64,000 nucleotides of DNA from Candidatus Poseidoniales archaeon (GTDB lineage Archaea > Thermoplasmatota > Poseidoniia > Poseidoniales > Poseidoniaceae). The notes beneath the pieces were generated by a model. That model did no database searches, was not told the DNA's origin, and saw nothing but the letters and a program-made list of their open reading frames with translations. Made by a program: the position numbers and the translations under genes. Positions 1-64,000 of the stretch are shown here, piece by piece. Location of the stretch: NCBI GenBank assembly GCA_038116375.1, contig JAYNUQ010000001.1, forward strand, positions 13,454 to 77,453. The letters run 5' to 3'. Position 1 is the stretch's first letter, and each line of letters begins with the position of its first letter.

Positions 1-873
1 TTGGTTGAGCAACTTTTGGGACGCTCGTTTACGGATGAAGAACTTCACACGGCGATTCAACGCATGGGCGGACACTTTGACGGTCGTCAGGAGGCACCTG
101 CTGATGCACCTCCACGCTCGAACCGTATGGCGGTCGCCCGTGCTGGTTCACACGAACTCTTGTTCACCATGCCCCGCTGGAGGTTTGACCTGCTGCACCC
201 TGTTGACCTGGTAGAAGAGTTGGCCATCGGGCACGGATATGAAGACCTTGGAACCGACCGACCACGGGCTCCGTTGACGGCGCTCCCGCGAGAAGATCAC
301 CACCTCCGTCGTCGACTGCGTGAAGCCATGCAGGGCCTTGGCATGATGCAAATTCAATCCCTCACCCTTTCCAACGAAAATGACCAATTCACCAACATGC
401 GATGGAGCCCGACACACGAGGTCACGGCGATTACCAACCCCATCACGGTCGACCATACCATTCTCCGTCAGCATCTCATCCCCGGCCTCGTCAAACTCTT
501 GGCTTCAAATCGCCACCACGACCTGCCCCAATCCGTTTACGAACTCGGCACCGTTGTTCGAGATCATCGAAACGCCGACCGACTGGCCTTCATTACGGCG
601 GAACGAAGCGGTGGTTTTGCGGCGGTTCGAGGGCGAATTCAGGCCCTTTGTACGGACCTCGGCGTCTCTTCATGGCGTGCAGAACCGCTTGGCGATGGGG
701 ACGGACCATGGCTCGCAGGACGGGCTGCGAAACTGATCATCAACGAAGAATGGGTGGGATGCTTCGGAGAATTCGACCCCGCCATCACCCATCTGTACGA
801 CCTCCGCGTTCCAATCAACGGCGCAGAACTTGACGTGAACGCCCTCATGTTGGCGATTGAGGACCCCGTGTGA
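1..873 (+). CDS. pheT: Phenylalanyl-tRNA synthetase beta subunit, C-terminal part (5' truncated by window edge)
   Basis: B5-domain motif PRWRFDLLHPVDLVEELAIGHGY, then NPITVDHTILRQHLIPGL and HHDLPQSVYELG. The archaeal-type C-terminus lacks the FDX-ACB domain. Confidence 0.93.
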   Translation: MVEQLLGRSFTDEELHTAIQRMGGHFDGRQEAPADAPPRSNRMAVARAGSHELLFTMPRWRFDLLHPVDLVEELAIGHGYEDLGTDRPRAPLTALPREDHHLRRRLREAMQGLGMMQIQSLTLSNENDQFTNMRWSPTHEVTAITNPITVDHTILRQHLIPGLVKLLASNRHHDLPQSVYELGTVVRDHRNADRLAFITAERSGGFAAVRGRIQALCTDLGVSSWRAEPLGDGDGPWLAGRAAKLIINEEWVGCFGEFDPAITHLYDLRVPINGAELDVNALMLAIEDPV

Positions 874-882
874 GGGTTGTGC

Positions 883-1569
883 ATGTGCGGTCGCTTTGCC
901 ATTGCAACGCCGCATCACGAACTGGCCAACATCATGGATTGCGAACCGCTTTCTGATCTGACCCCGTTCGAATCCTCCTGGAACGTTGCACCCCAAACAT
1001 TGGTTCCCGTCGGGACAGAAACAGGTGTGCATGGAGAAGCCAACGTCCCCCGCCATTTCCGATTGATGAAGTGGGGATTTCGCCCTTCGTGGTCAAAAGC
1101 CTCCCACCGAGAACCCATCAACGCCCGAAGCGAAACGATGCACGAAAAGCCGATGTTCCGCAATGCCGCCAAACAACGAAGGGGTTTCATTCCTGCTGAT
1201 GGATGGTACGAGTGGATGACCACGCCTCAAGGCAAAGTCCCATGGTATCACCAGCGAATGGACACCCAACCCACGATGTTGGCGGTCTTGTGGGACAGAT
1301 GGACCAACAGCGAATCGCATGTTGAGTCGTGTGTTGTGCTGACGCAGGAAGCCAATCCGGATTGCCGTGAAGTTCACGACCGTATGCCTGTGCTTCTCGA
1401 CCACGGCACGCTGTCCGATTGGCTCAACAACGGAACCCTCCCCCCCGTCCTACCGTTGGGCGCCATTGACCGACACCCTGTTTCGAGGGAAGTGAACAGC
1501 GTGAACAACAACCACGCAGGCTTGATTGAACCGCTGCCCCGGTTGTTTGATCACGAATACGGGGCGTAA
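883..1569 (+). CDS. SOS response-associated peptidase (SRAP/HMCES/YedK family), abasic-site DNA crosslinking protein
   Basis: ATG at 883 gives the N-terminus MCGRF (catalytic Cys2). Motifs WNVAP, INARSET, PADGWYEW, HDRMPV and VSREVNSV are present. Confidence 0.93.
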   Translation: MCGRFAIATPHHELANIMDCEPLSDLTPFESSWNVAPQTLVPVGTETGVHGEANVPRHFRLMKWGFRPSWSKASHREPINARSETMHEKPMFRNAAKQRRGFIPADGWYEWMTTPQGKVPWYHQRMDTQPTMLAVLWDRWTNSESHVESCVVLTQEANPDCREVHDRMPVLLDHGTLSDWLNNGTLPPVLPLGAIDRHPVSREVNSVNNNHAGLIEPLPRLFDHEYGA

Positions 1570-1973
1570 GTTCCATCGGTATTTTTTGTGTGTGCCACAG
1601 GGTCAAACGAACCGTCTGCATGTTGTTTGTAGTGGTAGCCATCCGTATGATGAACCCACGTGAATTCCGGTGCCTTCTCGTGAGGGGGAGACGAAGGACC
1701 GTCATCAACCGAGGCCGTGGCCTGATTCTCGTTGTTCGAAACGGTCGTTTCTGAAGTCACACCGTCGTAGTGAACCGTCTGGTCGGTGGCCGCCGTGACT
1801 TCCTGTGAACCATCGCCAAAGAGGGCCAGTGCATCTTTGTAAGCGTCTGAATCCGTCTCGATTTGAGTCCGAGCATTGGGGTCTTCCCCGCGCTTGTAGA
1901 CCACAGCAGCGGGAGGGGCTTCCTCGACCTGGGCCACAGGTTCCTTTTTCTTGAACGGCCAAAAAGGTGGCAT
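1551..1973 (-). CDS. Hypothetical protein with low-complexity linker and C-terminal aromatic beta-hairpin module
   Basis: 140-aa ORF starting MPPFWPFKKK and ending WVHHTDGYHYKQHADGSFDP...DGTYAPYS. It fills the gap between neighbouring genes. Confidence 0.7.
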   Translation of the reverse strand: MPPFWPFKKKEPVAQVEEAPPAAVVYKRGEDPNARTQIETDSDAYKDALALFGDGSQEVTAATDQTVHYDGVTSETTVSNNENQATASVDDGPSSPPHEKAPEFTWVHHTDGYHYKQHADGSFDPVAHTKNTDGTYAPYS

Positions 1974-2066
1974 GGACGTTCTAACGGCAATCTGTTGAAG
2001 AATGCACCGACCCGTTGATGTTCAAACAAGGGAGTGATTCATAGAGGAGATGCACGAGGAAACAGC

Positions 2067-4451
2067 ATGCGGTGGGCGCTCATCTGTACGCTCATGCTCA
2101 CCCAACTTTTCCTCCCTCTTTGTCTGGCTTCACAGACCGTTGAGGCTCGTTCAGATGCAGGATTGGAGTACACCGCCTCAACCGAAATCTATGTTCATCA
2201 AAACGAGACGGCCAGTGCCTACATCACGGTCCACAACAAAGCGTCGGAAAATCAAGCCTTCACCATCAGCGCCGTTGATGTCCCAGCGCCGCTGAGCATT
2301 GTTGGCTTACCAAGCACGGAACTTCTCGTCCCCAACCACCTCAAACAAATGGCGTTCGGCATCCGAGCACCATCAGAAGCGGCCTTCCAAAATCTAACGG
2401 CCACGTTTTCCATCACCAGCGACTTGGACGCTTCCATCAACGAAACCGTCTCGATGCAGGTGTTCATCGTGCCCCGGTCAAACCTGTCTTTTGGCGTTGA
2501 TGATTTTGCAACCTTTACCGTTGATGAGTTGGTGCGCACAGCCGTTGCGGTCAATCTGTCCAACAACGCATCCTACACCGATGAAGTCACCTTCAATCTC
2601 TACACGCCATCAGCATGGGCTTGGGGGTGGAGCATGCCCAACACAAGCGGTGATGAGGCTTACGTATCCATGGAACCGGACACCCTCACTTATGCCTACC
2701 TCTGGATTGATGTTCCTGCGGTCATCGACGGTGCACCCCTTGCGGAAACAGGCCCACGATTCACCCTTTCAGCCGTTTCGGGCCTGGACAAAGCGGTCAC
2801 CACATGGAATTTTGACCTGCTGATGAACCAAAAGAAAAACGTCACCATCGATGCCATTGAAGCCTCAATTCAGGTTGCACCAAACCAAGACGGCCGTGTC
2901 ACCGCTGTCGTACGCAACGTTGGAAACACCCCAAACACCCTCAACATCACCCTGCAGGCCATCACATCCGAAGGCCTTCCGCTCCCCGGTGTTGAAGCCT
3001 CTGACCGATTCAACAACAGCGGTTGGGTCGTGGCCCTTTTTGGTGGGCTCGAAGATGTCATCCTCCAACCCAACGAATCCCGAGTCATCGAGATTGGGTT
3101 CCAATCACCAAATGAATTCCAAGGTGAAATGCATGTTGAGTTGCGTGTTTTTGCGACGGGAGCACCGTCCGTCGTTCGTACAGCCCAGACCGCAGCGAGC
3201 ATCAACCGAGTCTCTTCTGGAACGCTGACCTTTGCCGCTACCGGTTGCGAATCCATCCTTCCCAACCAAACCTGTGACGTTTCCCTTAGCGTTGAAAATA
3301 CGGGGAATTCCTACAACACCTATCTCTTGCGTAACGGCGGTACCACGGACGGCTTCGGGCTTGTCCTCCCCGAAGAAGGATTGCTGGTTCAACCCAATCA
3401 GGTGAAGACCTTCTCACTCGCTACGGTTCGCTCTTCGAGCAACGCCATGGCCTTTACGCTTGGCACCTCAACGATTGAACTCCTTGATGACACGGCCACA
3501 ACCGTAGATACGGTTGCTGTACCGCTCAAAGTGGCGCCTGAAATCATGTGGACCTTCAGAAACGTCGAGGAACAGGTCAACGCGAAAGGACGCCTGTCCA
3601 TTGCCATGGAGGTTCGAAACAACGGGAACGCTGTTGACGGTCTCATCGTTCAACTGCAGTCAAGCCATGCGGTTGATATGGGCTTCATCCCCCCTGATAT
3701 CGCCGTCTATGAGGAGGGCGTAGAATATCCTCGCTCCTTTGAGATCAACGACATCCCGCTCAATTCAAATTTCACCATTCGAGCCTGGGTTCAACTCCCA
3801 CAAGACCAAACAAGCAACGGAACGGTCTACATCAATACCTCGATACGTTCGAGATTGGCGCCGGAATTGCCCTTCGTTCACACCAGCACTGGAGACTACC
3901 TTGGCGTTGAATGGCAACCGACGCCCGAAGAAGACATTGGCATTGATTGGAGGAGCATGGCGGATACTGCCGTTCTCTACGTTCAAGCGTGGTGGGGCGT
4001 GGTGGCGAGCATTCTCGTTGCAGGAGTGATTCTCTACAAGGCGGTGATCGACCGCGAACGCAGGCTTGAACAAAACACCACGTTGCCCTACCAAGAGACC
4101 GAATCTTCCGCCAATGATTGGATGAGCAACTACGAGCCACAACCCGCATCGGGAGAACCCGTGCCAGCACAACCTGCACCCGCGGTGCCAAAAGCCACCT
4201 ACGAGGCGATGTTTCGACACCAACACGGAACCTCTGAACCGACAATGAATGAAGTGAAACCTTCATTGGTCGCGGCTGCAAACGACGTTCTCGGTTCAAC
4301 GCCAACGCCGCAATCCCAAGGCACAAACCTACCGCTACCTGGAGAGAAGACCCCCGCCCCTAACGAGACCAAGCTGGCATCCAACACCGAAACCGTGGCA
4401 TCGGTTGCGAACGAAACCTTCGCAGAACCTGTCGACGACTTGGAGTTTTGA
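2067..4451 (+). CDS. Secreted, membrane-anchored multi-Ig-like (NEW3/CARDB-like) surface protein
   Basis: Signal peptide MRWALICTLMLTQLFLPLCLA; repeated V.N.GN motifs (VRNVGN, VENTGN, VRNNGN); C-terminal TM helix; Pro-rich acidic tail ending DDLEF. Confidence 0.8.
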   Translation: MRWALICTLMLTQLFLPLCLASQTVEARSDAGLEYTASTEIYVHQNETASAYITVHNKASENQAFTISAVDVPAPLSIVGLPSTELLVPNHLKQMAFGIRAPSEAAFQNLTATFSITSDLDASINETVSMQVFIVPRSNLSFGVDDFATFTVDELVRTAVAVNLSNNASYTDEVTFNLYTPSAWAWGWSMPNTSGDEAYVSMEPDTLTYAYLWIDVPAVIDGAPLAETGPRFTLSAVSGLDKAVTTWNFDLLMNQKKNVTIDAIEASIQVAPNQDGRVTAVVRNVGNTPNTLNITLQAITSEGLPLPGVEASDRFNNSGWVVALFGGLEDVILQPNESRVIEIGFQSPNEFQGEMHVELRVFATGAPSVVRTAQTAASINRVSSGTLTFAATGCESILPNQTCDVSLSVENTGNSYNTYLLRNGGTTDGFGLVLPEEGLLVQPNQVKTFSLATVRSSSNAMAFTLGTSTIELLDDTATTVDTVAVPLKVAPEIMWTFRNVEEQVNAKGRLSIAMEVRNNGNAVDGLIVQLQSSHAVDMGFIPPDIAVYEEGVEYPRSFEINDIPLNSNFTIRAWVQLPQDQTSNGTVYINTSIRSRLAPELPFVHTSTGDYLGVEWQPTPEEDIGIDWRSMADTAVLYVQAWWGVVASILVAGVILYKAVIDRERRLEQNTTLPYQETESSANDWMSNYEPQPASGEPVPAQPAPAVPKATYEAMFRHQHGTSEPTMNEVKPSLVAAANDVLGSTPTPQSQGTNLPLPGEKTPAPNETKLASNTETVASVANETFAEPVDDLEF

Positions 4452-4460
4452 GGTGGTTCG

Positions 4461-5198
4461 ATGTTGGTCGGCCTCGATGAAGCAGGACGAGGCCCTGTGC
4501 TTGGTCCATTGGTCGTTGGAATTTGTTGCATTCCTCAGGAGGCGGAACCTCTTCTCCTTGACGCAGGAGTGAAGGACTCAAAAGACCTCAGTCCGGCAAA
4601 ACGCAGAGAACTCGAAACGTGGTTCTACGAACGGTGTGCGTCGTCGGACTGGTTTGGTACGACGGTCACCTTGTCGGCTGAAACCGTCGATCTTGCACTT
4701 CAACAACAGGGTTTGAACTGGCTTGAAGTTGAAGGTTTTCAACAGGCGATTCAGGCGCTCCCATATCGCGAACATCTGAAGATTTTCGCTGATGCCTGCG
4801 ACGTGAACGCAGAACGGTTTACGCAGCGCATTACCAACCGACTGGACGCATGGCCTTGGCCTGCCTCGACCATGGTGTCCGAACACAAAGCAGACAACCG
4901 CTATCCCGTTGTGGCGATGGCGAGTATCCTCGCAAAGGAAGAGCGAGACAGAGCCATTCACGCCATGGGTGAACGGGTGGGGTTCGGCATTGGCTCCGGT
5001 TATCCCAGCGACCCTGCGACAAAATCTTCGCTCCCAGCATTGGTAAAACAATCAGGAATTGACCCCGACGTGCGATGGGGATGGGCAACCGTCGTGCGAT
5101 TTTGGCAACAGGAACGCACGGGCGATGTCCCCGTTCGCGGACAGGCCCGCACCGTTCAGCATCAACTCTTCCAGCACGATGAGACACGCATTTCTTGA
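4461..5198 (+). CDS. rnhB: Ribonuclease HII
   Basis: GLDEAGRGPVLGPL, VKDSK, HKAD, VAMASILAK and GSGYPSD motifs; GAGGTG RBS upstream. Confidence 0.96.
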   Translation: MLVGLDEAGRGPVLGPLVVGICCIPQEAEPLLLDAGVKDSKDLSPAKRRELETWFYERCASSDWFGTTVTLSAETVDLALQQQGLNWLEVEGFQQAIQALPYREHLKIFADACDVNAERFTQRITNRLDAWPWPASTMVSEHKADNRYPVVAMASILAKEERDRAIHAMGERVGFGIGSGYPSDPATKSSLPALVKQSGIDPDVRWGWATVVRFWQQERTGDVPVRGQARTVQHQLFQHDETRIS

Positions 5199-5227
5199 AG
5201 GGGCATCGTCTGGTCCACACGAGCGAC

Positions 5228-6955
5228 ATGACATGGAGTCCAGATGAGGAGACGTTGAACCTCATCAATCATGTTGCGTTACAGAACGCTCTGGAGTACG
5301 AAGGTAAGGCAGCGGTTGGTTCGGTCATTGGTCGCATCATGGGCATGAGGGAAGACCTCAAGCAGCACGGGAAGTCGGTAACGGGACTCGTCGCAAAGAG
5401 CGTGGCTGATGCCAACACCATGGCTGCTCAACAAGGTCTTGACGCTGTTCGAGCTGTTCTCGAACGGGAAGCACCACACCTGCTCGAAAAACGAGAGACG
5501 AAAGCTCGCCGAGAAGGGTTGCCTGACCTTGAAAACGCAGAGAACGGGAAGGTCGTGTTGAGGTTTGCACCCAACCCTAACGGCCCCCTTTCCTTCGGTC
5601 ATGCTCGTGGCTTGGTCATCAACAGCACCTATCGAGCGATGTACGAGGGCGAATTCATCCTCCGGTTTGACGACACGGATACCAAAGTGAAACCCCCGAT
5701 GCTCGAGGCCTATGAGCGCATCCAAGAAGAGACGGCATGGCTCATCGGACGTCAACCTGACCGAGTGGTCATCGCATCGGACCGAATCGACATCTATTAC
5801 GAATACGCCACCAAAATGTTGGAGGGCGGGTTTGGATACGTCTGCAGATGCACCGCAGATGAGTTCAAAGAACACCGTGTTGCGAAGACCAACTGTCCCT
5901 GCCGAACCCAAACTCCAGAAGACAACGCTGTGTTCTGGAAGCGTATGCTCAAAGGCGCCTACAAACCAGGTGAGGCCGTTATCCGAGTAAAGACCGACAT
6001 GACGTTGAAGAATCCTGCACTCAGAGATTGGCCTGCTCTCCGACTCCAGGACACCAACCTTCACCCTCATCCACGCCCAGAAATCGGGTCAACCTACGCA
6101 GTGTGGCCGCTGCTTGATTTCCAGAGTGCGGTGGAAGATCATCTGCAGGGAGTGACCCATATCATTCGGGGCAAGGATTTGATGGATTCCACCCGCAAGC
6201 AGACCCTTCTCTACGAGCACTTTGGTTGGACGTATCCCGAGACCCTGTATTGGGGCCGAGTGAAAGTCCACGAATGGGGGGGCTTTTCAACCTCACAAAT
6301 GCGGTCAGACATTGAAGCAGGAATTTACGGAGATTGGGACGACCCCCGTCTTCCAACCCTCGCCGGTCTCCAAAACCGGGGAATTCAGGCTGAAGCCCTT
6401 CGAAACTTTTGGCTGGAATTGGGCATCACCCAAAAGGACATCTCCGTTCCACTGGCAACCCTTTACTCTCACAACACGAAGGTTGTGGATGACAGCGCTC
6501 CACGCCTCACCTTTGTTCGTCATCCCGTTTCCTTTGAACTGGACGGTGAATATCCATCCGCGATTGAAATTCCAACCCACCCCAACCGCCCCGAGATGGG
6601 CATTCGTTCGTGGGCCATCAACGAAGGAAAAATCTGGCTTGAAGGCGATGATTTGGAGAAAATGGACCTGCGATTGAAGGAGTTCGCTGATGTTGGACTG
6701 CACGATAGGAAAGCCCACATTGAGAGCATCGAACGCTCCGACAAGCGACCCATTGTTCACTGGTTACCTCACGGCAAGAGCACGGAAGCCATCCTTTCAG
6801 GGACCAAAGACAACACCCATTTCCACATTGAAGGGAGGGTTGAGCAGCACAAGTATCCAACCGGCACCATCGTGCAACTCGAGCGCATCGGATACGCCAA
6901 GGTCATGGCGGACGGTGGATTGATGCTTTGCCACGAGGAATTGCTTGAAACCTGA
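5228..6955 (+). CDS. gltX: Glutamyl-tRNA synthetase (archaeal type)
   Basis: RFAPNPNGPLSFGH, LRFDDTD, CxC...CPC Zn knuckle, THIIRGKD, WDDPRLPT and QLERIGY. Start is probably ATG 5228 (alternative TTG 5195). Confidence 0.96.
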   Translation: MTWSPDEETLNLINHVALQNALEYEGKAAVGSVIGRIMGMREDLKQHGKSVTGLVAKSVADANTMAAQQGLDAVRAVLEREAPHLLEKRETKARREGLPDLENAENGKVVLRFAPNPNGPLSFGHARGLVINSTYRAMYEGEFILRFDDTDTKVKPPMLEAYERIQEETAWLIGRQPDRVVIASDRIDIYYEYATKMLEGGFGYVCRCTADEFKEHRVAKTNCPCRTQTPEDNAVFWKRMLKGAYKPGEAVIRVKTDMTLKNPALRDWPALRLQDTNLHPHPRPEIGSTYAVWPLLDFQSAVEDHLQGVTHIIRGKDLMDSTRKQTLLYEHFGWTYPETLYWGRVKVHEWGGFSTSQMRSDIEAGIYGDWDDPRLPTLAGLQNRGIQAEALRNFWLELGITQKDISVPLATLYSHNTKVVDDSAPRLTFVRHPVSFELDGEYPSAIEIPTHPNRPEMGIRSWAINEGKIWLEGDDLEKMDLRLKEFADVGLHDRKAHIESIERSDKRPIVHWLPHGKSTEAILSGTKDNTHFHIEGRVEQHKYPTGTIVQLERIGYAKVMADGGLMLCHEELLET

Positions 6956-6993
6956 AAGCAAGAACAAAAACCCGCAAGCCTCCTCCTGCTTCC

Positions 6994-7404
6994 ATGGGAA
7001 AGACCGTTTCGGACCTGACGCTTGATGATGAACACATGACGGTGGGGGTGGCCGACACCCTCCAAGAAGCCGCCAAGCGCCTGCTCACCATCGCAGGTGG
7101 CATCATGGTCGTCCTCGATGATGACCAGCGTGTCAAAGGCGTCATCGGCCAGCGACAACTCATCAAGGCGTTGAGCGAGGGCGTGGACGCCGCATCGGCC
7201 CAATGTCACGCGCACATGGAAATGGATTTCATGCAGGTCAACTTAGCGGACAGCCTGAAAGCTGTCCTCGCTGACATCCGTACTCGAAGTCCTCAAGCCG
7301 TCGTGGCCGTGGACGAGAACCAAGAATTCGTTGGCTACTTTTCACCAGGGGATTACCAAGAGGCCGTCCAACTCGTTGACAACCTCAAAGGACTGAACCT
7401 CTGA
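6994..7404 (+). CDS. Stand-alone CBS-pair domain protein
   Basis: Two CBS-like repeats (DTLQEA...VVLDDDQRVKGVI; DSLKAV...VAVDENQEFVGYF). Confidence 0.75.
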   Translation: MGKTVSDLTLDDEHMTVGVADTLQEAAKRLLTIAGGIMVVLDDDQRVKGVIGQRQLIKALSEGVDAASAQCHAHMEMDFMQVNLADSLKAVLADIRTRSPQAVVAVDENQEFVGYFSPGDYQEAVQLVDNLKGLNL

Positions 7405-9426
7405 TCAGGCCACGAGTTTGATGACCCGCTGGCACCCTGCACAATTGAAGCGGTGAGGTCGCTCATCGGTGGTGACGGCGTTCAGTGTTTGACATGCTGG
7501 ACAAGGTATCTTTGGATAATTGGGGCTTGAAGACTGACGCGGCCCGCCAATCAGTCGTGGACTGGCGACGGCGGTCACCAGCCAAATGAGGCTGACAGTA
7601 CCCAATGCCGTCCCGATGAACACAAGCGGATATCCGAACATGGTGACCAACAACACCAAAGGAACGAGAATCAATTCAAGATAGAGGTAGGTTCGCCGAC
7701 GTGAACGGGTAAGACGCAACCCAACCATGAAGGCAGCGAGCAAGCCGATGACGGTGAGAACGGTCAGCGAGAGCGGAGCGTACACGACGTTCGCTGTCGG
7801 CAATGTTGACAACGCGAAATTTTCGCTTTGGTCCAGACCTTCACCCGACAGGTGGATGCGGTCGCCCCACGGCATACGCGACACGGAGAACTCAAAGGCG
7901 GTGGATTCACGAACAATGCTGTTGCTCAAGGCCGTCAGCGAAGAGGAACGAGCATCCAATGTGAGGGTATAGTCGCTCCAAAGAGGTGCTGGTTGAACGA
8001 CGATGAAATTGCGGAGGAGATCAATCCGCTTTCCGTCTTGGACCAATTCCGTCGTTGAAAATCGCAGGGTGACTGGATGATTGATGACGGCAGACTGACC
8101 GTTCAAATCCACTTCGATTTTGAGTTCATTGAAGGCTCGGAAATCACCGAGCAACTCTTCCGTGTCAAGTCCCAGTCCTGCATTCATGTACATGGGGCCA
8201 AGGCTGACCATTTGTCGCTCAAATTCTGCAAGTTCAACCTCTTCGACGAACCGACTCACGCGGTCATCATCCGTCACAGGGCCTGCCGAAAAGGCTCGGA
8301 GCATCGGCGAGAGGGCGGGATTTTCGTCCCCAATATGGTCCATTCCCCACCGCATCCAAAACGCCAATTCGTCATCGATGGTGATGGTCGTAACCCGTTC
8401 GAGCATCAAGCCGCCGTCTTGTGTGGCGAGGGTCATCGAGATGTCGAGAACCATGCTGCTTCCAGCGCCGTCGGTTCGGAGAGGCTCATCAGGAGGGTAG
8501 TAGGTGCCCGTCCCTCCTCCTGTGTCAAAGGTCTCGACGGTGTAGGTGGTGGAACCGCGTAACGCTGGTTGGCCGGGTTGGAATTCCAATTCAACTTCCA
8601 CGTTGATGGTCTCTTCCCCGCCAGCAGCTCCCGTCCAGGTCCACGTGACGCGAACGGTATCGCCAACGGCCGTTTCGATGGGGTCACCTGAAACGGGAAC
8701 GCCGTTGACCTTGAGCGTGATGGACTCGGCCATGGCCAGCGTGGAGAGCCCCCACGGTGAATCAAGGCGAACTGCAAGATAGACATCGGACCCTTCAACT
8801 TCGGGCTCGACCATGTAGATGTCCATCAGCGGAATGGTTGCTTCAAGAGAGGAATCTTCAGACTCACTGCCCCAAAAAAACTCAAGCTTTGCATCGGCAG
8901 CAGGAACGCTGAACAACACAGCTTGGACGGTGAACTCGATTTCAATGTTGGATGAACCGCTTGTGGTAAAGGACTCTACGTCGATGTCAAAGTTCAGAGA
9001 GCCCGTTCCTTGGGCGAGGAATGAGGAACCTGCTTCGGTTGCTGCGCTGAAGCTCTTTGAACCAACGCTGACCGTGGCCGTGGCGTTGATTTGTACACCT
9101 GCTGCGTTCGCAACCTCGTAGTTGATGGAGAAGGTCCAGGTTGATGATGGAACGGCGCCTCCCCATGTGTTGGGAAGCAGCCAGCGGCCGATGCTCTCCT
9201 GAGAAGAAATCGATGTTTCAACGCCCACGCTCTGAGGCTCTTCACCGAGGTCAGCCGCAAACGGTGTCAATCGCTTGTTGGCCTCGCTACCGATCAAGTA
9301 GAGTTCAACAGGAGCCGCATCACAGCACACCAAAACATCGTCGCTTGTGTCGGCTTGCGCCGTGGAAAGGAACGGTGAAACCACGGTCAACAGAAGGACG
9401 GTGGTGAGGAGGAGGGCTTGGCGCAT
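7405..9426 (-). CDS. Hypothetical exported protein with three C-terminal TM helices and a cytoplasmic zinc ribbon
   Basis: Signal peptide, ~530-aa acidic ectodomain, three hydrophobic helices, terminal CPAC...CAGC. Confidence 0.8.
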   Translation of the reverse strand: MRQALLLTTVLLLTVVSPFLSTAQADTSDDVLVCCDAAPVELYLIGSEANKRLTPFAADLGEEPQSVGVETSISSQESIGRWLLPNTWGGAVPSSTWTFSINYEVANAAGVQINATATVSVGSKSFSAATEAGSSFLAQGTGSLNFDIDVESFTTSGSSNIEIEFTVQAVLFSVPAADAKLEFFWGSESEDSSLEATIPLMDIYMVEPEVEGSDVYLAVRLDSPWGLSTLAMAESITLKVNGVPVSGDPIETAVGDTVRVTWTWTGAAGGEETINVEVELEFQPGQPALRGSTTYTVETFDTGGGTGTYYPPDEPLRTDGAGSSMVLDISMTLATQDGGLMLERVTTITIDDELAFWMRWGMDHIGDENPALSPMLRAFSAGPVTDDDRVSRFVEEVELAEFERQMVSLGPMYMNAGLGLDTEELLGDFRAFNELKIEVDLNGQSAVINHPVTLRFSTTELVQDGKRIDLLRNFIVVQPAPLWSDYTLTLDARSSSLTALSNSIVRESTAFEFSVSRMPWGDRIHLSGEGLDQSENFALSTLPTANVVYAPLSLTVLTVIGLLAAFMVGLRLTRSRRRTYLYLELILVPLVLLVTMFGYPLVFIGTALGTVSLIWLVTAVASPRLIGGPRQSSSPNYPKIPCPACQTLNAVTTDERPHRFNCAGCQRVIKLVA

Positions 9427-9493
9427 TGGTTCTCAAGGCAACCCAAGACTCAATGGCTCATAACTTCAACTCATGACCGTGAGGTCATCGGCC

Positions 9494-9844
9494 TCAAAGT
9501 GCCTTCTCGAGGAGTGCGCCAAGTTCTTTTTCGAACAAGGTCACCAGGGCTTCACCAACTTCACCCTGCAACTCGTCCGGGAGGAGACGTAGGCCGAGGC
9601 GTGTGGCTGCACGGGTTGCTTTCAACTCAGCGTAAATGCTCCGTGCTTTGGAGTGGAAGTAGTAGGCCACCGCCTCCTTGATCTCGGCCTTGAGTTCGGG
9701 GTCTTCGTCAACTTTCGCACGAATGTGCGTTTTCAGTTCATCCTTGACGAGGTCTTTGAACGCCTCGATGACCAGGTCTTCGGTGGACATCAACTCCTGG
9801 AGTTGCGTTTGGAGGCTGCCCGTTAGCAATCGTTCTATCGCCAT
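9494..9844 (-). CDS. Hypothetical alpha-helical protein (~116 aa)
   Basis: Start MAIERLL at ATG 9844 with TTCAAAA at -29; amphipathic helical composition. Confidence 0.75.
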   Translation of the reverse strand: MAIERLLTGSLQTQLQELMSTEDLVIEAFKDLVKDELKTHIRAKVDEDPELKAEIKEAVAYYFHSKARSIYAELKATRAATRLGLRLLPDELQGEVGEALVTLFEKELGALLEKAL

Positions 9845-9881
9845 GGCACTCCCACGCACGCCAAAGTTTTGAATCCGTCGC

Positions 9882-10793
9882 TCAAGGTTCGGCGGTGAGC
9901 GAACCCGTTCCAAGCCAACGGTCAAGCAGTGAGGAAGCAAACAATTTGGCGTTCTTTTCACCCTCAGGCCACGCCTTTTTCACCGTATGGGCTTGGCTTG
10001 CGATGTCCGTTTTTTCCTCGCCCACGACCATACGGTGCCATACCAATTCCTCAAGGCGAGGGGTTGAAAGTTCGCTCTCTGTCAGGCACGACAGAATCAA
10101 TTCGCTCAACGCAAGGCTTCGCTCATCAACATCCATGGTTGACCAAACCTTCGAAAGTCGTGTTAATTGCCGTTCTGGAAGACCAGGCAGCATGCCCTGC
10201 GAAGGGGATTCGACCTCTGGGAGCGGCACAATACGAACGCTCCCCTCTTCTTTGAGGTGGTTCAACATCGTGGTGTGAATCGGGTCCATGCTCGTGTCCA
10301 TGGCCCCACCCAACCAGAGCCCCAGCGAAAGGTACGGACGTAATCTACGGACCCGTCGGCCGTTTGGTGCCAAGTATGCTGCAAGGGCCGCTGCTTGGAC
10401 AACCGTATCGAGGGCACCACCCAGCTTTCGGTTGTGTTCCCCCAATTCTACGCTCGTGGTGAGCGGGACCAGATGAACATGGGGTTGCTTTTGCAGTTCA
10501 CCGACCTCCCATGTGGCCTCTTCGGCGTCCACAATAACCGAGAGGCCTGATTCTTCTGTGGACCATGCCGGTGGAGCGTCCCGAGGAAGGTGATGACGGG
10601 AGGTGAACAGGCGCCGACGGTACTTCAGGCCCACATCGAGACACGCTGCTTCAAGCTGCCCAAGGGCGAGAACGCCCTCAAGACTGGCAGGTGCGCTGAT
10701 GTGAACCATGTCGGCTTGCTTGATTCGCTCTCCATGCTGCTCAAGCAAGGCCGAAGCCTCGGAAAAAATCGGTGAGGAGAACAGGTCTCGCAT
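9882..10793 (-). CDS. Degenerate RecJ/Cdc45-like (DHH family, GAN-like) protein, probably nuclease-inactive
   Basis: Directly downstream of rps15, the usual position of the archaeal RecJ-like gene. SLEGVLA aligns with motif I (DxDG); GGAMD resembles the G..GD motif. No DHH triad and no DHHA1 domain seen. Confidence 0.55.
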   Translation of the reverse strand: MRDLFSSPIFSEASALLEQHGERIKQADMVHISAPASLEGVLALGQLEAACLDVGLKYRRRLFTSRHHLPRDAPPAWSTEESGLSVIVDAEEATWEVGELQKQPHVHLVPLTTSVELGEHNRKLGGALDTVVQAAALAAYLAPNGRRVRRLRPYLSLGLWLGGAMDTSMDPIHTTMLNHLKEEGSVRIVPLPEVESPSQGMLPGLPERQLTRLSKVWSTMDVDERSLALSELILSCLTESELSTPRLEELVWHRMVVGEEKTDIASQAHTVKKAWPEGEKNAKLFASSLLDRWLGTGSLTAEP

Positions 10794-10852
10794 GGCGAAC
10801 GAAGAGGAGGAACGGCGGGTTCCTCATGAAGGTGTTCGTGGGAGACGTTGCA

Positions 10853-11311
10853 TCACTCGACCATCAAGCGGAGTTCATCCCGCTTGTATCGCCAGTCGCT
10901 TGGGAGACGCTTCTCGCCCATGTAGTAGGATGCCAGACGGCGAATCTTGGATTCGGTGATTTCCAACGCACGCTTGTTGTGAAGGTCCTTGTGGTTGCCT
11001 GAACCGAGGTGGTTGATGATGGCCACGGCCTGGCGCATGAGGTTCATCAAATCCTCAGGGTACGTCGAAGTCAAATCGTTTTCAGCCAGCACCTGTCCGA
11101 TGCGCTTGCCGAGAACAAGACGAACGTTGGGCACGGCATGCTTGTCGCGAAGAATGGTACCGATTTCGGCGGTGGAGTGACCTGCTTTTGCGAGGTCAAG
11201 AATGAGGGACTGAACCTCATCTTTGTCGGTGTTTGACCACTCTGGAGCCTCAGTAACGTGAGGTCGGGAGGAGCCACTCTGGCCTTTTCGGGACTTGTAC
11301 ATACGTGCCAT
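10853..11311 (-). CDS. rps15: 30S ribosomal protein S15 (uS15, S15P/S13e)
   Basis: MARMYKSRKGQSGSSRP, IGTILRD, PEDLMNL, KDLHNKRAL...ESKIRRL..YY...LP.DWRY. Confidence 0.98.
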   Translation of the reverse strand: MARMYKSRKGQSGSSRPHVTEAPEWSNTDKDEVQSLILDLAKAGHSTAEIGTILRDKHAVPNVRLVLGKRIGQVLAENDLTSTYPEDLMNLMRQAVAIINHLGSGNHKDLHNKRALEITESKIRRLASYYMGEKRLPSDWRYKRDELRLMVE

Positions 11312-11381
11312 ATCACACCACCAAGCGGCCTTCCGACTTATCTCCCCTTCTTAATCACTCCGCCAAACAACGTGCTCGCTT

Positions 11382-13163
11382 TCAATCACGCCTTTTTTTG
11401 CGTTGGTGGGATTTTGCGAGCGTTCCGGGGGTGCCTGCCCATTCCCAGCCGTGAGCGAGGGCTCGAGCCAAACCTATGCATGCCCCGTCCTGAATGACAC
11501 GCACATCATCTCCCGCACGAATGGATGGGTCAGCCCGCTGAACGAGTTGAGCAAAAACATCGCCGCGCCAAACAGCCTCGTCCTTCAGGTGGACTTCGCG
11601 CAGCGCTCCGTGTTCGTGCAGCACGTCGATGGCCGCTCGTGAGAACGAGAAGCCGTTTCGGTCGATGGACCACACGGCAATTTGAGTCCCGTTTCGCTCC
11701 AATCGCCAGCGTGGAACCTTTCCCCTGACAACGAGATCCTCGCACCATGCATCGGTTTGTGTGGTCTTCCTCGCGATGCTCTTGAAGTGCTCCTTCAACC
11801 TGAGGTTGTTTTTTTGATTTCGCAATTCAAACGCTTGCGTGGCCTCCTTTACCGCAGCACTCAGCCTCGCAAGCGAATCAAAGTGTGTCGCACCCTGGCC
11901 TTGTCGAGTGTCAACCACCTCCGTGTTGAGGAACGTCAAATCAAAGTTGGTGTGATTGATGATTCGCTTGTAGCCTGTTCGCTCAATCAACGATGTCAAC
12001 ATCTTCTGAACCCTTCCGAGTTCGTCAGCCGTCCAGTCTCCCGTCACCGGTACATCGTAATTTGAGGCCGGCCAGACATCTTCGAGATCCCGAGGAACCA
12101 GACCCAACGGCGAGGTCATCATCACCTCATGACAGCCTGTCGACGACATGGCTCTGAAAAATTGTGAGTGGGATTTGGAGAGACGGTAGGGTTTCCTTGC
12201 TGAACACGGCAAGAGCACCATCACATCTCGGACGTTCACTGGGGCTTCGTATTCGTTCATCATGAACCGTTCCCAGTCCACAACCAACGGGTCAGAGAGT
12301 GCGTTGGGCGAGAAGCATGGGAACAACGTTGCAGATGCATGATGGGAGGCCAAATTACCTCGCTGCTCCGTCATCAATTCCTGGTGACGCCGGAGGTGCT
12401 CCACCAAACGTGGACTGGACATGCTCTGCTTCTCCGCCATGGCACGCAGCGTTCCGTGTTGAATGGAGGCGCGGACTTCATCAAGCGCCTTCATGAAATG
12501 GAAGGCTTGTGCCTCCAAGGCCGTGTCTTCATGCTCGAGCGGCAGGCGAGGACCCCAAGGAGTCAACACAACACCGTTGGCTGCTGCTTCTCTGCAACGA
12601 GCGAGGTCGAACAAATCAACGCCCATGGAAGCGAGAACGGCGACGTTGTCGGGCCCTCCCAACCCAGGAGTCCACAGCAATGCACCTGGAAATCTGTGCT
12701 TCAAGGTCAACACGGCTGTAGGAAGTTTTCCCGGCTGGCTCGCCAGTTGGAGCGCATCCGTGAGGACCACGATTTCCGGTTGCAGCGAGGTATCGGTAAG
12801 GGTCTCATCGTGGTTCATTCGCTGCCAAGAAACCGGGAGTAAGGCAGAGGTACCCTGAACTTCACCTGCATTGGCGTCCTCGAGTGACGGCGGAAGAACA
12901 TGACCAAGATTTACGCTGTAATGAGGACCAAGATGTTGGAATTCGGGAGGCGAAAAAGCGGCACGAGCGTTGATGGAGAGTTCGGCGGGAAGCGTTGATG
13001 TGCTGGATGAACGGAACGGAGCATAGGTCAACGGAAGGTCGAAATCGTCGTTCATCAGAACCAATGTAGGTGTTGTTGCAACGGGTGATTTACGATCGCC
13101 CAGCCCCCACATTCGGGCATAGCGGTCCCGATGCAAGACGGTGCGTCCAAGGACATCGGCCAT
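11382..13163 (-). CDS. arcS: Archaeosine synthase subunit alpha (TGT-like + DUF5591 + PUA)
   Basis: GVDLFD (TGT fold), LLPCSARKPYRLSKSH, TSPLGLVPRDLE..P...YDVPVTGDW and a C-terminal PUA domain. Start MADVLG at 13163; the ORF-track extension to 13592 overlaps the divergent gene. Confidence 0.9.
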   Translation of the reverse strand: MADVLGRTVLHRDRYARMWGLGDRKSPVATTPTLVLMNDDFDLPLTYAPFRSSSTSTLPAELSINARAAFSPPEFQHLGPHYSVNLGHVLPPSLEDANAGEVQGTSALLPVSWQRMNHDETLTDTSLQPEIVVLTDALQLASQPGKLPTAVLTLKHRFPGALLWTPGLGGPDNVAVLASMGVDLFDLARCREAAANGVVLTPWGPRLPLEHEDTALEAQAFHFMKALDEVRASIQHGTLRAMAEKQSMSSPRLVEHLRRHQELMTEQRGNLASHHASATLFPCFSPNALSDPLVVDWERFMMNEYEAPVNVRDVMVLLPCSARKPYRLSKSHSQFFRAMSSTGCHEVMMTSPLGLVPRDLEDVWPASNYDVPVTGDWTADELGRVQKMLTSLIERTGYKRIINHTNFDLTFLNTEVVDTRQGQGATHFDSLARLSAAVKEATQAFELRNQKNNLRLKEHFKSIARKTTQTDAWCEDLVVRGKVPRWRLERNGTQIAVWSIDRNGFSFSRAAIDVLHEHGALREVHLKDEAVWRGDVFAQLVQRADPSIRAGDDVRVIQDGACIGLARALAHGWEWAGTPGTLAKSHQRKKRRD

Positions 13164-13248
13164 AGACGACGCTAACGCCTTGGCTTCTTGAAGAGTTTGA
13201 ACGCCAAACGGGGGTGGATTTGAAAGACTCCGCCTCCACCCGTTGACC

Positions 13249-15477
13249 ATGGGTTGGTACGGTCCACGAACGAAGGCCTCCATCCTGACGGCTCTTCTTT
13301 TGTTGATGCTCCTTCCCACGGCCTTGGGACAATCTGAATCCACCGTTTCTCTTAATGAGGGATTCAATTCCCTACAACTCACCCCCGAACAAGCGACCGC
13401 ACTCACCATCAGCATGGAAGAGGGCGATACGGCACTGCTCCTGTGGTCTTGTGCATCGTGTGACCTCACAGTGAGCACGGACGACGAAGCATTGACCGTG
13501 GAAAACCAAAGCCCACGGATGCTCACCTTACGAACCGAGCAATCCATGCCCGTCGAAACCTCGGTTTCAACGACAAGCAGTGAAACCATCACGCTGATGC
13601 TGTACGTTGACGATGATGAGCATCACCTCGAGGTGCGACCATCACCTGAATCGACGCTCTCTGCAGCTCCCTTCGGCCTCTGTTCGCTTCCCAAAGATTG
13701 CATTGATACCAACACGGGCGTGCTGGCTTCACAAATCGCTCATTCAAGTGACGGCGCCTTTCTTCATGTCGGAGAGGTGCACGCTTCAACAAACGAATAC
13801 ATTGTCTTCAATATTTCAGCCGGGGATACGCTCGAATGGCAGTGGTTGGCAAGCACGGAAGCGACCAATGTCGAGATGTATCACCAAACATCAACCGAAG
13901 AATTGCTCCTCAACAAAACGACAATGTCTACGGCAGCCTATGCTCAACTGGCTGGTGATGCGCCGACGGCTCAATACTGGACGGCACCCGAGGACGGACG
14001 TTTCGTGGCACGCCTCTCAACCCAAGACGCCAAGGCCGTATGGGCTGCTCACGTGATGAATCACCCAAAGCGTACGGTTGAATCGCTGGTTGGTGCTGAC
14101 CTCGCCAGCGGAACCGAACTTATCGGCCACGGTGAAACAACTTCGCCCTTCGATTGGTCAGAAGTCCACACGCTGCACCTCCACGCCAACCTTGCGCCTT
14201 TGGACGTGCGGGTTGACCAACTCCTCAGCGGTGCCTGGGTACAAGGGACGGCGACGCAACTTTCAGAAGGCGAATCCGTGATCGTTTACCCCTACCCCGA
14301 CGTAAGTGGAGGACGGCTTGTGGTTTCAAACGCCTCGGTCTTTTCCCTCGAAGTCTCAACCGCAACCTTTGCAGATCAGCACGGACTCGAGGCTCCTTCG
14401 TATGTTCCTGCCTCGTTGGAAGTCGACAACAGTTCGTGGCCCGTCATCAACTTGACAGAGACGACAACCGGAGCGTTTACGCTGGCGGTACACGACACGA
14501 GCGACACCTACCGACTGGTGGTGGACGGCTGGGAGGATTCCATCCACTTCGTACAATTTACCATCGTTGGAGATGTCGAAGGATTGGAGTGGCAACTTTG
14601 GGACATCGACCAAACAACCTCAGAGACCATCGCAACGGACATCACGCAACCTGTAGGTGACCAGTTGAAAATCGGACTCCAGGTTGGACGTGGAACACAT
14701 TACCTCCAACTTCGGTTTCAAAATGCATCACAAGCAACACCAAATTTGTGGGGCGAAGACGTCGAATCCAGGACGTATGCCATTCAAGCCGCCTATTCCC
14801 TGATCGACGAAGGTGAAGAACCGTGGTTCCCGCCAAGTGAAGATGCCGTGTACTGGGGAAACGTTGCCCGTTGGTTCATGGGCATCTTGTTTTTACTGCC
14901 CGTCCTCTACCTCGCGGTCCACGTTCGCCAGTCCCGTCGCTATGCTGAGTCCGTTGCTGAGAAGAAACAACGCCTTGCGTGGTACACCTCCCGGTTGGAC
15001 AGCGGTGAGAGCAATGCCCGACAGGCACGGACGGACATGGCCAAGGCGTTGCATGCCGTTGCTCAACTCGAATGGCAAGAAGGGTTGGAGACGTGGGGTC
15101 CGCACCGCGTCGAACATCGCACCGAAGACGTGGCGTTGGCCGTTTGGAACGTTGATGAGCGTCTGGCCACCAAGGACGGCGCATGGCCCCTGGTCGTGGG
15201 CGTCCACGTCATGAACGGAACGTGGGATTTGGCCGCTCTCCGCTTTGACGCCCCCGAAGGAGCTGCGTACAACGTGGTCCATGTCGAGCCGCGATTTTTG
15301 TTCCAAGGTGAAGAGGTCTTCCTCGATACCATGGGCCCAGGCCATCAGACCTACCTGATCGTAGAACTTGACGGCAAGGCAGAGCACATTGATGTTGAAT
15401 TGAACGGACGAATGGACGGGGAGCCGTTCGCTGCCCGAATTCCTCAAACCCTGCATCGGAGCGAGAACGGATCATGA
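13249..15477 (+). CDS. Single-pass membrane protein with repeated PPC-like beta modules and a ~180-aa cytoplasmic domain
   Basis: Signal peptide; D.Y.(F/L).V..G-type motifs (NEYIVFNISAGDTL, DTSDTYRLVVDG) and G.(F/H)..RL; TM helix near aa 545-560; folded C-terminal domain. Confidence 0.75.
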   Translation: MGWYGPRTKASILTALLLLMLLPTALGQSESTVSLNEGFNSLQLTPEQATALTISMEEGDTALLLWSCASCDLTVSTDDEALTVENQSPRMLTLRTEQSMPVETSVSTTSSETITLMLYVDDDEHHLEVRPSPESTLSAAPFGLCSLPKDCIDTNTGVLASQIAHSSDGAFLHVGEVHASTNEYIVFNISAGDTLEWQWLASTEATNVEMYHQTSTEELLLNKTTMSTAAYAQLAGDAPTAQYWTAPEDGRFVARLSTQDAKAVWAAHVMNHPKRTVESLVGADLASGTELIGHGETTSPFDWSEVHTLHLHANLAPLDVRVDQLLSGAWVQGTATQLSEGESVIVYPYPDVSGGRLVVSNASVFSLEVSTATFADQHGLEAPSYVPASLEVDNSSWPVINLTETTTGAFTLAVHDTSDTYRLVVDGWEDSIHFVQFTIVGDVEGLEWQLWDIDQTTSETIATDITQPVGDQLKIGLQVGRGTHYLQLRFQNASQATPNLWGEDVESRTYAIQAAYSLIDEGEEPWFPPSEDAVYWGNVARWFMGILFLLPVLYLAVHVRQSRRYAESVAEKKQRLAWYTSRLDSGESNARQARTDMAKALHAVAQLEWQEGLETWGPHRVEHRTEDVALAVWNVDERLATKDGAWPLVVGVHVMNGTWDLAALRFDAPEGAAYNVVHVEPRFLFQGEEVFLDTMGPGHQTYLIVELDGKAEHIDVELNGRMDGEPFAARIPQTLHRSENGS

Positions 15478-16596
15478 GTTTCTGCGCTCTTGTGCGTCGT
15501 CCAGAATGCTTGAGCGCACATCGCTCGGTGCCAGGTCGTCTCGTATGGACTCCAGGTTCTTCTTTGTTGATTTTGGAACCTTCTTTGGCATGTGCAGTTT
15601 GAGCAACACGACGACATCGCCACGGCCGCCACCTCGTTGGCGTGGAAGACCTCGTTTGCGGACTTCGATGGTCTCACCAGAATTGCTGTGCGGCGGGATC
15701 TTGATGACCAAGGGTTTGTCGTCGAGATGCTCAAGTTCAACGGTCGTCCCCAACAACAGGTCGGCGTAACCGAGGGGCAAGGACATGATCAAATCCGAAC
15801 CTGACCGTTCAAACCACGCATGGGGTTCAATTTCAAGTTCAATGAACAAATCCCCGGGTTCACCAACGCCCTTGGGCGCAGGTTCTCCTTTTCCACGCAT
15901 GCGGAGTCGAGTCCCTGCCTCGGCACCCTCGGGCACATTGAACCTCAGGGTATTGGATTTCATTTCTTGGCCACGACCCGCACACCCATCGCACGGGTGC
16001 TCGGCCACTTTTCCTCTGCCGCCGCACTCTTGACAGGCCTGAACCGACTCCTGAATGAACGGCCCCACTTGCTGACGGATGCGAACTTGCCCTTGACCTG
16101 AACATGCGGCACACGTCTTCAAATCGCCACCCTTCGCACCGGTCCCATCGCATGTGCTGCACGGCTCTGGCAAATCCAAAACCAATTCCTGCTCACTGCC
16201 CTCAAACACATCTTTGAGCTCAACTGAATGCCGCAAAAGGATATCTGAACCTCGACGGCTTTGTCTACGACGGGAACCTCCGCCGAAGAATGAAGAAAAG
16301 AAATCTCCTCCAAGAATGTCGTCGAGGTTGATGTTGAAGCCTCCACCGCCAAAGCCCCCAAACGGAGAGCCTTGCGGACCGTCATGACCAAATCGGTCGT
16401 AGTGTGCGCGTTTCTGCTCGTCTGAAAGCACGGCGTAGGCTTCTTGAATCTCTTTGAAACGGTCTTCAGCGTCCTCTTCGGTGCTCCTATCGGGGTGATA
16501 TTTTCTTGCGAGACGACGGAATGCGTTTTTCAAATCTCCAGACGTGGCTGATTTTTCAACGCCCAAGACCTCGTAGTAGTCCCGTTTGTCAGCCAT
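15472..16596 (-). CDS. dnaJ: Molecular chaperone DnaJ
   Basis: RDYYEVLGV...HPD J-domain, G/F-rich region, four CxxCxGxG repeats and C-terminal domain; GAGGTG RBS before ATG 16596. Confidence 0.97.
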   Translation of the reverse strand: MADKRDYYEVLGVEKSATSGDLKNAFRRLARKYHPDRSTEEDAEDRFKEIQEAYAVLSDEQKRAHYDRFGHDGPQGSPFGGFGGGGFNINLDDILGGDFFSSFFGGGSRRRQSRRGSDILLRHSVELKDVFEGSEQELVLDLPEPCSTCDGTGAKGGDLKTCAACSGQGQVRIRQQVGPFIQESVQACQECGGRGKVAEHPCDGCAGRGQEMKSNTLRFNVPEGAEAGTRLRMRGKGEPAPKGVGEPGDLFIELEIEPHAWFERSGSDLIMSLPLGYADLLLGTTVELEHLDDKPLVIKIPPHSNSGETIEVRKRGLPRQRGGGRGDVVVLLKLHMPKKVPKSTKKNLESIRDDLAPSDVRSSILDDAQERRNS

Positions 16597-16652
16597 CACC
16601 TCGTCCTCATCCTCCACGATGAGGGACCCGCTTTGAACCTCACGCCTGCTGC

Positions 16653-17588
16653 TCAAAGGTCAAGCCCACAATGCGGACAGAAACGTTGCGTGGCGCTCAC
16701 GGGAGCCGAACATCCACGACATTGCGGTCCCGTGGTGGCGATTTGAACCGAAGAAGACGGAGATTGACCCATCATCGCCATGCTTTCAAGCGACTCAGAA
16801 ACAGCTGGGACTTGCTTTATCGATGACGGAACCTCAACATCGCTTTTCACCTGTCCGGTCGTGCTCATCACAGTTTTCACACCTCCAGAATCGCTCATCG
16901 AGGTGATGTTGATTTCGGTGTCATCGGTTGACGAACCAATACGAAGCGGAGCAACAGGACGTTGAGCCGTGACGGGGGCGGATGTGGCCGCTTGTCGAAG
17001 ACGAGCCTGTCGCTCTGCTTCCCGGTCGGCTCGACTGTCAAGTCCAAACCATCCAAAAACGAGGTCGAGGAAACGGTCCATTGGACCCGCTCGCCGTTGG
17101 GCACCGATGGTGCCTGTGATGGCTTCGTCCTCAAGGCTCGAACTTCCCGTCACGCGTGCGTTGGCTTTGACGATGTGGTCTGCTTCTGACAGCATCTTGA
17201 CCTCGACCTTGGCCTCGCCGTCCAGTTCCATTTCTGGACCTTCCCCTGACAAATCTGAAACCGGACGGGAAAGCCCCAACTGTGTTTCCTTGTCCATTGT
17301 CCCATCGAGTTGAACATCGGTGGACCATACACCTGCTTCCTCTGCTTCGTACACGTGCCTGATTTTCCGCATGGCTTTTGCTCGATTGTATTCGTGATCT
17401 TTCACAACGCCGCTTCGCCGATAGACCACCACGCCGAGCACGACGGCGAATCCGTAATATCCGTACATCAACAACGGTTCAATCTCGAACATGCTTTGAA
17501 GGGGAGGGAGCGACATATGGGTGACACCCAAGAGCAACAGAGGGAGGAGAAACAAACTTCGACTCGTAAGCCCTCTGTTTTCAGCCAT
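16653..17588 (-). CDS. Hypothetical protein with two N-terminal TM helices and a C-terminal zinc ribbon
   Basis: Two hydrophobic helices; terminal CRGC...FCPHCG. Confidence 0.75.
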   Translation of the reverse strand: MAENRGLTSRSLFLLPLLLLGVTHMSLPPLQSMFEIEPLLMYGYYGFAVVLGVVVYRRSGVVKDHEYNRAKAMRKIRHVYEAEEAGVWSTDVQLDGTMDKETQLGLSRPVSDLSGEGPEMELDGEAKVEVKMLSEADHIVKANARVTGSSSLEDEAITGTIGAQRRAGPMDRFLDLVFGWFGLDSRADREAERQARLRQAATSAPVTAQRPVAPLRIGSSTDDTEINITSMSDSGGVKTVMSTTGQVKSDVEVPSSIKQVPAVSESLESMAMMGQSPSSSVQIATTGPQCRGCSAPVSATQRFCPHCGLDL

Positions 17589-17618
17589 TGTCTTCACCTG
17601 CTTGACCACACATTTGAC

Positions 17619-18680
17619 TCATCTATCTATTGGCTTCTTGTTTGGGGAACGGTCCGTCGGAAACCGTCCTTTTCGAACCAGTCCATCAACGAGGCCAATG
17701 GAAAAACTGGTGTGGAGCATCGCCAAACACAAGGGTACACCCAAGCACGAAGAGAGGCGACGTTGGACAAACGCTTCCCGAACGCCAGCAGCAACAAGAG
17801 CCAAACCGTACGTCATCATGAGAAGAGAGGTCAGAGGTGAGTTGAGCATGAACAGGATGGAGAGCAGAACCAAGCCTGCGAGCGGTAGAAATTCCTGCCA
17901 TTTGGCTCGTGATGGATGCTTTTGAAGCACTTTTGTACGCCAAAAACCGTAGCGATGCCCCATTTTCCACCATTGCATCAAGCTGGTTCGCTTGTGCATG
18001 CTTACCTTCGGGAGGGGATGTCGATAGAGGTCAAAACCCGCCTTGAGCAGACGCATGGACACGTCGCTGTCTTGACTGGTCAGAAAGGATTCATCCCAAC
18101 CTCCAATGCTCGTCACCGCTTTTCGGTCGTGCATGACAAAAGCGGGAACATTGGTGGACTGGGGGCGATTGAAGCGACTGAACTGCCCTCCACTGCGACC
18201 CAGTGGGGAGGCGAGGGCACCTTCTACCCAGTCCCCAACCCGATGGTGCAGGTTCTCATCCGGTTCAACACGAACACCTACGCCTGCGAGCGGTCCGGCT
18301 GACATTGACTGGCATTCAGTCCACGCTTGAAGACGGTGTTCCAGGTGTTCGGCTTCAACCGTGGCATGCCCGATCATCTCCACCACCAACTCAACGCTGG
18401 GAGGAAGAAGGTCCAATGCTAAATTACGAGCGTGAGCAACGGTCCGGTTGGGGTTCATTTCCAGCACAATGGACGGCCAACGGTCGTCTTGATGTCCTTT
18501 GATTACCCGTTCTACGTGTTCGAAGGTCCCGTCTGTTGAACCACCGTCGAGGACCAAAATCATGTGCTTTGAGGGAGCGAGTGTTTGGTTCAACAAGCCG
18601 TGAAGGCAACGGTCAATGTGATCCATTTCATTGAGAACAGGGATGACCGTTGCCACGGTTGGACCCCCTGCCTCAGTCAT
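17619..18680 (-). CDS. Glycosyltransferase family 2 (ExoA-like) with C-terminal TM helices
   Basis: VIPVLNE, VLDGGSTDGT, ARNLAL, IGGWDESFLTSQDSD, RYGFWR and three C-terminal hydrophobic segments. Confidence 0.9.
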   Translation of the reverse strand: MTEAGGPTVATVIPVLNEMDHIDRCLHGLLNQTLAPSKHMILVLDGGSTDGTFEHVERVIKGHQDDRWPSIVLEMNPNRTVAHARNLALDLLPPSVELVVEMIGHATVEAEHLEHRLQAWTECQSMSAGPLAGVGVRVEPDENLHHRVGDWVEGALASPLGRSGGQFSRFNRPQSTNVPAFVMHDRKAVTSIGGWDESFLTSQDSDVSMRLLKAGFDLYRHPLPKVSMHKRTSLMQWWKMGHRYGFWRTKVLQKHPSRAKWQEFLPLAGLVLLSILFMLNSPLTSLLMMTYGLALVAAGVREAFVQRRLSSCLGVPLCLAMLHTSFSIGLVDGLVRKGRFPTDRSPNKKPIDR

Positions 18681-18769
18681 GAGCGTGGCTGAACCGATTC
18701 GGTTTTCACCTCTTCGCACATCCCGCACCTTCGCCGCATGTTCTTTGAGGAGCAGCACCTCCCCGTGGT

Positions 18770-19285
18770 ATGGAAGGGTCTCGACTCCGCCTCACGGGAA
18801 CGGGGGAGGGATTCACCACCAGGGTCTCCACCGTGCTTCAAGGAGCTGATTCTCCTCAAGCGGTCCTCCAAGCACTTCACCGTCTCTTTCCTGACGCGGC
18901 CGTAGAGGATCTTCCCGATGAGCCATCTTTTGGTCGGGCGGTTGAAGCGGTTTGGACGTTTGAGAACCTCTCACTCGCAGGTTTCCTCGAACAACTCCAT
19001 GAACAACGCATCTTGGACACAGCCCTTGACGCTATGTCGCACAACATGAACGGAGAGACCACGGTTTTTGAGATTGCGAGACTCGCCGCCGTTGCAGGTA
19101 AGGTGGCTTTTCCTATCCCAGATGACCGTCCACTCGGTGGCGTCTTTGAAATCACCATCTCAGGAAACGGTCTTGCCGATTGGTTGCAGGCAGCTACATG
19201 GCATGCAGGAAGGAGTCAAGTCCCTCGCCACATCAACGACGAGCGTTCGATGGACGACGATGGCGAATCTACGACGTGGATTTGA
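18770..19285 (+). CDS. UPF0201/DUF54-like putative RNA-binding protein
   Basis: Pattern DS..AV..AL..LFP...L.EQRILDTA...AAVAGKVAF...PLG resembles the archaeal UPF0201 family. Confidence 0.65.
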   Translation: MEGSRLRLTGTGEGFTTRVSTVLQGADSPQAVLQALHRLFPDAAVEDLPDEPSFGRAVEAVWTFENLSLAGFLEQLHEQRILDTALDAMSHNMNGETTVFEIARLAAVAGKVAFPIPDDRPLGGVFEITISGNGLADWLQAATWHAGRSQVPRHINDERSMDDDGESTTWI

Positions 19286-20297
19286 AAGCCGTTCGAAGAA
19301 ATGCTGCCATTTCACCGTCCCGTCCAGCCCACGAGCCAGGGTCGTCATCGGTGAGCGAAATCCATCGGAACGCATCGTGAACGCGAAGGTCGAGTTGAGC
19401 GTTTTCATCCTCAAGGCCACACGCAACCAGATGAATGGCAAACGAAGCCGTACCTCGAGTGCGGTGCCACGACCCCAAGAGATGATTCGGTACGACGCGA
19501 ATCCCAAGTTCTTCCTCAATCTCGCGACCAATCGCTTGGCGCCAATCCTCTCCAGGCTCGGATTTTCCACCAGGAAATTCCCACAGACCAGCATCCGCTT
19601 CGGTCATGCTCCGCTTGGTGATGACATAACGGCCTTTCACGGCAATGGCAGCGGCAAAGACTTGAACGCTGACAGAGGGAAACGGCCTCAGCAAATAGGC
19701 GAGGGTTGCATCGGTAAACGCGATGGCCGTCTCCGTCGAGATGTTCATCTCACCGGGGAGGTGAAGGAACAAGCATGGCGTGGGAAGAGCCGTTGAGGTT
19801 GGAAGCTCACAGAGGGCTTTGGCCGTGGCGTGATATGTTTCGTTGCAAAGGTAAGCTCCCGCATCCATGGAAAGGGTGTAGTTGCAGGGAAAAAGATCGG
19901 CACTCCATACGGTTGGGTCAACCCAACATCCTCGATGGCCCGCACCGTCAATGTTCGAATCGATGACCTGCCGGCCAGCATTGTCGGGCAGGCGCATGTT
20001 CAACCGGTCGCTTGCAAGCCGTTCGATGCGAGGAACCTCACACGATTCACACAGACCGACATGAAGAATCGCATCCCAGTGTGCTCCAGACCTGAGGCGG
20101 TTTGCGGTACGTTGCGCTCCGGCTTCATCCACCGTGAGAATGTCAACCTCAACCATCACAGAACGCTTTTCACCGGTCCACGGACAAAGCGTGGGACGAC
20201 GTCCTTCCATCGCCGAGGCCACGGTTTGGCTGATGTTTGTTGCGTGGCCCCCAAAGGGGACAAAGCCGGTGACCAGCACTCGGTAGTCCGACTCCAT
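19269..20297 (-). CDS. Fusion of pyroglutamyl peptidase I (C15) and a MutT-like Nudix hydrolase
   Basis: N-terminal VLVTGFVPFGG, HVGL, ERLA (Glu), DAGAYLCNE (Cys), FLHLP (His); C-terminal Nudix box WEFPGGKSEPGEDWRQAIGREIEEELG. Confidence 0.9.
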   Translation of the reverse strand: MESDYRVLVTGFVPFGGHATNISQTVASAMEGRRPTLCPWTGEKRSVMVEVDILTVDEAGAQRTANRLRSGAHWDAILHVGLCESCEVPRIERLASDRLNMRLPDNAGRQVIDSNIDGAGHRGCWVDPTVWSADLFPCNYTLSMDAGAYLCNETYHATAKALCELPTSTALPTPCLFLHLPGEMNISTETAIAFTDATLAYLLRPFPSVSVQVFAAAIAVKGRYVITKRSMTEADAGLWEFPGGKSEPGEDWRQAIGREIEEELGIRVVPNHLLGSWHRTRGTASFAIHLVACGLEDENAQLDLRVHDAFRWISLTDDDPGSWAGRDGEMAAFLRTAFKSTS

Positions 20298-20382
20298 GGT
20301 GGACATGAAACCCCTCAGTTTTTCATTCATCCTGCCCCTTTGCCTGCGTCATCTTCACAAACAGGGAAGCATACCGAACATC

Positions 20383-20724
20383 ATGGAAGAGGAGTTGGTG
20401 GTTCAATTCTCACCCGAACCTGCTTCCACTGAAAAGGGCATCTTGCCGGTTCGGATTGTCAGGGAAATTTGGCGAGAAATCACCTTTGGCGTTGGGACTT
20501 GGGGTGCTTTGCGGCCGTTGATTGCAGCCGTCTTGGCAGCGGTCCCTTTCTTGTTTCTGGGGCAGCACTTCAACCGACAACATCGCCGTGGGTTTGAATG
20601 GGGCTTCCTCCAGATTCCTCTGGCCTTTACCCTGATTCTTTGGATTGGCCTCTACTTGTGGTCAATCTTTGACGCATGGCGAGATGCAGTCGGTGCCATG
20701 GGGAACGTTCAGGACCAGAGTTGA
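20383..20724 (+). CDS. Small two-TM membrane protein
   Basis: LGQHFN...GF...LWSIFDAW pattern with two hydrophobic helices; TTCACAA at -29 from ATG 20383. Confidence 0.65.
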   Translation: MEEELVVQFSPEPASTEKGILPVRIVREIWREITFGVGTWGALRPLIAAVLAAVPFLFLGQHFNRQHRRGFEWGFLQIPLAFTLILWIGLYLWSIFDAWRDAVGAMGNVQDQS

Positions 20725-21497
20725 TCCCGAATTGCGATGCTCCCGTCGGCAAGTCCAGCGAGGTCAGCGAGGTCGTCTGCATCAAATTCATTGGGCAGGT
20801 CACCGAAAATGAAGTTGGAAAGGTCCGATGACTCGACGGCCCAATACATGACGGATTCCTCGTTGTTTGAATGACCTGGATGGTCTGGGTCTTCGTGGTC
20901 AGCAGGTGACTGGTACACCAAGTTCACCAAGCCGAGAAGATGGCCAACTTCGTGAACGAGAACGCTGTTTTCAACATCCTCCACCGAGGGTCTGCCAAAC
21001 GGACCGTCGGCTTCATCGATGGAATCGCTGAACAACGCAACGGTGGAGGCGTCAACCGCCACACCCAGAACCGAATCGGTTTCGTAGGTGCCTGCAGGGA
21101 AGAGCACCTGCCAGTAGAGGGTGGTTCCGTCCCTTGGGGACTGGTCCTTTTCAGCCCAGCCTTTGTCCCGAACATCTTGTGCAGACCATGTGCCTGTGTG
21201 GTCAAAATTCACTTCGGTAAACTCAACGGAGATACCCGAGGGTTTGTCACAAACGCTCTCCAATCGGTCCACCAACATCTCTGTGCTGCTGGTAAAGGGG
21301 CGATAACCGGGTTCGTGGTCTATTTCAATCACCATTGAAGTGTACATGCTGCTGCGAAGACATGCAAGCGTGAGCCCACCTGGAACGCCTTTCTTCTCGG
21401 GCAGCAGGTCCAGGGCTTCATCGCCGATGCAGCCTGCAAGGCCACTGGACACCATCACGGCCACCAACAAAAGGACAAGGGGCGGCCTTCCTGCCAT
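20709..21497 (-). CDS. Lipoprotein zinc metallopeptidase (metzincin-like)
   Basis: Lipobox LAGC; HEVGHLLGL zinc motif; downstream HPGH and a Met-turn-like SVMY. Confidence 0.82.
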   Translation of the reverse strand: MAGRPPLVLLLVAVMVSSGLAGCIGDEALDLLPEKKGVPGGLTLACLRSSMYTSMVIEIDHEPGYRPFTSSTEMLVDRLESVCDKPSGISVEFTEVNFDHTGTWSAQDVRDKGWAEKDQSPRDGTTLYWQVLFPAGTYETDSVLGVAVDASTVALFSDSIDEADGPFGRPSVEDVENSVLVHEVGHLLGLVNLVYQSPADHEDPDHPGHSNNEESVMYWAVESSDLSNFIFGDLPNEFDADDLADLAGLADGSIAIRDQLWS

Positions 21498-21533
21498 GAT
21501 GTTCGCTTCCATCATGTGTTTTTGAATCTCTGC

Positions 21534-21989
21534 TTACCAGTCATCAGGGATGTCCAACGGCGAGAACAGTTGCCCCGGCCCCGTGGCGGAGGCCAACTGC
21601 GTTCGGGCGAGATGCTCCCACTGTCGAAGGGCGAGGATGGCTTCGATAACGGAGACGTTGATTTCAATCAAGGTGACCCGAATCAAGGTGTCCAAGATGT
21701 CCATGCGTTGATGGTCAACGATGTCCATCACCTTCTCGAGGGAAAAACTCGACGTTGAAGCCTCGCTGGATTCCTCAAGGGGCCATGGCGAATGAACCCG
21801 TTCGCTGACGGTTTGGCCGGACTGTTCAAGATGCTGTTGGAGGGTTTGCATCAGTTGATTCACGTGTTTTTGGATAACCAACGACACCTCGACAAGGGGC
21901 ATGTTGAGTTGGTTCACAAGGTTCACCGTTCGCTCGGTCAAGGTGACCAAACCGTCCACGGACTCGTCTGACACAGGTCCGTCCCTCAT
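21534..21989 (-). CDS. Hypothetical protein, translationally coupled to the upstream 1800-aa gene
   Basis: ATG at 21989 overlaps the upstream TGA (ATGA); helical ~151-aa product ending DIPDDW. Confidence 0.75.
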   Translation of the reverse strand: MRDGPVSDESVDGLVTLTERTVNLVNQLNMPLVEVSLVIQKHVNQLMQTLQQHLEQSGQTVSERVHSPWPLEESSEASTSSFSLEKVMDIVDHQRMDILDTLIRVTLIEINVSVIEAILALRQWEHLARTQLASATGPGQLFSPLDIPDDW

Positions 21990-24900
21990 TGTTTGGAAAG
22001 AGCGTCGATGTATTGCCAGCCATACGAATTCCATTGTTCCGGTGTCCAACCATCAGGCAGACCGGTTGGTGGAATCGGGGCAGGTTGAGTCCGGTCGGGT
22101 TGAGCCGTCATCGAAGGGGGAGGGGGAATGGGGCTGGCTGGTTGAGGTGATGGTGCTTGTGCAAGTTCGGGAACGGCCTTCGTAGCCTTCATCTCTTCAG
22201 TCACCACCTCGGTTTGATCTGCACGCTCTTCCTCTGTTTCGGGTGCGAGCAGGCGACGTCGCATCACCATGGCATACAGACCGAAGGAAACGGAGGCCAG
22301 GGCGATGACGAACAGGGACACACTGAACACATCGGTGGACAACTGTTGGGTCAAGGCCTCTCCGTCACGAATCGTCTCTTCCTTAACGAGCAGTGAATCA
22401 ACGCTGTGGCGGTCCATTTCCACACCGTCCACCAACGCAACGACACGATACTCAATGCTCGAACCCGCTGGTTCACTGGCCAGGACGGGGAGCGAAGCAG
22501 TGAGTGATGCCCCTGTTGTGGCTTGAACGTCCACCTCGGCTACGGTGGCCCAATAACCACCGTCAACGAGTTCCTGAAGGGCGAAGACGACGTTGCCGTT
22601 GCCACCGAGGTTATCGGTGGTGACGAGCATCTTGGAAGTCTCGCCTTCGTATGGACTTGGGATGTCCCATTGGAGTTTCGTGGAATCGTGTTGAAGGTCA
22701 ACCCGAGGCCCGACCAAAGCAAGCGGCCACGACGCTATGGGGTCGCTCATGGAGTTGGAAAGCGTATCGTACGGATTGCCCGCCTCATCAGACCCAGAGA
22801 CCCACACGTCAACGGTGTAGGATGGCAACAGAGTGGTTGCACCTGAATCGGTCAAATCAAGGGAGCCGCTCCAGAAAAACTGCTGGCCAAACGGCGTGAT
22901 GTCCGGCAGCAAGACGCTGCCACGAGAGATTTCGGCTTCGCCCGCCTTCACGCGGTAGTGAAGGACAGCCGCCTCATCAAAATCAAAGCCGTTTTCGTCG
23001 TTGGTGATGAGAATCACTTCCAAGTTGGAAGCATCACCAATTGAAAGCGGTGAGCCCTCGGGTACACCGTTGAGGGAGATGCTGTCGATGGTCGGTCGTG
23101 CGTTGTCAACGGCGAGACGAACACGAGGTGAGAACGCCGTCTCATCAAGAGCCAGTCCCGGCATGTCGTCCATGCTCAAACGCAGATCAAGGCGACCGGA
23201 ACGAACGGCGGGTACGAGCAGGTCGAGGCTGAATTCCCCGTCTTCTCGCGTAGATGTTCGCCAGTTGTTTTCGAAGTCCCCAAAGACCACGTCGAAGGAA
23301 CCTGGGGGCGCTGGCGTTTCGTCTTCAGCAAACAACACACGCCCTGAAACACGAAGCGCCTGACCGGCACCGATGATGGTCTCAAAGTTCTCAGCATTGT
23401 AGTGGTTCTCGCTGTTTCGTAGCTCAATGGCTCGGATTTTCCCCGATTCGGTATCAAATCTGAAATCGTTGTCGAGGCTCCACCAGTCATCACCTAGGCC
23501 TTCTTCAACCTCGAAGCAAGGCACAACTTCGTTGTCGTTGCAGGGCATGTCGGTGACACGCACACGAGGAAGGAAGTGGGATTCACCGTCGGTGTCGTAG
23601 GCCTCAGGGAACATCCACGTGAGTTGGAAGCGGGCCTGGATGATCACCACGGATTCGTTGCCTTCCTCCAAACTCACCGTTGAGTAGAGGTTGGAGACGG
23701 CGATGTTGTCCGAGCCCGATGTCATGACCGCAAAGGGAAGACCGTCCGCTCCTTCTGCCAAGGAGATGAACAGAGAGGATTCGTCGTCCTCAAAATTTCC
23801 ACCCAGGGCAAGTTGGACGTACTGGATGTCCTGCCACCCGTTTACATCGCTCAATTTGATTTGAGCCGTGTAAGGCACACCCGGGTGAAGCGGTTCGTAG
23901 TCATCATGACCGAGAATGGACGAATTGCCCAGGTCCACCTCAGGTTCGAATTCTTGACGAATGTGGTAGGTGACCAAGTCGGCGTCCCAATCGGGAACCA
24001 CTTCGCCTGGACGGTAGCCGCAGGTGATTGAAGACGGTGGACAAACAGGGCCGCGTCCCATCGCGATTTCGTTGTCTTGCTCGTCCTGACCCGAGACATA
24101 GAACGAGACCCGTTGTTTGTGGAGGAGCATGGAATCATCGATCAGACCCTCAAAGATGTTGAGGCCTCCTGCCCGAGTTTCGGGAGAGGAGAGGGTTTTG
24201 AGTTCGTACTCATCCTCGTTTGGCAAGCCATCAAAGTTGTAATCCGTACAACCGATGGCTTCGCTTGCTTTGCAACCCACCCAGTAGTGAAGGTTGAGTT
24301 GACGGGGGGGGTCAACGGAATCTTGAACCACAATCGAAACGGCTTGGCCAACCCCCGATGCTCCAGCATGTCGCTCTTCACCGTCCATTGGTGTGGCACT
24401 GAGGACAAGCGGGGAATTTCCGTCAAGAATCAATCGAATGCTGTTGTAGTTCGGATTGGTGTATGTTGAACCGTTTTCCAGATCAACCGCTTGCACGTAG
24501 AAGATCATACCGCCAGGTTGGGATTCAACGGGCGAGGTGAAGGTCATGTTGTAGGCACCAAACGCAGGGTTAACCTCCTCATAGAGGACTTCAGGCTCAC
24601 CCATCGGGTCACCGTCGTAGGTAACGTTCTGTCCGATGACGCGGAGTGAAAAACTGCCCGCAGGTGGCATGAGCTGCGAATCTTGGAAGTGCATCGAACC
24701 GCTAAAACTCAGGTTAAACCCGCCACGCACCCAATCCATCGGGAAGAGTTGGCGTCCTGTTTCCTCCCAGACTCGGAGTCCGTCGAGTTGAATGTCATTC
24801 TCCACCACCAACTCCATGCTTGATGTCGTCCATTGATTCACGGCGACACCGAGGTCGTCCTCGACGGTGATGACGGCTTCTGCACTGCCCTCGTCGTTCC

Positions 24901-27394
24901 ACGACCAGTTCACTTTGGTGGGCATCCATATCGAAAGCACGCCGTTGGCATCTTCCATGGACGTGCAGTTGGAGGCGTCAAAGACCACGATACCACCCGC
25001 ATCGGAGTTGACGTTGCAAACATCGCCTCGCTCCCAGGTGAAGGACGGGTTTTCTCCGTGGGTGTGCTGAACAGCGATGGTGGCTTTGGTGACGTGGTCA
25101 ACGTCGTCGCCTGGAGCGACCCTCGTAATGAAATTCCGATACAGTCCGTCGGGTGCGGCCAAACCGCCCTCAAACGAGGCGTCAACCGCACGGGTTTGCA
25201 TGGCGTAGGTGATATCGATGTTGGAGATTTTTACGCGACCGGAACTCGCCGCCTTCACTGCAATCGGAATGTCAACAAAGCCATCACCGTTCTCTGGAAC
25301 GTGGTCGTTGAAGGCATCGACGAGCGTCGGAGCACGCTTGACGATGACACCAACCGGTGAATCATCCGAAGCAACCACTGAGGATTCGTTGAGGAAGATA
25401 TCGGACTCCCAGTCGTAGGTACCGTCGCCTCCGATGTCCAACATCGGACGGTCAGGATAGCCTTCTTCGTACTCGAGGATGAAACGGTCAACGCTTGGCG
25501 TTAGTCCGTCGTCATTGGACGTCATGAAAATCGCATAGCGGAGGGTGTTCCCTGCGGCTTCCGTTGAAAAACTGGTTTCTTGGTTGTTGCTGGCATCAAG
25601 CCATGTCGTTCCGTTATCGTTGGAAACAACGACTTGCATCGTGGTGCCTGCAGGCACGTCAGCGGTCCATTGGGGGCGAACCTTTCCAACCTTGGTACCG
25701 GTGTTGAAATGTGGGGCGGTCCAATCGCCGGAGGTCTCGTAGGCCGTTGCGTACTCAATGTCAACCCACCACGATACGGCGGTGGAACCGATCAGTTGGG
25801 CTTTCCAAACCAGTTCGGTTCCTGGGTAATCAAAGTGGATGGTGGATTCGGATTCAACTTCTTCCCAGTGTGTCCCGTTGTCTGCTGAAATCCAGTAGTC
25901 AACACGGTCGCCAATGGAGGCTGCCGACCAGTACGTCTGAACATTGGCTGAAAGAATCTCGTCGCCTGATTCAACAACTTCACCGTACCATGTGGTGGTG
26001 CCAGGTGCTGGCGTGGTTTCGTACATCCAGCCCGTACCGAACTCCCGGTAGTACAACGTCGCACCCGACCAGGTTGAATATCCACAATCAACGCTGATGA
26101 AGCGCTCTCCGTCAAACTGGAGCCCGTAGCCCAGTCGAGAGATTTGCCGCGTTGTCGATTCGGGAATCAGCGCAGAGGAGGAACCTGAAACCGACCATGC
26201 TTCGAGTTGGTCACGGTCGTTGTAAGGGGAATCTTCCTGACATCGCATGTAAAAGGTGGAACCGTTGACTTCCAATCCACGCAGCATCTGCTTCGAGCCG
26301 CTTCCGTAGCTTCCGCCGCATTCCCAACTCGACCCTGATGAGGAGGTATAACTGTAGAATTCTTGGCTTCGGGTGTACGTCGAGGACCCATCACCTGCGA
26401 AATCGTAGGCATACAATCGGTTCATCGCGTTGTGTGCAACCCAGACCTTGCCGGTATCACGATCGTAAGCGATTCCCGTATACTCCCCAACCGAGGGGCT
26501 GATGTCGTAGGAATCAATGCACGTCCACGTGTCATCACGAGAGACGTCCATTTCCATCACGCGGTGATAGTTCACCGGTGCAGTTGAGCCGTAGGTGTAG
26601 CGGTATCCCGAGAGAATGCCAAACAACCGCTCATCATCGGTGATGGTCCAGTCTCGGAATCCATAGTAGCCATAATACGACGAGGAATGTTTCTGGGGGA
26701 GTGTACACGATGCCTTGTCGAGGGTGATCACGGATTCCCGAGAGGCGTTGTTGGGATACAATCGCTCCACGACGTTATGGAAACTCGAGGACGACCAGGT
26801 GGAGAGGAAGAGCCAGTCGTGGTGCTTCAGAATGGCCCCTTGACTCTGTGCCATGAAACTGGATGATGTTTTGGTCAATTGTTGTGAGAACACGGCTTCC
26901 GTTGCGTTTGAGGTGTGAGGTTGCCGAAGCGCATACGAACCGTTGTCCAACCATGCATCTGAATTCGGGTTGACGTAAGCATCGTTTCCGTGCGGCAAAA
27001 AGTTCTGGCTGGTGTTGTCCATGGCCAGCGTCAAGTCGCCAGAGCGGTCATCGATGTTGCTCTCTGCTCCCCGTAGCCAATGCACACGGTCTTCAGCAAC
27101 CACCTGCGACCAACCGGTTGCCGATGCCCCAGAAAGGGTCATGCTGACGTCCGTGACCTCTGCGCCACGAGGCAAGGAAACGGAAGCACTCATGTCGGGG
27201 TTCGCCCCCTGGTAGAGCGCAATGTGTTCAACTGAACCATCACTGAATTCGTACACGTGTCGTGTGCCAACGGCGGCTTCAGCCTCGGTTGAGAACAACT
27301 CTGCCATCGGGCTCAGTGGCGTCAGGAACATCAGCGAAACGAGCAGCAGAAAAACGGCTCGTGCACTGAATCGATGCTCGTCGCCGCCTTGCAT
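21986..27394 (-). CDS. Large (~1800 aa) secreted, membrane-anchored surface protein with propeller-like and Ig-like domains
   Basis: Signal peptide; Asp-box-like S.DNG.TW repeats; Ig-like DxxxP junctions; C-terminal TM helix, Pro-rich linker and GLPDGWTPEQWNSYGWQY tail. Confidence 0.85.
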   Translation of the reverse strand: MQGGDEHRFSARAVFLLLVSLMFLTPLSPMAELFSTEAEAAVGTRHVYEFSDGSVEHIALYQGANPDMSASVSLPRGAEVTDVSMTLSGASATGWSQVVAEDRVHWLRGAESNIDDRSGDLTLAMDNTSQNFLPHGNDAYVNPNSDAWLDNGSYALRQPHTSNATEAVFSQQLTKTSSSFMAQSQGAILKHHDWLFLSTWSSSSFHNVVERLYPNNASRESVITLDKASCTLPQKHSSSYYGYYGFRDWTITDDERLFGILSGYRYTYGSTAPVNYHRVMEMDVSRDDTWTCIDSYDISPSVGEYTGIAYDRDTGKVWVAHNAMNRLYAYDFAGDGSSTYTRSQEFYSYTSSSGSSWECGGSYGSGSKQMLRGLEVNGSTFYMRCQEDSPYNDRDQLEAWSVSGSSSALIPESTTRQISRLGYGLQFDGERFISVDCGYSTWSGATLYYREFGTGWMYETTPAPGTTTWYGEVVESGDEILSANVQTYWSAASIGDRVDYWISADNGTHWEEVESESTIHFDYPGTELVWKAQLIGSTAVSWWVDIEYATAYETSGDWTAPHFNTGTKVGKVRPQWTADVPAGTTMQVVVSNDNGTTWLDASNNQETSFSTEAAGNTLRYAIFMTSNDDGLTPSVDRFILEYEEGYPDRPMLDIGGDGTYDWESDIFLNESSVVASDDSPVGVIVKRAPTLVDAFNDHVPENGDGFVDIPIAVKAASSGRVKISNIDITYAMQTRAVDASFEGGLAAPDGLYRNFITRVAPGDDVDHVTKATIAVQHTHGENPSFTWERGDVCNVNSDAGGIVVFDASNCTSMEDANGVLSIWMPTKVNWSWNDEGSAEAVITVEDDLGVAVNQWTTSSMELVVENDIQLDGLRVWEETGRQLFPMDWVRGGFNLSFSGSMHFQDSQLMPPAGSFSLRVIGQNVTYDGDPMGEPEVLYEEVNPAFGAYNMTFTSPVESQPGGMIFYVQAVDLENGSTYTNPNYNSIRLILDGNSPLVLSATPMDGEERHAGASGVGQAVSIVVQDSVDPPRQLNLHYWVGCKASEAIGCTDYNFDGLPNEDEYELKTLSSPETRAGGLNIFEGLIDDSMLLHKQRVSFYVSGQDEQDNEIAMGRGPVCPPSSITCGYRPGEVVPDWDADLVTYHIRQEFEPEVDLGNSSILGHDDYEPLHPGVPYTAQIKLSDVNGWQDIQYVQLALGGNFEDDESSLFISLAEGADGLPFAVMTSGSDNIAVSNLYSTVSLEEGNESVVIIQARFQLTWMFPEAYDTDGESHFLPRVRVTDMPCNDNEVVPCFEVEEGLGDDWWSLDNDFRFDTESGKIRAIELRNSENHYNAENFETIIGAGQALRVSGRVLFAEDETPAPPGSFDVVFGDFENNWRTSTREDGEFSLDLLVPAVRSGRLDLRLSMDDMPGLALDETAFSPRVRLAVDNARPTIDSISLNGVPEGSPLSIGDASNLEVILITNDENGFDFDEAAVLHYRVKAGEAEISRGSVLLPDITPFGQQFFWSGSLDLTDSGATTLLPSYTVDVWVSGSDEAGNPYDTLSNSMSDPIASWPLALVGPRVDLQHDSTKLQWDIPSPYEGETSKMLVTTDNLGGNGNVVFALQELVDGGYWATVAEVDVQATTGASLTASLPVLASEPAGSSIEYRVVALVDGVEMDRHSVDSLLVKEETIRDGEALTQQLSTDVFSVSLFVIALASVSFGLYAMVMRRRLLAPETEEERADQTEVVTEEMKATKAVPELAQAPSPQPASPIPPPPSMTAQPDRTQPAPIPPTGLPDGWTPEQWNSYGWQYIDALSKQ

Positions 27395-27457
27395 GGTTCC
27401 CACACACTCCAATCACCATTTGAACCATGCGGTTCGGGGTCGGCATCCACCGAGCCG

Positions 27458-30400
27458 TCAACTGGTCTGTCGGGAATCGTATCGAATGGGAGAAGAATCC
27501 CCACGGACCCCGTCTTCTTCGTCGTCCCTGACTTCAAACCAATCGTTCATCCAATCGCCGTCCGTGTCCCAGTTAATGGGACTGCTTCCTTCGGCCAAAT
27601 GGTCGTCATCGAAATCCAAGAGATACCAGCCGTATTCGTGTTCACCAACGCTGCGAACAGGTGGTGTGTTGGGCGAGCCAGCGTAGTAGATGTCCCAAGC
27701 ATCGGTTTGATTGCCCGCCATGAGAATCACGTCGTCCGAAGGGTCCACGATCAAGAAGTTCGTGTCTTTGTCATCAACGATGTAGCCAAACTGGTTGTCA
27801 GGTCCACCGAATTTATCCAACTTCAGATAGTTGAGGACCAACTCGTTGGATTGTCCCAAACCAAGGATGGCAGCACGGAATTGCCAACCCTCAGTGACGG
27901 GCATCCCATCGAAGGTCAAGCCGCTCAAACGCACGGCGTTTGGCGATGAATATTCGCTTGTCGTAATGGCGTAAAATTCCTGGAAGTTCGTGTACGCCTC
28001 GTAGGTGCACCCAGCACCCGAACAATCCCAATTCCCGTCTTGGTCTGGGTCTAAGTTCGCATCATCGGGATCGGCGGGATCCAACGTAAACCACGTAAAT
28101 TCAGTATCAGGTCGTCCAAGTGTGCCTCCGGAACCGTCCTGGGAAAGCGGCAAACACGAGTTGGTGTCGGTGTTGCATTCACCGCCGGTGGCAACGTCGA
28201 TCCACACCACACGAACATCGAGGTAAGAACTGAAGTTGTCGTTGCTCTCGTTCCACGCCATCTTGTATTCGTACCAGTCGGGAAGCATGTCACCGTCGCT
28301 ATCGTTATCGCTCGGGTTTGAACCGTACTTGAAGACTTCTCGGCCGTCTGAGTAGTTGTAATCACGAACGTGTGAAACGACCGCTCCGTTCACGGTGGTT
28401 GTGATGTAGGTGGTGCTGTCCTCGTCGCTGTCGTTGAGGTCGGGACGGGTTTGGTTGTCGTATTCCATGAAGTTCGTAAACGGAAGATCGCCGACACCGT
28501 TCTGGACCACGACACCGGACGGTGTAAACACACGGTCTTCCCAATCACCTTGGGTTGCGGGGATGTCGAAGCTCGTGCGGTCGTACCAACCGTCATGGTC
28601 ACCGTCGTAATCAACATCCCACGGATTGAGGGGATTGGCGGCCCAGTGGTTCTGGGTGGTCACGTCGTCCATGCCGTAGGTGGCGTAGCAGTATTCCCAT
28701 CCGTCGGGAATGCCATCGCTGTCTGAATCTGGATGGGTGGGGTCGGCCACACCACGAAGACTTCGGTTGAAGTTTTCAGAATCCAATGAGTTGATTTCCG
28801 TCATGCGATCAACGGATTCAGTCCCCTTCTTGATGAAATCTTGATACAAAGCCTGTTGCGCTTGCAGCGGCGTGAATCCGAGTTCTTCTTGGTAAGCGGC
28901 CATGGCGTCTTCGCCGAAATCGATGATGCCAAGGTTGGCTGGAACGGTGTTCCTCGTCAGGAATTTACCCCAAGTTCTCGATTCCCATTCACGAAGATTG
29001 CTGAAGGTCTCGTTGGCATCGATTTCCCCGTCGCCGTTGCAATCGAAGCTGTCTTGATCGGAGTCCAAATTCACATCACCGTCAATGAGGGGATTGATTG
29101 ACCATCGGTTCTCGTTGAGGTCCCAGGAAGTGAACCAGTACTCGAAACCGTCGTACATTCCATCGCCGTCGGTATCGGGTATGGTGGGGTCGGACATGCC
29201 CAGTACCACCTGGATGAAGGCATTGGGTGGCTCTCCTTGCTGCCATGCATTGAAATCGTTGAGCAAACGCTTGCCTCGTGTTTCCTTTGAAATCAAGATG
29301 TTGAACACACGTTGTGCTTTCTCCGTCGGTTGTTGGAGGTCACCGTCCACGTGCATCAACGGTGCATCGCTCGGGTGGTCAATGCCGTTTTCCGGTTGTT
29401 CAAACGCAAGGGCAAATTCCTGACGGTCGATGAGGCCGTCTTCATCCCCGTCAAAATCACCGTCGCCTGCGACCAGTGGATTGAGCGTCCACATGCCCGC
29501 CGATACGTTCCAAGAGGTGAACAGCAGTTCAACGCCGTCGAGCATGCCGTCTCCGTCGGTGTCGACGTTGTTTGGATCGGCGGTGTATCCTGTCATGTTG
29601 GTTTGATTCTGGCTCAGGAAATCACCGAACGAGGCGGTGGTTGGAATCCCGGGCCATTGTTGGAGTGCAAACGCTGTACCGATGGTCGTTACAAACCACT
29701 GCGGAGAAGAACGGTTCGCGTCGGTTTCCGACAGCAAGGGAGAAATGACGTTGTATTCTTCCCAATTCGTCATGCCGTCGTCGTCGGCGTCTTGCCAACG
29801 GTCGGATGAATCCAGTGGATTGAGCGTCCACGCATCGTCGAGAAGGTTCCATCGAGCGTACCAGATTTCCCAACCGTCCGGCATGCCGTCATCATCGGTG
29901 TCGGCATTGAGCGGGTCGGAGGCTCCGACGCTGTAGGTCGAGAGTCCCGCCGTCACGGAGCCTGAGGCTCGCTCAGCAAACGTGTCATCAGGTACCCCGA
30001 GGTCGCCGATGTGGTCAAACAACCCCGTGGTGAAATTTCCGGGCAGGGTGACGCCCTCGTAGGTTTGATTGCCGCTGAACAAATCCGAGCGAATGTGGTA
30101 TTCGAGGTAGTTGACAAAGGCCTCATCTGACGAAAGTACGCCGTCTCGGTTGATGTCGTACCCGTCGCCGTCTGGATTCTCAAAAGCGTCAGAACCGTTG
30201 AGAGGGTTCACGCCGAGACGTGACGGGTCCCACGAACACAATCCCTTCGACTCCCACCCATCGGGGAGGGTGTCGCCATCAGAATCCACCAGGTTGGGGT
30301 CGGCTACGGCCCACGACGCTGCGGCTTCAGGAGATTCCCCGTAGTCCTCAAAGAGGTCGCCGTTGACGCCCATCAACCGAACAACGGACCACTGGTATTC

Positions 30401-33208
30401 ACACAGATTGGGCAGTCCATCACCGTCAGCGTCCCAGTTGGCGTCGTCGGCCCTCAACGGGTCAAGGCTCCAATTGTTGCCACCGGTGAACATGTCCCCA
30501 ACCCAACGACGGTGCTGAATTTCCCAGCCATCGGGCATGCCGTCACCGTCGGTGTCTTCGTTGGTGGGGTCGGTTGCCGAGTCGACGTTGGCCATGGAAA
30601 GGTAGGTGGCATTTGCTGCTGCACCTTTTGCCTCGTCGCAAAGATAGACCATCTGCACGGTGTAGTAGCACCAGAGGTTGCTCTGTTCGTAGAAGAACCC
30701 GTAATATTCCGCGCCATCACCCAAGCCATCGCCGTCGGTATCGCCTTCTCTCGGGTCGGTTGAGTTGTAGCCTTCGGGCGTCAGTTTCGTGTAGCGGAAT
30801 TCGTCAAGGTTGGTCCAAAGCCGCTCGAGGCTCATGTCGCCGGATTGATCCAAATCGAGTCCATCGGCATCGTTGTCGTACAGCGCATCCCAAGGATCGG
30901 TTGGGTCGAGTCCGTGGACCACCTCCCAACCGTCGGGCATGCCGTCAGCATCCGAATCGTTTGCACCCGGGTCCATCAGTTGGAGATTCGCATAACGGCC
31001 GGGGGAGGCGCCTCCGTAAACCGTGACGTTTTCTTGGCCAGCCGACGTGGCGATGGCCACGATTTCCCCTGGGAGCCGAGTCTGGTCCTGGAGACCGTAA
31101 ACCGCAGTGTAATCTCCGGCCAGCGCCCAAAGGCCCCATTCCGAACCGACGAGGACTTCGTCCCCTGTTGGATGAATGGCGTGGATGCTGTTGGTCTGCC
31201 GAGAGAGTTTTCCGTCAACGCCAGGGTGAGCCATAAGGCCGCTGTGTTCAATGAAATCGTCGTTCAAATCCAACTTGTGAAGACCCGAGGTTGTACCGAA
31301 CCACAGGGCTTGCGCATTGGACGGAGAGGGTCCATCAAGAACCATATCTCGGACTTCAGCAGGGTTGCCTGTCGCCCCGAGTGGGAGGCTGCGTAATTCG
31401 TCGACATCGGTCGGTATTGGATTGCTTTCTGGCGTGAAGAAGAAACGCCATTCACCGGTTGCATCGTCCCGTGCTGAGGCCGTGTCAACGACGAACAACC
31501 CGCGGTCCGTTCCAACGAACAAATGGAACGTTGCTCCACCGACCATACCGTGTTGGATGGAGGACACCGAGGCGTTGGCTTCGGCAAGCCCAGCCTGCAA
31601 ACCCGCTCCGAGGTCAAAGGTTGATTCAATTGAGCCGCTGCTGCTGATTTCAATGATGGCACCATCGCCTGCATGACCGAGGCCAATGGCGTGCAGATTC
31701 ACATCCTCACCGCTGAGAGGAGCCACGGCATGAACGGGTTCTGTCATGCTCCACGCCCATGTGGACACGGCCCCGAGACTCCCGTCGGCCAAGAGCGGTG
31801 CAACGGCAAATCCAATGTTGGTCCCCATGACAATGGCGTAGGGCGTCCCGTCTGACAATGCGAGGAAGCCGTCGTGGAAGAGGACACCTTGCGGAAGCCA
31901 ATGATGGCTCTGTGTGTTCTCTTCATGGTTCAAAACACTCACGCCGTACTTTGTCATGGCGTAAACCGTACCATCGTGTTCCTCCAATTCACGAACGTCG
32001 TGGTGCATAACAGCGAGAACATCTTCCGGGACATCGAAGACCAGCGGGAGCGTTTCAAAGCCCTCTTCGTCGCCCACGGTGGTGGTCTTGAGCCCGGGAT
32101 AGACGGTGTTTCCGTCGTCGTAGTGAACCATGTATTCCTCAAGGGTTGAAAGGGCTTCACCAACGGTTAGGGCGGTCAACGTCCGAGAAAGGTCCTCAGA
32201 AATTCCACCGTCCCGGTTGGCATCCCAGCCGTCCCTGTCGGGGTCGTCAAGGGCGTTGGAACGGTTGAGGGGATCCAAACCAAAGTGAACTTCCCAACCG
32301 TCTGGAATGCCGTCGCCAAAGGACGGGTAAAGTGGACGCACCGAAAATCCGTCCCAGAGGTATCGGTCTGAATCGTCAAGCAACGGGTCGGTTCCCAACC
32401 ACAAATCTTCGCCAACTGGATTCTCAGCACGATCGGTGCATGCGGTGAGCAGGTTGTGGAAGGTGGCGTTAGCCCCCGACGGGAGGTACGGCCAATTCTT
32501 CAGCGTGGCTCCTTCGGGGAGCGTTGCGTAGCACCAGAGTCCGTCGAGCTCTGCAGTGAAATTGGACGGCGTTCCGTAGGCGTATTCCTCGGGCGCAGTG
32601 TAGCGTTCTGAATCGCTGAGGGTGCCGTCTCTGTTCACGTCGAACCCGTCGTTGTCTCCATCAAGCGTCAAATCACTTCCGTTCAACGGGTCGAACGAAG
32701 GACAGGAATAGCGTAATGCAACGGGGTCAAATCCACCCATCCGATGGCACATGTAGGCCTCGTATCCGTCCGGCATACCGTCGCCATCCGTATCCGAAAC
32801 ACGCGGGTCGAGGTAGATACGGTCGCTGTTTTCGTCCAACTGGCCGGTGAGACCGCGTGGGAAACCGGGTGCCGTGCAGTTCGCAGGATAGGGCCAACAG
32901 AATTCTTCTGTGGCGTTAAGACCGTCTCGGTCTCGGTCGGTTGAAGCATCGGATGCGTTGTTTTTGTCGAGACCAGCGAGCACGACATCCCGGCCGTCAA
33001 CAGCCGTCCAGTTCATCCATTCCTCAAACAGCGTTTCGTGTACGTCGGGAATCAAATCACCGTCTGTATCGGTGTTCGGAGGAGGGGTTCCGTCGGTGTC
33101 GTCAGGATGAACGTTTGAAACGTTTGAGATGGCTGGAAATTGAGACATGAACAGAAGACTTGCAATGACGGCAAGGGTGGTCAAGATGGTTGTTTGACTT
33201 CGTCTCAT
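27458..33208 (-). CDS. Giant acidic Ca2+-binding repeat protein (TSP3-like DxDxDG repeats) with a central beta-propeller
   Basis: About 25 DxDxDG motifs (for example DTDGDGMPDGWE); blade motifs LFVGTDRGL, LWFGTTSGL, VLVGSEWGL; N-terminal hydrophobic segment; GGTGA RBS before ATG 33208. Confidence 0.85.
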   Translation of the reverse strand: MRRSQTTILTTLAVIASLLFMSQFPAISNVSNVHPDDTDGTPPPNTDTDGDLIPDVHETLFEEWMNWTAVDGRDVVLAGLDKNNASDASTDRDRDGLNATEEFCWPYPANCTAPGFPRGLTGQLDENSDRIYLDPRVSDTDGDGMPDGYEAYMCHRMGGFDPVALRYSCPSFDPLNGSDLTLDGDNDGFDVNRDGTLSDSERYTAPEEYAYGTPSNFTAELDGLWCYATLPEGATLKNWPYLPSGANATFHNLLTACTDRAENPVGEDLWLGTDPLLDDSDRYLWDGFSVRPLYPSFGDGIPDGWEVHFGLDPLNRSNALDDPDRDGWDANRDGGISEDLSRTLTALTVGEALSTLEEYMVHYDDGNTVYPGLKTTTVGDEEGFETLPLVFDVPEDVLAVMHHDVRELEEHDGTVYAMTKYGVSVLNHEENTQSHHWLPQGVLFHDGFLALSDGTPYAIVMGTNIGFAVAPLLADGSLGAVSTWAWSMTEPVHAVAPLSGEDVNLHAIGLGHAGDGAIIEISSSGSIESTFDLGAGLQAGLAEANASVSSIQHGMVGGATFHLFVGTDRGLFVVDTASARDDATGEWRFFFTPESNPIPTDVDELRSLPLGATGNPAEVRDMVLDGPSPSNAQALWFGTTSGLHKLDLNDDFIEHSGLMAHPGVDGKLSRQTNSIHAIHPTGDEVLVGSEWGLWALAGDYTAVYGLQDQTRLPGEIVAIATSAGQENVTVYGGASPGRYANLQLMDPGANDSDADGMPDGWEVVHGLDPTDPWDALYDNDADGLDLDQSGDMSLERLWTNLDEFRYTKLTPEGYNSTDPREGDTDGDGLGDGAEYYGFFYEQSNLWCYYTVQMVYLCDEAKGAAANATYLSMANVDSATDPTNEDTDGDGMPDGWEIQHRRWVGDMFTGGNNWSLDPLRADDANWDADGDGLPNLCEYQWSVVRLMGVNGDLFEDYGESPEAAASWAVADPNLVDSDGDTLPDGWESKGLCSWDPSRLGVNPLNGSDAFENPDGDGYDINRDGVLSSDEAFVNYLEYHIRSDLFSGNQTYEGVTLPGNFTTGLFDHIGDLGVPDDTFAERASGSVTAGLSTYSVGASDPLNADTDDDGMPDGWEIWYARWNLLDDAWTLNPLDSSDRWQDADDDGMTNWEEYNVISPLLSETDANRSSPQWFVTTIGTAFALQQWPGIPTTASFGDFLSQNQTNMTGYTADPNNVDTDGDGMLDGVELLFTSWNVSAGMWTLNPLVAGDGDFDGDEDGLIDRQEFALAFEQPENGIDHPSDAPLMHVDGDLQQPTEKAQRVFNILISKETRGKRLLNDFNAWQQGEPPNAFIQVVLGMSDPTIPDTDGDGMYDGFEYWFTSWDLNENRWSINPLIDGDVNLDSDQDSFDCNGDGEIDANETFSNLREWESRTWGKFLTRNTVPANLGIIDFGEDAMAAYQEELGFTPLQAQQALYQDFIKKGTESVDRMTEINSLDSENFNRSLRGVADPTHPDSDSDGIPDGWEYCYATYGMDDVTTQNHWAANPLNPWDVDYDGDHDGWYDRTSFDIPATQGDWEDRVFTPSGVVVQNGVGDLPFTNFMEYDNQTRPDLNDSDEDSTTYITTTVNGAVVSHVRDYNYSDGREVFKYGSNPSDNDSDGDMLPDWYEYKMAWNESNDNFSSYLDVRVVWIDVATGGECNTDTNSCLPLSQDGSGGTLGRPDTEFTWFTLDPADPDDANLDPDQDGNWDCSGAGCTYEAYTNFQEFYAITTSEYSSPNAVRLSGLTFDGMPVTEGWQFRAAILGLGQSNELVLNYLKLDKFGGPDNQFGYIVDDKDTNFLIVDPSDDVILMAGNQTDAWDIYYAGSPNTPPVRSVGEHEYGWYLLDFDDDHLAEGSSPINWDTDGDWMNDWFEVRDDEEDGVRGDSSPIRYDSRQTS

Positions 33209-33396
33209 GAACTCACCGTCGGGAAAGGCTCCGCCTCGCTCTCTTTTCACTCTGCTCAGATTGCTTATGAGCATGATGGAACATTGTTCATACAAAACGT
33301 CGTTCCGCGTGGTTGTTTCCCTTGAAAAAATAGCCCGTGTGGAGCCGTTTCATCGGTGGATTCAAGTCCCTCCCGCGCTGGAGGTACGATGTTCAC

Positions 33397-34209
33397 ATGA
33401 CCATGACCATCACGCATTTGGGAACAGGCAGTCGGGGGAACTCGACCCTGCTCGAAACACCCAATGCGAAGGTGCTGATCGACCAAGGCTTCAGCGGCAC
33501 CCAACTGGCCAAACGGCTGGCTCGGTTGCAACTCAAACCCGAGGACATTGATTGCGTGTTCATCTCCCATCACCACGGGGACCACGGTGGAGGCGCGAAA
33601 GTGGTCCAAACCAAGTGGAACATCCCCGTTCTTGCGAACGAGCGAACCGCCTTGGAATTGGGTCTCCTTCCGGAATTCACCACCTACTTCGAAGCGCTTG
33701 ATCTGGTGCGCGTGGGGGCTGACCTCGCAATACTCCCCGTGCCGGTACCGCACGACGGTTCGGACAACGTGGCCTTCGTCGCCAGCCACGGAGGAGAACG
33801 GGCTGCGGTCATCACGGATTTGGGTTCCTGGACGGATGAACTGGTCACCCATGTTCGAGGATGTGAACACATCTCGATCGAAGCCAATTACGACCACAAC
33901 AAACTGATGTACGGACCTTATCCGTATTCCCTCAAGGACCGTATTTCGGGACGCGGAGGCCACCTTTCAAACGACCAAACGGGCCGCTTTTTGGCCGAAG
34001 TGTGCACCGAGCGGACCCGGAGCATCACCTTGACGCACTTGAGCGAGAAAAACAACATGCCTCATCTTGCGGAATCCACGGTTCTTTACTACATTGACGA
34101 GGTGTTCAGCGGCGACCTGCGTATCTCAGCACAAAACGGACCCGATTTCTCCCACTACATCGGGCAGAACGAACCCATCACCGAGGTGGAAAAATCCACA
34201 ACCAACTGA
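33397..34209 (+). CDS. Metallo-beta-lactamase-fold hydrolase, YycJ/WalJ-like
   Basis: LGTGSRGN, LIDQG, HHHGDH, PHD, TDLG, EANYD, GGHLSN and HLSEKNN. Confidence 0.9.
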   Translation: MTMTITHLGTGSRGNSTLLETPNAKVLIDQGFSGTQLAKRLARLQLKPEDIDCVFISHHHGDHGGGAKVVQTKWNIPVLANERTALELGLLPEFTTYFEALDLVRVGADLAILPVPVPHDGSDNVAFVASHGGERAAVITDLGSWTDELVTHVRGCEHISIEANYDHNKLMYGPYPYSLKDRISGRGGHLSNDQTGRFLAEVCTERTRSITLTHLSEKNNMPHLAESTVLYYIDEVFSGDLRISAQNGPDFSHYIGQNEPITEVEKSTTN

Positions 34210-34265
34210 CCGTTGGGGCAAACTTTGGGGTGAATGGCTAAATGATACGGGGTTGTAACAACCTT

Positions 34266-35327
34266 GTGAACCGACGCGCCCGCCAAGTTGCGTCCCATCG
34301 CCTGCGTGATGAGGAACGTGCTGTGAGCGAGGTGCTTGGCGTGGTGATGCTCCTCGCGATGGTCATCACCATCATGGGCGGTGTGTGGGTGTTCCTCAAC
34401 CCCTATCTTTCCGATTTTGAAGACAACACCAACTGGAATTCTGCAACGGGTCTCGCAGACCGCATCGAAGACCGTCTCGAGGTCGCTGGCAACGCTCCTG
34501 AAGGGACGGGCTTTCGCAACACCTTAGCCATCCAATCGACCGCCATTCGGTCGGTGCAAAACGTTGAGCATTGGACCATCAGTGCCGATTTAACCGACCG
34601 AGAACGCGTCCAGTTGCGTCAGGTCAACGACACGACGGTTGCTGTTTTGGCTGCCAATGAGACCGTACGCTCCATCTCTGTTGAATCGCCGGGCGTGTAT
34701 TTTGAAGACGAGGTCACGCCAAGCCATCTTGAGGTGTTCATCACCCACAATGCCAGTGCTGCACACTGGATGATCGTAACCGTTTACGGGGCAGATGATG
34801 AGCCGCTTCATCGCCACATCACGTGGACGCTTTCAGGGCTTCAGATCACCACATCGCTCGGCCAAGGAGAGCACCAAATTGTGCTGATGAACAACGCACG
34901 GGCGGAACGCTTCCCGAACCAAGCCTGGGAAGTCAGTGCCATGCCGTCGGTCGAATTTGACCGCATGGCGAACGACGAACTGCGGCTCTCCATTCTCCTG
35001 ACGGACGTGGTGTCGAACGGAAGCATTGGTTCGGGCAGCAACGTCGGCATGCAATTTGTGTCCCAAGGACCCATGACGTTGTTTACGGGACGTGCCTACA
35101 ACGTCAACTTCAACGTCTTCAACGCGCTTCACGACGTCATCACACCGCAATACCACAACAGCTGGCTCTCCGAATACACCGTCCAGCGCTCTTCGGGCAC
35201 CTTGGACACCTACATCGGGTTCTCGCCGTACGAACGAGCCAGCGGTGCAGACGGCTTTAGCGTCTCATCGCAGCAATTACCGCTCTACTTTGAGGTGGAC
35301 ATGCAACGGGTCGAGGTGAGTCGTTGA
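34266..35327 (+). CDS. Archaeal type IV pilin-like protein (class III signal peptide)
   Basis: RDEERA|VSEVLGVVMLLAMVITI cleavage pattern with a hydrophobic helix. Start uncertain (GTG 34266 or ATG 34242). Confidence 0.8.
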   Translation: MNRRARQVASHRLRDEERAVSEVLGVVMLLAMVITIMGGVWVFLNPYLSDFEDNTNWNSATGLADRIEDRLEVAGNAPEGTGFRNTLAIQSTAIRSVQNVEHWTISADLTDRERVQLRQVNDTTVAVLAANETVRSISVESPGVYFEDEVTPSHLEVFITHNASAAHWMIVTVYGADDEPLHRHITWTLSGLQITTSLGQGEHQIVLMNNARAERFPNQAWEVSAMPSVEFDRMANDELRLSILLTDVVSNGSIGSGSNVGMQFVSQGPMTLFTGRAYNVNFNVFNALHDVITPQYHNSWLSEYTVQRSSGTLDTYIGFSPYERASGADGFSVSSQQLPLYFEVDMQRVEVSR

Positions 35328-37558
35328 GAGGCCATCTCCGTCGGGACGATGAAGCCGTTTCGGCTGCCGTTGCGACCGTTCTCCTTTTCGGCGGTGTGCT
35401 CTCCATCATCGGTTTGATGATGGTTTCCATGATGCCGGTCATCGAAGAGATGGAAGGTTCCGTTGAGCGACACGACATGTCGTCCCAGATGACCCTCTTG
35501 GCACATGAGACCTCAGCGCTGAGTGAGCGAGGCATGCCGGGTGATGCTGCCAAAGCCACCCTCATTCCCGTTGATGGGGAGTTGGTGTGGGACAGTCTTC
35601 GAGGCGGCATGTGGTATTCAGCAACTTGGGCAGAAGACATGAGTCTGAGAGCACGAGGCGCCTTGGATTTTGACGATACGTTGGAAATCAGGCATCCTGA
35701 GAGCCACATTGAGTCGGTGTGCATCACCGACCTCCGATTGGGGCCAGACCGACCGTACTACTACACGTTAGAAGCAGCCCTCGACCGGGCCACCATCACC
35801 GTAACCCCGGGTCTGGCCATGCCCCTCGGACCCATTGAGGTCACGCTCCACGAAGACGGCGTTGAGGTGGATGCCATCGCACTCCGAGTCGATGAGATGG
35901 CGACGTTTGACCTTGAGAACCTCGGAGAAACCGTGGTGGCCTCAAGTCATGAATTGAACGTCTTCGGCTACGTTGGCAACAGCGGCGCAAGTTATGTTTT
36001 GCCGAACTCACCCGAACCCGCAGATAAACGTGGACAGGCATGGTCCATCCCGCTTCCCGTTGGAGAACACAGTCTGCAACTTCTGAGCGATACTGCAAAC
36101 CAAATCCACCTCACGGCCAACGGAGAAACCTCCATCCACTACGCCACGCCAAGCGGCCTTGCCCGTACGGGTGTGTTCTTCCACCACGACCTGTCACTGA
36201 CAGAAGCATCGGTTGTCCACCTCACCACAAGCGCCCCATCTCGACTTCTTGTGATGACCAACGGGGATGACCTCGCTGGAATAACTGCATGGCCGTCCAC
36301 CAACGGAGCCTATCTTGGCAACACCTTCCTTCCGCCCCACCTTAACGGAACCTTGCGCTTGAGCAACCCCGGTGAATCGATCGTCACCGTGACGTGGCGA
36401 GGCGGGGGCATCTCGGTAGCCGCAGGCGGGATTGAACACGTTTCGTGGCCCCCTTCATACGATGACGGTGCAGCAACCTTGGATGCTGACGGTGACGTGT
36501 TTGTCACGTGGGCCGCAACCGTCAACGGAGCAAGCACAGACGGAACGAACGGCACGATGTTGCTGCCCGCAGACGATACCGGCGCTCTGTCAGGGGGTCT
36601 TTTCACCTACGGGAACACAATGAACGCTACGGAGGAAACCCTGCTTCTTCGTTTGGCTGGCTACACCTCGGCATGGAACGTCAGCGGGTCAGCCTCGCAA
36701 ACAGGGACGTTCCTGGACGAAACCAATCACCAAGCCGTTGTTCTCGGAGAAGGGAATACCAGCGTTCGTGTTGAAACCGGTCACCCGCTTCGTGTCCTGC
36801 GCACCTCAGGAAGTTCAGGACTCCTTGACTTGCCGCACGACGGCGAACATCGTTGCACGAGCATCGACACCCAGGCAAGCGGCTGGATCACCACCGACCT
36901 GCCTTGGGAGCGGATGGGCGGACGGGGTGAAATTGACACCCGCCAAGCATGGATTGACGGACGACACCCTGCAAGCATGAGCATTGATGTCTTGGGCGGC
37001 GATGGCGTTTCAACGCACAGCTCCATCGGGTCCGTTTGGGCCTTCCACCTCTCGCGACTGTCCTACCAGTTCGCTTCATCCATCGACGGAATGGAAGTGG
37101 CCTTCAGCGGTGGAGCCGTGGTGACCAACCACCCCGAATTCAGACCCTATGTGGTGGTTCCACCTTCGGACAGAGGTGGACCAGGCCCACGGTTTGCTGC
37201 CACCATTCCCTCACTGCATCCAACAGCGGACAGCGACAGTGGCGCAGGAGAACTGGACCTTGACATCGAACTGGTTCATCGAACCTCCTTGGCATCAACG
37301 CCTGCCTATGAAGTTCGTCGAGGTTGGTCAGAGCCCTACGGTACGGCCATCGCAGACAACGCAGGCATCGGACTTGAGGCCAGCGAAGATTGGACCGTTT
37401 ATCCTGGGCGATTGGATTTGCTCACCGACTATGTGGGATGGGTGCCCGACCCCAGTTACGGGACATCAGAAGCGGTCTGGCACACCAACGGAGAAGTGAT
37501 TGAATTCACGCTGCAACTCGCTTCGCTTGACATTACAACTCGGGAGGTATTGGTTTGA
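35324..37558 (+). CDS. Large (744 aa) type IV pilin-like protein, possible minor/tip pilin
   Basis: RRDDEA|VSAAVATVLLFGG class III signal; TTG start overlaps the upstream TGA. Confidence 0.78.
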   Translation: MRGHLRRDDEAVSAAVATVLLFGGVLSIIGLMMVSMMPVIEEMEGSVERHDMSSQMTLLAHETSALSERGMPGDAAKATLIPVDGELVWDSLRGGMWYSATWAEDMSLRARGALDFDDTLEIRHPESHIESVCITDLRLGPDRPYYYTLEAALDRATITVTPGLAMPLGPIEVTLHEDGVEVDAIALRVDEMATFDLENLGETVVASSHELNVFGYVGNSGASYVLPNSPEPADKRGQAWSIPLPVGEHSLQLLSDTANQIHLTANGETSIHYATPSGLARTGVFFHHDLSLTEASVVHLTTSAPSRLLVMTNGDDLAGITAWPSTNGAYLGNTFLPPHLNGTLRLSNPGESIVTVTWRGGGISVAAGGIEHVSWPPSYDDGAATLDADGDVFVTWAATVNGASTDGTNGTMLLPADDTGALSGGLFTYGNTMNATEETLLLRLAGYTSAWNVSGSASQTGTFLDETNHQAVVLGEGNTSVRVETGHPLRVLRTSGSSGLLDLPHDGEHRCTSIDTQASGWITTDLPWERMGGRGEIDTRQAWIDGRHPASMSIDVLGGDGVSTHSSIGSVWAFHLSRLSYQFASSIDGMEVAFSGGAVVTNHPEFRPYVVVPPSDRGGPGPRFAATIPSLHPTADSDSGAGELDLDIELVHRTSLASTPAYEVRRGWSEPYGTAIADNAGIGLEASEDWTVYPGRLDLLTDYVGWVPDPSYGTSEAVWHTNGEVIEFTLQLASLDITTREVLV

Positions 37559-37569
37559 ACAGAGGAACC

Positions 37570-38034
37570 ATGGTCCGAGATACTCGGGCTGCAGCCACCG
37601 AGTTGGGCTACATATTCACTTTCCTCCTCGGCGTGCTTCTGATGAGCATGTTCAGCGTTTGGGCGTGGGACATCGAAACCAATACTCGGCAGCGCTGGAA
37701 CGAAGAAGCCATTCAAGCCAACATGGACGACATCGCTGCTGCTGTTGAACGAGCCGATGAGGCCAGCCGATTGGGAGGCAATGTTTCCTACGCTGAAGAA
37801 ATCAGTTGGCGGCCCACTGAAGCCGATGAATCTCTGTTTTGGTTGGAACTCCACGACACCACGCTCATGTTGATCGATGAAGGTGGACCGCTTGACATGG
37901 AAGTTTCCCTTTCAGGCACGGGAGCAGGGACACACGAAGGACGTGTCCCGCTTGCAGGCGTTGAACGCCTTTGGGTCGTTCACGAAGACGGAATGACCTT
38001 CCTCTCGTTGGACCGCCCGCAGGCCGTTCAATGA
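37570..38034 (+). CDS. Small type IV pilin-like protein
   Basis: RDTRA|ATELGYIFTFLLGVLLM hydrophobic N-terminus; third gene of a tightly packed run (alternative start TTG 37555). Confidence 0.72.
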   Translation: MVRDTRAAATELGYIFTFLLGVLLMSMFSVWAWDIETNTRQRWNEEAIQANMDDIAAAVERADEASRLGGNVSYAEEISWRPTEADESLFWLELHDTTLMLIDEGGPLDMEVSLSGTGAGTHEGRVPLAGVERLWVVHEDGMTFLSLDRPQAVQ

Positions 38035-38035
38035 A

Positions 38036-40561
38036 TCAGCGACTCATCACGGCCCGGTGAACCATCGCCTGAACCTCTCGCATTCTGGTCTTGGCACCAA
38101 GTTCTCTGAACACGGTGAGGGCACGCTGCAGATATTCCATACGTCCTTGTCGGTCGGGGGTCACCCCACCAAGGCGGGTGAGCAATTCACCGATCTGCAT
38201 GCGCAAGTCATTGGCTTCTGCGAGCACCAGCGCCTGACGGTAGTGCTCAACCGCTTCTTCAGTCCGACCTGCGTCGTGAAGAACTTCACCAAGAAGGATG
38301 GTGATCTCCACCAAGGATTGGACGTCCCCCGCTTCGGTCATGGCTTCCAGTGCCTCACTGTAGTGGAACAACGCCAATTCCGATTGCTCAACTTTGGAAT
38401 AGTACCGTCCAAGCACCGCTTGGGCCCGTGCATGTAGAAGGGAATCGTCCAACGCAGAGGTGCGCTCGTGGGACGCCATGGCGTGCTCGCGAGCACGGTC
38501 GACCTCACCCAGATCAATCAGAGCACGAGCAAGGGTGATTTGGCTGTTGATGAGTTCCTCGTCATCGGAACTTTCCAAAATGGCTTCAACCTCTCCATAG
38601 GCCTCAAGGGCTTTGGAACGCTCGTTTTTCCGTCGCAACAGATAACCGATGTTGTTGTAGGTGCGTGCCGCCCATTTCGCATGTCCAAGGGCAATGTAGT
38701 GCTTGAGCGCCTGCTTGTGTCGGTCGAGCGAGACATCGCTGTCGCCTTGCTTTCGGCTGACGTCGGCCATCGAGGAGAGAATTTCTGCTTGAATCAGTTC
38801 ATCAGCATTCTTCTTGGCCCGTTCCAACGTCGCACTCAAGACCTGTTCGGCTTCATCGAGGCGGCCCAGAAGGGCCAGAATCTCACCTTGGAGCTGCGCC
38901 ATTCGTACCACAACTTCAGGAGCGAGGTCGTCGGTTTGGATTTGTTCAATGAGACCGAGCAATTCCATGTATCCTTGGGAAATCAATTGCCGTCCTTTGG
39001 AGACCACCAGTTCTGAGGCTTTTTGGTACTGCGCAGCCTGAATGGAATGGTAAACCAGTTCAATCAGCATGTCATGAGACGGAGATTGCTTTTCGTACCA
39101 CTCAACACACTTGGCGTGGAACTCCTGTCGAAGCGCAGGCGAGAGACTTCGAAGGAGGAATTCACGAATCAAGTCGTGAACGTCGTAGGTTTCTGAATCG
39201 GCCTGTCGTGCGAGGCCGGATTCAACCAAACTGTCCAGTTCATCCGTGTTGAGTTGCTGTTGGGCCAATGCATCCAATTCAACGGGTTCCCTGAAAATGG
39301 AGAGCGCCGACAGCACTCGCTTTTGCTCGGCACTGAGTTTGGAGAAGATTTCAACCGTGACGTAATTCTCGAGCGTTTCGTGAAAGGCCCCCGCAGAAGC
39401 ACCTCGGTTGATCAGTTCCAGAACAAGGGGGTGGCCTCGAGACAAGCCGTGAATGTGAAGCCACTGTTCGTCTTCAAGTGAATCAAAACTCGTCAGCAGT
39501 TTTCGCCCGGACTCGGGGTCAAGTCCGTCGAGAGGAAGGACCAAGCTGGCGATTCGACCTTCAGCGTCTTTGGTCGGCACGACCGGTTTAAACGAACGGG
39601 AAAAGATGACCAAGCCGATTTTCTCTTCACTGCCCAACAACGCCAAGGACATGGCTTGGAAGGTCTGATGGAGCACCATGTCCGATACTTTGTGAAAGTC
39701 GTCAATGACCAGAAGCGAAGGCGTACCCGCCAAGGCTTCGACCAACAATTTCGCGGCATCAGCGGGTTGAGGAACGGGTGTCGCGGCCAAGTACGTCGAA
39801 AATTCAGAATTACCCATGCTGGACAACCAATCCGCTACCGATTCAAAGAACGAACGTGAGCCTTCCCAGTCTTGGCAGCGATGATACAACAAGTTTCTAC
39901 GATGCATAAACCGTTCAATCAATTTTGACGCAACGGTCGTTTTTCCAATGCCTGCAATTCCAGGCACGAGCAACGTGGTTGCTCGAGCTTCGATGAGGTT
40001 GACCATGTTGTCAAGTTCGGTGGTTCGGCCGTAGAAGTGCCGCAAGCGTGGCAAATCAGCGAGTGAAGTCACGAGTTGTTTCTCGACGTGTTTTGAAAGG
40101 TCCCGTTCAACCAAATCAGCAGAAAGGTTTCGTACGTCGAGAGCGTTGTTTTCGTCGATGTACCTGATGATGTCGACCGGGCGCATTTCAAACGGCAACA
40201 CCGACTTGGCCCCGTTGAGGGTCGTGCTGACGGCGGGTTGGTCATCCAATATGCAACGAACAGGGAACTCGGACAAGCGTTCCCACGTTTCGTTCGCGAG
40301 GGATATTCCTGCGTCGGTGAGGAAGTAGGCCTTCCGTTTTCGGGACACTCCTTTCACGTGGGCTTGACGTTCCACAAGAATGCCTTGATCCTTCAGTCCA
40401 GCGATGGCCCGAGGCACGTTTGACCGAGCGATGGCGACCGCATTGGCGATGCCCATTTGAGAAAGGGCAAAGGGGACCTCGATGCTGTCCTTGTAGTCGG
40501 AGTAGTCCAGCAAGTGGAGCAGGATGCGTTCCTGCACACCGGGTTTTGCCTGAACGGCCAT
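38036..40561 (-). CDS. wHTH-STAND NTPase (NB-ARC/MalT-like)-TPR regulator
   Basis: N-terminal winged HTH (SQMGIANAVAIARSNVPRAI..L...G); FYGR..EL; Walker A GIAGIGKTT; Walker B LLVIDDFH; GHPL; VHDL (MHD-like); about 8 TPR-like repeats. Confidence 0.9.
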   Translation of the reverse strand: MAVQAKPGVQERILLHLLDYSDYKDSIEVPFALSQMGIANAVAIARSNVPRAIAGLKDQGILVERQAHVKGVSRKRKAYFLTDAGISLANETWERLSEFPVRCILDDQPAVSTTLNGAKSVLPFEMRPVDIIRYIDENNALDVRNLSADLVERDLSKHVEKQLVTSLADLPRLRHFYGRTTELDNMVNLIEARATTLLVPGIAGIGKTTVASKLIERFMHRRNLLYHRCQDWEGSRSFFESVADWLSSMGNSEFSTYLAATPVPQPADAAKLLVEALAGTPSLLVIDDFHKVSDMVLHQTFQAMSLALLGSEEKIGLVIFSRSFKPVVPTKDAEGRIASLVLPLDGLDPESGRKLLTSFDSLEDEQWLHIHGLSRGHPLVLELINRGASAGAFHETLENYVTVEIFSKLSAEQKRVLSALSIFREPVELDALAQQQLNTDELDSLVESGLARQADSETYDVHDLIREFLLRSLSPALRQEFHAKCVEWYEKQSPSHDMLIELVYHSIQAAQYQKASELVVSKGRQLISQGYMELLGLIEQIQTDDLAPEVVVRMAQLQGEILALLGRLDEAEQVLSATLERAKKNADELIQAEILSSMADVSRKQGDSDVSLDRHKQALKHYIALGHAKWAARTYNNIGYLLRRKNERSKALEAYGEVEAILESSDDEELINSQITLARALIDLGEVDRAREHAMASHERTSALDDSLLHARAQAVLGRYYSKVEQSELALFHYSEALEAMTEAGDVQSLVEITILLGEVLHDAGRTEEAVEHYRQALVLAEANDLRMQIGELLTRLGGVTPDRQGRMEYLQRALTVFRELGAKTRMREVQAMVHRAVMSR

Positions 40562-40582
40562 GCCTCAACCCTCAGTTCTCAC

Positions 40583-43500
40583 TCACTGTTGTGGTGGTTG
40601 CTGGTAGTTGGGGTCCGGGACCCATTGGTTGGAAGCCTGGTCCCAGAGCCACCCTGGATGCTGGGAGGCTGCAGGAGCAGCCTCTTGTGCAATCGGTGCG
40701 GCTTGAGCAGGTGCAGCCGTCTCTTGCTGCGGGATGGCAGGTGTCTGCTTCGCTTTGGCCCAGGCGTAGGGGTCTTCGTCTGCTCCTGAATCATCTCCGG
40801 TGAGTTCATCCTCATCGGGGAGTTCTTCGAATTCAATGAAGAAGAATGCACCGGCACCCAAAAGCACCAACACGGCCAGAACGATGAGCACAATCGTGAA
40901 CACGCCTGAACTTCCGTCGTCGCCGCTTGATACGACAATGGCGAACTCTGCGTTTTCGGTTTGGCCTGCGAACCTGAAAATTTGACCGTCCATTTCGAAG
41001 ATGACATCGGACTTCCCTTCAATTCCGCTCAATTGACCGGCCGTTAGATCCATGGCCCATGATCCATCGGAGAGCACCCGAGTGGAGTTCAGCTTGGCGT
41101 TCCCTTCTGCAAATCGAGCGATGACAAGACTGCCTGGCAAGCCCTCTCCTTGGAAGGTCGCAGGGTCGTCAACCGTGATGTCTCCGCTGTCGATGCGCTC
41201 CACAGTAAAGGCCACGGAGCGAACAAGGAAGTTCACCTTCAAGGAATAGGCCTTGGACTCTTGGTCATCTTGTGCGTAAACGACGACGCCGTTGAGTGAC
41301 CAGTCAGGAATGATGCTGGTGGTCTGCGCCATGTAGGACATCGGGTCGTAGGTGAGCACACCGAGCGGGGTGATGGTGATGAAGTCGTCATAGAAGTCGT
41401 CCTCCAACGTCTCATCGTCGTCATAAACGTAGAACTCCAAGTCGTTGCCGGGTGAGCCGGTACCGTCTGGGTCCGAGAAGAACTCGGCGAGGTCAAACGA
41501 AACTCCACCTCCACAGCGGTCAAAGGAGTTGGAATTTTCATCACAGAATATGGTCCATGTTCCGACCCAACCCGTTTCGTTGAATACGGGGTCAATGTTC
41601 TCGGCGTCCAGCGGATTGTTGATGGTCATGCGCCATACCGCCCACTCCGAATAATCATCTCCGTCGTAGGCACGAACGGCAACGGAGTACACGCTGTCGT
41701 GAACAAGGTCCGAGGTGTCCCATGTGGCCACCCATGAACCGTCGACGGCAAAGTTCGTAACGGGCAACGGGCCGTCGTTGAGCACGATACCGTTGGCGAG
41801 GTCGGTGATTTCAATCTCCACACGAGTGACGAAGCCACCGATGTCTCGAGCAACACCGATGATTTTCGTCTCCTCGGATGCTCGGACCGTATCACCGTCA
41901 ATACCACCCGAGGATTGGTCTTCTGCACCGATCCAAGAGAGTTGGAGGTTGGGCGGGACGTTGTCGTTGTTGATGGTGATGGTTCGGGTTTCAACCACAC
42001 ACTCATCCTGATTATCGATGCAGAAATCGCTGTCGGCAGCCCAGACGGTGACGGTGTATTCTCCCGAAGGAAGTTCAGCCACGTTCCATTCGTACGACCA
42101 CGAGGTTGAACCCTGCTGGAAGAACTGTTGCGTGGTTCCTGGACCTTCGATGTTGAACCAAATTTGTTTGATATCGCTGCCATAGGTCCCCTGGTAAGGG
42201 TCGGAAGCCGTTCCTTGGAAGAGCACCTTGCCGTTTTGGTGGACGCTGCCTTCGGTGGGAATGTCGACCAAGATGGTGGGGGCAACGAGGTTGAGTTTGT
42301 ACTGGCGCACTTCAACCGGCGAGTAGTCCAGACCGTCGTACGAACGGATGCGGAAGGTGATGTCGCCCTCACCCTCGGGGTGGGCTGCACCGTCCCATTC
42401 GTAGACCCAATCCTTGAACGGATGGTTCTCCATCGTGATGTCGCCGTTCGAGCCAGAAACATCGGAGGCGTAGAACCAATCCGATGAACCGGGTGGCTGA
42501 ATTTCGACACGCTTGATCAAACCAAACTGAGCCTGTTGGGCCGTGTTGTCGTTGGCATAGGGCCACTTCGCACCGTCCCAGGCCTGTCCGGTAATACGGA
42601 CGGTGGTTGCATAGGAATAGCCGTCGGGCTCGTTGACGCTCACACCGGGGCGGAGGTTTTCGAGGTTGATGATGTCGTCAATTGGTCCCGAAAGCACGTA
42701 TGAGAAGTCATCCCGGCCGCTTCCGAATTTGAAGGCTTCAACGCTGTAGAACGGTCGCTCACGGCCCGTGATGCAGTCGTTGTCGTCGCCGTCAACGAGC
42801 GTGTCCCCGTCGTTGTCAATACCATCGGCACAGGAATCTTCGTCCACCGTAATGGGTTGACCCGTTCCATCATTGGAGCCAGGAATGGCAGCGTTCTTGT
42901 CGCCCACGACATGGTTCCAATTGCGGTCCAGCAAGAAGTCGGACGGGAGCGAGACCTCCTGCGTAAATCCGAACGCATCGGTGGTCAGCTCGTAGAGCGG
43001 AAGGCCAGTGGCGTCTTTGATGACGACCGTTGCACCTTCGACGTTGGAGTTCTTGGCCTTCACCTGATAGCGAACGAGTTCACCTTCACGGACTTGGGAC
43101 CCCCAAGCCGTGTTTTGGTTTTGGACGTGAATCATCGTTGAGTCAAAGTTCTGGAGGTCTGCGTAGGAAAACACGGTGGCGTTTTCGACAAGTTCCAGAG
43201 CCAACGGCATGTTTGCAGGTGGCATCGAAACCGTGCCCGGAAGCTTGAGACATTCGTCCTGCACGAACGGACACTCAGCGCCGAGCCAGCGGATGTTGAC
43301 CGGGTAGAGTTCGTTGTTGCCGGGGGAAGGAATTTGTTCGGATTGAACCGTGACACGGGATTCTGTCACGTTGTACACTTGGGAAACACCGCTCCATGAG
43401 TTGCCTGAGAAATACGCAATTGAGCCGTACTTGTTCCCGTAGTTGTCGTCGTGAACGCTTACGTTCCCTGCAAAGCCTCCGGCTGAATCAGCGGTGTTGC

Positions 43501-44974
43501 CCTGAACGTTGACCAGAGAGCCCTTGGCTCGAATGATATCGCCGGTATTACCGGAGATGGTGTTGTCAACGATGGTTGCTGATGAGCGGAAGACGTGGAC
43601 GGCAGGACAGGCGAAGTCGCCACCGTACATCTGAGAGTTGCACGTTCCAGAATTGTTGGAGATGACGTTGTTGGCCAAATAGAGGCGAGCAGCCGTAGGA
43701 GCGGGGACTTGCCAACCCTGGTCTTGGTAGTGGTATTCACCGATGAGCACGGGTTCCTTGCCGGTGTCTTGGATGGTGTTGTTTTCAGCCACGACGTCAG
43801 AAGTACCGTATATCCACACGCCGTTCCAGCCGCCAATGGGTCCAATGGTGTTCTCGTGGAGTTCAACGATTGAACTTCGGATACCCACGCCTGAACCTTC
43901 TGCAGCGCCGCTGATGGTGTTGCGCTCAGCGTAGACCTTAGCACCGTCGTAGGCGGTCAGGCCAGCACCCTCTGCTGTGGTGATGATGTTGTTGTTCACT
44001 TCAAGCGTATGCTCGATGATTCCTGTGGTCTTCAGCGAGTTGGTGTCAACGGCGTTGCACTTTACCTCGATTTTTGAGTTGGTGAGGGAACCTGAACTTG
44101 ACTTCATCAAAATTCCGTAGCTGTTGTCTTTCACGTCCAAATTGTCCATGTCAATGTACGAGTCCTCGATGTAAATCACGGCACGACCGCCGCCTTGTTG
44201 ACCGCAGTCTGCATCAGCACCGGTGAAGGTGGAATCTTTGACTTCAAAGGTTGAAAGGATGCCTGCGCCAGCGGCGTAGGCACGCACGGCTGCCGCATCG
44301 TATCCTTGGCCGTCAATACCAAGCTCAAACGTGGATTCGGTCAGCAAGGGGGAGGCAAAATCAACGGCGATGACGTTCGAGGTGTTGATGTCGGTGAAGG
44401 AGAGACCTCGGGCCGTGGTGCTCGACCCGTCAAAGACCAAAGCGCCGTATTGCACGGCTTGCAACGATGAAACGTAGATGGGGTAGCCGTAAGCGTTCTC
44501 GAAGTGAGCGTAGTTGATGGAGGTGATGGCTTGGTCGATGGTGTCCCGAATGATCATGCCTGAACCACAAGCAGCATCGGGGTTGTTGAGAACGTTGCTG
44601 TTGTTGTTCAGGCAACGTCCGACCTTGTTGTAATCGGATGGGGTCGACCAGATGAATCGTGCTTGGGAAGAAGCAGAGCCGGGGCTTGCACCGCACGAAG
44701 CATCTCCGATGCAGATGGCGCCCTTGACGTCGATGAATTTGCCGTGCGGAATGTTGACCGTTGTACCCGCATTGACGATGAGTTTCGAACCTTCGGACAC
44801 TTCGATGTCGCCCTGGAGGTTCATCGTGCCGGACCATGTTTCTGTACCCGAAATGGTACCCTGTGTGGTTTCGTTCACGGCCATGGCGCTTGGAACGGAA
44901 ACCATGGCCAACATGAGGGACATCATGTAGAGCATGACCAGCGAGACGGATTTTGTACGGTTTCTTTGAGACAT
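40583..44974 (-). CDS. Large surface protein with a right-handed beta-helix, Ig-like domains and a TM anchor
   Basis: Signal peptide; repeated (I/V)..N.I..N beta-helix motifs; CADGIDNDGDTLVDGDDNDC metal-binding-like motif; Ig repeats (G.A.D...VEI...W...WD...Y.V.VRA.D); TM helix and Trp-rich tail; AGGTGA RBS. Confidence 0.85.
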   Translation of the reverse strand: MSQRNRTKSVSLVMLYMMSLMLAMVSVPSAMAVNETTQGTISGTETWSGTMNLQGDIEVSEGSKLIVNAGTTVNIPHGKFIDVKGAICIGDASCGASPGSASSQARFIWSTPSDYNKVGRCLNNNSNVLNNPDAACGSGMIIRDTIDQAITSINYAHFENAYGYPIYVSSLQAVQYGALVFDGSSTTARGLSFTDINTSNVIAVDFASPLLTESTFELGIDGQGYDAAAVRAYAAGAGILSTFEVKDSTFTGADADCGQQGGGRAVIYIEDSYIDMDNLDVKDNSYGILMKSSSGSLTNSKIEVKCNAVDTNSLKTTGIIEHTLEVNNNIITTAEGAGLTAYDGAKVYAERNTISGAAEGSGVGIRSSIVELHENTIGPIGGWNGVWIYGTSDVVAENNTIQDTGKEPVLIGEYHYQDQGWQVPAPTAARLYLANNVISNNSGTCNSQMYGGDFACPAVHVFRSSATIVDNTISGNTGDIIRAKGSLVNVQGNTADSAGGFAGNVSVHDDNYGNKYGSIAYFSGNSWSGVSQVYNVTESRVTVQSEQIPSPGNNELYPVNIRWLGAECPFVQDECLKLPGTVSMPPANMPLALELVENATVFSYADLQNFDSTMIHVQNQNTAWGSQVREGELVRYQVKAKNSNVEGATVVIKDATGLPLYELTTDAFGFTQEVSLPSDFLLDRNWNHVVGDKNAAIPGSNDGTGQPITVDEDSCADGIDNDGDTLVDGDDNDCITGRERPFYSVEAFKFGSGRDDFSYVLSGPIDDIINLENLRPGVSVNEPDGYSYATTVRITGQAWDGAKWPYANDNTAQQAQFGLIKRVEIQPPGSSDWFYASDVSGSNGDITMENHPFKDWVYEWDGAAHPEGEGDITFRIRSYDGLDYSPVEVRQYKLNLVAPTILVDIPTEGSVHQNGKVLFQGTASDPYQGTYGSDIKQIWFNIEGPGTTQQFFQQGSTSWSYEWNVAELPSGEYTVTVWAADSDFCIDNQDECVVETRTITINNDNVPPNLQLSWIGAEDQSSGGIDGDTVRASEETKIIGVARDIGGFVTRVEIEITDLANGIVLNDGPLPVTNFAVDGSWVATWDTSDLVHDSVYSVAVRAYDGDDYSEWAVWRMTINNPLDAENIDPVFNETGWVGTWTIFCDENSNSFDRCGGGVSFDLAEFFSDPDGTGSPGNDLEFYVYDDDETLEDDFYDDFITITPLGVLTYDPMSYMAQTTSIIPDWSLNGVVVYAQDDQESKAYSLKVNFLVRSVAFTVERIDSGDITVDDPATFQGEGLPGSLVIARFAEGNAKLNSTRVLSDGSWAMDLTAGQLSGIEGKSDVIFEMDGQIFRFAGQTENAEFAIVVSSGDDGSSGVFTIVLIVLAVLVLLGAGAFFFIEFEELPDEDELTGDDSGADEDPYAWAKAKQTPAIPQQETAAPAQAAPIAQEAAPAASQHPGWLWDQASNQWVPDPNYQQPPQQ

Positions 44975-45175
44975 CGGTGATTCACCTACTCTGTCCATGA
45001 ACGCCACGAATATAATACTGCGCCTCATTTGCCAAATTAAGAGTATCAACTACGGCTAAATGTATCACATAAAACCCCGAATAACGTCAATGAAATGCCG
45101 CATTCACGCCGTTTATATGCCGTTATCTGGAGTTTTTCGACAGGCGAAAACCCTGAGGAATTGAAAAAATGGGAT

Positions 45176-46384
45176 TCAACACGCCGAAATGAGTTGTGTT
45201 TCCTGATACCATGCCTCAGCGTTGAGCATCCCGTATCCGCCTCGAGCATCGTGCTCAGACACCCCGTCGATGCGGAGAGAATTCATCAGCGCCTCCTTGA
45301 CTTTCACGAGACAAGATGCGTTTCCACCCGACGTCGGTTTCAGCAGCGGATTGCCTTCGAGAATAAGGGCCAGTGCACCCGTAACGAACACGGTTGCATC
45401 CGAGGTTCCACTGCTGGAGTACCATCGGTTATCGTTCCCCGTGCTGATGATGAACTCCCCAGGTGCGACCACCTCGGGTTTGAGATGGGGCGACTCACGG
45501 GGCTCTCCGTTTCTGTCCAAGGGAGCACCAGAGGACGAATTGGCCCAGAGGGTCTTGCCTTGTGTTGTTGCCCCGACCGAGATCGCCAGCTGAACACTGC
45601 CGGGAGACGCAACATCACCATCATCGTCTGTTCCGTCATTACCTGCTGCTGCGATGACGTAGATGCCAGCATCGGTGGCCTGACGGGTGGCAGAAGAGGA
45701 ACCACCCTCTTGTGAATCTGCGTTCTCGCTGCCTCCGAGGGAAAGCGAGATGATATCCGCTTCGAACTCAAATTGGCACCATCGAATGGCGTCAGCAACG
45801 TTTGAATCCAATCCGGTGTTTTCACCGTCCCCGTTATCGCTCAGTGAGGCCACCATAGCAAACGTCACGCCTGGAGCAGCACCTTCCTGATGGTCGGTTG
45901 AAAGCAGCAACCCTGCCATGAGCGTTCCATGCGCCACCGCACCGTAATCCAGGGGTGCCCGCGAAGAGCCGACCAAATCCTTGAATTCAATTTCGCGACC
46001 ACCGAAGGCCTCGTGGGTTGCATCGATGCCCGTGTCGACCATGCACACACGAACGTCTTGCCCGGTAAGCCCCTCCTGTTGGAGTGTCCGGAGCTCCGAG
46101 TCTTCAAACGCCCATTCTGACTTGGGGACTTGGAATTCAACCACGATCCAATTGTTCTGCCAGAACAGCAGGCTGGCCGAAACGAGGAGGGCGAACACCA
46201 CCATGCCCGAAACGGTGAACGTTCTGCGCTTGGGTCTGACCACAGGCGTGACCTCTTGAGGAGCCCAACCCATGATTTCAGAGCGCCATTCGTTCTGGAA
46301 GCCAATCACGGTGGGATCCACAGCGGAGACGATGCTCCGGTCGGTAGGCTCAGGAAGGTATTCGACGTCACGAAGTCCCTTCAT
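45176..46384 (-). CDS. Membrane-anchored subtilisin-like (S8) serine peptidase
   Basis: Catalytic motifs VDTG, HGT and SGTS; oxyanion AAGN; KPEVVAPG; GYG near the C-terminus; single N-terminal TM helix. Confidence 0.92.
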   Translation of the reverse strand: MKGLRDVEYLPEPTDRSIVSAVDPTVIGFQNEWRSEIMGWAPQEVTPVVRPKRRTFTVSGMVVFALLVSASLLFWQNNWIVVEFQVPKSEWAFEDSELRTLQQEGLTGQDVRVCMVDTGIDATHEAFGGREIEFKDLVGSSRAPLDYGAVAHGTLMAGLLLSTDHQEGAAPGVTFAMVASLSDNGDGENTGLDSNVADAIRWCQFEFEADIISLSLGGSENADSQEGGSSSATRQATDAGIYVIAAAGNDGTDDDGDVASPGSVQLAISVGATTQGKTLWANSSSGAPLDRNGEPRESPHLKPEVVAPGEFIISTGNDNRWYSSSGTSDATVFVTGALALILEGNPLLKPTSGGNASCLVKVKEALMNSLRIDGVSEHDARGGYGMLNAEAWYQETQLISAC

Positions 46385-46448
46385 GGCTTACACTACCTCC
46401 TTCACGCACTCATGAAACCTTGTTTGAAAATCCACTAAAAAGTGAACA

Positions 46449-49400
46449 TCAGAACTTGGTTCCGCTTCGGCTACGGGCGGTTTTGACACCGCCGTACACG
46501 ACCAATATGGCCAAGAGGGCAATCAACAGGGTCATCCACGCCGATTCACCGTCGGCCGAACTCTGGATGTTGTACTCCAGACTGAAGTCGCCTGCCTCGG
46601 GTATCTCCTCAACGCTCTCGGACTCGGCGCCTGGAACTTCCATACGGTAGGCAAAGCGCTTGTTTCCGAAGGTGAAGGAAAGACCCTCAAAGACGGCAAC
46701 ACCTTCTCCTCCTGCTGGAACAGAAATCGTTTGCGAAAGCTCTGCACCGTTTGGTGGCGTGAGGTACACGATCACCGAAGGAGCGTCCAACAGACCGTCG
46801 TTGGTCACGGGGACTCGGACGGCACCGACTTGGTCAGCAATCAAATCCGACTCTGTGGCAATTCTGGCCTGGTCGAGACCGAGTTTGATGGTCGCCTTCT
46901 GAATGCTGACAACGACTTCTTCCCGGTCCATGTTTTCACTCTCGCTGTTGATGTACACGGTCAAGTCGAAGTCCTGGCCGTCGGTGAACGAGGCTGGAGC
47001 GAAGACCGTGAACTGCTGACTTCGGGTTTCGTCCTTTGCCAGCGTGAGGGTTGAGGTCATCGGTGTGACCGACCAGTCCGCTGGGATGCCGCTTTGAAGC
47101 AGTTCGATGGTAAAGGTGTCTTGCCCGTTTCCGTCGTTGGTCAAATCAAAGGAGAATTGGCGTTCGACAAGGGCTGACATACCGAGTTCTTCCGTGGCCT
47201 CCGATACGGTGAAGCCGTAGGTTTGCGGAATGAAGACCTTGACAGATGCCTGAGAGGATTCACCAAGATCGGTCTGCAAGCGCATGGTCATGCGGTGTCC
47301 GTTCTCCAACTTCCATGCATCAGCGACGTCCGGTAGCGTGAGTTGCACCTTGATCGTCTCTGAAAGCGCAGCAGCGGTGTTTGCATCACCGATACCCAGC
47401 GATACGTCAATGCTGTCTTCGTAGGCCTCACTTGTTTCGTTGTAGAACTGAACCGTCCACAATTCCGAATCTTGGGCAAGACCCATTTCACCGGAGACCG
47501 AAAACACGTCCATCAACTCCGTGCCGTTGTACACGACATCGAAATCAAAGGTAATGGTGGAGTATACCGATTCGTTGGTTGAGGAAACGATGGCTTCCAA
47601 TTCAGAATCTCCAGCGTTCAACACCGTGGCATCGACCACAGAAGCCTCGTTGAAGGTGATGTCCAAAGCCGAGTTCACCCTGCGGTTGAATTGCAACGTA
47701 GCAGCGATGGTTGAATCAGCGGATACCGTGGTGGTCTGCCCACCGTAATATTCCATCTCAAGTTCCGTAGCGTGCTGAACCGTCATGAATTCGCTGTCGA
47801 ATGAAACGCTGCCCTCGGGGAAGAGCGTGCGCAATTCGCCGTTAGCGGGAACCGCCATCATCCACGACATCCCGTCGAAGGTCACTTCGAGGTCAACAAC
47901 ATCCTGCACCATATCGGCGCCGCTGTCGCCGGAACCGGCGTGGTGGTCGTTTTGTTCAATGTCGGTCCAAGCCGTAGCGAGATTGACATAACCTCCAAGC
48001 GCCATGACCATCGAGATGTTGCCGCCGTTTGAGACCGAAGCGTCGAGAAGACCGATGGCGACGCCGCCACCGTTCGGTCCAGGGTTGGATTGGGTAATCA
48101 CCACAACCCACTCACCGGGTTCAACACTTGTGGACCACTCGAGGGTGCTTTCGTTCATGGCTCCGTTGACGTGAACGGGGTTGCGTTCAACGCCTGCGAC
48201 GGGATAAAGAACGATGTTTGCCCCAACCAACCGGGCAGCATCAAGCTGGTCGGTGATGGTTCCGAAGACCTCAACGAGACCGGCACTGACCTCAATATCG
48301 GTCGAATCTGGACTGTCGTGGACCGTGTATCCGCTTTGGTTTTCCGTTTCGTAGTAGACGGTTTCGTATCCCTCTTTCTCAACGGTGACGTTGTACACAT
48401 CCCGGATGGGCACGAAGACACGCCATACGCCCTCGTCGTCGGTCGTGACCGTTGCAGAGAATTCAGAATTGTTGTCGCCTTCAACGGTGACGGTCATTTC
48501 GGGGAGCCCCTCACCGAGGTTGGGGACGCTGTCGTTGTTCAAGTCCCAGAACACCTTGCCGCCAATTTCAACTTCAAGGGTCGCATAGACAGCGTCCAAC
48601 ACCAAGCTGTTGTCCACAGCGTCGTCCGTGTTGAAGGGCGAATCGCTCGTGTCCATGAACCAAGATTTGGTTCCGATGGTACGATTGAGGTAGAAACTCC
48701 ATTCTCCGGGCATCAACAGCTCAGAGGAATTCCCGTCCTCGTTGGTTCGCTCAAAGGTGACGTTGCCGAGTCCCTCGTGGCTCACGGCCGTGACCGTCAT
48801 GTCGCTCAAAGGCGATTCGGTGACGGCTTCCATGAGTTGCATCGAGACATCAACGCTTACCTGGGTCGCCAAGTCCAACTCCAAACGGTCTGAGCCTGCC
48901 TGAACCACGACCGGCTGACGCAGGGTCTCCGTGTGGTCGCCGTTGGTAAACGGTGCAACGATGATGAGCCAGTCACCCGCAGGCACGTAGGCCGCAAAGG
49001 TGCCGTTTTCATCAGAACCGATGTTGAACCACTGGTCCTTCTCCTCGTTGTAGAGGAGGAAATCGTTTGCGATACCGTCGCCGGTGGTGTTGACCAAGGT
49101 TCCGTTCACCAAGTAGGTGTTCTTGAGCGGAACCTCGAGCGGTTCATCGATGGAGTCCAAACCTATGCGGAGGGCATCAAAGAACTGCTCGCCAACAAGG
49201 TCGTAATCCGTGGCGTTTTCGTTGTCGGCGGTGGTTCGGTTGAACACGATGTCATAGCCACCAGGAGTAAGGCCTACGGTGATGATTCCCGCTTCGCTGT
49301 AGTCTTCAGCCGTGAAGTACAGGCTCTCCTGGTTTTCGTCGATCGGCTTCAGCGTGAATGCCGGTGTGGCCATCGTTCCGTTCTCAAACGTCCCGTCTTC

Positions 49401-52400
49401 CGCCGAATTCAGGTAAACATGCATCGTAACCGCAATCGGTTCGGGGTTGGCAATGAGTTCCATCGTGGACACAAAGGTGGTTGCTGAGTGGTTGACAACA
49501 AGGTCCTGTCCACCGCTGATGTTCAATCGCTCATCGCTGACGGAGAGGTCCCAAGTGCCGTCGGTCAAGTCGAAGACGAATTCACCCATTTCGGTGGACG
49601 TGGTTCGCCACATCAGACCGTCCTCGTTGGTCGCCACAATCTCAGGAGCGACCCAGTTTGGAAGGGTCGAATCCCATCGAGTATCGTTTTCGTAGAGGTG
49701 GACGATGCCGTTGACGGTCGTGGTTGGCTCGAGGTAAAGGGCGCCGAGGTCCAAGTCCTCGCCGGTCTCAACCGATACCAGTTGGCCGAGTCCACGGTTG
49801 ATGATGACACTCTCGGTGGTCATGTGGTAGGTGAACCCAGAAGGCACACGGACGGAGAAGAAGCCGGTTACGTTGGTGACAGAAGAGAACTCGAGGTTGC
49901 CCGAAACGAAGTTCACGGTCAAGGCCGAGGCGGCTTCTGTGGTTTCTTCGCGGTTCTCCTCAGGAGTCATTTCGTCCCACTGGTCGTATTCCTCGATGGT
50001 GATGCCGGGGTAGGACCGCATGCTTCCGTTGATGTACGCTGCCTTAGCGTAGGTCACGTCAGTCTGAAGTTCCTCAGTGCCGGGCTCAAGTTCGATTTGG
50101 TCAAACAGCACGAATTCTGGGTTGATGTCGTCTCGGATGTTCCAAACACCGAACAAAAGTTCAGCATAGATTTCACCGTTTTCGTCGCTGGTGACGTTGA
50201 TCGGTTCAAGCACATCAACTTCGTTTTGGAAGGTGATGGTTCGGTTGGAAACATCGAAGAGCGGCTCTTGGGTGAGCGGGTCAATTGGCGAAACAAGCGT
50301 CAACGTCAAGTCAGCCGTATCCGGAACGTTGAGGGCCAACGTGATGTTGGTAATGTCATCGTTCACAAAGGCCGTTTCGTTGTAGTCGTACCAGCCGTCG
50401 TTATCGACGTCGCCTCGGTAGTAGTACTCACCCGGTGCGACGGGGCCGTAGGAGAAGTTTCCTTCCTCGTCGGTCGTGATCATAACGGCAAACTCATCGC
50501 CGAGTTCAACGTCAACGAATTCAATGGTTTGGTTTGGCATGGCATCACCGTGCATGTCCTTCAGCGTGTCCTTGAAGATGGCACCTGGCATGGTCATGGC
50601 AACATCGTACGTTGGGTCAATACCAATTTCAACGGGGTCCGGCAGGAGGACTTCCTTGCCGTTGGCCAGTTGTGCGATCATGTTGTAGGTTCCAGGCAAG
50701 AGACCGGTCTTGTAGAACGAACCGGGTTCAACCATTGGACCTGAGAAGGTACCAACGCCGATGAACATGCCCGTGCCGTTGAACGTACCCGTTCCTTCAA
50801 ACGAGCCTGCACCTTCAATGGTTTCACCTTGACCGGCTTCGGCGTCACCGTAGGTTCGGCTCAAGGTGGAGGTGCCCTCGGAAGTAAACGTACCAAAGGC
50901 ATCAACCGTTCCCTCCAGGCGGTAGGTTGGGGTTTCGCCGCTATCATCAATGAGGCAGAAGGTTTCGTTCGCTGGCATCACGGGATTGGATTCGTTGTCC
51001 GACTCGCATGCTGCGACCTCGGCGGGTTCAACCCACGAGGCTTCAAGCACACCAAATCCGGACCACGTACCGTTGGCAAAGAAGGTACGTGCATCGCCGA
51101 TGTCTCGTGTGAACGTTCCGATGAAGTTGCTGGCGAGTGCGATGCCCTCGCTTTCGAACGTACCGTTCTCCGTCAACGTGGCTTCACCCGTTCCTTGGAG
51201 GATGCGAGATTCTTCGGAGGTGAACGAACCGCTCGTGGTTTCGACGGTGTAGTTGTCTGTCATCGACCAAATGTTTCGGAGAATGAAACTGGTTTCGGCA
51301 ATGGGCTCACCGTTGAAGGCTTCATCGCCGGCCCATGAAACGGTACCGGAAACACCGCTGCTTTGGACGGCGATGTCAAGCGTATTGTCCATGTCGACCA
51401 TTCGGTTGGCCTCGTCTGCGGTGACGTTGAGCAGGGATTCACCCAGCCAGGTCATGTTAGCGACTTGGCCCAAAATGGCCGTGAGCTCGTTGACTTGTCG
51501 GTCGGTGTTGGTCTCGGTCAGAATGTCACTGAGGCGCTCGCCGTAGGAACCGTCTCGGACCTTGTCGCGAGCAGAACTGGCGTCGAAATCACCCGCAAAG
51601 GCGGAAACACGAATCTTTCCGGCTGGAGCCAGGAAATTGTAGTGGCCTTCGTCGTCGGCGTCAACAAAGCCGATGGGGACCCAGTAGGTGTCCTCGTCCA
51701 AGTCTTCGCCGCTTTCTCCAGAGAAGGCGTCGCGCTCAATCAGCAAGCGAACGCCCGGTAGGCCTTCGCCGTTGTCGCTCATGGTTACTTGGCCGGTCAA
51801 CTCTGCACCAGGGTAGTACTTCAGAATCTTCACCAGGGTGTTGGTGGATTGGATCTGGTCTTCTGGGGCTTCGCTGTACCAGTTGGCGATAACGAAGTGA
51901 TTCATCATGGCACCAGGGAGCGGAAGGGCGTTGGTCATGATGGTTCCAGGGGAACCGGATTGACCGAAGTGTTGTGACGGTTGCGGGTTGCTTGAGCCGG
52001 CGTTCAAACCGAGCGTGGATGCACCGTATCCAACATAGGTTCGGGCAACCATGGTGTCGAAGAACGCAGGGTTGTGGTCAACACGAACATCCTCGATCTG
52101 CAACGGGTCAATGTCTGCACCGGCCTGCTGGTTGAGGAAATCCTTCTGCATGGCCTCGTCCACTTCTTCTCGGGTCATCTCGTCTTGGAAATCACCACGA
52201 ACCGTTTCGTAGACTTCATCCATGTAGGTGGTGATGTCTTGTCCAGCGAGGATGGTGGGTGCGCCAAAGATACCCATGGGTTGACCACGGTTGTAGTTGG
52301 CATCAGCGGTATAGCGCCCTGCACGGGGGTACAATCGGTCGTCGATGGCAAAGTATCGGATTTCGTGGTCTCGGCTGATGGTCTCTCCAGGAGCACCTTC

Positions 52401-55400
52401 GTAGTCTTGAACCTTGTAGAGTCCCTCGAGGTTGATGAGGTCGTTGTAGAGGTCGTGAATGGTATGGTCGGGATTTGCATCAAATGCGGCCGTGAGAAGT
52501 TGCGTTACCATGGCCAAACGTGCATTCATTCGGTGAATGGAGGTTGAAACCGACAGGTACTCATCAAGCAGGTCATCGGTGTACCAATACTCGCCAAAGA
52601 TGGTGTGGGTGCGTCCTTCGATCGTTTCTTCCGAGGTTCGAACGTTGTTGTTGAACGTGATATCGGCTTGGTCCATGGAACTCCATGCATCGCCAACACA
52701 CGAGGTGGAAACAGCGTCCGTACACGGGATGATTTCGTTGTTCTTCCAAATCTTGTAGACCTTTGTGCTGTCGTCGAAGATGCCTGCGTCGTGCGTGTAG
52801 CCCTCGGCCATTACAACGTCGCGGTTGGTTTTGACAACGTTAAACGAGCGCTCTTTGATGAAATCGATCATGGATTCATCAAACGTCGTCTCCATGGTGT
52901 GGAATTCCTCGTATTGCTCGGCGGTCAAGTACTTCTTCACGGTGTTTTCGAAAGGCACGGTAAAGGTGTGGTCGTCGCCTTCGGTCGCATAGGCCCGGTC
53001 GCCTTCGGCCAACTGCCAGATGAACATGGCCGTCAAATCCTCTTGGCTTCTGGCCAAGAGCATGTTTCCAGTTGCAGGGATACCCGATTGGAAGTTGTCG
53101 GAGACCGAGGGGTGCTCACCCGTGCTCAACGCTTGGAACCCGTAGTCCCACCATGATACGAACGCGGGTTTGTCGGAATACGCCATCTCGGCATCTTGAT
53201 TCGCCAACCAGTCGTAGGCTGCGTTCCAACCGTTGTCGTTGAATGAGGAACCAAAGCTACCAAGATACCAACGTCCATCGTAAGCGTCGCTGTCCAGAAT
53301 AGAGAAACCAAGACCGTCAAAGCGTAGGATGTCAGGAACGATGTTGTAAATGCGTTCGTCGATCTCAGCTTCTTGGTTGGACGTTCCTGGGATGGCGGAG
53401 TCCAAACCGTACGTGGCTTGCTGACCGAAAATCATGATCATGACGAGGAACACCGCAGAGAATTGCGGTGTACGCCAAACGGCCTTTCGTGCTCCTGCGA
53501 TACGGTCACCGGGCGTCCTGATGCCGAATTTCTTCCATGAACGGACCAGTCCGCTCCAGTCAGCCCACTTCCAGAATCCAACGATACCAGCAGCACCGAG
53601 AACGGCCATGATGGGCGTAGCGTTGAACATGAAACGAGCGGCGTTCCAAGCCATGAAGGTCGCTGCAAACACCCACACACCGAACACCAAGGCGGTGCCG
53701 TTTCGGTGGCGAAGACCTCGCCAAAGCAGGCCACCACCCATGATGAGAGCCAGCAGGAAGGTGATGGGACCAAAGGATGCAAAGAGTTGGGCACGGTTTG
53801 GTGCGTTTGCTTCAGCAACCGTTCCGAAAATCTTGGTCTTGGTGAAGTAGCCGCTACCGGTGAACAACACGTCCCAAGCGTTCGAAAGTTCAAGCGTTTT
53901 GAGAACGAAGAGGATGGCGAAGAAGACCGCAGCAGCTGCACCGAGTGTACCGAGGACCAACAGCCAGGGTTTGTCTCGGAACCCGGTGGTCACGAAGGCG
54001 ATGGCCAAGGTGAAACCGAAGATGAACAAGAACGGTTGAAGTCCTGTTGAATCAAACACGAGGTTGAATTGTGGATGTGCGTAAAACGGCAGCGCCATCA
54101 AGAACGTGGTCGTCAGCATCACGAGGAACATGACGCTCAATGTCGTAGAATCACGGCGACGGAACATGTTCAATGCGACCTGCAAAGCATAGGCCAAGAA
54201 CAGAATCGATGGACCAACGACGAACCCTTTCCAACCCAACGCGACAATACCGAAGGAAACGCCAGCGAGCACAGCGTTGGCCATGGCCGCCTGACGGTGG
54301 TTGGCGACGTCACCGAAGGCTCGGACGAAGGACATCGGGTGTGCCGATGTTGTCTTCGTGATGCGAGCCGATCCTGAGTACTTCACGGCACGCAGCCAAT
54401 ACATGAACCCAAGCGAGATGAAGAGCATGACGAAAGCGTCGTGGTCGGCCAGAGCCCAGGTGGAGTGCGTGACGTGCGCTGGCATGAAAGCGATGAGCCA
54501 AGCAGCCAGAACACCAGCACCTTTGCCGAAATGGTCCTTGGCGATGGCGGCGATGGGGAACACGGTGAGCGCACCGTAAACCGCAGGCAGGGCGAGCATG
54601 CTCCACCAGACAGCATCATCAGGATTACCGATGAACGGTTCGAGAAGCATGGCGCCAACGGCCATCGACCACGAGAAGAGCGGCGGACGAGGGTTGATGC
54701 CACCGATGGGATAGAATCGGTCGGCGTCAACCACAAGGTGAGCGTTGTTGGCCAGAATGTAGTCGACGACTCGCTTCATGTACCACGGGTCAGAACCACC
54801 CGTCATGTCCCAGTTGCCGGTTCCAAAGGCGTTCATCGATGGCACGGCGTACCATTGAACACGAATGGCAAGACCGACCAAAAAGGCCAGAGCCACCATC
54901 ATACCGGCGCCGTGAGCCCGAAGGAACTGACGCGCCTGGGATGGCTCATGTTCGCCAAGGTTGGCCCAGCCACCGTATTTTTCGTGGTTGCCGATGGTGT
55001 AGATTCCGACGCCCAAAAAGAACGTGAAGCCCAGCCAAATCAAGGCACCCCAGGTGCCGTCGAGGTCTTCGTTGTACCAAATACCTGCTTCAAACCAAGC
55101 AGCGACCTGATACAGAGCCCACATGGAACCGACGAGCATGGCACGGGTGTACCAGCGCTCAGCCACCATGCCAGCGACGATGAGTGCGACGACCCCCGTG
55201 AGGAACGCACTCCAGTAGCCGATGTAGCCGTGGTAGCCCTCTTCGGTCGTGATACCCAACTGGTCGATCACGTCGACGGAGTTGAAGTGGTAAATGGAGC
55301 CTGCAAAGGCAAGCACCCAAACGCCAAGGGCGACCATGAGCGGCAGGGCGTCTCGGTTGAATCCGTCCTTGTTGCCGAGGAAGGAAAACCAACCTTCCTC

Positions 55401-56003
55401 TCCGGCAGGGTTCAAGACGCCTCGAGCGAGGACACCTGCGAGCATGCCCGCAGCGGTGAACATCGTCAGGTAGGCAAAGAACACGTAGGCTGTGGCCTGT
55501 CGCTCAAGGTTCATGGTCGAGACCAATTGGCCGCTTTCCATGGTGTATTGAGACGGGAGCGCAGCGAACGCATCACCTGCTGCGGCCATGGCGAACCAAA
55601 AGCCAACGGCGGAGAACGCCATGGTGGTCATCCACTCGTGGCGTCCTCGGAGGTTCAAGTTTGAACCAACGACGAGAATGACGGCAAACATCAACGCTGC
55701 AACAGCGTCGACATCTGCGAACATGTAGAGCCCCTCTGCACCGACAAGTGCCAAGGCCAACACGCTGAGGGAAACGGTGGAAGTGGAAATGTCGGGTCGA
55801 GTTGCCTGAACGATGCTCGGCACCAAGGCCAGCATGGATGCGATGGCGACGACGAGCATCGGCATCATGTTGTTCAACGTCAAGTCGTATTCAATGCCTA
55901 CGACTCTGGTGGTGGCAAGAGCGAGCAGCACGGCCAAGGGCGCAAGCAGCAACCCCAACACGGCACTAGGCTGTTCCGCCTTCGTTTCCATTTCTTCTTC
56001 CAT
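46449..56003 (-). CDS. aglB: Giant oligosaccharyltransferase AglB (STT3) with an extra N-terminal TM domain and a C-terminal carboxypeptidase-regulatory/Ig-like array
   Basis: SDPWY (~aa 404), DHD (~520), TVAE (~728), WWDYG (~951, nt 53139-53153) and DNFQ; then ~1750 aa of T(T/S)D..G.(F/Y)...PG.(Y/W) repeats and a terminal TM helix. Confidence 0.92.
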   Translation of the reverse strand: MEEEMETKAEQPSAVLGLLLAPLAVLLALATTRVVGIEYDLTLNNMMPMLVVAIASMLALVPSIVQATRPDISTSTVSLSVLALALVGAEGLYMFADVDAVAALMFAVILVVGSNLNLRGRHEWMTTMAFSAVGFWFAMAAAGDAFAALPSQYTMESGQLVSTMNLERQATAYVFFAYLTMFTAAGMLAGVLARGVLNPAGEEGWFSFLGNKDGFNRDALPLMVALGVWVLAFAGSIYHFNSVDVIDQLGITTEEGYHGYIGYWSAFLTGVVALIVAGMVAERWYTRAMLVGSMWALYQVAAWFEAGIWYNEDLDGTWGALIWLGFTFFLGVGIYTIGNHEKYGGWANLGEHEPSQARQFLRAHGAGMMVALAFLVGLAIRVQWYAVPSMNAFGTGNWDMTGGSDPWYMKRVVDYILANNAHLVVDADRFYPIGGINPRPPLFSWSMAVGAMLLEPFIGNPDDAVWWSMLALPAVYGALTVFPIAAIAKDHFGKGAGVLAAWLIAFMPAHVTHSTWALADHDAFVMLFISLGFMYWLRAVKYSGSARITKTTSAHPMSFVRAFGDVANHRQAAMANAVLAGVSFGIVALGWKGFVVGPSILFLAYALQVALNMFRRRDSTTLSVMFLVMLTTTFLMALPFYAHPQFNLVFDSTGLQPFLFIFGFTLAIAFVTTGFRDKPWLLVLGTLGAAAAVFFAILFVLKTLELSNAWDVLFTGSGYFTKTKIFGTVAEANAPNRAQLFASFGPITFLLALIMGGGLLWRGLRHRNGTALVFGVWVFAATFMAWNAARFMFNATPIMAVLGAAGIVGFWKWADWSGLVRSWKKFGIRTPGDRIAGARKAVWRTPQFSAVFLVMIMIFGQQATYGLDSAIPGTSNQEAEIDERIYNIVPDILRFDGLGFSILDSDAYDGRWYLGSFGSSFNDNGWNAAYDWLANQDAEMAYSDKPAFVSWWDYGFQALSTGEHPSVSDNFQSGIPATGNMLLARSQEDLTAMFIWQLAEGDRAYATEGDDHTFTVPFENTVKKYLTAEQYEEFHTMETTFDESMIDFIKERSFNVVKTNRDVVMAEGYTHDAGIFDDSTKVYKIWKNNEIIPCTDAVSTSCVGDAWSSMDQADITFNNNVRTSEETIEGRTHTIFGEYWYTDDLLDEYLSVSTSIHRMNARLAMVTQLLTAAFDANPDHTIHDLYNDLINLEGLYKVQDYEGAPGETISRDHEIRYFAIDDRLYPRAGRYTADANYNRGQPMGIFGAPTILAGQDITTYMDEVYETVRGDFQDEMTREEVDEAMQKDFLNQQAGADIDPLQIEDVRVDHNPAFFDTMVARTYVGYGASTLGLNAGSSNPQPSQHFGQSGSPGTIMTNALPLPGAMMNHFVIANWYSEAPEDQIQSTNTLVKILKYYPGAELTGQVTMSDNGEGLPGVRLLIERDAFSGESGEDLDEDTYWVPIGFVDADDEGHYNFLAPAGKIRVSAFAGDFDASSARDKVRDGSYGERLSDILTETNTDRQVNELTAILGQVANMTWLGESLLNVTADEANRMVDMDNTLDIAVQSSGVSGTVSWAGDEAFNGEPIAETSFILRNIWSMTDNYTVETTSGSFTSEESRILQGTGEATLTENGTFESEGIALASNFIGTFTRDIGDARTFFANGTWSGFGVLEASWVEPAEVAACESDNESNPVMPANETFCLIDDSGETPTYRLEGTVDAFGTFTSEGTSTLSRTYGDAEAGQGETIEGAGSFEGTGTFNGTGMFIGVGTFSGPMVEPGSFYKTGLLPGTYNMIAQLANGKEVLLPDPVEIGIDPTYDVAMTMPGAIFKDTLKDMHGDAMPNQTIEFVDVELGDEFAVMITTDEEGNFSYGPVAPGEYYYRGDVDNDGWYDYNETAFVNDDITNITLALNVPDTADLTLTLVSPIDPLTQEPLFDVSNRTITFQNEVDVLEPINVTSDENGEIYAELLFGVWNIRDDINPEFVLFDQIELEPGTEELQTDVTYAKAAYINGSMRSYPGITIEEYDQWDEMTPEENREETTEAASALTVNFVSGNLEFSSVTNVTGFFSVRVPSGFTYHMTTESVIINRGLGQLVSVETGEDLDLGALYLEPTTTVNGIVHLYENDTRWDSTLPNWVAPEIVATNEDGLMWRTTSTEMGEFVFDLTDGTWDLSVSDERLNISGGQDLVVNHSATTFVSTMELIANPEPIAVTMHVYLNSAEDGTFENGTMATPAFTLKPIDENQESLYFTAEDYSEAGIITVGLTPGGYDIVFNRTTADNENATDYDLVGEQFFDALRIGLDSIDEPLEVPLKNTYLVNGTLVNTTGDGIANDFLLYNEEKDQWFNIGSDENGTFAAYVPAGDWLIIVAPFTNGDHTETLRQPVVVQAGSDRLELDLATQVSVDVSMQLMEAVTESPLSDMTVTAVSHEGLGNVTFERTNEDGNSSELLMPGEWSFYLNRTIGTKSWFMDTSDSPFNTDDAVDNSLVLDAVYATLEVEIGGKVFWDLNNDSVPNLGEGLPEMTVTVEGDNNSEFSATVTTDDEGVWRVFVPIRDVYNVTVEKEGYETVYYETENQSGYTVHDSPDSTDIEVSAGLVEVFGTITDQLDAARLVGANIVLYPVAGVERNPVHVNGAMNESTLEWSTSVEPGEWVVVITQSNPGPNGGGVAIGLLDASVSNGGNISMVMALGGYVNLATAWTDIEQNDHHAGSGDSGADMVQDVVDLEVTFDGMSWMMAVPANGELRTLFPEGSVSFDSEFMTVQHATELEMEYYGGQTTTVSADSTIAATLQFNRRVNSALDITFNEASVVDATVLNAGDSELEAIVSSTNESVYSTITFDFDVVYNGTELMDVFSVSGEMGLAQDSELWTVQFYNETSEAYEDSIDVSLGIGDANTAAALSETIKVQLTLPDVADAWKLENGHRMTMRLQTDLGESSQASVKVFIPQTYGFTVSEATEELGMSALVERQFSFDLTNDGNGQDTFTIELLQSGIPADWSVTPMTSTLTLAKDETRSQQFTVFAPASFTDGQDFDLTVYINSESENMDREEVVVSIQKATIKLGLDQARIATESDLIADQVGAVRVPVTNDGLLDAPSVIVYLTPPNGAELSQTISVPAGGEGVAVFEGLSFTFGNKRFAYRMEVPGAESESVEEIPEAGDFSLEYNIQSSADGESAWMTLLIALLAILVVYGGVKTARSRSGTKF

Positions 56004-56151
56004 TTGTATCCCTCAATTTAGGTCCAGCCTGAAGGCTGGCGTCGTTGTCCACTTCTGAACCCCTTTTGAAGGTGCCTGTTTCAATACTGACGACTGTCCT
56101 TCAGTCGCTCTTTTACAGGCGTTTTTCCTTTATGAGCAACATCGAGCGTTT

Positions 56152-57426
56152 TCAGTCGATGGCGCGATGGGCAATATCCCTTCGGAAATGGCCACCTTGG
56201 AGGTCGATTTCATCCATCAAAGCGTAGGCTTTTTTCTGGGTTTGCTGAAGGTCGGCACCGAGAGCCGTACACGAAAGAACCCGTCCACCCGATGCGATGA
56301 AATCACCGCCTTCACCCAGAGACACACCGGCAAAATTCACCCAAGATGCCCCGTAGGAGGTTTTGGAAAGAAGCGTTTCCAATCCGTGAATTGGGCGCCC
56401 TTTGACGGGCGAGGCAGGGTAGCCCTCTGAGGCCAACACCACCGTGACGGCCGAACCTTCGTGCAGTTCCAGTTCGACGTCGTCGAGGGTGTCGGTTGCT
56501 GCACCGTTGAGAAGGGAGAACATGTCGGTTTTGATGAGCGGAAGAGTGACTTGGCACTCCGGGTCGCCAAACCGTACGTTGAATTCAACGACGTAAGGGT
56601 CGTCGTGGTCGTCGATCATCAACCCGATGAACAACACACCGCGATAGGGGACGGCCTGCTGTGAAAGATGCTGGTGCATGGGCTCGACAATGCGCTCGAC
56701 GATTTTCATGTGAACCGAAGAGGAGACCACGGGTGCTGGACAGTAGGCCCCCATGCCTCCCGTGTTTGGACCTTCATCGCCGTCAAAGGCTCGCTTGTGA
56801 TCTTGACTGGCCGGCAAGGTGCGGTAGGCCGTCCCGTCCATCACGACGAGCATGCTCGCCTCCTCGCCGGGCAAAAAGGCCTCAAGCAACACAAATCCAT
56901 CCGTCTCGATGGAGGATTGGATGAACGACAGCGCCTCGGCTCTGTTTGAAGTGACCACCACACCTTTTCCACCGGCCAAGACGTCTCGTTTGACAACCCA
57001 AGGCTCACCAGCATAGGCATCGAGGGCCGCTTCGAGGTCCGATTGAGCATCAAGCCGCTGGTAGGCTGCGGTCGGTACACCCGCCGTTTCCATGGTCTCT
57101 TTGGCATGCAGTTTGGATCCCTCCAGGTGGGCCAACGCAGCAACGGGTCCGAAGCAAGGAACCCCAGCGGTTTGGCAGGCATCAGCCAATCCATCGCACA
57201 GGGGGGCCTCGGGGCCCACAACCACCAGACCTGCACCAACCTCGACAACGAGGGCGAGTAAGGATTCGACGTCCGAAGCACCGGTGTGATTGGTGGCGAT
57301 TTGAGCGGTACCTGCATTCCCAGGGACGCAGTGCAAAGCGGCCACATGAGGAGAACGGTGAAGCGCAAGACACAGCGCATGTTCACGCCCTCCACCGCCA
57401 ACAACGACGACCGTTGTTCCATCCAT
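56152..57426 (-). CDS. purD: Phosphoribosylamine--glycine ligase
   Basis: GGGGREHAL, PGNAG, VGPEAPL, LEGSK, AGGKGV, QDHKRAFDGDEGPNTGGMGAY, EFNVRFGDPE and GGRVL. Confidence 0.98.
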   Translation of the reverse strand: MDGTTVVVVGGGGREHALCLALHRSPHVAALHCVPGNAGTAQIATNHTGASDVESLLALVVEVGAGLVVVGPEAPLCDGLADACQTAGVPCFGPVAALAHLEGSKLHAKETMETAGVPTAAYQRLDAQSDLEAALDAYAGEPWVVKRDVLAGGKGVVVTSNRAEALSFIQSSIETDGFVLLEAFLPGEEASMLVVMDGTAYRTLPASQDHKRAFDGDEGPNTGGMGAYCPAPVVSSSVHMKIVERIVEPMHQHLSQQAVPYRGVLFIGLMIDDHDDPYVVEFNVRFGDPECQVTLPLIKTDMFSLLNGAATDTLDDVELELHEGSAVTVVLASEGYPASPVKGRPIHGLETLLSKTSYGASWVNFAGVSLGEGGDFIASGGRVLSCTALGADLQQTQKKAYALMDEIDLQGGHFRRDIAHRAID

Positions 57427-57526
57427 GACACAACGGGCTGTTCGGCATTGAATAATCCCTTCGCGGGTCCGTCTTGGAAGACCAAAGCGGAAGAATGCTT
57501 ATCCACCATTGAGATGTGAGGCAATC

Positions 57527-59317
57527 ATGCGAACACGACTCCATTCGGTCGCCATCACCCTTTGCCTGCTCATGCTGACGGCCCCTTTTGCAGCCGCAGC
57601 ACCACCAACAAGCGGCGATTCAACGACCATTACCTCCTCGGAAACCTGGACAGAAGACGACCACATGAACGGCCACGTCATCGTCGAATCAGGTGCAACC
57701 CTCACCATCAATGCCAACATCACCGTAGAAACAGGCTCGGCCTTTACCGTGGAGCAGGGTGGCCAACTCGTCGTGACCAACGGGGCCCTTGTGAGCGACG
57801 ACCTCAACGCAGGACTGATGGTGAACAGCATGTTTGCTGCGCTCACACTCAACTTTGGCGACCTCGCTGACGAAGGTGTCGTCCAGCTCAAGTTCGACCA
57901 CATCATCGATGAATCCTCGAAGATGAACGTCACCCTCGGAGACGAAACGGTCAACGCCTCGGGCTTGGACTTGATTCAATTTGATGCACCGCTCAACGCA
58001 ACGGACCTCGTCCTCACCTTCGATTCCTATTACTTCACCCCAACCTACGTTCTGTGGGCCAAAGCCATCTACGGCGGTGGCAACACGGAAACGCACCTCG
58101 CCCAGGACATTGAAGCACATGAGGCGCCGCTCTACTGGTTCCAGTCGGGCTTTGACATTCACGCTCATGGCGACCTCTCCATCACAAGCAGCACCGTTTC
58201 AGGTGCCAACATTCACTGCGAGGGCCTGTGCCAATTCGACAATTCAGAACTGGTGGGAAGTGCTCCCGTCGATGCTGCCTCAACCTCAACGGTTTCCGTT
58301 GAAGACAGCATCATCAGCGGTTCAAGAAGCGATGAGGACATCATTGTCCGCGACCAGGCATCCATCACCTACAGCAACAGCCAAGGCACCGGTGGCACCA
58401 CCGATGCATGGATCCGTCTTCTCACTCAGCGAAGCCTCACCACCAACATCCCCAACGGAAGTCTGGACATCTACGACATGGGCTGGGGCGCAGCGGACTG
58501 GAACGATTTGACCGATGAAAACGGCTACATTCTCCTCGTTGAGGAAGGCGCCACGAACGAGCACAAGCGCATCGTGGAGTGGATGGACGGCGACGGTGTG
58601 CTCCATCAAGAAGAGGCCCGAATCACGCTGTCCATCACGAGCAGTTGGGGGACGTTCTCCACAACGATTGATGCGCCCACGACCGCAGAGGGAACCATTG
58701 AACTCGATTTGCCAGATGTGGCGGTCACCTCCGTCGCTCCAGAGTCGACAACCGCTGTTGCCAACAAGAGCGTCTCGGGGATGGTCACCGTGGCCAACTC
58801 TGGAGATGCTCCCGTCTCCGGGGTCAACATCTGGTGCTACGTTGACGGTGAGGTCGTTGAGACCACACAAATGGTGGTCAGTTTGGATGCAGGAGAGTCG
58901 AAAGACGTGCCCTTCACCTGGTACATGTACGAAGCAGGCGAGGCCGAACTCAACTGCAAGCCGCTGCTCCCCACGGCGCTGAACGGCATTGCAGACCTGG
59001 TGGTGGACCTGTCCGGCTCGACATCTGAGATCATCACGTGGGAGTATGCAGAGGAAGTCGAAGAGTTCCCCCTCATCATATGGATCGTCGCCATTGCGGG
59101 ATTCATGGGCTTGGCCTTGGTGGTCGCTTCACAATCGAGGAAACAAGCGGTGGGCAAGGCTTACGACACTCACGTGGAACCATCGGCTGAATCAGACGAA
59201 GAGGACGACGCAGGCCCTACCGAAGAAGCAGAACCTACCGTTGAGGACGAGGAAGCACCCGAGGAAGAGCAAGCGGCATCATCCATCTACGACCTCAAAG
59301 AAGAAGACGAAGACTGA
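57527..59317 (+). CDS. Secreted CARDB-domain surface protein with TM anchor and acidic tail
   Basis: Signal peptide; G.V.V..GATLTI N-terminal motif similar to the start of the 44974 protein; LPDVAV...VANSG CARDB; TM helix; Glu-rich tail. Confidence 0.8.
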   Translation: MRTRLHSVAITLCLLMLTAPFAAAAPPTSGDSTTITSSETWTEDDHMNGHVIVESGATLTINANITVETGSAFTVEQGGQLVVTNGALVSDDLNAGLMVNSMFAALTLNFGDLADEGVVQLKFDHIIDESSKMNVTLGDETVNASGLDLIQFDAPLNATDLVLTFDSYYFTPTYVLWAKAIYGGGNTETHLAQDIEAHEAPLYWFQSGFDIHAHGDLSITSSTVSGANIHCEGLCQFDNSELVGSAPVDAASTSTVSVEDSIISGSRSDEDIIVRDQASITYSNSQGTGGTTDAWIRLLTQRSLTTNIPNGSLDIYDMGWGAADWNDLTDENGYILLVEEGATNEHKRIVEWMDGDGVLHQEEARITLSITSSWGTFSTTIDAPTTAEGTIELDLPDVAVTSVAPESTTAVANKSVSGMVTVANSGDAPVSGVNIWCYVDGEVVETTQMVVSLDAGESKDVPFTWYMYEAGEAELNCKPLLPTALNGIADLVVDLSGSTSEIITWEYAEEVEEFPLIIWIVAIAGFMGLALVVASQSRKQAVGKAYDTHVEPSAESDEEDDAGPTEEAEPTVEDEEAPEEEQAASSIYDLKEEDED

Positions 59318-59340
59318 GCGAAACGCTCACCTGAGGTTCA

Positions 59341-59357
59341 CTGACTGTATCAGTCAG
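59341..59357. terminator. Inverted repeat between convergent genes, possible bidirectional terminator
   Basis: CTGACTG-TAT-CAGTCAG, a perfect 7-bp inverted repeat in the 42-nt gap between two stop codons. Confidence 0.4.
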
Positions 59358-59359
59358 AA

Positions 59360-60559
59360 TCAGCACGTCGTGCCCACACCGTCGCCCTTTGCCTGAACGG
59401 GGTCATTGTTGCCATCCCGTGTAGCAGAGGTAAGATCGATATTCCAACTGTACTCCGATGAGAAAACCGTTTGGTCGCCAAGAGCATTGGTGATGTCAAC
59501 GGTGAAGGTGTAACAATCCTTTCCTTCGTAAAAGTCAGACTTATCGAGGTAGAAAACTCCAGCGTTGTCCGTACCGGAGCCCGTGAGACCAAACCAACCG
59601 GCGGTTGAGGCACTTCCCGTTCCACCGCTTTGAGGCGACCATGTGGCCATGTCGCCGTCAACCGAGATGAGGCTCTCCGTCCATGTGTCACCACCCGAAA
59701 CGGTGACCTGCACTTGATAGTCGGCGCTCATGGGACGAAGACCCACAGCCGAGAATCCACCGCCGTCTTCGGCTTCTTCGTTTGGACCGAGGAGGCCAAC
59801 GAGAACTTCGATCGTGATGCCAACGTATTCGTCGGCGTCGTTGCTGTCGTGAAGTTCAGCGATGCGCACGCCAGCATCCTGTGCTTCTCGCGTGGTGAAT
59901 CGGGTTGGAATCTTGATTTCGCCTTCCTGGCCGTTTGAACCAACGCCCTTGATGACGTAATCAACAACTTCGTTGCCGGCGTAATCTTCGCCGTTGCCCG
60001 CAAAGAAGTCGGCGAGTGGAACTTTGAACTTCTTCATGTCGTTGCTGACATCCCCTGAATCGGTCCACATTTCAACGCCATCAGCCTCAATCGAGACATC
60101 AACCGACGACATGGTGCCTCGAACTTTGAACGAGAGTTCGTTGGTCTCTTCGTTAAGTTCCACCTCGGAGATGGCCATGGAAGCGTTGGTGGGCACCAGC
60201 ATGACGGCTGCGTAGGGGGTGGTTGCAATGAGCAAGGCCACCACGACGCTGGCGCCGAGTTTCACTTGGTTGATGCTACCACGCATGCGCTCAGCCTGGA
60301 CGATGGCCCCGATACCAAGCACGAGAACGACCGTGACCACGATGAAGCCCCAGGCCCCTCCCTGAAGCGAGAGAATCGCGCCCAGCAGGATGACGACCCA
60401 TCCAGCGAGGCTCATTTTCGTGGCGCTGTCCGGCCCACCCGCAGCATTTGACGTGGTGGATGTGGATGGAGCAGGTTCTGCGGCGGCCTTAACCGCCACC
60501 GGCTTTGGTTCGGTTTCCGAGTCTTTTGCCGCATTTGCTTTGTCAAGTAATCCACCCAT
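59360..60559 (-). CDS. Hypothetical membrane protein with three N-terminal TM helices and an acidic extracellular domain
   Basis: Starts MGGLLDKA; three hydrophobic helices; acidic beta-rich C-terminus. Confidence 0.78.
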   Translation of the reverse strand: MGGLLDKANAAKDSETEPKPVAVKAAAEPAPSTSTTSNAAGGPDSATKMSLAGWVVILLGAILSLQGGAWGFIVVTVVLVLGIGAIVQAERMRGSINQVKLGASVVVALLIATTPYAAVMLVPTNASMAISEVELNEETNELSFKVRGTMSSVDVSIEADGVEMWTDSGDVSNDMKKFKVPLADFFAGNGEDYAGNEVVDYVIKGVGSNGQEGEIKIPTRFTTREAQDAGVRIAELHDSNDADEYVGITIEVLVGLLGPNEEAEDGGGFSAVGLRPMSADYQVQVTVSGGDTWTESLISVDGDMATWSPQSGGTGSASTAGWFGLTGSGTDNAGVFYLDKSDFYEGKDCYTFTVDITNALGDQTVFSSEYSWNIDLTSATRDGNNDPVQAKGDGVGTTC

Positions 60560-60649
60560 GGTCAATCCCCGTTACAAGGGTGTTTCACGAACGGTGTTAT
60601 CAATCCAACCCCTGTATGAGTCGCAGGGAGGGTTTTTCAGAACAACCCG

Positions 60650-61585
60650 TCAGAGGCCGGGAGCGGATTCTCGCCAGGCTTCTTCATCGCCCTCTTCATC
60701 GGTGTTGAGGAAGCGGCGACCAGCGACGGCGCCCGCAAGAGCGATCATGGAGATGGCAGGAACCACTTCGAAACCTGGGAGGTAAACGCCACGGACGTAG
60801 ACCGTGATCATCTGGGACTCTCGGTTGCACCCACCGTTCTGGCAGGCGAATTCAGATTCAGCGTAGAATTCCATCACGTGGTAAGCATCGGACCAACCTT
60901 GGTTCTTCGGTGTACGGACCATGATTCGGGCGTTCTCTGGAGCGGTGTTGGGCTCGATGGTGACGACCGTCTGTGGGAGGTTGACGGTGAAGCCAGCTTC
61001 CTCCAGGGTGTCTCGGGTGTTTTCGGTGACACCGATCTTCATTCGGTCAATTTGATTTCCAAAGTTGTACACCTTGAACTGGAAGTTCTTGTCGGTCTTT
61101 GGCATGAGTTGAACAAAGGGCTCAACGGCCTCAACCTGAACGATGCTGAACTGCATGATGTTGATGAGGGCGTTGACTTGTGAGGAAGCGGTGTTGGGGG
61201 GCGGCAGGTTGTTGAGTTCCTGGACTTGAGCCGAGACGGTCAGTTGACGGGATTGCATCTGCATGTAGGGGTTGGCACGGACAACCACTTGGAAGTCCAC
61301 TTCCTGGCCGGCACCGACGTACATGTCACCGGGTGCGGCCGTGGCGAGACCGTCGCTGGTGACCTGAATGGCGACCTTTTCGACGTAGGCCGTTGGGTTG
61401 GACACCGTACAGGTGGTGTAGCCCGTGAGGGTGGCCCCGGGTTTGACCTCAACTTGGATTTGACCGGGTGCACAGGTCATGGAAACGGCAGCGCCAGAAA
61501 TCTGGGCAGAGGCTGGAACCGCAACCACCATGAGCGAACAAAAGTAGATTCCCAACAAAGCAACGACTCGCTTCCATGCCGACAT
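60650..61585 (-). CDS. Secreted two-Ig-domain protein with a PGF-CTERM-like sorting signal
   Basis: Signal peptide; C-terminal LPGFE + hydrophobic helix + RR; AGGTGA RBS. Confidence 0.78.
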   Translation of the reverse strand: MSAWKRVVALLGIYFCSLMVVAVPASAQISGAAVSMTCAPGQIQVEVKPGATLTGYTTCTVSNPTAYVEKVAIQVTSDGLATAAPGDMYVGAGQEVDFQVVVRANPYMQMQSRQLTVSAQVQELNNLPPPNTASSQVNALINIMQFSIVQVEAVEPFVQLMPKTDKNFQFKVYNFGNQIDRMKIGVTENTRDTLEEAGFTVNLPQTVVTIEPNTAPENARIMVRTPKNQGWSDAYHVMEFYAESEFACQNGGCNRESQMITVYVRGVYLPGFEVVPAISMIALAGAVAGRRFLNTDEEGDEEAWRESAPGL

Positions 61586-61647
61586 AGTCTCACCTAACGG
61601 TCTTCCCAACCCCCCCCACCTCATAACCATTATGGGTCCGTTGTGCG

Positions 61648-61667
61648 AAAAGAGGCAACCTTGCCTC
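61648..61667 (-). terminator. Hairpin plus T-tract downstream of tRNA-Ile2
   Basis: Minus strand reads GAGGCA-AGGT-TGCCTC then TTTT, about 8 nt after the tRNA CCA. Confidence 0.55.
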
Positions 61668-61675
61668 AGGTTTCG

Positions 61676-61752
61676 TGGTGGGCCCGAAGGGAGTTGAACC
61701 CCTGACCTCCCGGTTATGAGCCGGGCGCTCTAACCAACTAAGCTACAGGCCC
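61676..61752 (-). tRNA. tRNA-Ile2 (anticodon CAU, agmatidine-modified), CCA encoded, no intron
   Basis: GGGCCTGTAGCTTAGTTGGTTAGAGCGCCCGGCTCATAACCGGGAGGTCAGGGGTTCAACTCCCTTCGGGCCCACCA folds as a cloverleaf. The GGGCC acceptor stem and A73 fit archaeal Ile2 better than Met. Confidence 0.9.
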
Positions 61753-61792
61753 CGTTAAAGGGTCAAACATGAGCATCATGAACCTTCTTGTC

Positions 61793-63094
61793 TCAATCAA
61801 ATTGAGCCAGCGAAGATTGAGACGGCTTGATCCACTCTCGGACGTTCTTTTCCATCTCATCTCGAACCGCTTCGGGAACGAAGATCAAGCAGCGTTCATG
61901 CGGCTGGGCGAGCGAACGTATGAGCGCCGAATGTTCCGAGGCGTCCCGGCCGTCTTCAAGCAGAATCCCTGCGTCGTAGGGAAGGTATCCCCGCTTGCGA
62001 ATCGTGGCTTGAATAAGGTCCAAGTTCGCATCGTAGCCTTGCGATTCAAGAAGTTCCCGCAGGCGCGGGAGGACAACGTCACACATCTCAACCGTAAGGT
62101 GGTCAATGCGCAGGGATTTGTGGAAATTTTTCCGACTCATGAGACGACCTGCGTAGCCCGAAAGACGCGCATCCGTGTGCCGTGCCCAACCCGGCAGAGC
62201 GACCTTGATGTGCGCATCGTTGAGGAGAACGTAATCTTCAGGGGAAAGGGATTGGTTGAGCAGCATGTGCGAAAGTTCGGCTGAGAGCTCAAGTTGTCCG
62301 TCCTTTGCCAAGTCCCTTGCCCGCTCGAGCATGTTGACGAGGTAAGCCTGTGTCAGCATGTTCACCTTGTGAAAGTAGACCTGCTGGTACATGTGATAGC
62401 GGGTGACGAGGTAGGCCTCAATGGCTGGAAGACCCCATCGCTTGACGAACATGCGTCCGTCATCACCCACACGGAGCGCCCGGATGACCCGAGCACTGTC
62501 AAACCCTCCGATTTGGGCCCCTGTGTTTGCTTGGTCTCGAATCATGTAGTCCATGCGGTCGACATCGAGTTGGCTGCTGACGATTTCCTTCATGAAGCGA
62601 GGAATCGGGACACCTTCGTGTTCGTCATGGCCGTCCATGAGGGCAAAGAGTCGGCCCATTCGCTTCGCTCCGAGGGTTGCTCGAACCGCTTGCCCGATGG
62701 CGGTGTTCGGTGATTCGAGGATGTCTCTGCCCCATGCTTCGTGAGAGCGAAACGTCGCGTAGACGCGGGGCGTCTCGAGCAAATGCGAGTAGGGGGGATG
62801 ACCGATATCGTGGAGAAGTGCGGCCAACTGCACGAGTTCCTCATCGTCTTTCGACAACAGCCCAGGGTGGACCTCGTTCAAGTGAATGGCCAGTTGCCCA
62901 GCGAGGTGGTAGGCGCCCAGCGAGTGAGCAAACCTGTTGTGGGTTGCGGCTGGAAAAACATACTCGCAGGTCGACAGTTGTTGAATGGCCCGCAGACGCT
63001 GAAATTCGGGCGTGTCAATGATGGAAGCATGCGACGCTGGAACCAAAATATCGCGGTGGATTTCGTCGCGAATCACGCGGTCTCGACCGTTCAT
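61793..63094 (-). CDS. HD-domain phosphohydrolase (SAMHD1/dNTPase-like)
   Basis: IRDEIH, FQRLRAIQQL, HNRFAHSLG, LLHDIGHPPYSH, DVDRMDY..RD and R..MY.QVYFH. Confidence 0.92.
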   Translation of the reverse strand: MNGRDRVIRDEIHRDILVPASHASIIDTPEFQRLRAIQQLSTCEYVFPAATHNRFAHSLGAYHLAGQLAIHLNEVHPGLLSKDDEELVQLAALLHDIGHPPYSHLLETPRVYATFRSHEAWGRDILESPNTAIGQAVRATLGAKRMGRLFALMDGHDEHEGVPIPRFMKEIVSSQLDVDRMDYMIRDQANTGAQIGGFDSARVIRALRVGDDGRMFVKRWGLPAIEAYLVTRYHMYQQVYFHKVNMLTQAYLVNMLERARDLAKDGQLELSAELSHMLLNQSLSPEDYVLLNDAHIKVALPGWARHTDARLSGYAGRLMSRKNFHKSLRIDHLTVEMCDVVLPRLRELLESQGYDANLDLIQATIRKRGYLPYDAGILLEDGRDASEHSALIRSLAQPHERCLIFVPEAVRDEMEKNVREWIKPSQSSLAQFD

Positions 63095-63193
63095 GATGGT
63101 TCTCCGGCTTCTCGGGTCTTTATAGCCCTTCTCGGAAACGGGAGGAAACCCAACGGAGACAACGCATAAGCGTGTCTTTTGACAGCACATCCC

Positions 63194-64000
63194 ATGGCGG
63201 ATGCCGTTAAGGGCCTGATGGACAAAATCACCAACGATGACCCTGAGACTCGAGGTCAGCAGTTGTGGGTCATGTTTGCCCTGTCAATGTTCCTCGTCGC
63301 AACGCTGAACTGGTACGCTTATGTTCGAGAACCTGAGGTCATCGAAGTTCGCCAACTCTTGGAATACAAGAACGAGGTCGTGAAGATTGAAGGGACGTTG
63401 ATTTCCTGGGTGGAAGACCCGTATGCTTCGGGAGATGACCGCGTGGACGCCATCATCGATGACGGCACGGGCGTGGTTGAATCGAGGTGGTACAGGCCGG
63501 GAACCATGCCGCCCATCGGCACCACGGTCACGGTCATGGGCGATGTCATCGAATACGACGGACGCATATGGCTTCAATCGCTGGGTGCTGGCGCCATGGA
63601 ATGGACGACCTCAGATTTACCCGACGTGGAGCAACTCGCCATCGCCGATGTGGCCCAAGATCCCGCTGCCTATGCGGGCGGAGTGATTCGGCTCACGGGT
63701 TTCATCGGAGAATCCATCGCCCCTGACGCCACGTTCACGTCCGCCTACCTTGGTGACCACCCCAACTACGGGAACTCCGAGCATCAACTGCACCTCATCA
63801 TTCGCTCAGCCATCGGCGAGTGGATTGAAGCCACCTCAAAAGTGGAGTTGCAAGGCATCCTCACCTACCAACAGCGAGACCTCCGATGGAGCCTTCAGGT
63901 GCAGGGCCCTGAGATTCTTGTGGACCGCAACCACGTGGTCAACATCCCGCAACTGGACTGGAACGCCGAAGCCACGTGGAGTTACCAATCGGGCCAAACC
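63194..64000 (+). CDS. Membrane-anchored protein with tandem OB-fold-like domains (3' truncated; absent from ORF track)
   Basis: Frame open from ATG 63194 to the window end: MADAVKGLMDK..., a TM helix, then VKIEGTL...IIDDGTG...GTTVTVMGDVIEYDG, and a second repeat VIRLTG...VELQGIL. Confidence 0.75.
   Translation, partial: MADAVKGLMDKITNDDPETRGQQLWVMFALSMFLVATLNWYAYVREPEVIEVRQLLEYKNEVVKIEGTLISWVEDPYASGDDRVDAIIDDGTGVVESRWYRPGTMPPIGTTVTVMGDVIEYDGRIWLQSLGAGAMEWTTSDLPDVEQLAIADVAQDPAAYAGGVIRLTGFIGESIAPDATFTSAYLGDHPNYGNSEHQLHLIIRSAIGEWIEATSKVELQGILTYQQRDLRWSLQVQGPEILVDRNHVVNIPQLDWNAEATWSYQSGQT

Follow-up and report, generated by a model that had tools for sequence, protein, structure and literature searches.

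An oversized AglB typical of Poseidoniales combines an intact catalytic core with a long, probably glycosylated surface ectodomain

Poseidoniales belong to the most abundant archaea of the surface ocean and, to our knowledge, no culture has so far allowed a view of their cell envelope. One of their genes raises the question of whether an AglB exceeding every characterised AglB, PglB or STT3 known to us three- to fourfold in size can be a real and working N-glycosylation enzyme, and what its additional parts would contribute. The gene lies at 46449..56003 on the minus strand of the window, the 64-kb stretch of Candidatus Poseidoniales DNA analysed here, and consists of a single unbroken ORF of 3184 aa plus stop, whose ATG start is located three codons past an upstream stop. 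It was the sole STT3 match in its own, 88%-complete genome. We found no description of giant AglBs in the full-text literature searched, although surveys of AglB phylogeny may note the lengths; passages of four papers mention AglB without its size (PMC5155288, PMC3750248, PMC10354927, PMC11407970). Our analyses make it fairly probable that the protein is the organism's single, functional AglB in a lineage-typical oversized form, and that its own glycosylated, doubly anchored stalk contributes to the cell surface.

The sequence-only reading of this locus had treated the architecture as if it were singular and had proposed a length survey. This survey revealed frames of 3,006–3,324 aa, and thus of at least 3,000 aa, in 77 of the 99 own-order (Poseidoniales/MGII-like) genomes with a match, including the single-contig genome G039. 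The architecture is therefore shared by the whole order, and its C-terminal part is found phylum-wide. Own-order proteins aligned colinearly with few gaps at 33–62% identity. There were 22 shorter own-order frames in all; the one in G044 contains a run of N, and the matches in G032, G140, G090, and G100 are located no more than ~1.8 kb from a contig end. Comparison with the closest relative indicated purifying selection in every region of AglB (pN far below pS), with dN/dS values of ~0.04–0.11 that are rough because synonymous sites are near saturation. No RNA-run match to aglB was listed among 16 runs, and for a relative, one study places an oligosaccharyltransferase gene among the transcripts enriched during activity of an MGIIb genus (PMC9723583).

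The GT-C catalytic core of the protein is intact. An STT3/AglB transmembrane domain at aa 356–880 (53364..54938, minus strand), identified by Pfam STT3 (PF02516; 53.2 bits against a gathering cut-off of 24.5, aa 376–665) and by structural matching, contains the catalytic residues D405, D520-H521-D522, and T728/E731. The adjoining extracellular core unit, aa 881–1000 (53004..53363, minus strand), carries WWDYG at 951–955 (nt 53139–53153) together with D969-N-F-Q and gave a weak AglB_core-like match. All motifs named from the sequence alone were recovered, namely SDPWY (aa 404), DHD (520), TVAE (728), WWDYG (951), and DNFQ (969). We take the motif classes of STT3 to be the first Asp of EL1, a D-x-D/H-type motif, and the TIXE/SVSE-type Glu of EL5; a DK or MI motif builds the Ser/Thr pocket of OSTs. 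G403, D405, T728, E731, and WWDYG were invariant in 56 of 56 sequences, and D520, H521, and D522 were conserved in at least 90% of them. In alignments with Archaeoglobus fulgidus AglB, D405 fell on the GGNDPWY segment, WWDYG on its WWDYG counterpart, and the conserved D969-N970-F971-Q972, 14 residues past WWDYG, on the NPFQ segment. In an AlphaFold model of aa 1–1040 (pLDDT 86.3, pTM 0.84), the core (aa 368–998) matched A. fulgidus AglB (3waj_A; VIA Z 31.6, rmsd 3.6, 486 aligned residues), human STT3B (6s7t_A; Z 30.9), and PglB (5ogl_A; Z 21.0), and Foldseek matched it to 7e9s_A (E 3.6e-15). The best reading of these data is that AglB is predicted to transfer a lipid-linked glycan to the Asn of N-x-S/T.

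We also considered the archaeal STT3 subfamily that is associated with the archaeosortase A system (NCBIfam TIGR04154). The match reached 161.3 bits (aa 368–989) against a curated cut-off of 450, and the core is considered divergent because of this low score. Assignment to the subfamily was rejected, as the score is under the cut-off, no Exosortase_EpsH was detected in the 88%-complete genome (best 17.3 versus a cut-off of 25.7 bits), and a PGF-type motif is absent from the AglB C-terminus.

While the catalytic motifs had initially been placed within aa ~370–1400, our analysis confirmed AglB/STT3 at aa ~356–1000 and assigned aa ~1000–1545 to the enzyme's own C-terminal domain and an insertion therein. 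The order-specific alpha/beta insertion at aa ~1001–1190 (~190 aa; 52434..53003, minus strand), delimited by BLAST and AF2, was modelled at pLDDT 83–94, is the least conserved stretch of the enzyme region, and had no BLAST counterpart outside its own order. The peripheral units of the C-terminal domain, aa ~1191–1545 (51369..52433, minus strand), are conserved phylum-wide: a BLAST query with aa 1213–1570 matched most of 25 out-of-order homologues, identity within the order was 0.57–0.74, and model residues 149–504 aligned with 3waj_A 513–868 (Z 8.7).

Ahead of the STT3 domain, the extra TM helices noted from the sequence were confirmed as an order-specific N-terminal module of ten predicted TM helices at aa 1–355 (54939..56003, minus strand). 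In the AF2 model these helices, from 14–35 through 316–339, all precede STT3 TM1 and were predicted mostly at pLDDT 80–95. Of 47 own-order genomes, 45 carried the module, as against 0 of 13 sister-family genomes, and a 36-sequence alignment showed G134, E282, W323, and F328 to be invariant and E123 and R194 to be conserved as well. A profile search of 1.84 billion representative proteins returned 99 matches, ten of which were AglBs of 3,146–3,228 aa and the remainder fragments, with no other architecture among them. A word-based search among shorter proteins yielded 76 matches, all close Poseidoniales-like pieces of at least 41% identity, and the top score in the ESM Atlas (0.83) was to unnamed clusters. 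Comparing the module with the STT3 TM domain, or its two halves with each other, by hhalign gave probabilities below 1%. UbiA and trans-isoprenyl diphosphate synthases, considered as relatives of the module, carry conserved Asp-rich metal- or diphosphate-binding motifs; such motifs are missing from the module, whose 36-sequence alignment contains no invariant or near-invariant Asp. Structural matches of the region to more than 20 prenyl synthases (Z 7–8.3), for example 3ipi_A (Z 8.3, rmsd 4.9, 180 aligned, model 18–241), and to the UbiA homologue 4tq3_A (Z 7.7), all taken from the aa 1–1040 model rather than from the module alone, are under the meaningful level for helical bundles. The N-module would pack alongside the STT3 membrane domain and may display a conserved polar cluster (E123, R194, E282) toward the cytoplasm; our best guess for its role is lipid-carrier handling or partner docking.

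On the C-terminal side of the enzyme, a long-beta-strand unit at aa ~1546–1805 (50589..51368, minus strand), with AF2 strands reaching 43 residues in length, contains the Gly-rich (G-T-F-rich) stretch at 1737. Its invariant Cys1666–Cys1683 loop (nt 50955–51008) holds two sequons, and both Cys were found in 34 of 34 sequences. Fold searches with the multi-domain aa 1041–2240 model barely sampled region 1593–1754 of this unit. It is followed by an array of ~14 transthyretin/CnaB/Ig-like beta-sandwich domains at aa ~1806–3145 (46569..50588, minus strand), a count that combines four modelled sandwiches with others inferred from length and HMM matches. The four modelled sandwiches at 1806–2190 reached Z 8–10.6 (VIA), and the top Foldseek matches of the array were Gram-positive pilins and adhesins. 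Pfam identified CarboxypepD_reg at aa 2497–2553 and in 31 of 34 relatives, along with weak SdrD_B and NOMO1-like matches and, at aa 2915–3034, a weak choice_anch_T/FixG_C-like match (FixG_C E 7e-4, choice_anch_T below cut-off). The CARDB/NEW3-like ends suggested for the array are thus weak in this protein and clearer in its relatives (NPCBM_assoc in 11 of 34, CARDB in 10 of 34). The Asp-rich loops DVDNDG (1865) and DLNND (2487) were located as described, as was the Gly-rich stretch, and both loops are conserved in the consensus. Of the ~1750-aa repeat array originally described, the fold repeats stood, the array proper was shortened to aa ~1546–3145, and repeats at the sequence level did not hold up: BLAST of aa 1001–3184 against itself revealed no internal sequence repeat, which argues against a recent tandem duplication.

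The protein ends in a C-terminal TM anchor and a short basic tail with a terminal Phe, aa 3146–3184 (46452..46568, minus strand), assigned by hydropathy. The hydrophobic helix at ~3155–3173 bears out the double anchoring read from the sequence. All 34 complete own-order sequences end in Phe, against 1 of 25 others; the anchor was found in each of 17 long forms drawn from other classes and in each of 5 sister-order forms. A docking prediction of anchor and tail against aa 1–900, run without controls, scored 0.00 and gives no evidence either way. The topology would place the N-terminus inside, the catalytic site and array outside, and the basic tail inside, so that a ~1600-aa ectodomain would be tethered at both ends and loop over the membrane. 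In line with the many N-x-S/T sequons noticed earlier, aa 1546–3150 contain 35 sequons, about twice the expected density (shuffle mean 16.0 ± 3.6; 0 of 2000 shuffles reached 35). Taken together, 55 homologues hold 2019 sequons where 813 would be expected; the reversed motif, used as a control, occurs 879 times. Many positions are conserved: those at 1526, 1670, 1742, 2208, 2440, and 2855 are common to at least 29 of 34 sequences, with the two sequons of the Cys loop found in 33 (1670) and 23 (1679) of the 34. The ectodomain may itself carry N-glycans, added by the active site of the same chain or of a neighbouring one, and, together with the Asp-rich (calcium-type) loops, could form a stiff, acidic, glycan-coated arch as part of the cell surface, which may space or present substrates close to the active site. 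The conserved sequon enrichment fits the earlier suggestion of an enzyme that also forms part of the envelope.

Overall, the layout is conserved, comprising the 10-TM N-module, the 13-TM STT3 domain, and the extracellular AglB domain split by the insertion, and onward the long-beta unit, ~14 beta-sandwich domains, and the C-terminal TM anchor. Long beta-sandwich ectodomains that end in a C-terminal TM anchor are widespread in Thermoplasmatota: frames of at least 1,880 aa occurred in 40 of 110 genomes of other classes, and the combination of STT3, CarboxypepD_reg, and CARDB was also found outside the own order. Short AglBs (870–1650 aa) without the anchor were present in about 50 of the 91 genomes with a match outside the own class. 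As far as the compared sequences go, the N-module, the aa 1001–1190 insertion, and the invariant terminal Phe are specific to the own order. Sister lineages without N-module or insertion, together with the anchorless short forms, indicate that the extensions are not needed for catalysis as such.

A wrong join of two or three separate genes, through an assembly chimera or a fused gene call, might be suspected from the many 400–450-aa 'partial' pieces of aglB in public databases. These fragments, however, stop at contig breaks in the most conserved segments, and the same frame recurs in 77 of 99 own-order genomes, one of them single-contig. Contigs from another sample cover 46038–52124 and 52665–55147, independent contigs span the junctions between N-module and STT3 and between core and insertion with 0 indels, and comparison of aglB with four sequencing runs from four studies likewise gave 0 indels. 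The misassembly check called for at the outset thus argues that AglB is not chimeric, and we give the wrong join practically no credence. The genomic neighbourhood suggests another possibility, a precursor or polyprotein whose cleavage would part an AglB of normal size from a C-terminally anchored surface glycoprotein. A 402-aa S8 subtilase (45176..46384, minus strand; Peptidase_S8 E 2.7e-34), 64 nt downstream of aglB, could perhaps perform the cut and follows aglB directly at 15 of 15 own-order loci, while purD (56152..57426, minus strand; Pfam GARS domains) lies upstream at 15 of 15. Yet the subtilase translation lacks an N-terminal hydrophobic signal, so that the protease is probably cytoplasmic. 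In addition, none of 25 out-of-order giant AglBs had an S8 neighbour in the flanks fetched, and the colinear, few-gap alignment showed neither a conserved linker nor a conserved cleavage motif. We therefore regard processing of this kind as improbable.

Rather than forming a surface structure, array and anchor might act as an analogue of OST accessory subunits and hold or chaperone nascent substrates like ribophorins or OST48. Ribophorin I/II and OST48 present beta-rich non-cytoplasmic domains on single C-terminal helices, and the similar geometry here, with extracellular beta-rich domains on a single C-terminal TM helix beside STT3, would fit, as would the stronger conservation of the enzyme-proximal unit (aa 1546–1800) compared with the distal array. 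Ribophorin I/II, OST48, and OST3/6 were, however, absent from the six Pfam families matched by the whole AglB at E ≤ 0.1, OST-subunit families were absent from the 18 listed for aa 2241–3184 of 34 relatives, and the best fold matches of the aa 1041–2240 model are generic adhesin/pilin sandwiches. OST accessory subunits do not occur among the fold matches listed for this model, which, being multi-domain, gives no evidence either way. None of three short-form AglB loci examined had an adjoining stand-alone array-plus-anchor gene, and the ~1600-aa array far exceeds any OST accessory subunit known to us. The 'single-chain OST complex' of the sequence-only reading thus found no homology at Pfam E ≤ 0.1 and no sign of fusion or fission at short-form loci, and we consider the accessory role unlikely, if worth keeping in mind. 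A bolder reading, in which the N-module is a lipid-carrier device fused directly to the transferase (for example the missing flippase/scramblase for the dolichol-linked glycan, or a site of dolichol-phosphate recycling feeding the STT3 active site) and the doubly anchored arch a self-glycosylated glycan canopy, is a long shot; if true, one polypeptide would deliver the substrate, transfer the glycan, and be the main product.

As a probably functional AglB with a probably glycosylated stalk, the protein is a concrete candidate for how Poseidoniales, members of a phylum that includes wall-less acidophiles, build or organise their cell surface. Here, too, is an enzyme that probably serves as its own substrate, a proposal open to testing; the forms with and without N-module and array provide a natural experiment on OST accessory parts.

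The long AglBs of other Thermoplasmatota (e.g. G177, G214, G248; 1,880–2,760 aa, sister order ~2,290–2,380 aa) have the STT3 core and the conserved peripheral module in common with this protein. They also carry several CarboxypepD_reg-type sandwiches, often with CARDB as the last domain, and their C-terminal TM anchor lies 4–18 residues from the end. They differ in lacking N-module and insertion, in the terminal Phe (1 of 25), and in an ectodomain ~600 aa shorter. A. fulgidus AglB-L (3WAJ, 7E9S) shares the 13-TM GT-C fold, the extracellular C-terminal domain, the acidic EL1 motif, the TIXE-type motif, and WWDYG, but its 875-residue solved chain is devoid of N-module, insertion, array, and C-terminal anchor. 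In eukaryotic OST, the STT3 catalytic fold is likewise shared (6s7t_A, Z 30.9), whereas the accessory parts are separate polypeptides. Mycobacterial AftD and EmbB also couple a GT-C glycosyltransferase to a large extracytoplasmic domain (core model versus 6wbx_A, Z 13.0, and 7bvf_A, Z 11.0; VIA). Their ectodomains are carbohydrate-binding modules, and they differ from AglB in substrates, in ectodomain folds, and in having no second membrane anchor. Tandem transthyretin/CnaB sandwiches with Asp-rich loops are shared with the calcium-stiffened arrays of bacterial adhesins and pilins, such as Bacillus anthracis TIE (6fwv), SdrD, and the ice-binding adhesin 4p99, and with eukaryotic NOMO, with Foldseek E values down to 1e-13 for the aa 1041–2240 model against adhesins and pilins. 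While adhesins, pilins, and NOMO are stand-alone proteins, the AglB array belongs to the same chain as an enzyme and is held to the membrane on either side.

The aglB gene (window 46449-56003, minus strand) forms a single open frame of 3184 codons, with its ATG start three codons past an upstream stop, and holds the only STT3 match in its own genome (88% complete). STT3 matches were present in 117 of 121 genomes of the same class, and 77 of the 99 matching genomes of its own order, Poseidoniales (its own included), hold an open frame of 3,006-3,324 aa; a first survey of 41 relatives had returned a 3,210-aa frame in one single-contig genome. Colinear alignments of 15 full-length own-order homologues to the window protein show 33-62% identity. 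Near-identical contigs from a different sample span 46038-52124 and 52665-55147, bridging the junctions between the N-terminal module (N-module, aa 1-355) and STT3 and between the core and the following insertion, and no insertions or deletions were reported across four runs from four studies. Based on the shared frames, colinear homologues and independent contigs, we conclude that the gene is not an artefact, and the assembly chimera against which the sequence-only reading had cautioned can in practice be set aside. The gene is genuine and its design conserved. Source records label close relatives 'Candidatus Poseidoniales archaeon' and 'Stt3', which places the organism in Marine Group II (MGII). 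Among the 22 shorter own-order frames, the one examined directly (genome G044) meets a run of N, and match coordinates in four others (G032, G140, G090 and G100) lie at most about 1.8 kb from a contig end. In the fetched G044 locus (L024), aglB is apparently split into 1603- and 1646-aa frames, but the split coincides with the run of N and gives no evidence of a broken gene. Contig breaks tend to fall at the most conserved stretches of the gene, which explains many 400-450-aa partial database pieces: many Poseidoniales entries of 395-450 aa listed as 'hypothetical protein, partial' in public protein databases are N-terminal pieces of aglB, cut at a conserved catalytic loop, where metagenome contigs break.

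All catalytic motifs named by the sequence-only reading were found in place (SDPWY at aa 404, DHD at 520, TVAE at 728, WWDYG at 951 and DNFQ at 969). Pfam STT3 matched aa 376-665 with 53.2 bits (cut-off 24.5), and the NCBIfam archaeal STT3 subfamily model matched aa 368-989 with 161 bits, under its cut-off of 450. For an AlphaFold model of aa 1-1040 (model 1; 56 sequences, mean pLDDT 86.3, pTM 0.84), Foldseek ranked AglB, STT3 and PglB at the top, and residues 368-998 superposed on human STT3B with Z 30.9 and on A. fulgidus AglB with Z 31.6 (486 positions aligned at rmsd 3.6); by sequence, A. fulgidus AglB-L is the nearest solved relative. G403, D405, T728, E731 and W951-G955 were invariant in 56/56 sequences, with D520, H521, D522, D969, N970 and Q972 conserved in at least 90%. 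Compared with the closest relative (90% identical), every region had far fewer non-synonymous than synonymous differences, with a dN/dS of ~0.04-0.11 that is rough because synonymous sites are near saturation. Conservation within the order peaks in the core and aa 1200-1450; the long-beta unit takes a middle position, and the array, where gaps are few, stands at 0.3-0.45. Together these results show an intact oligosaccharyltransferase (OST) core under constraint.

Model 1 places ten helices ahead of STT3 TM1 (356-383), all predicted with confidence, the first at 14-35 and the last at 316-339. Because their number is even, and given the distribution of basic loops, the N-module would have an N-in topology and leave that of STT3 unchanged. 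In two AglBs of family f2 of the order (loci L019 and L020; 3,401-3,527 aa), the loop between predicted N-module helices 5 and 6 is enlarged by an Asp-rich insertion of ~290 aa; this loop is predicted to face outward, which fits the N-in topology. The module was detected in 45/47 own-order genomes, always within a large frame, and in 0/13 genomes of sister families (same class, outside the order). Its profile yielded 99 matches among 1.84 billion representative proteins, 10 of them 3,146-3,228-aa proteins with the module N-terminal and the rest fragments; none of the 99 showed another architecture. A polar cluster (E123, R194-G195, E282) is conserved and placed by the model at the cytoplasmic helix ends. 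The similarity of its fold to polyprenyl-diphosphate-binding helical bundles reaches only Z 7-8.3, which the comparison tool counts as background where proteins are helical, and the module lacks the Asp-rich motifs of such enzymes; a lipid-carrier or partner-docking role is therefore a lead rather than a finding. A 2,611-aa AglB from another class (L035, family f12) has its own ~230-aa extension ahead of the first catalytic motif, with no BLAST similarity to the Poseidoniales N-module.

A second model (model 2; aa 1041-2240, 50 sequences, mean pLDDT 86.7, pTM 0.55) resolved the region behind the core into an alpha/beta insertion (aa 1001-1190), the enzyme's own peripheral units (aa 1189-1544, matching A. 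fulgidus AglB residues 513-868, Z 8.7), a long-beta unit with strands of up to 43 residues and a G-T-F-rich stretch (aa 1593-1754), and four consecutive transthyretin/CnaB-type sandwiches (aa 1806-2190, Z 8-10.6). Its best Foldseek matches were pilin and adhesin arrays. At ~96 residues per domain we estimate about 14 sandwiches in all, and BLAST found no sequence repeats among them. Of the families that the sequence-only reading had put forward, HMM scans detected STT3 and CarboxypepD_reg (aa 2497-2553) in the window protein and CARDB in 10/34 own-order sequences, whose C-terminal ~950 residues also matched CarboxypepD_reg (31/34), NPCBM_assoc (NEW3; 11/34) and FixG_C (8/34). Its array motifs were likewise located (DVDNDG at 1865, DLNND at 2487, the Gly-rich stretch at 1737), as was the final TM helix, a hydrophobic helix 11 residues before the C-terminus. 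The ectodomain is strongly acidic (Asp + Glu 17% versus Lys + Arg 3.7%), with two Asp-rich loops conserved in the order consensus. AglB has four cysteines, of which C1666 and C1683, invariant in 34/34, delimit a short loop (window 50955-51008, minus strand) with two conserved N-x-S/T sequons and an M-P motif. The protein ends in a short basic tail (aa 3174-3184; window 46452-46484, minus strand) with a final Phe (KF, RF, PF, AF or SF), found in 34/34 complete own-order AglBs versus 1/25 from other orders and absent from other large proteins in the window.

The AglB length survey suggested earlier revealed long frames in the own order, in sister families (17/18 STT3 matches in frames of 2,292-2,382 aa) and in the other Thermoplasmatota classes, where 91/110 genomes had a match and 40 of those 91 lay in frames of at least 1,880 aa, several of these in single-contig genomes. 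Among 25 loci fetched from outside the order, picked to sample length classes, a TM helix lies 4-18 residues from the C-terminus in 22/22 long forms, and the short forms (n=3; 1,118-1,427 aa) have no C-terminal TM helix. Pfam matched STT3 and several CarboxypepD_reg domains in each of four long forms and a terminal CARDB in 2/4. Because long frames and C-terminal TM helices recur outside the order, the long ectodomain and second anchor are a Thermoplasmatota trait. BLAST homology beyond the order covered the core (q~365-1040) and q1213-1570, skipping q1040-1212. The N-module, the aa 1001-1190 insertion and the terminal Phe are specific to the order.

Residues 1546-3150 contain 35 sequons versus 16.0 +/- 3.6 by shuffling, and 0/2000 shuffles reached 35. 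In the post-core ectodomains of 55 homologues we counted 2019 versus 813 expected (reversed control motif, 879), and many positions are common to at least 29/34 own-order sequences; aa 1000-1430 hold 0 versus 3.1 expected. The multi-part layout is conserved, and its ectodomain, rich in sequons, has a second helix as tether. Several large or secreted-looking proteins with no or weak Pfam family occur at window 21986-33295 (minus), 2034-4451 (plus) and 13243-15477 (plus). Three of them are also sequon-rich, a 1945-aa neighbour (32 versus 14.7 expected), an 805-aa protein (18 versus 8.4) and a 744-aa protein (9 versus 3.6), and are likely glycoprotein substrates.

We propose that the active site and array would face outward and that the array may be N-glycosylated, in cis or in trans, by AglB itself. 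With both of its ends anchored, it would form a glycan-coated arch on the cell surface, probably stiffened by calcium. Such an arch could help keep large substrates close to the catalytic centre; we moderately favour a mainly structural role. Long and acidic, the distal array matches the richest secreted proteins nearby, such as the 1945-aa neighbour, in sequon density. The single-chain OST complex envisaged by the sequence-only reading would have the extensions replace accessory subunits, an analogy behind which no homology was detected. Cleavage of an AglB precursor by the conserved downstream S8 subtilase (window 45176-46384, minus strand) is possible: the purD-aglB-S8 gene order is kept in 15/15 own-order loci (L014-L027, L033), but no signal sequence was seen in the subtilase, and giant AglBs outside the order lack an S8 neighbour within the fetched flanks. 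Further along lie a 1488-aa beta-helix/Big-domain protein (window 40583-45049, minus), a piece of which follows S8 in 8/15 own-order loci, fetched with short flanks, and an 841-aa protein (38036-40561, minus) combining an N-terminal HTH, a STAND/AAA ATPase and TPR repeats. Two adjacent genes (34242-37558, plus) have N-terminal DUF7289 matches of 26.1 and 19.6 bits, under the Pfam cut-off of 27, and may encode archaeal pilin-like proteins.

In an MGII metatranscriptome study (PMC9723583), an oligosaccharyltransferase gene is listed with the transcripts that rise while an MGIIb genus is active, its size going uncommented in the passages concerned. Full-text searches returned no description of oversized AglBs; subscription AglB-diversity surveys may remark on length. 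To our knowledge, characterised AglB/PglB/STT3 enzymes are roughly 600-1000 aa long, and the solved A. fulgidus AglB-L chain has 875 residues. The N-module is a membrane module of no known kin, and the 3184-aa AglB is otherwise a variant of a known enzyme family.
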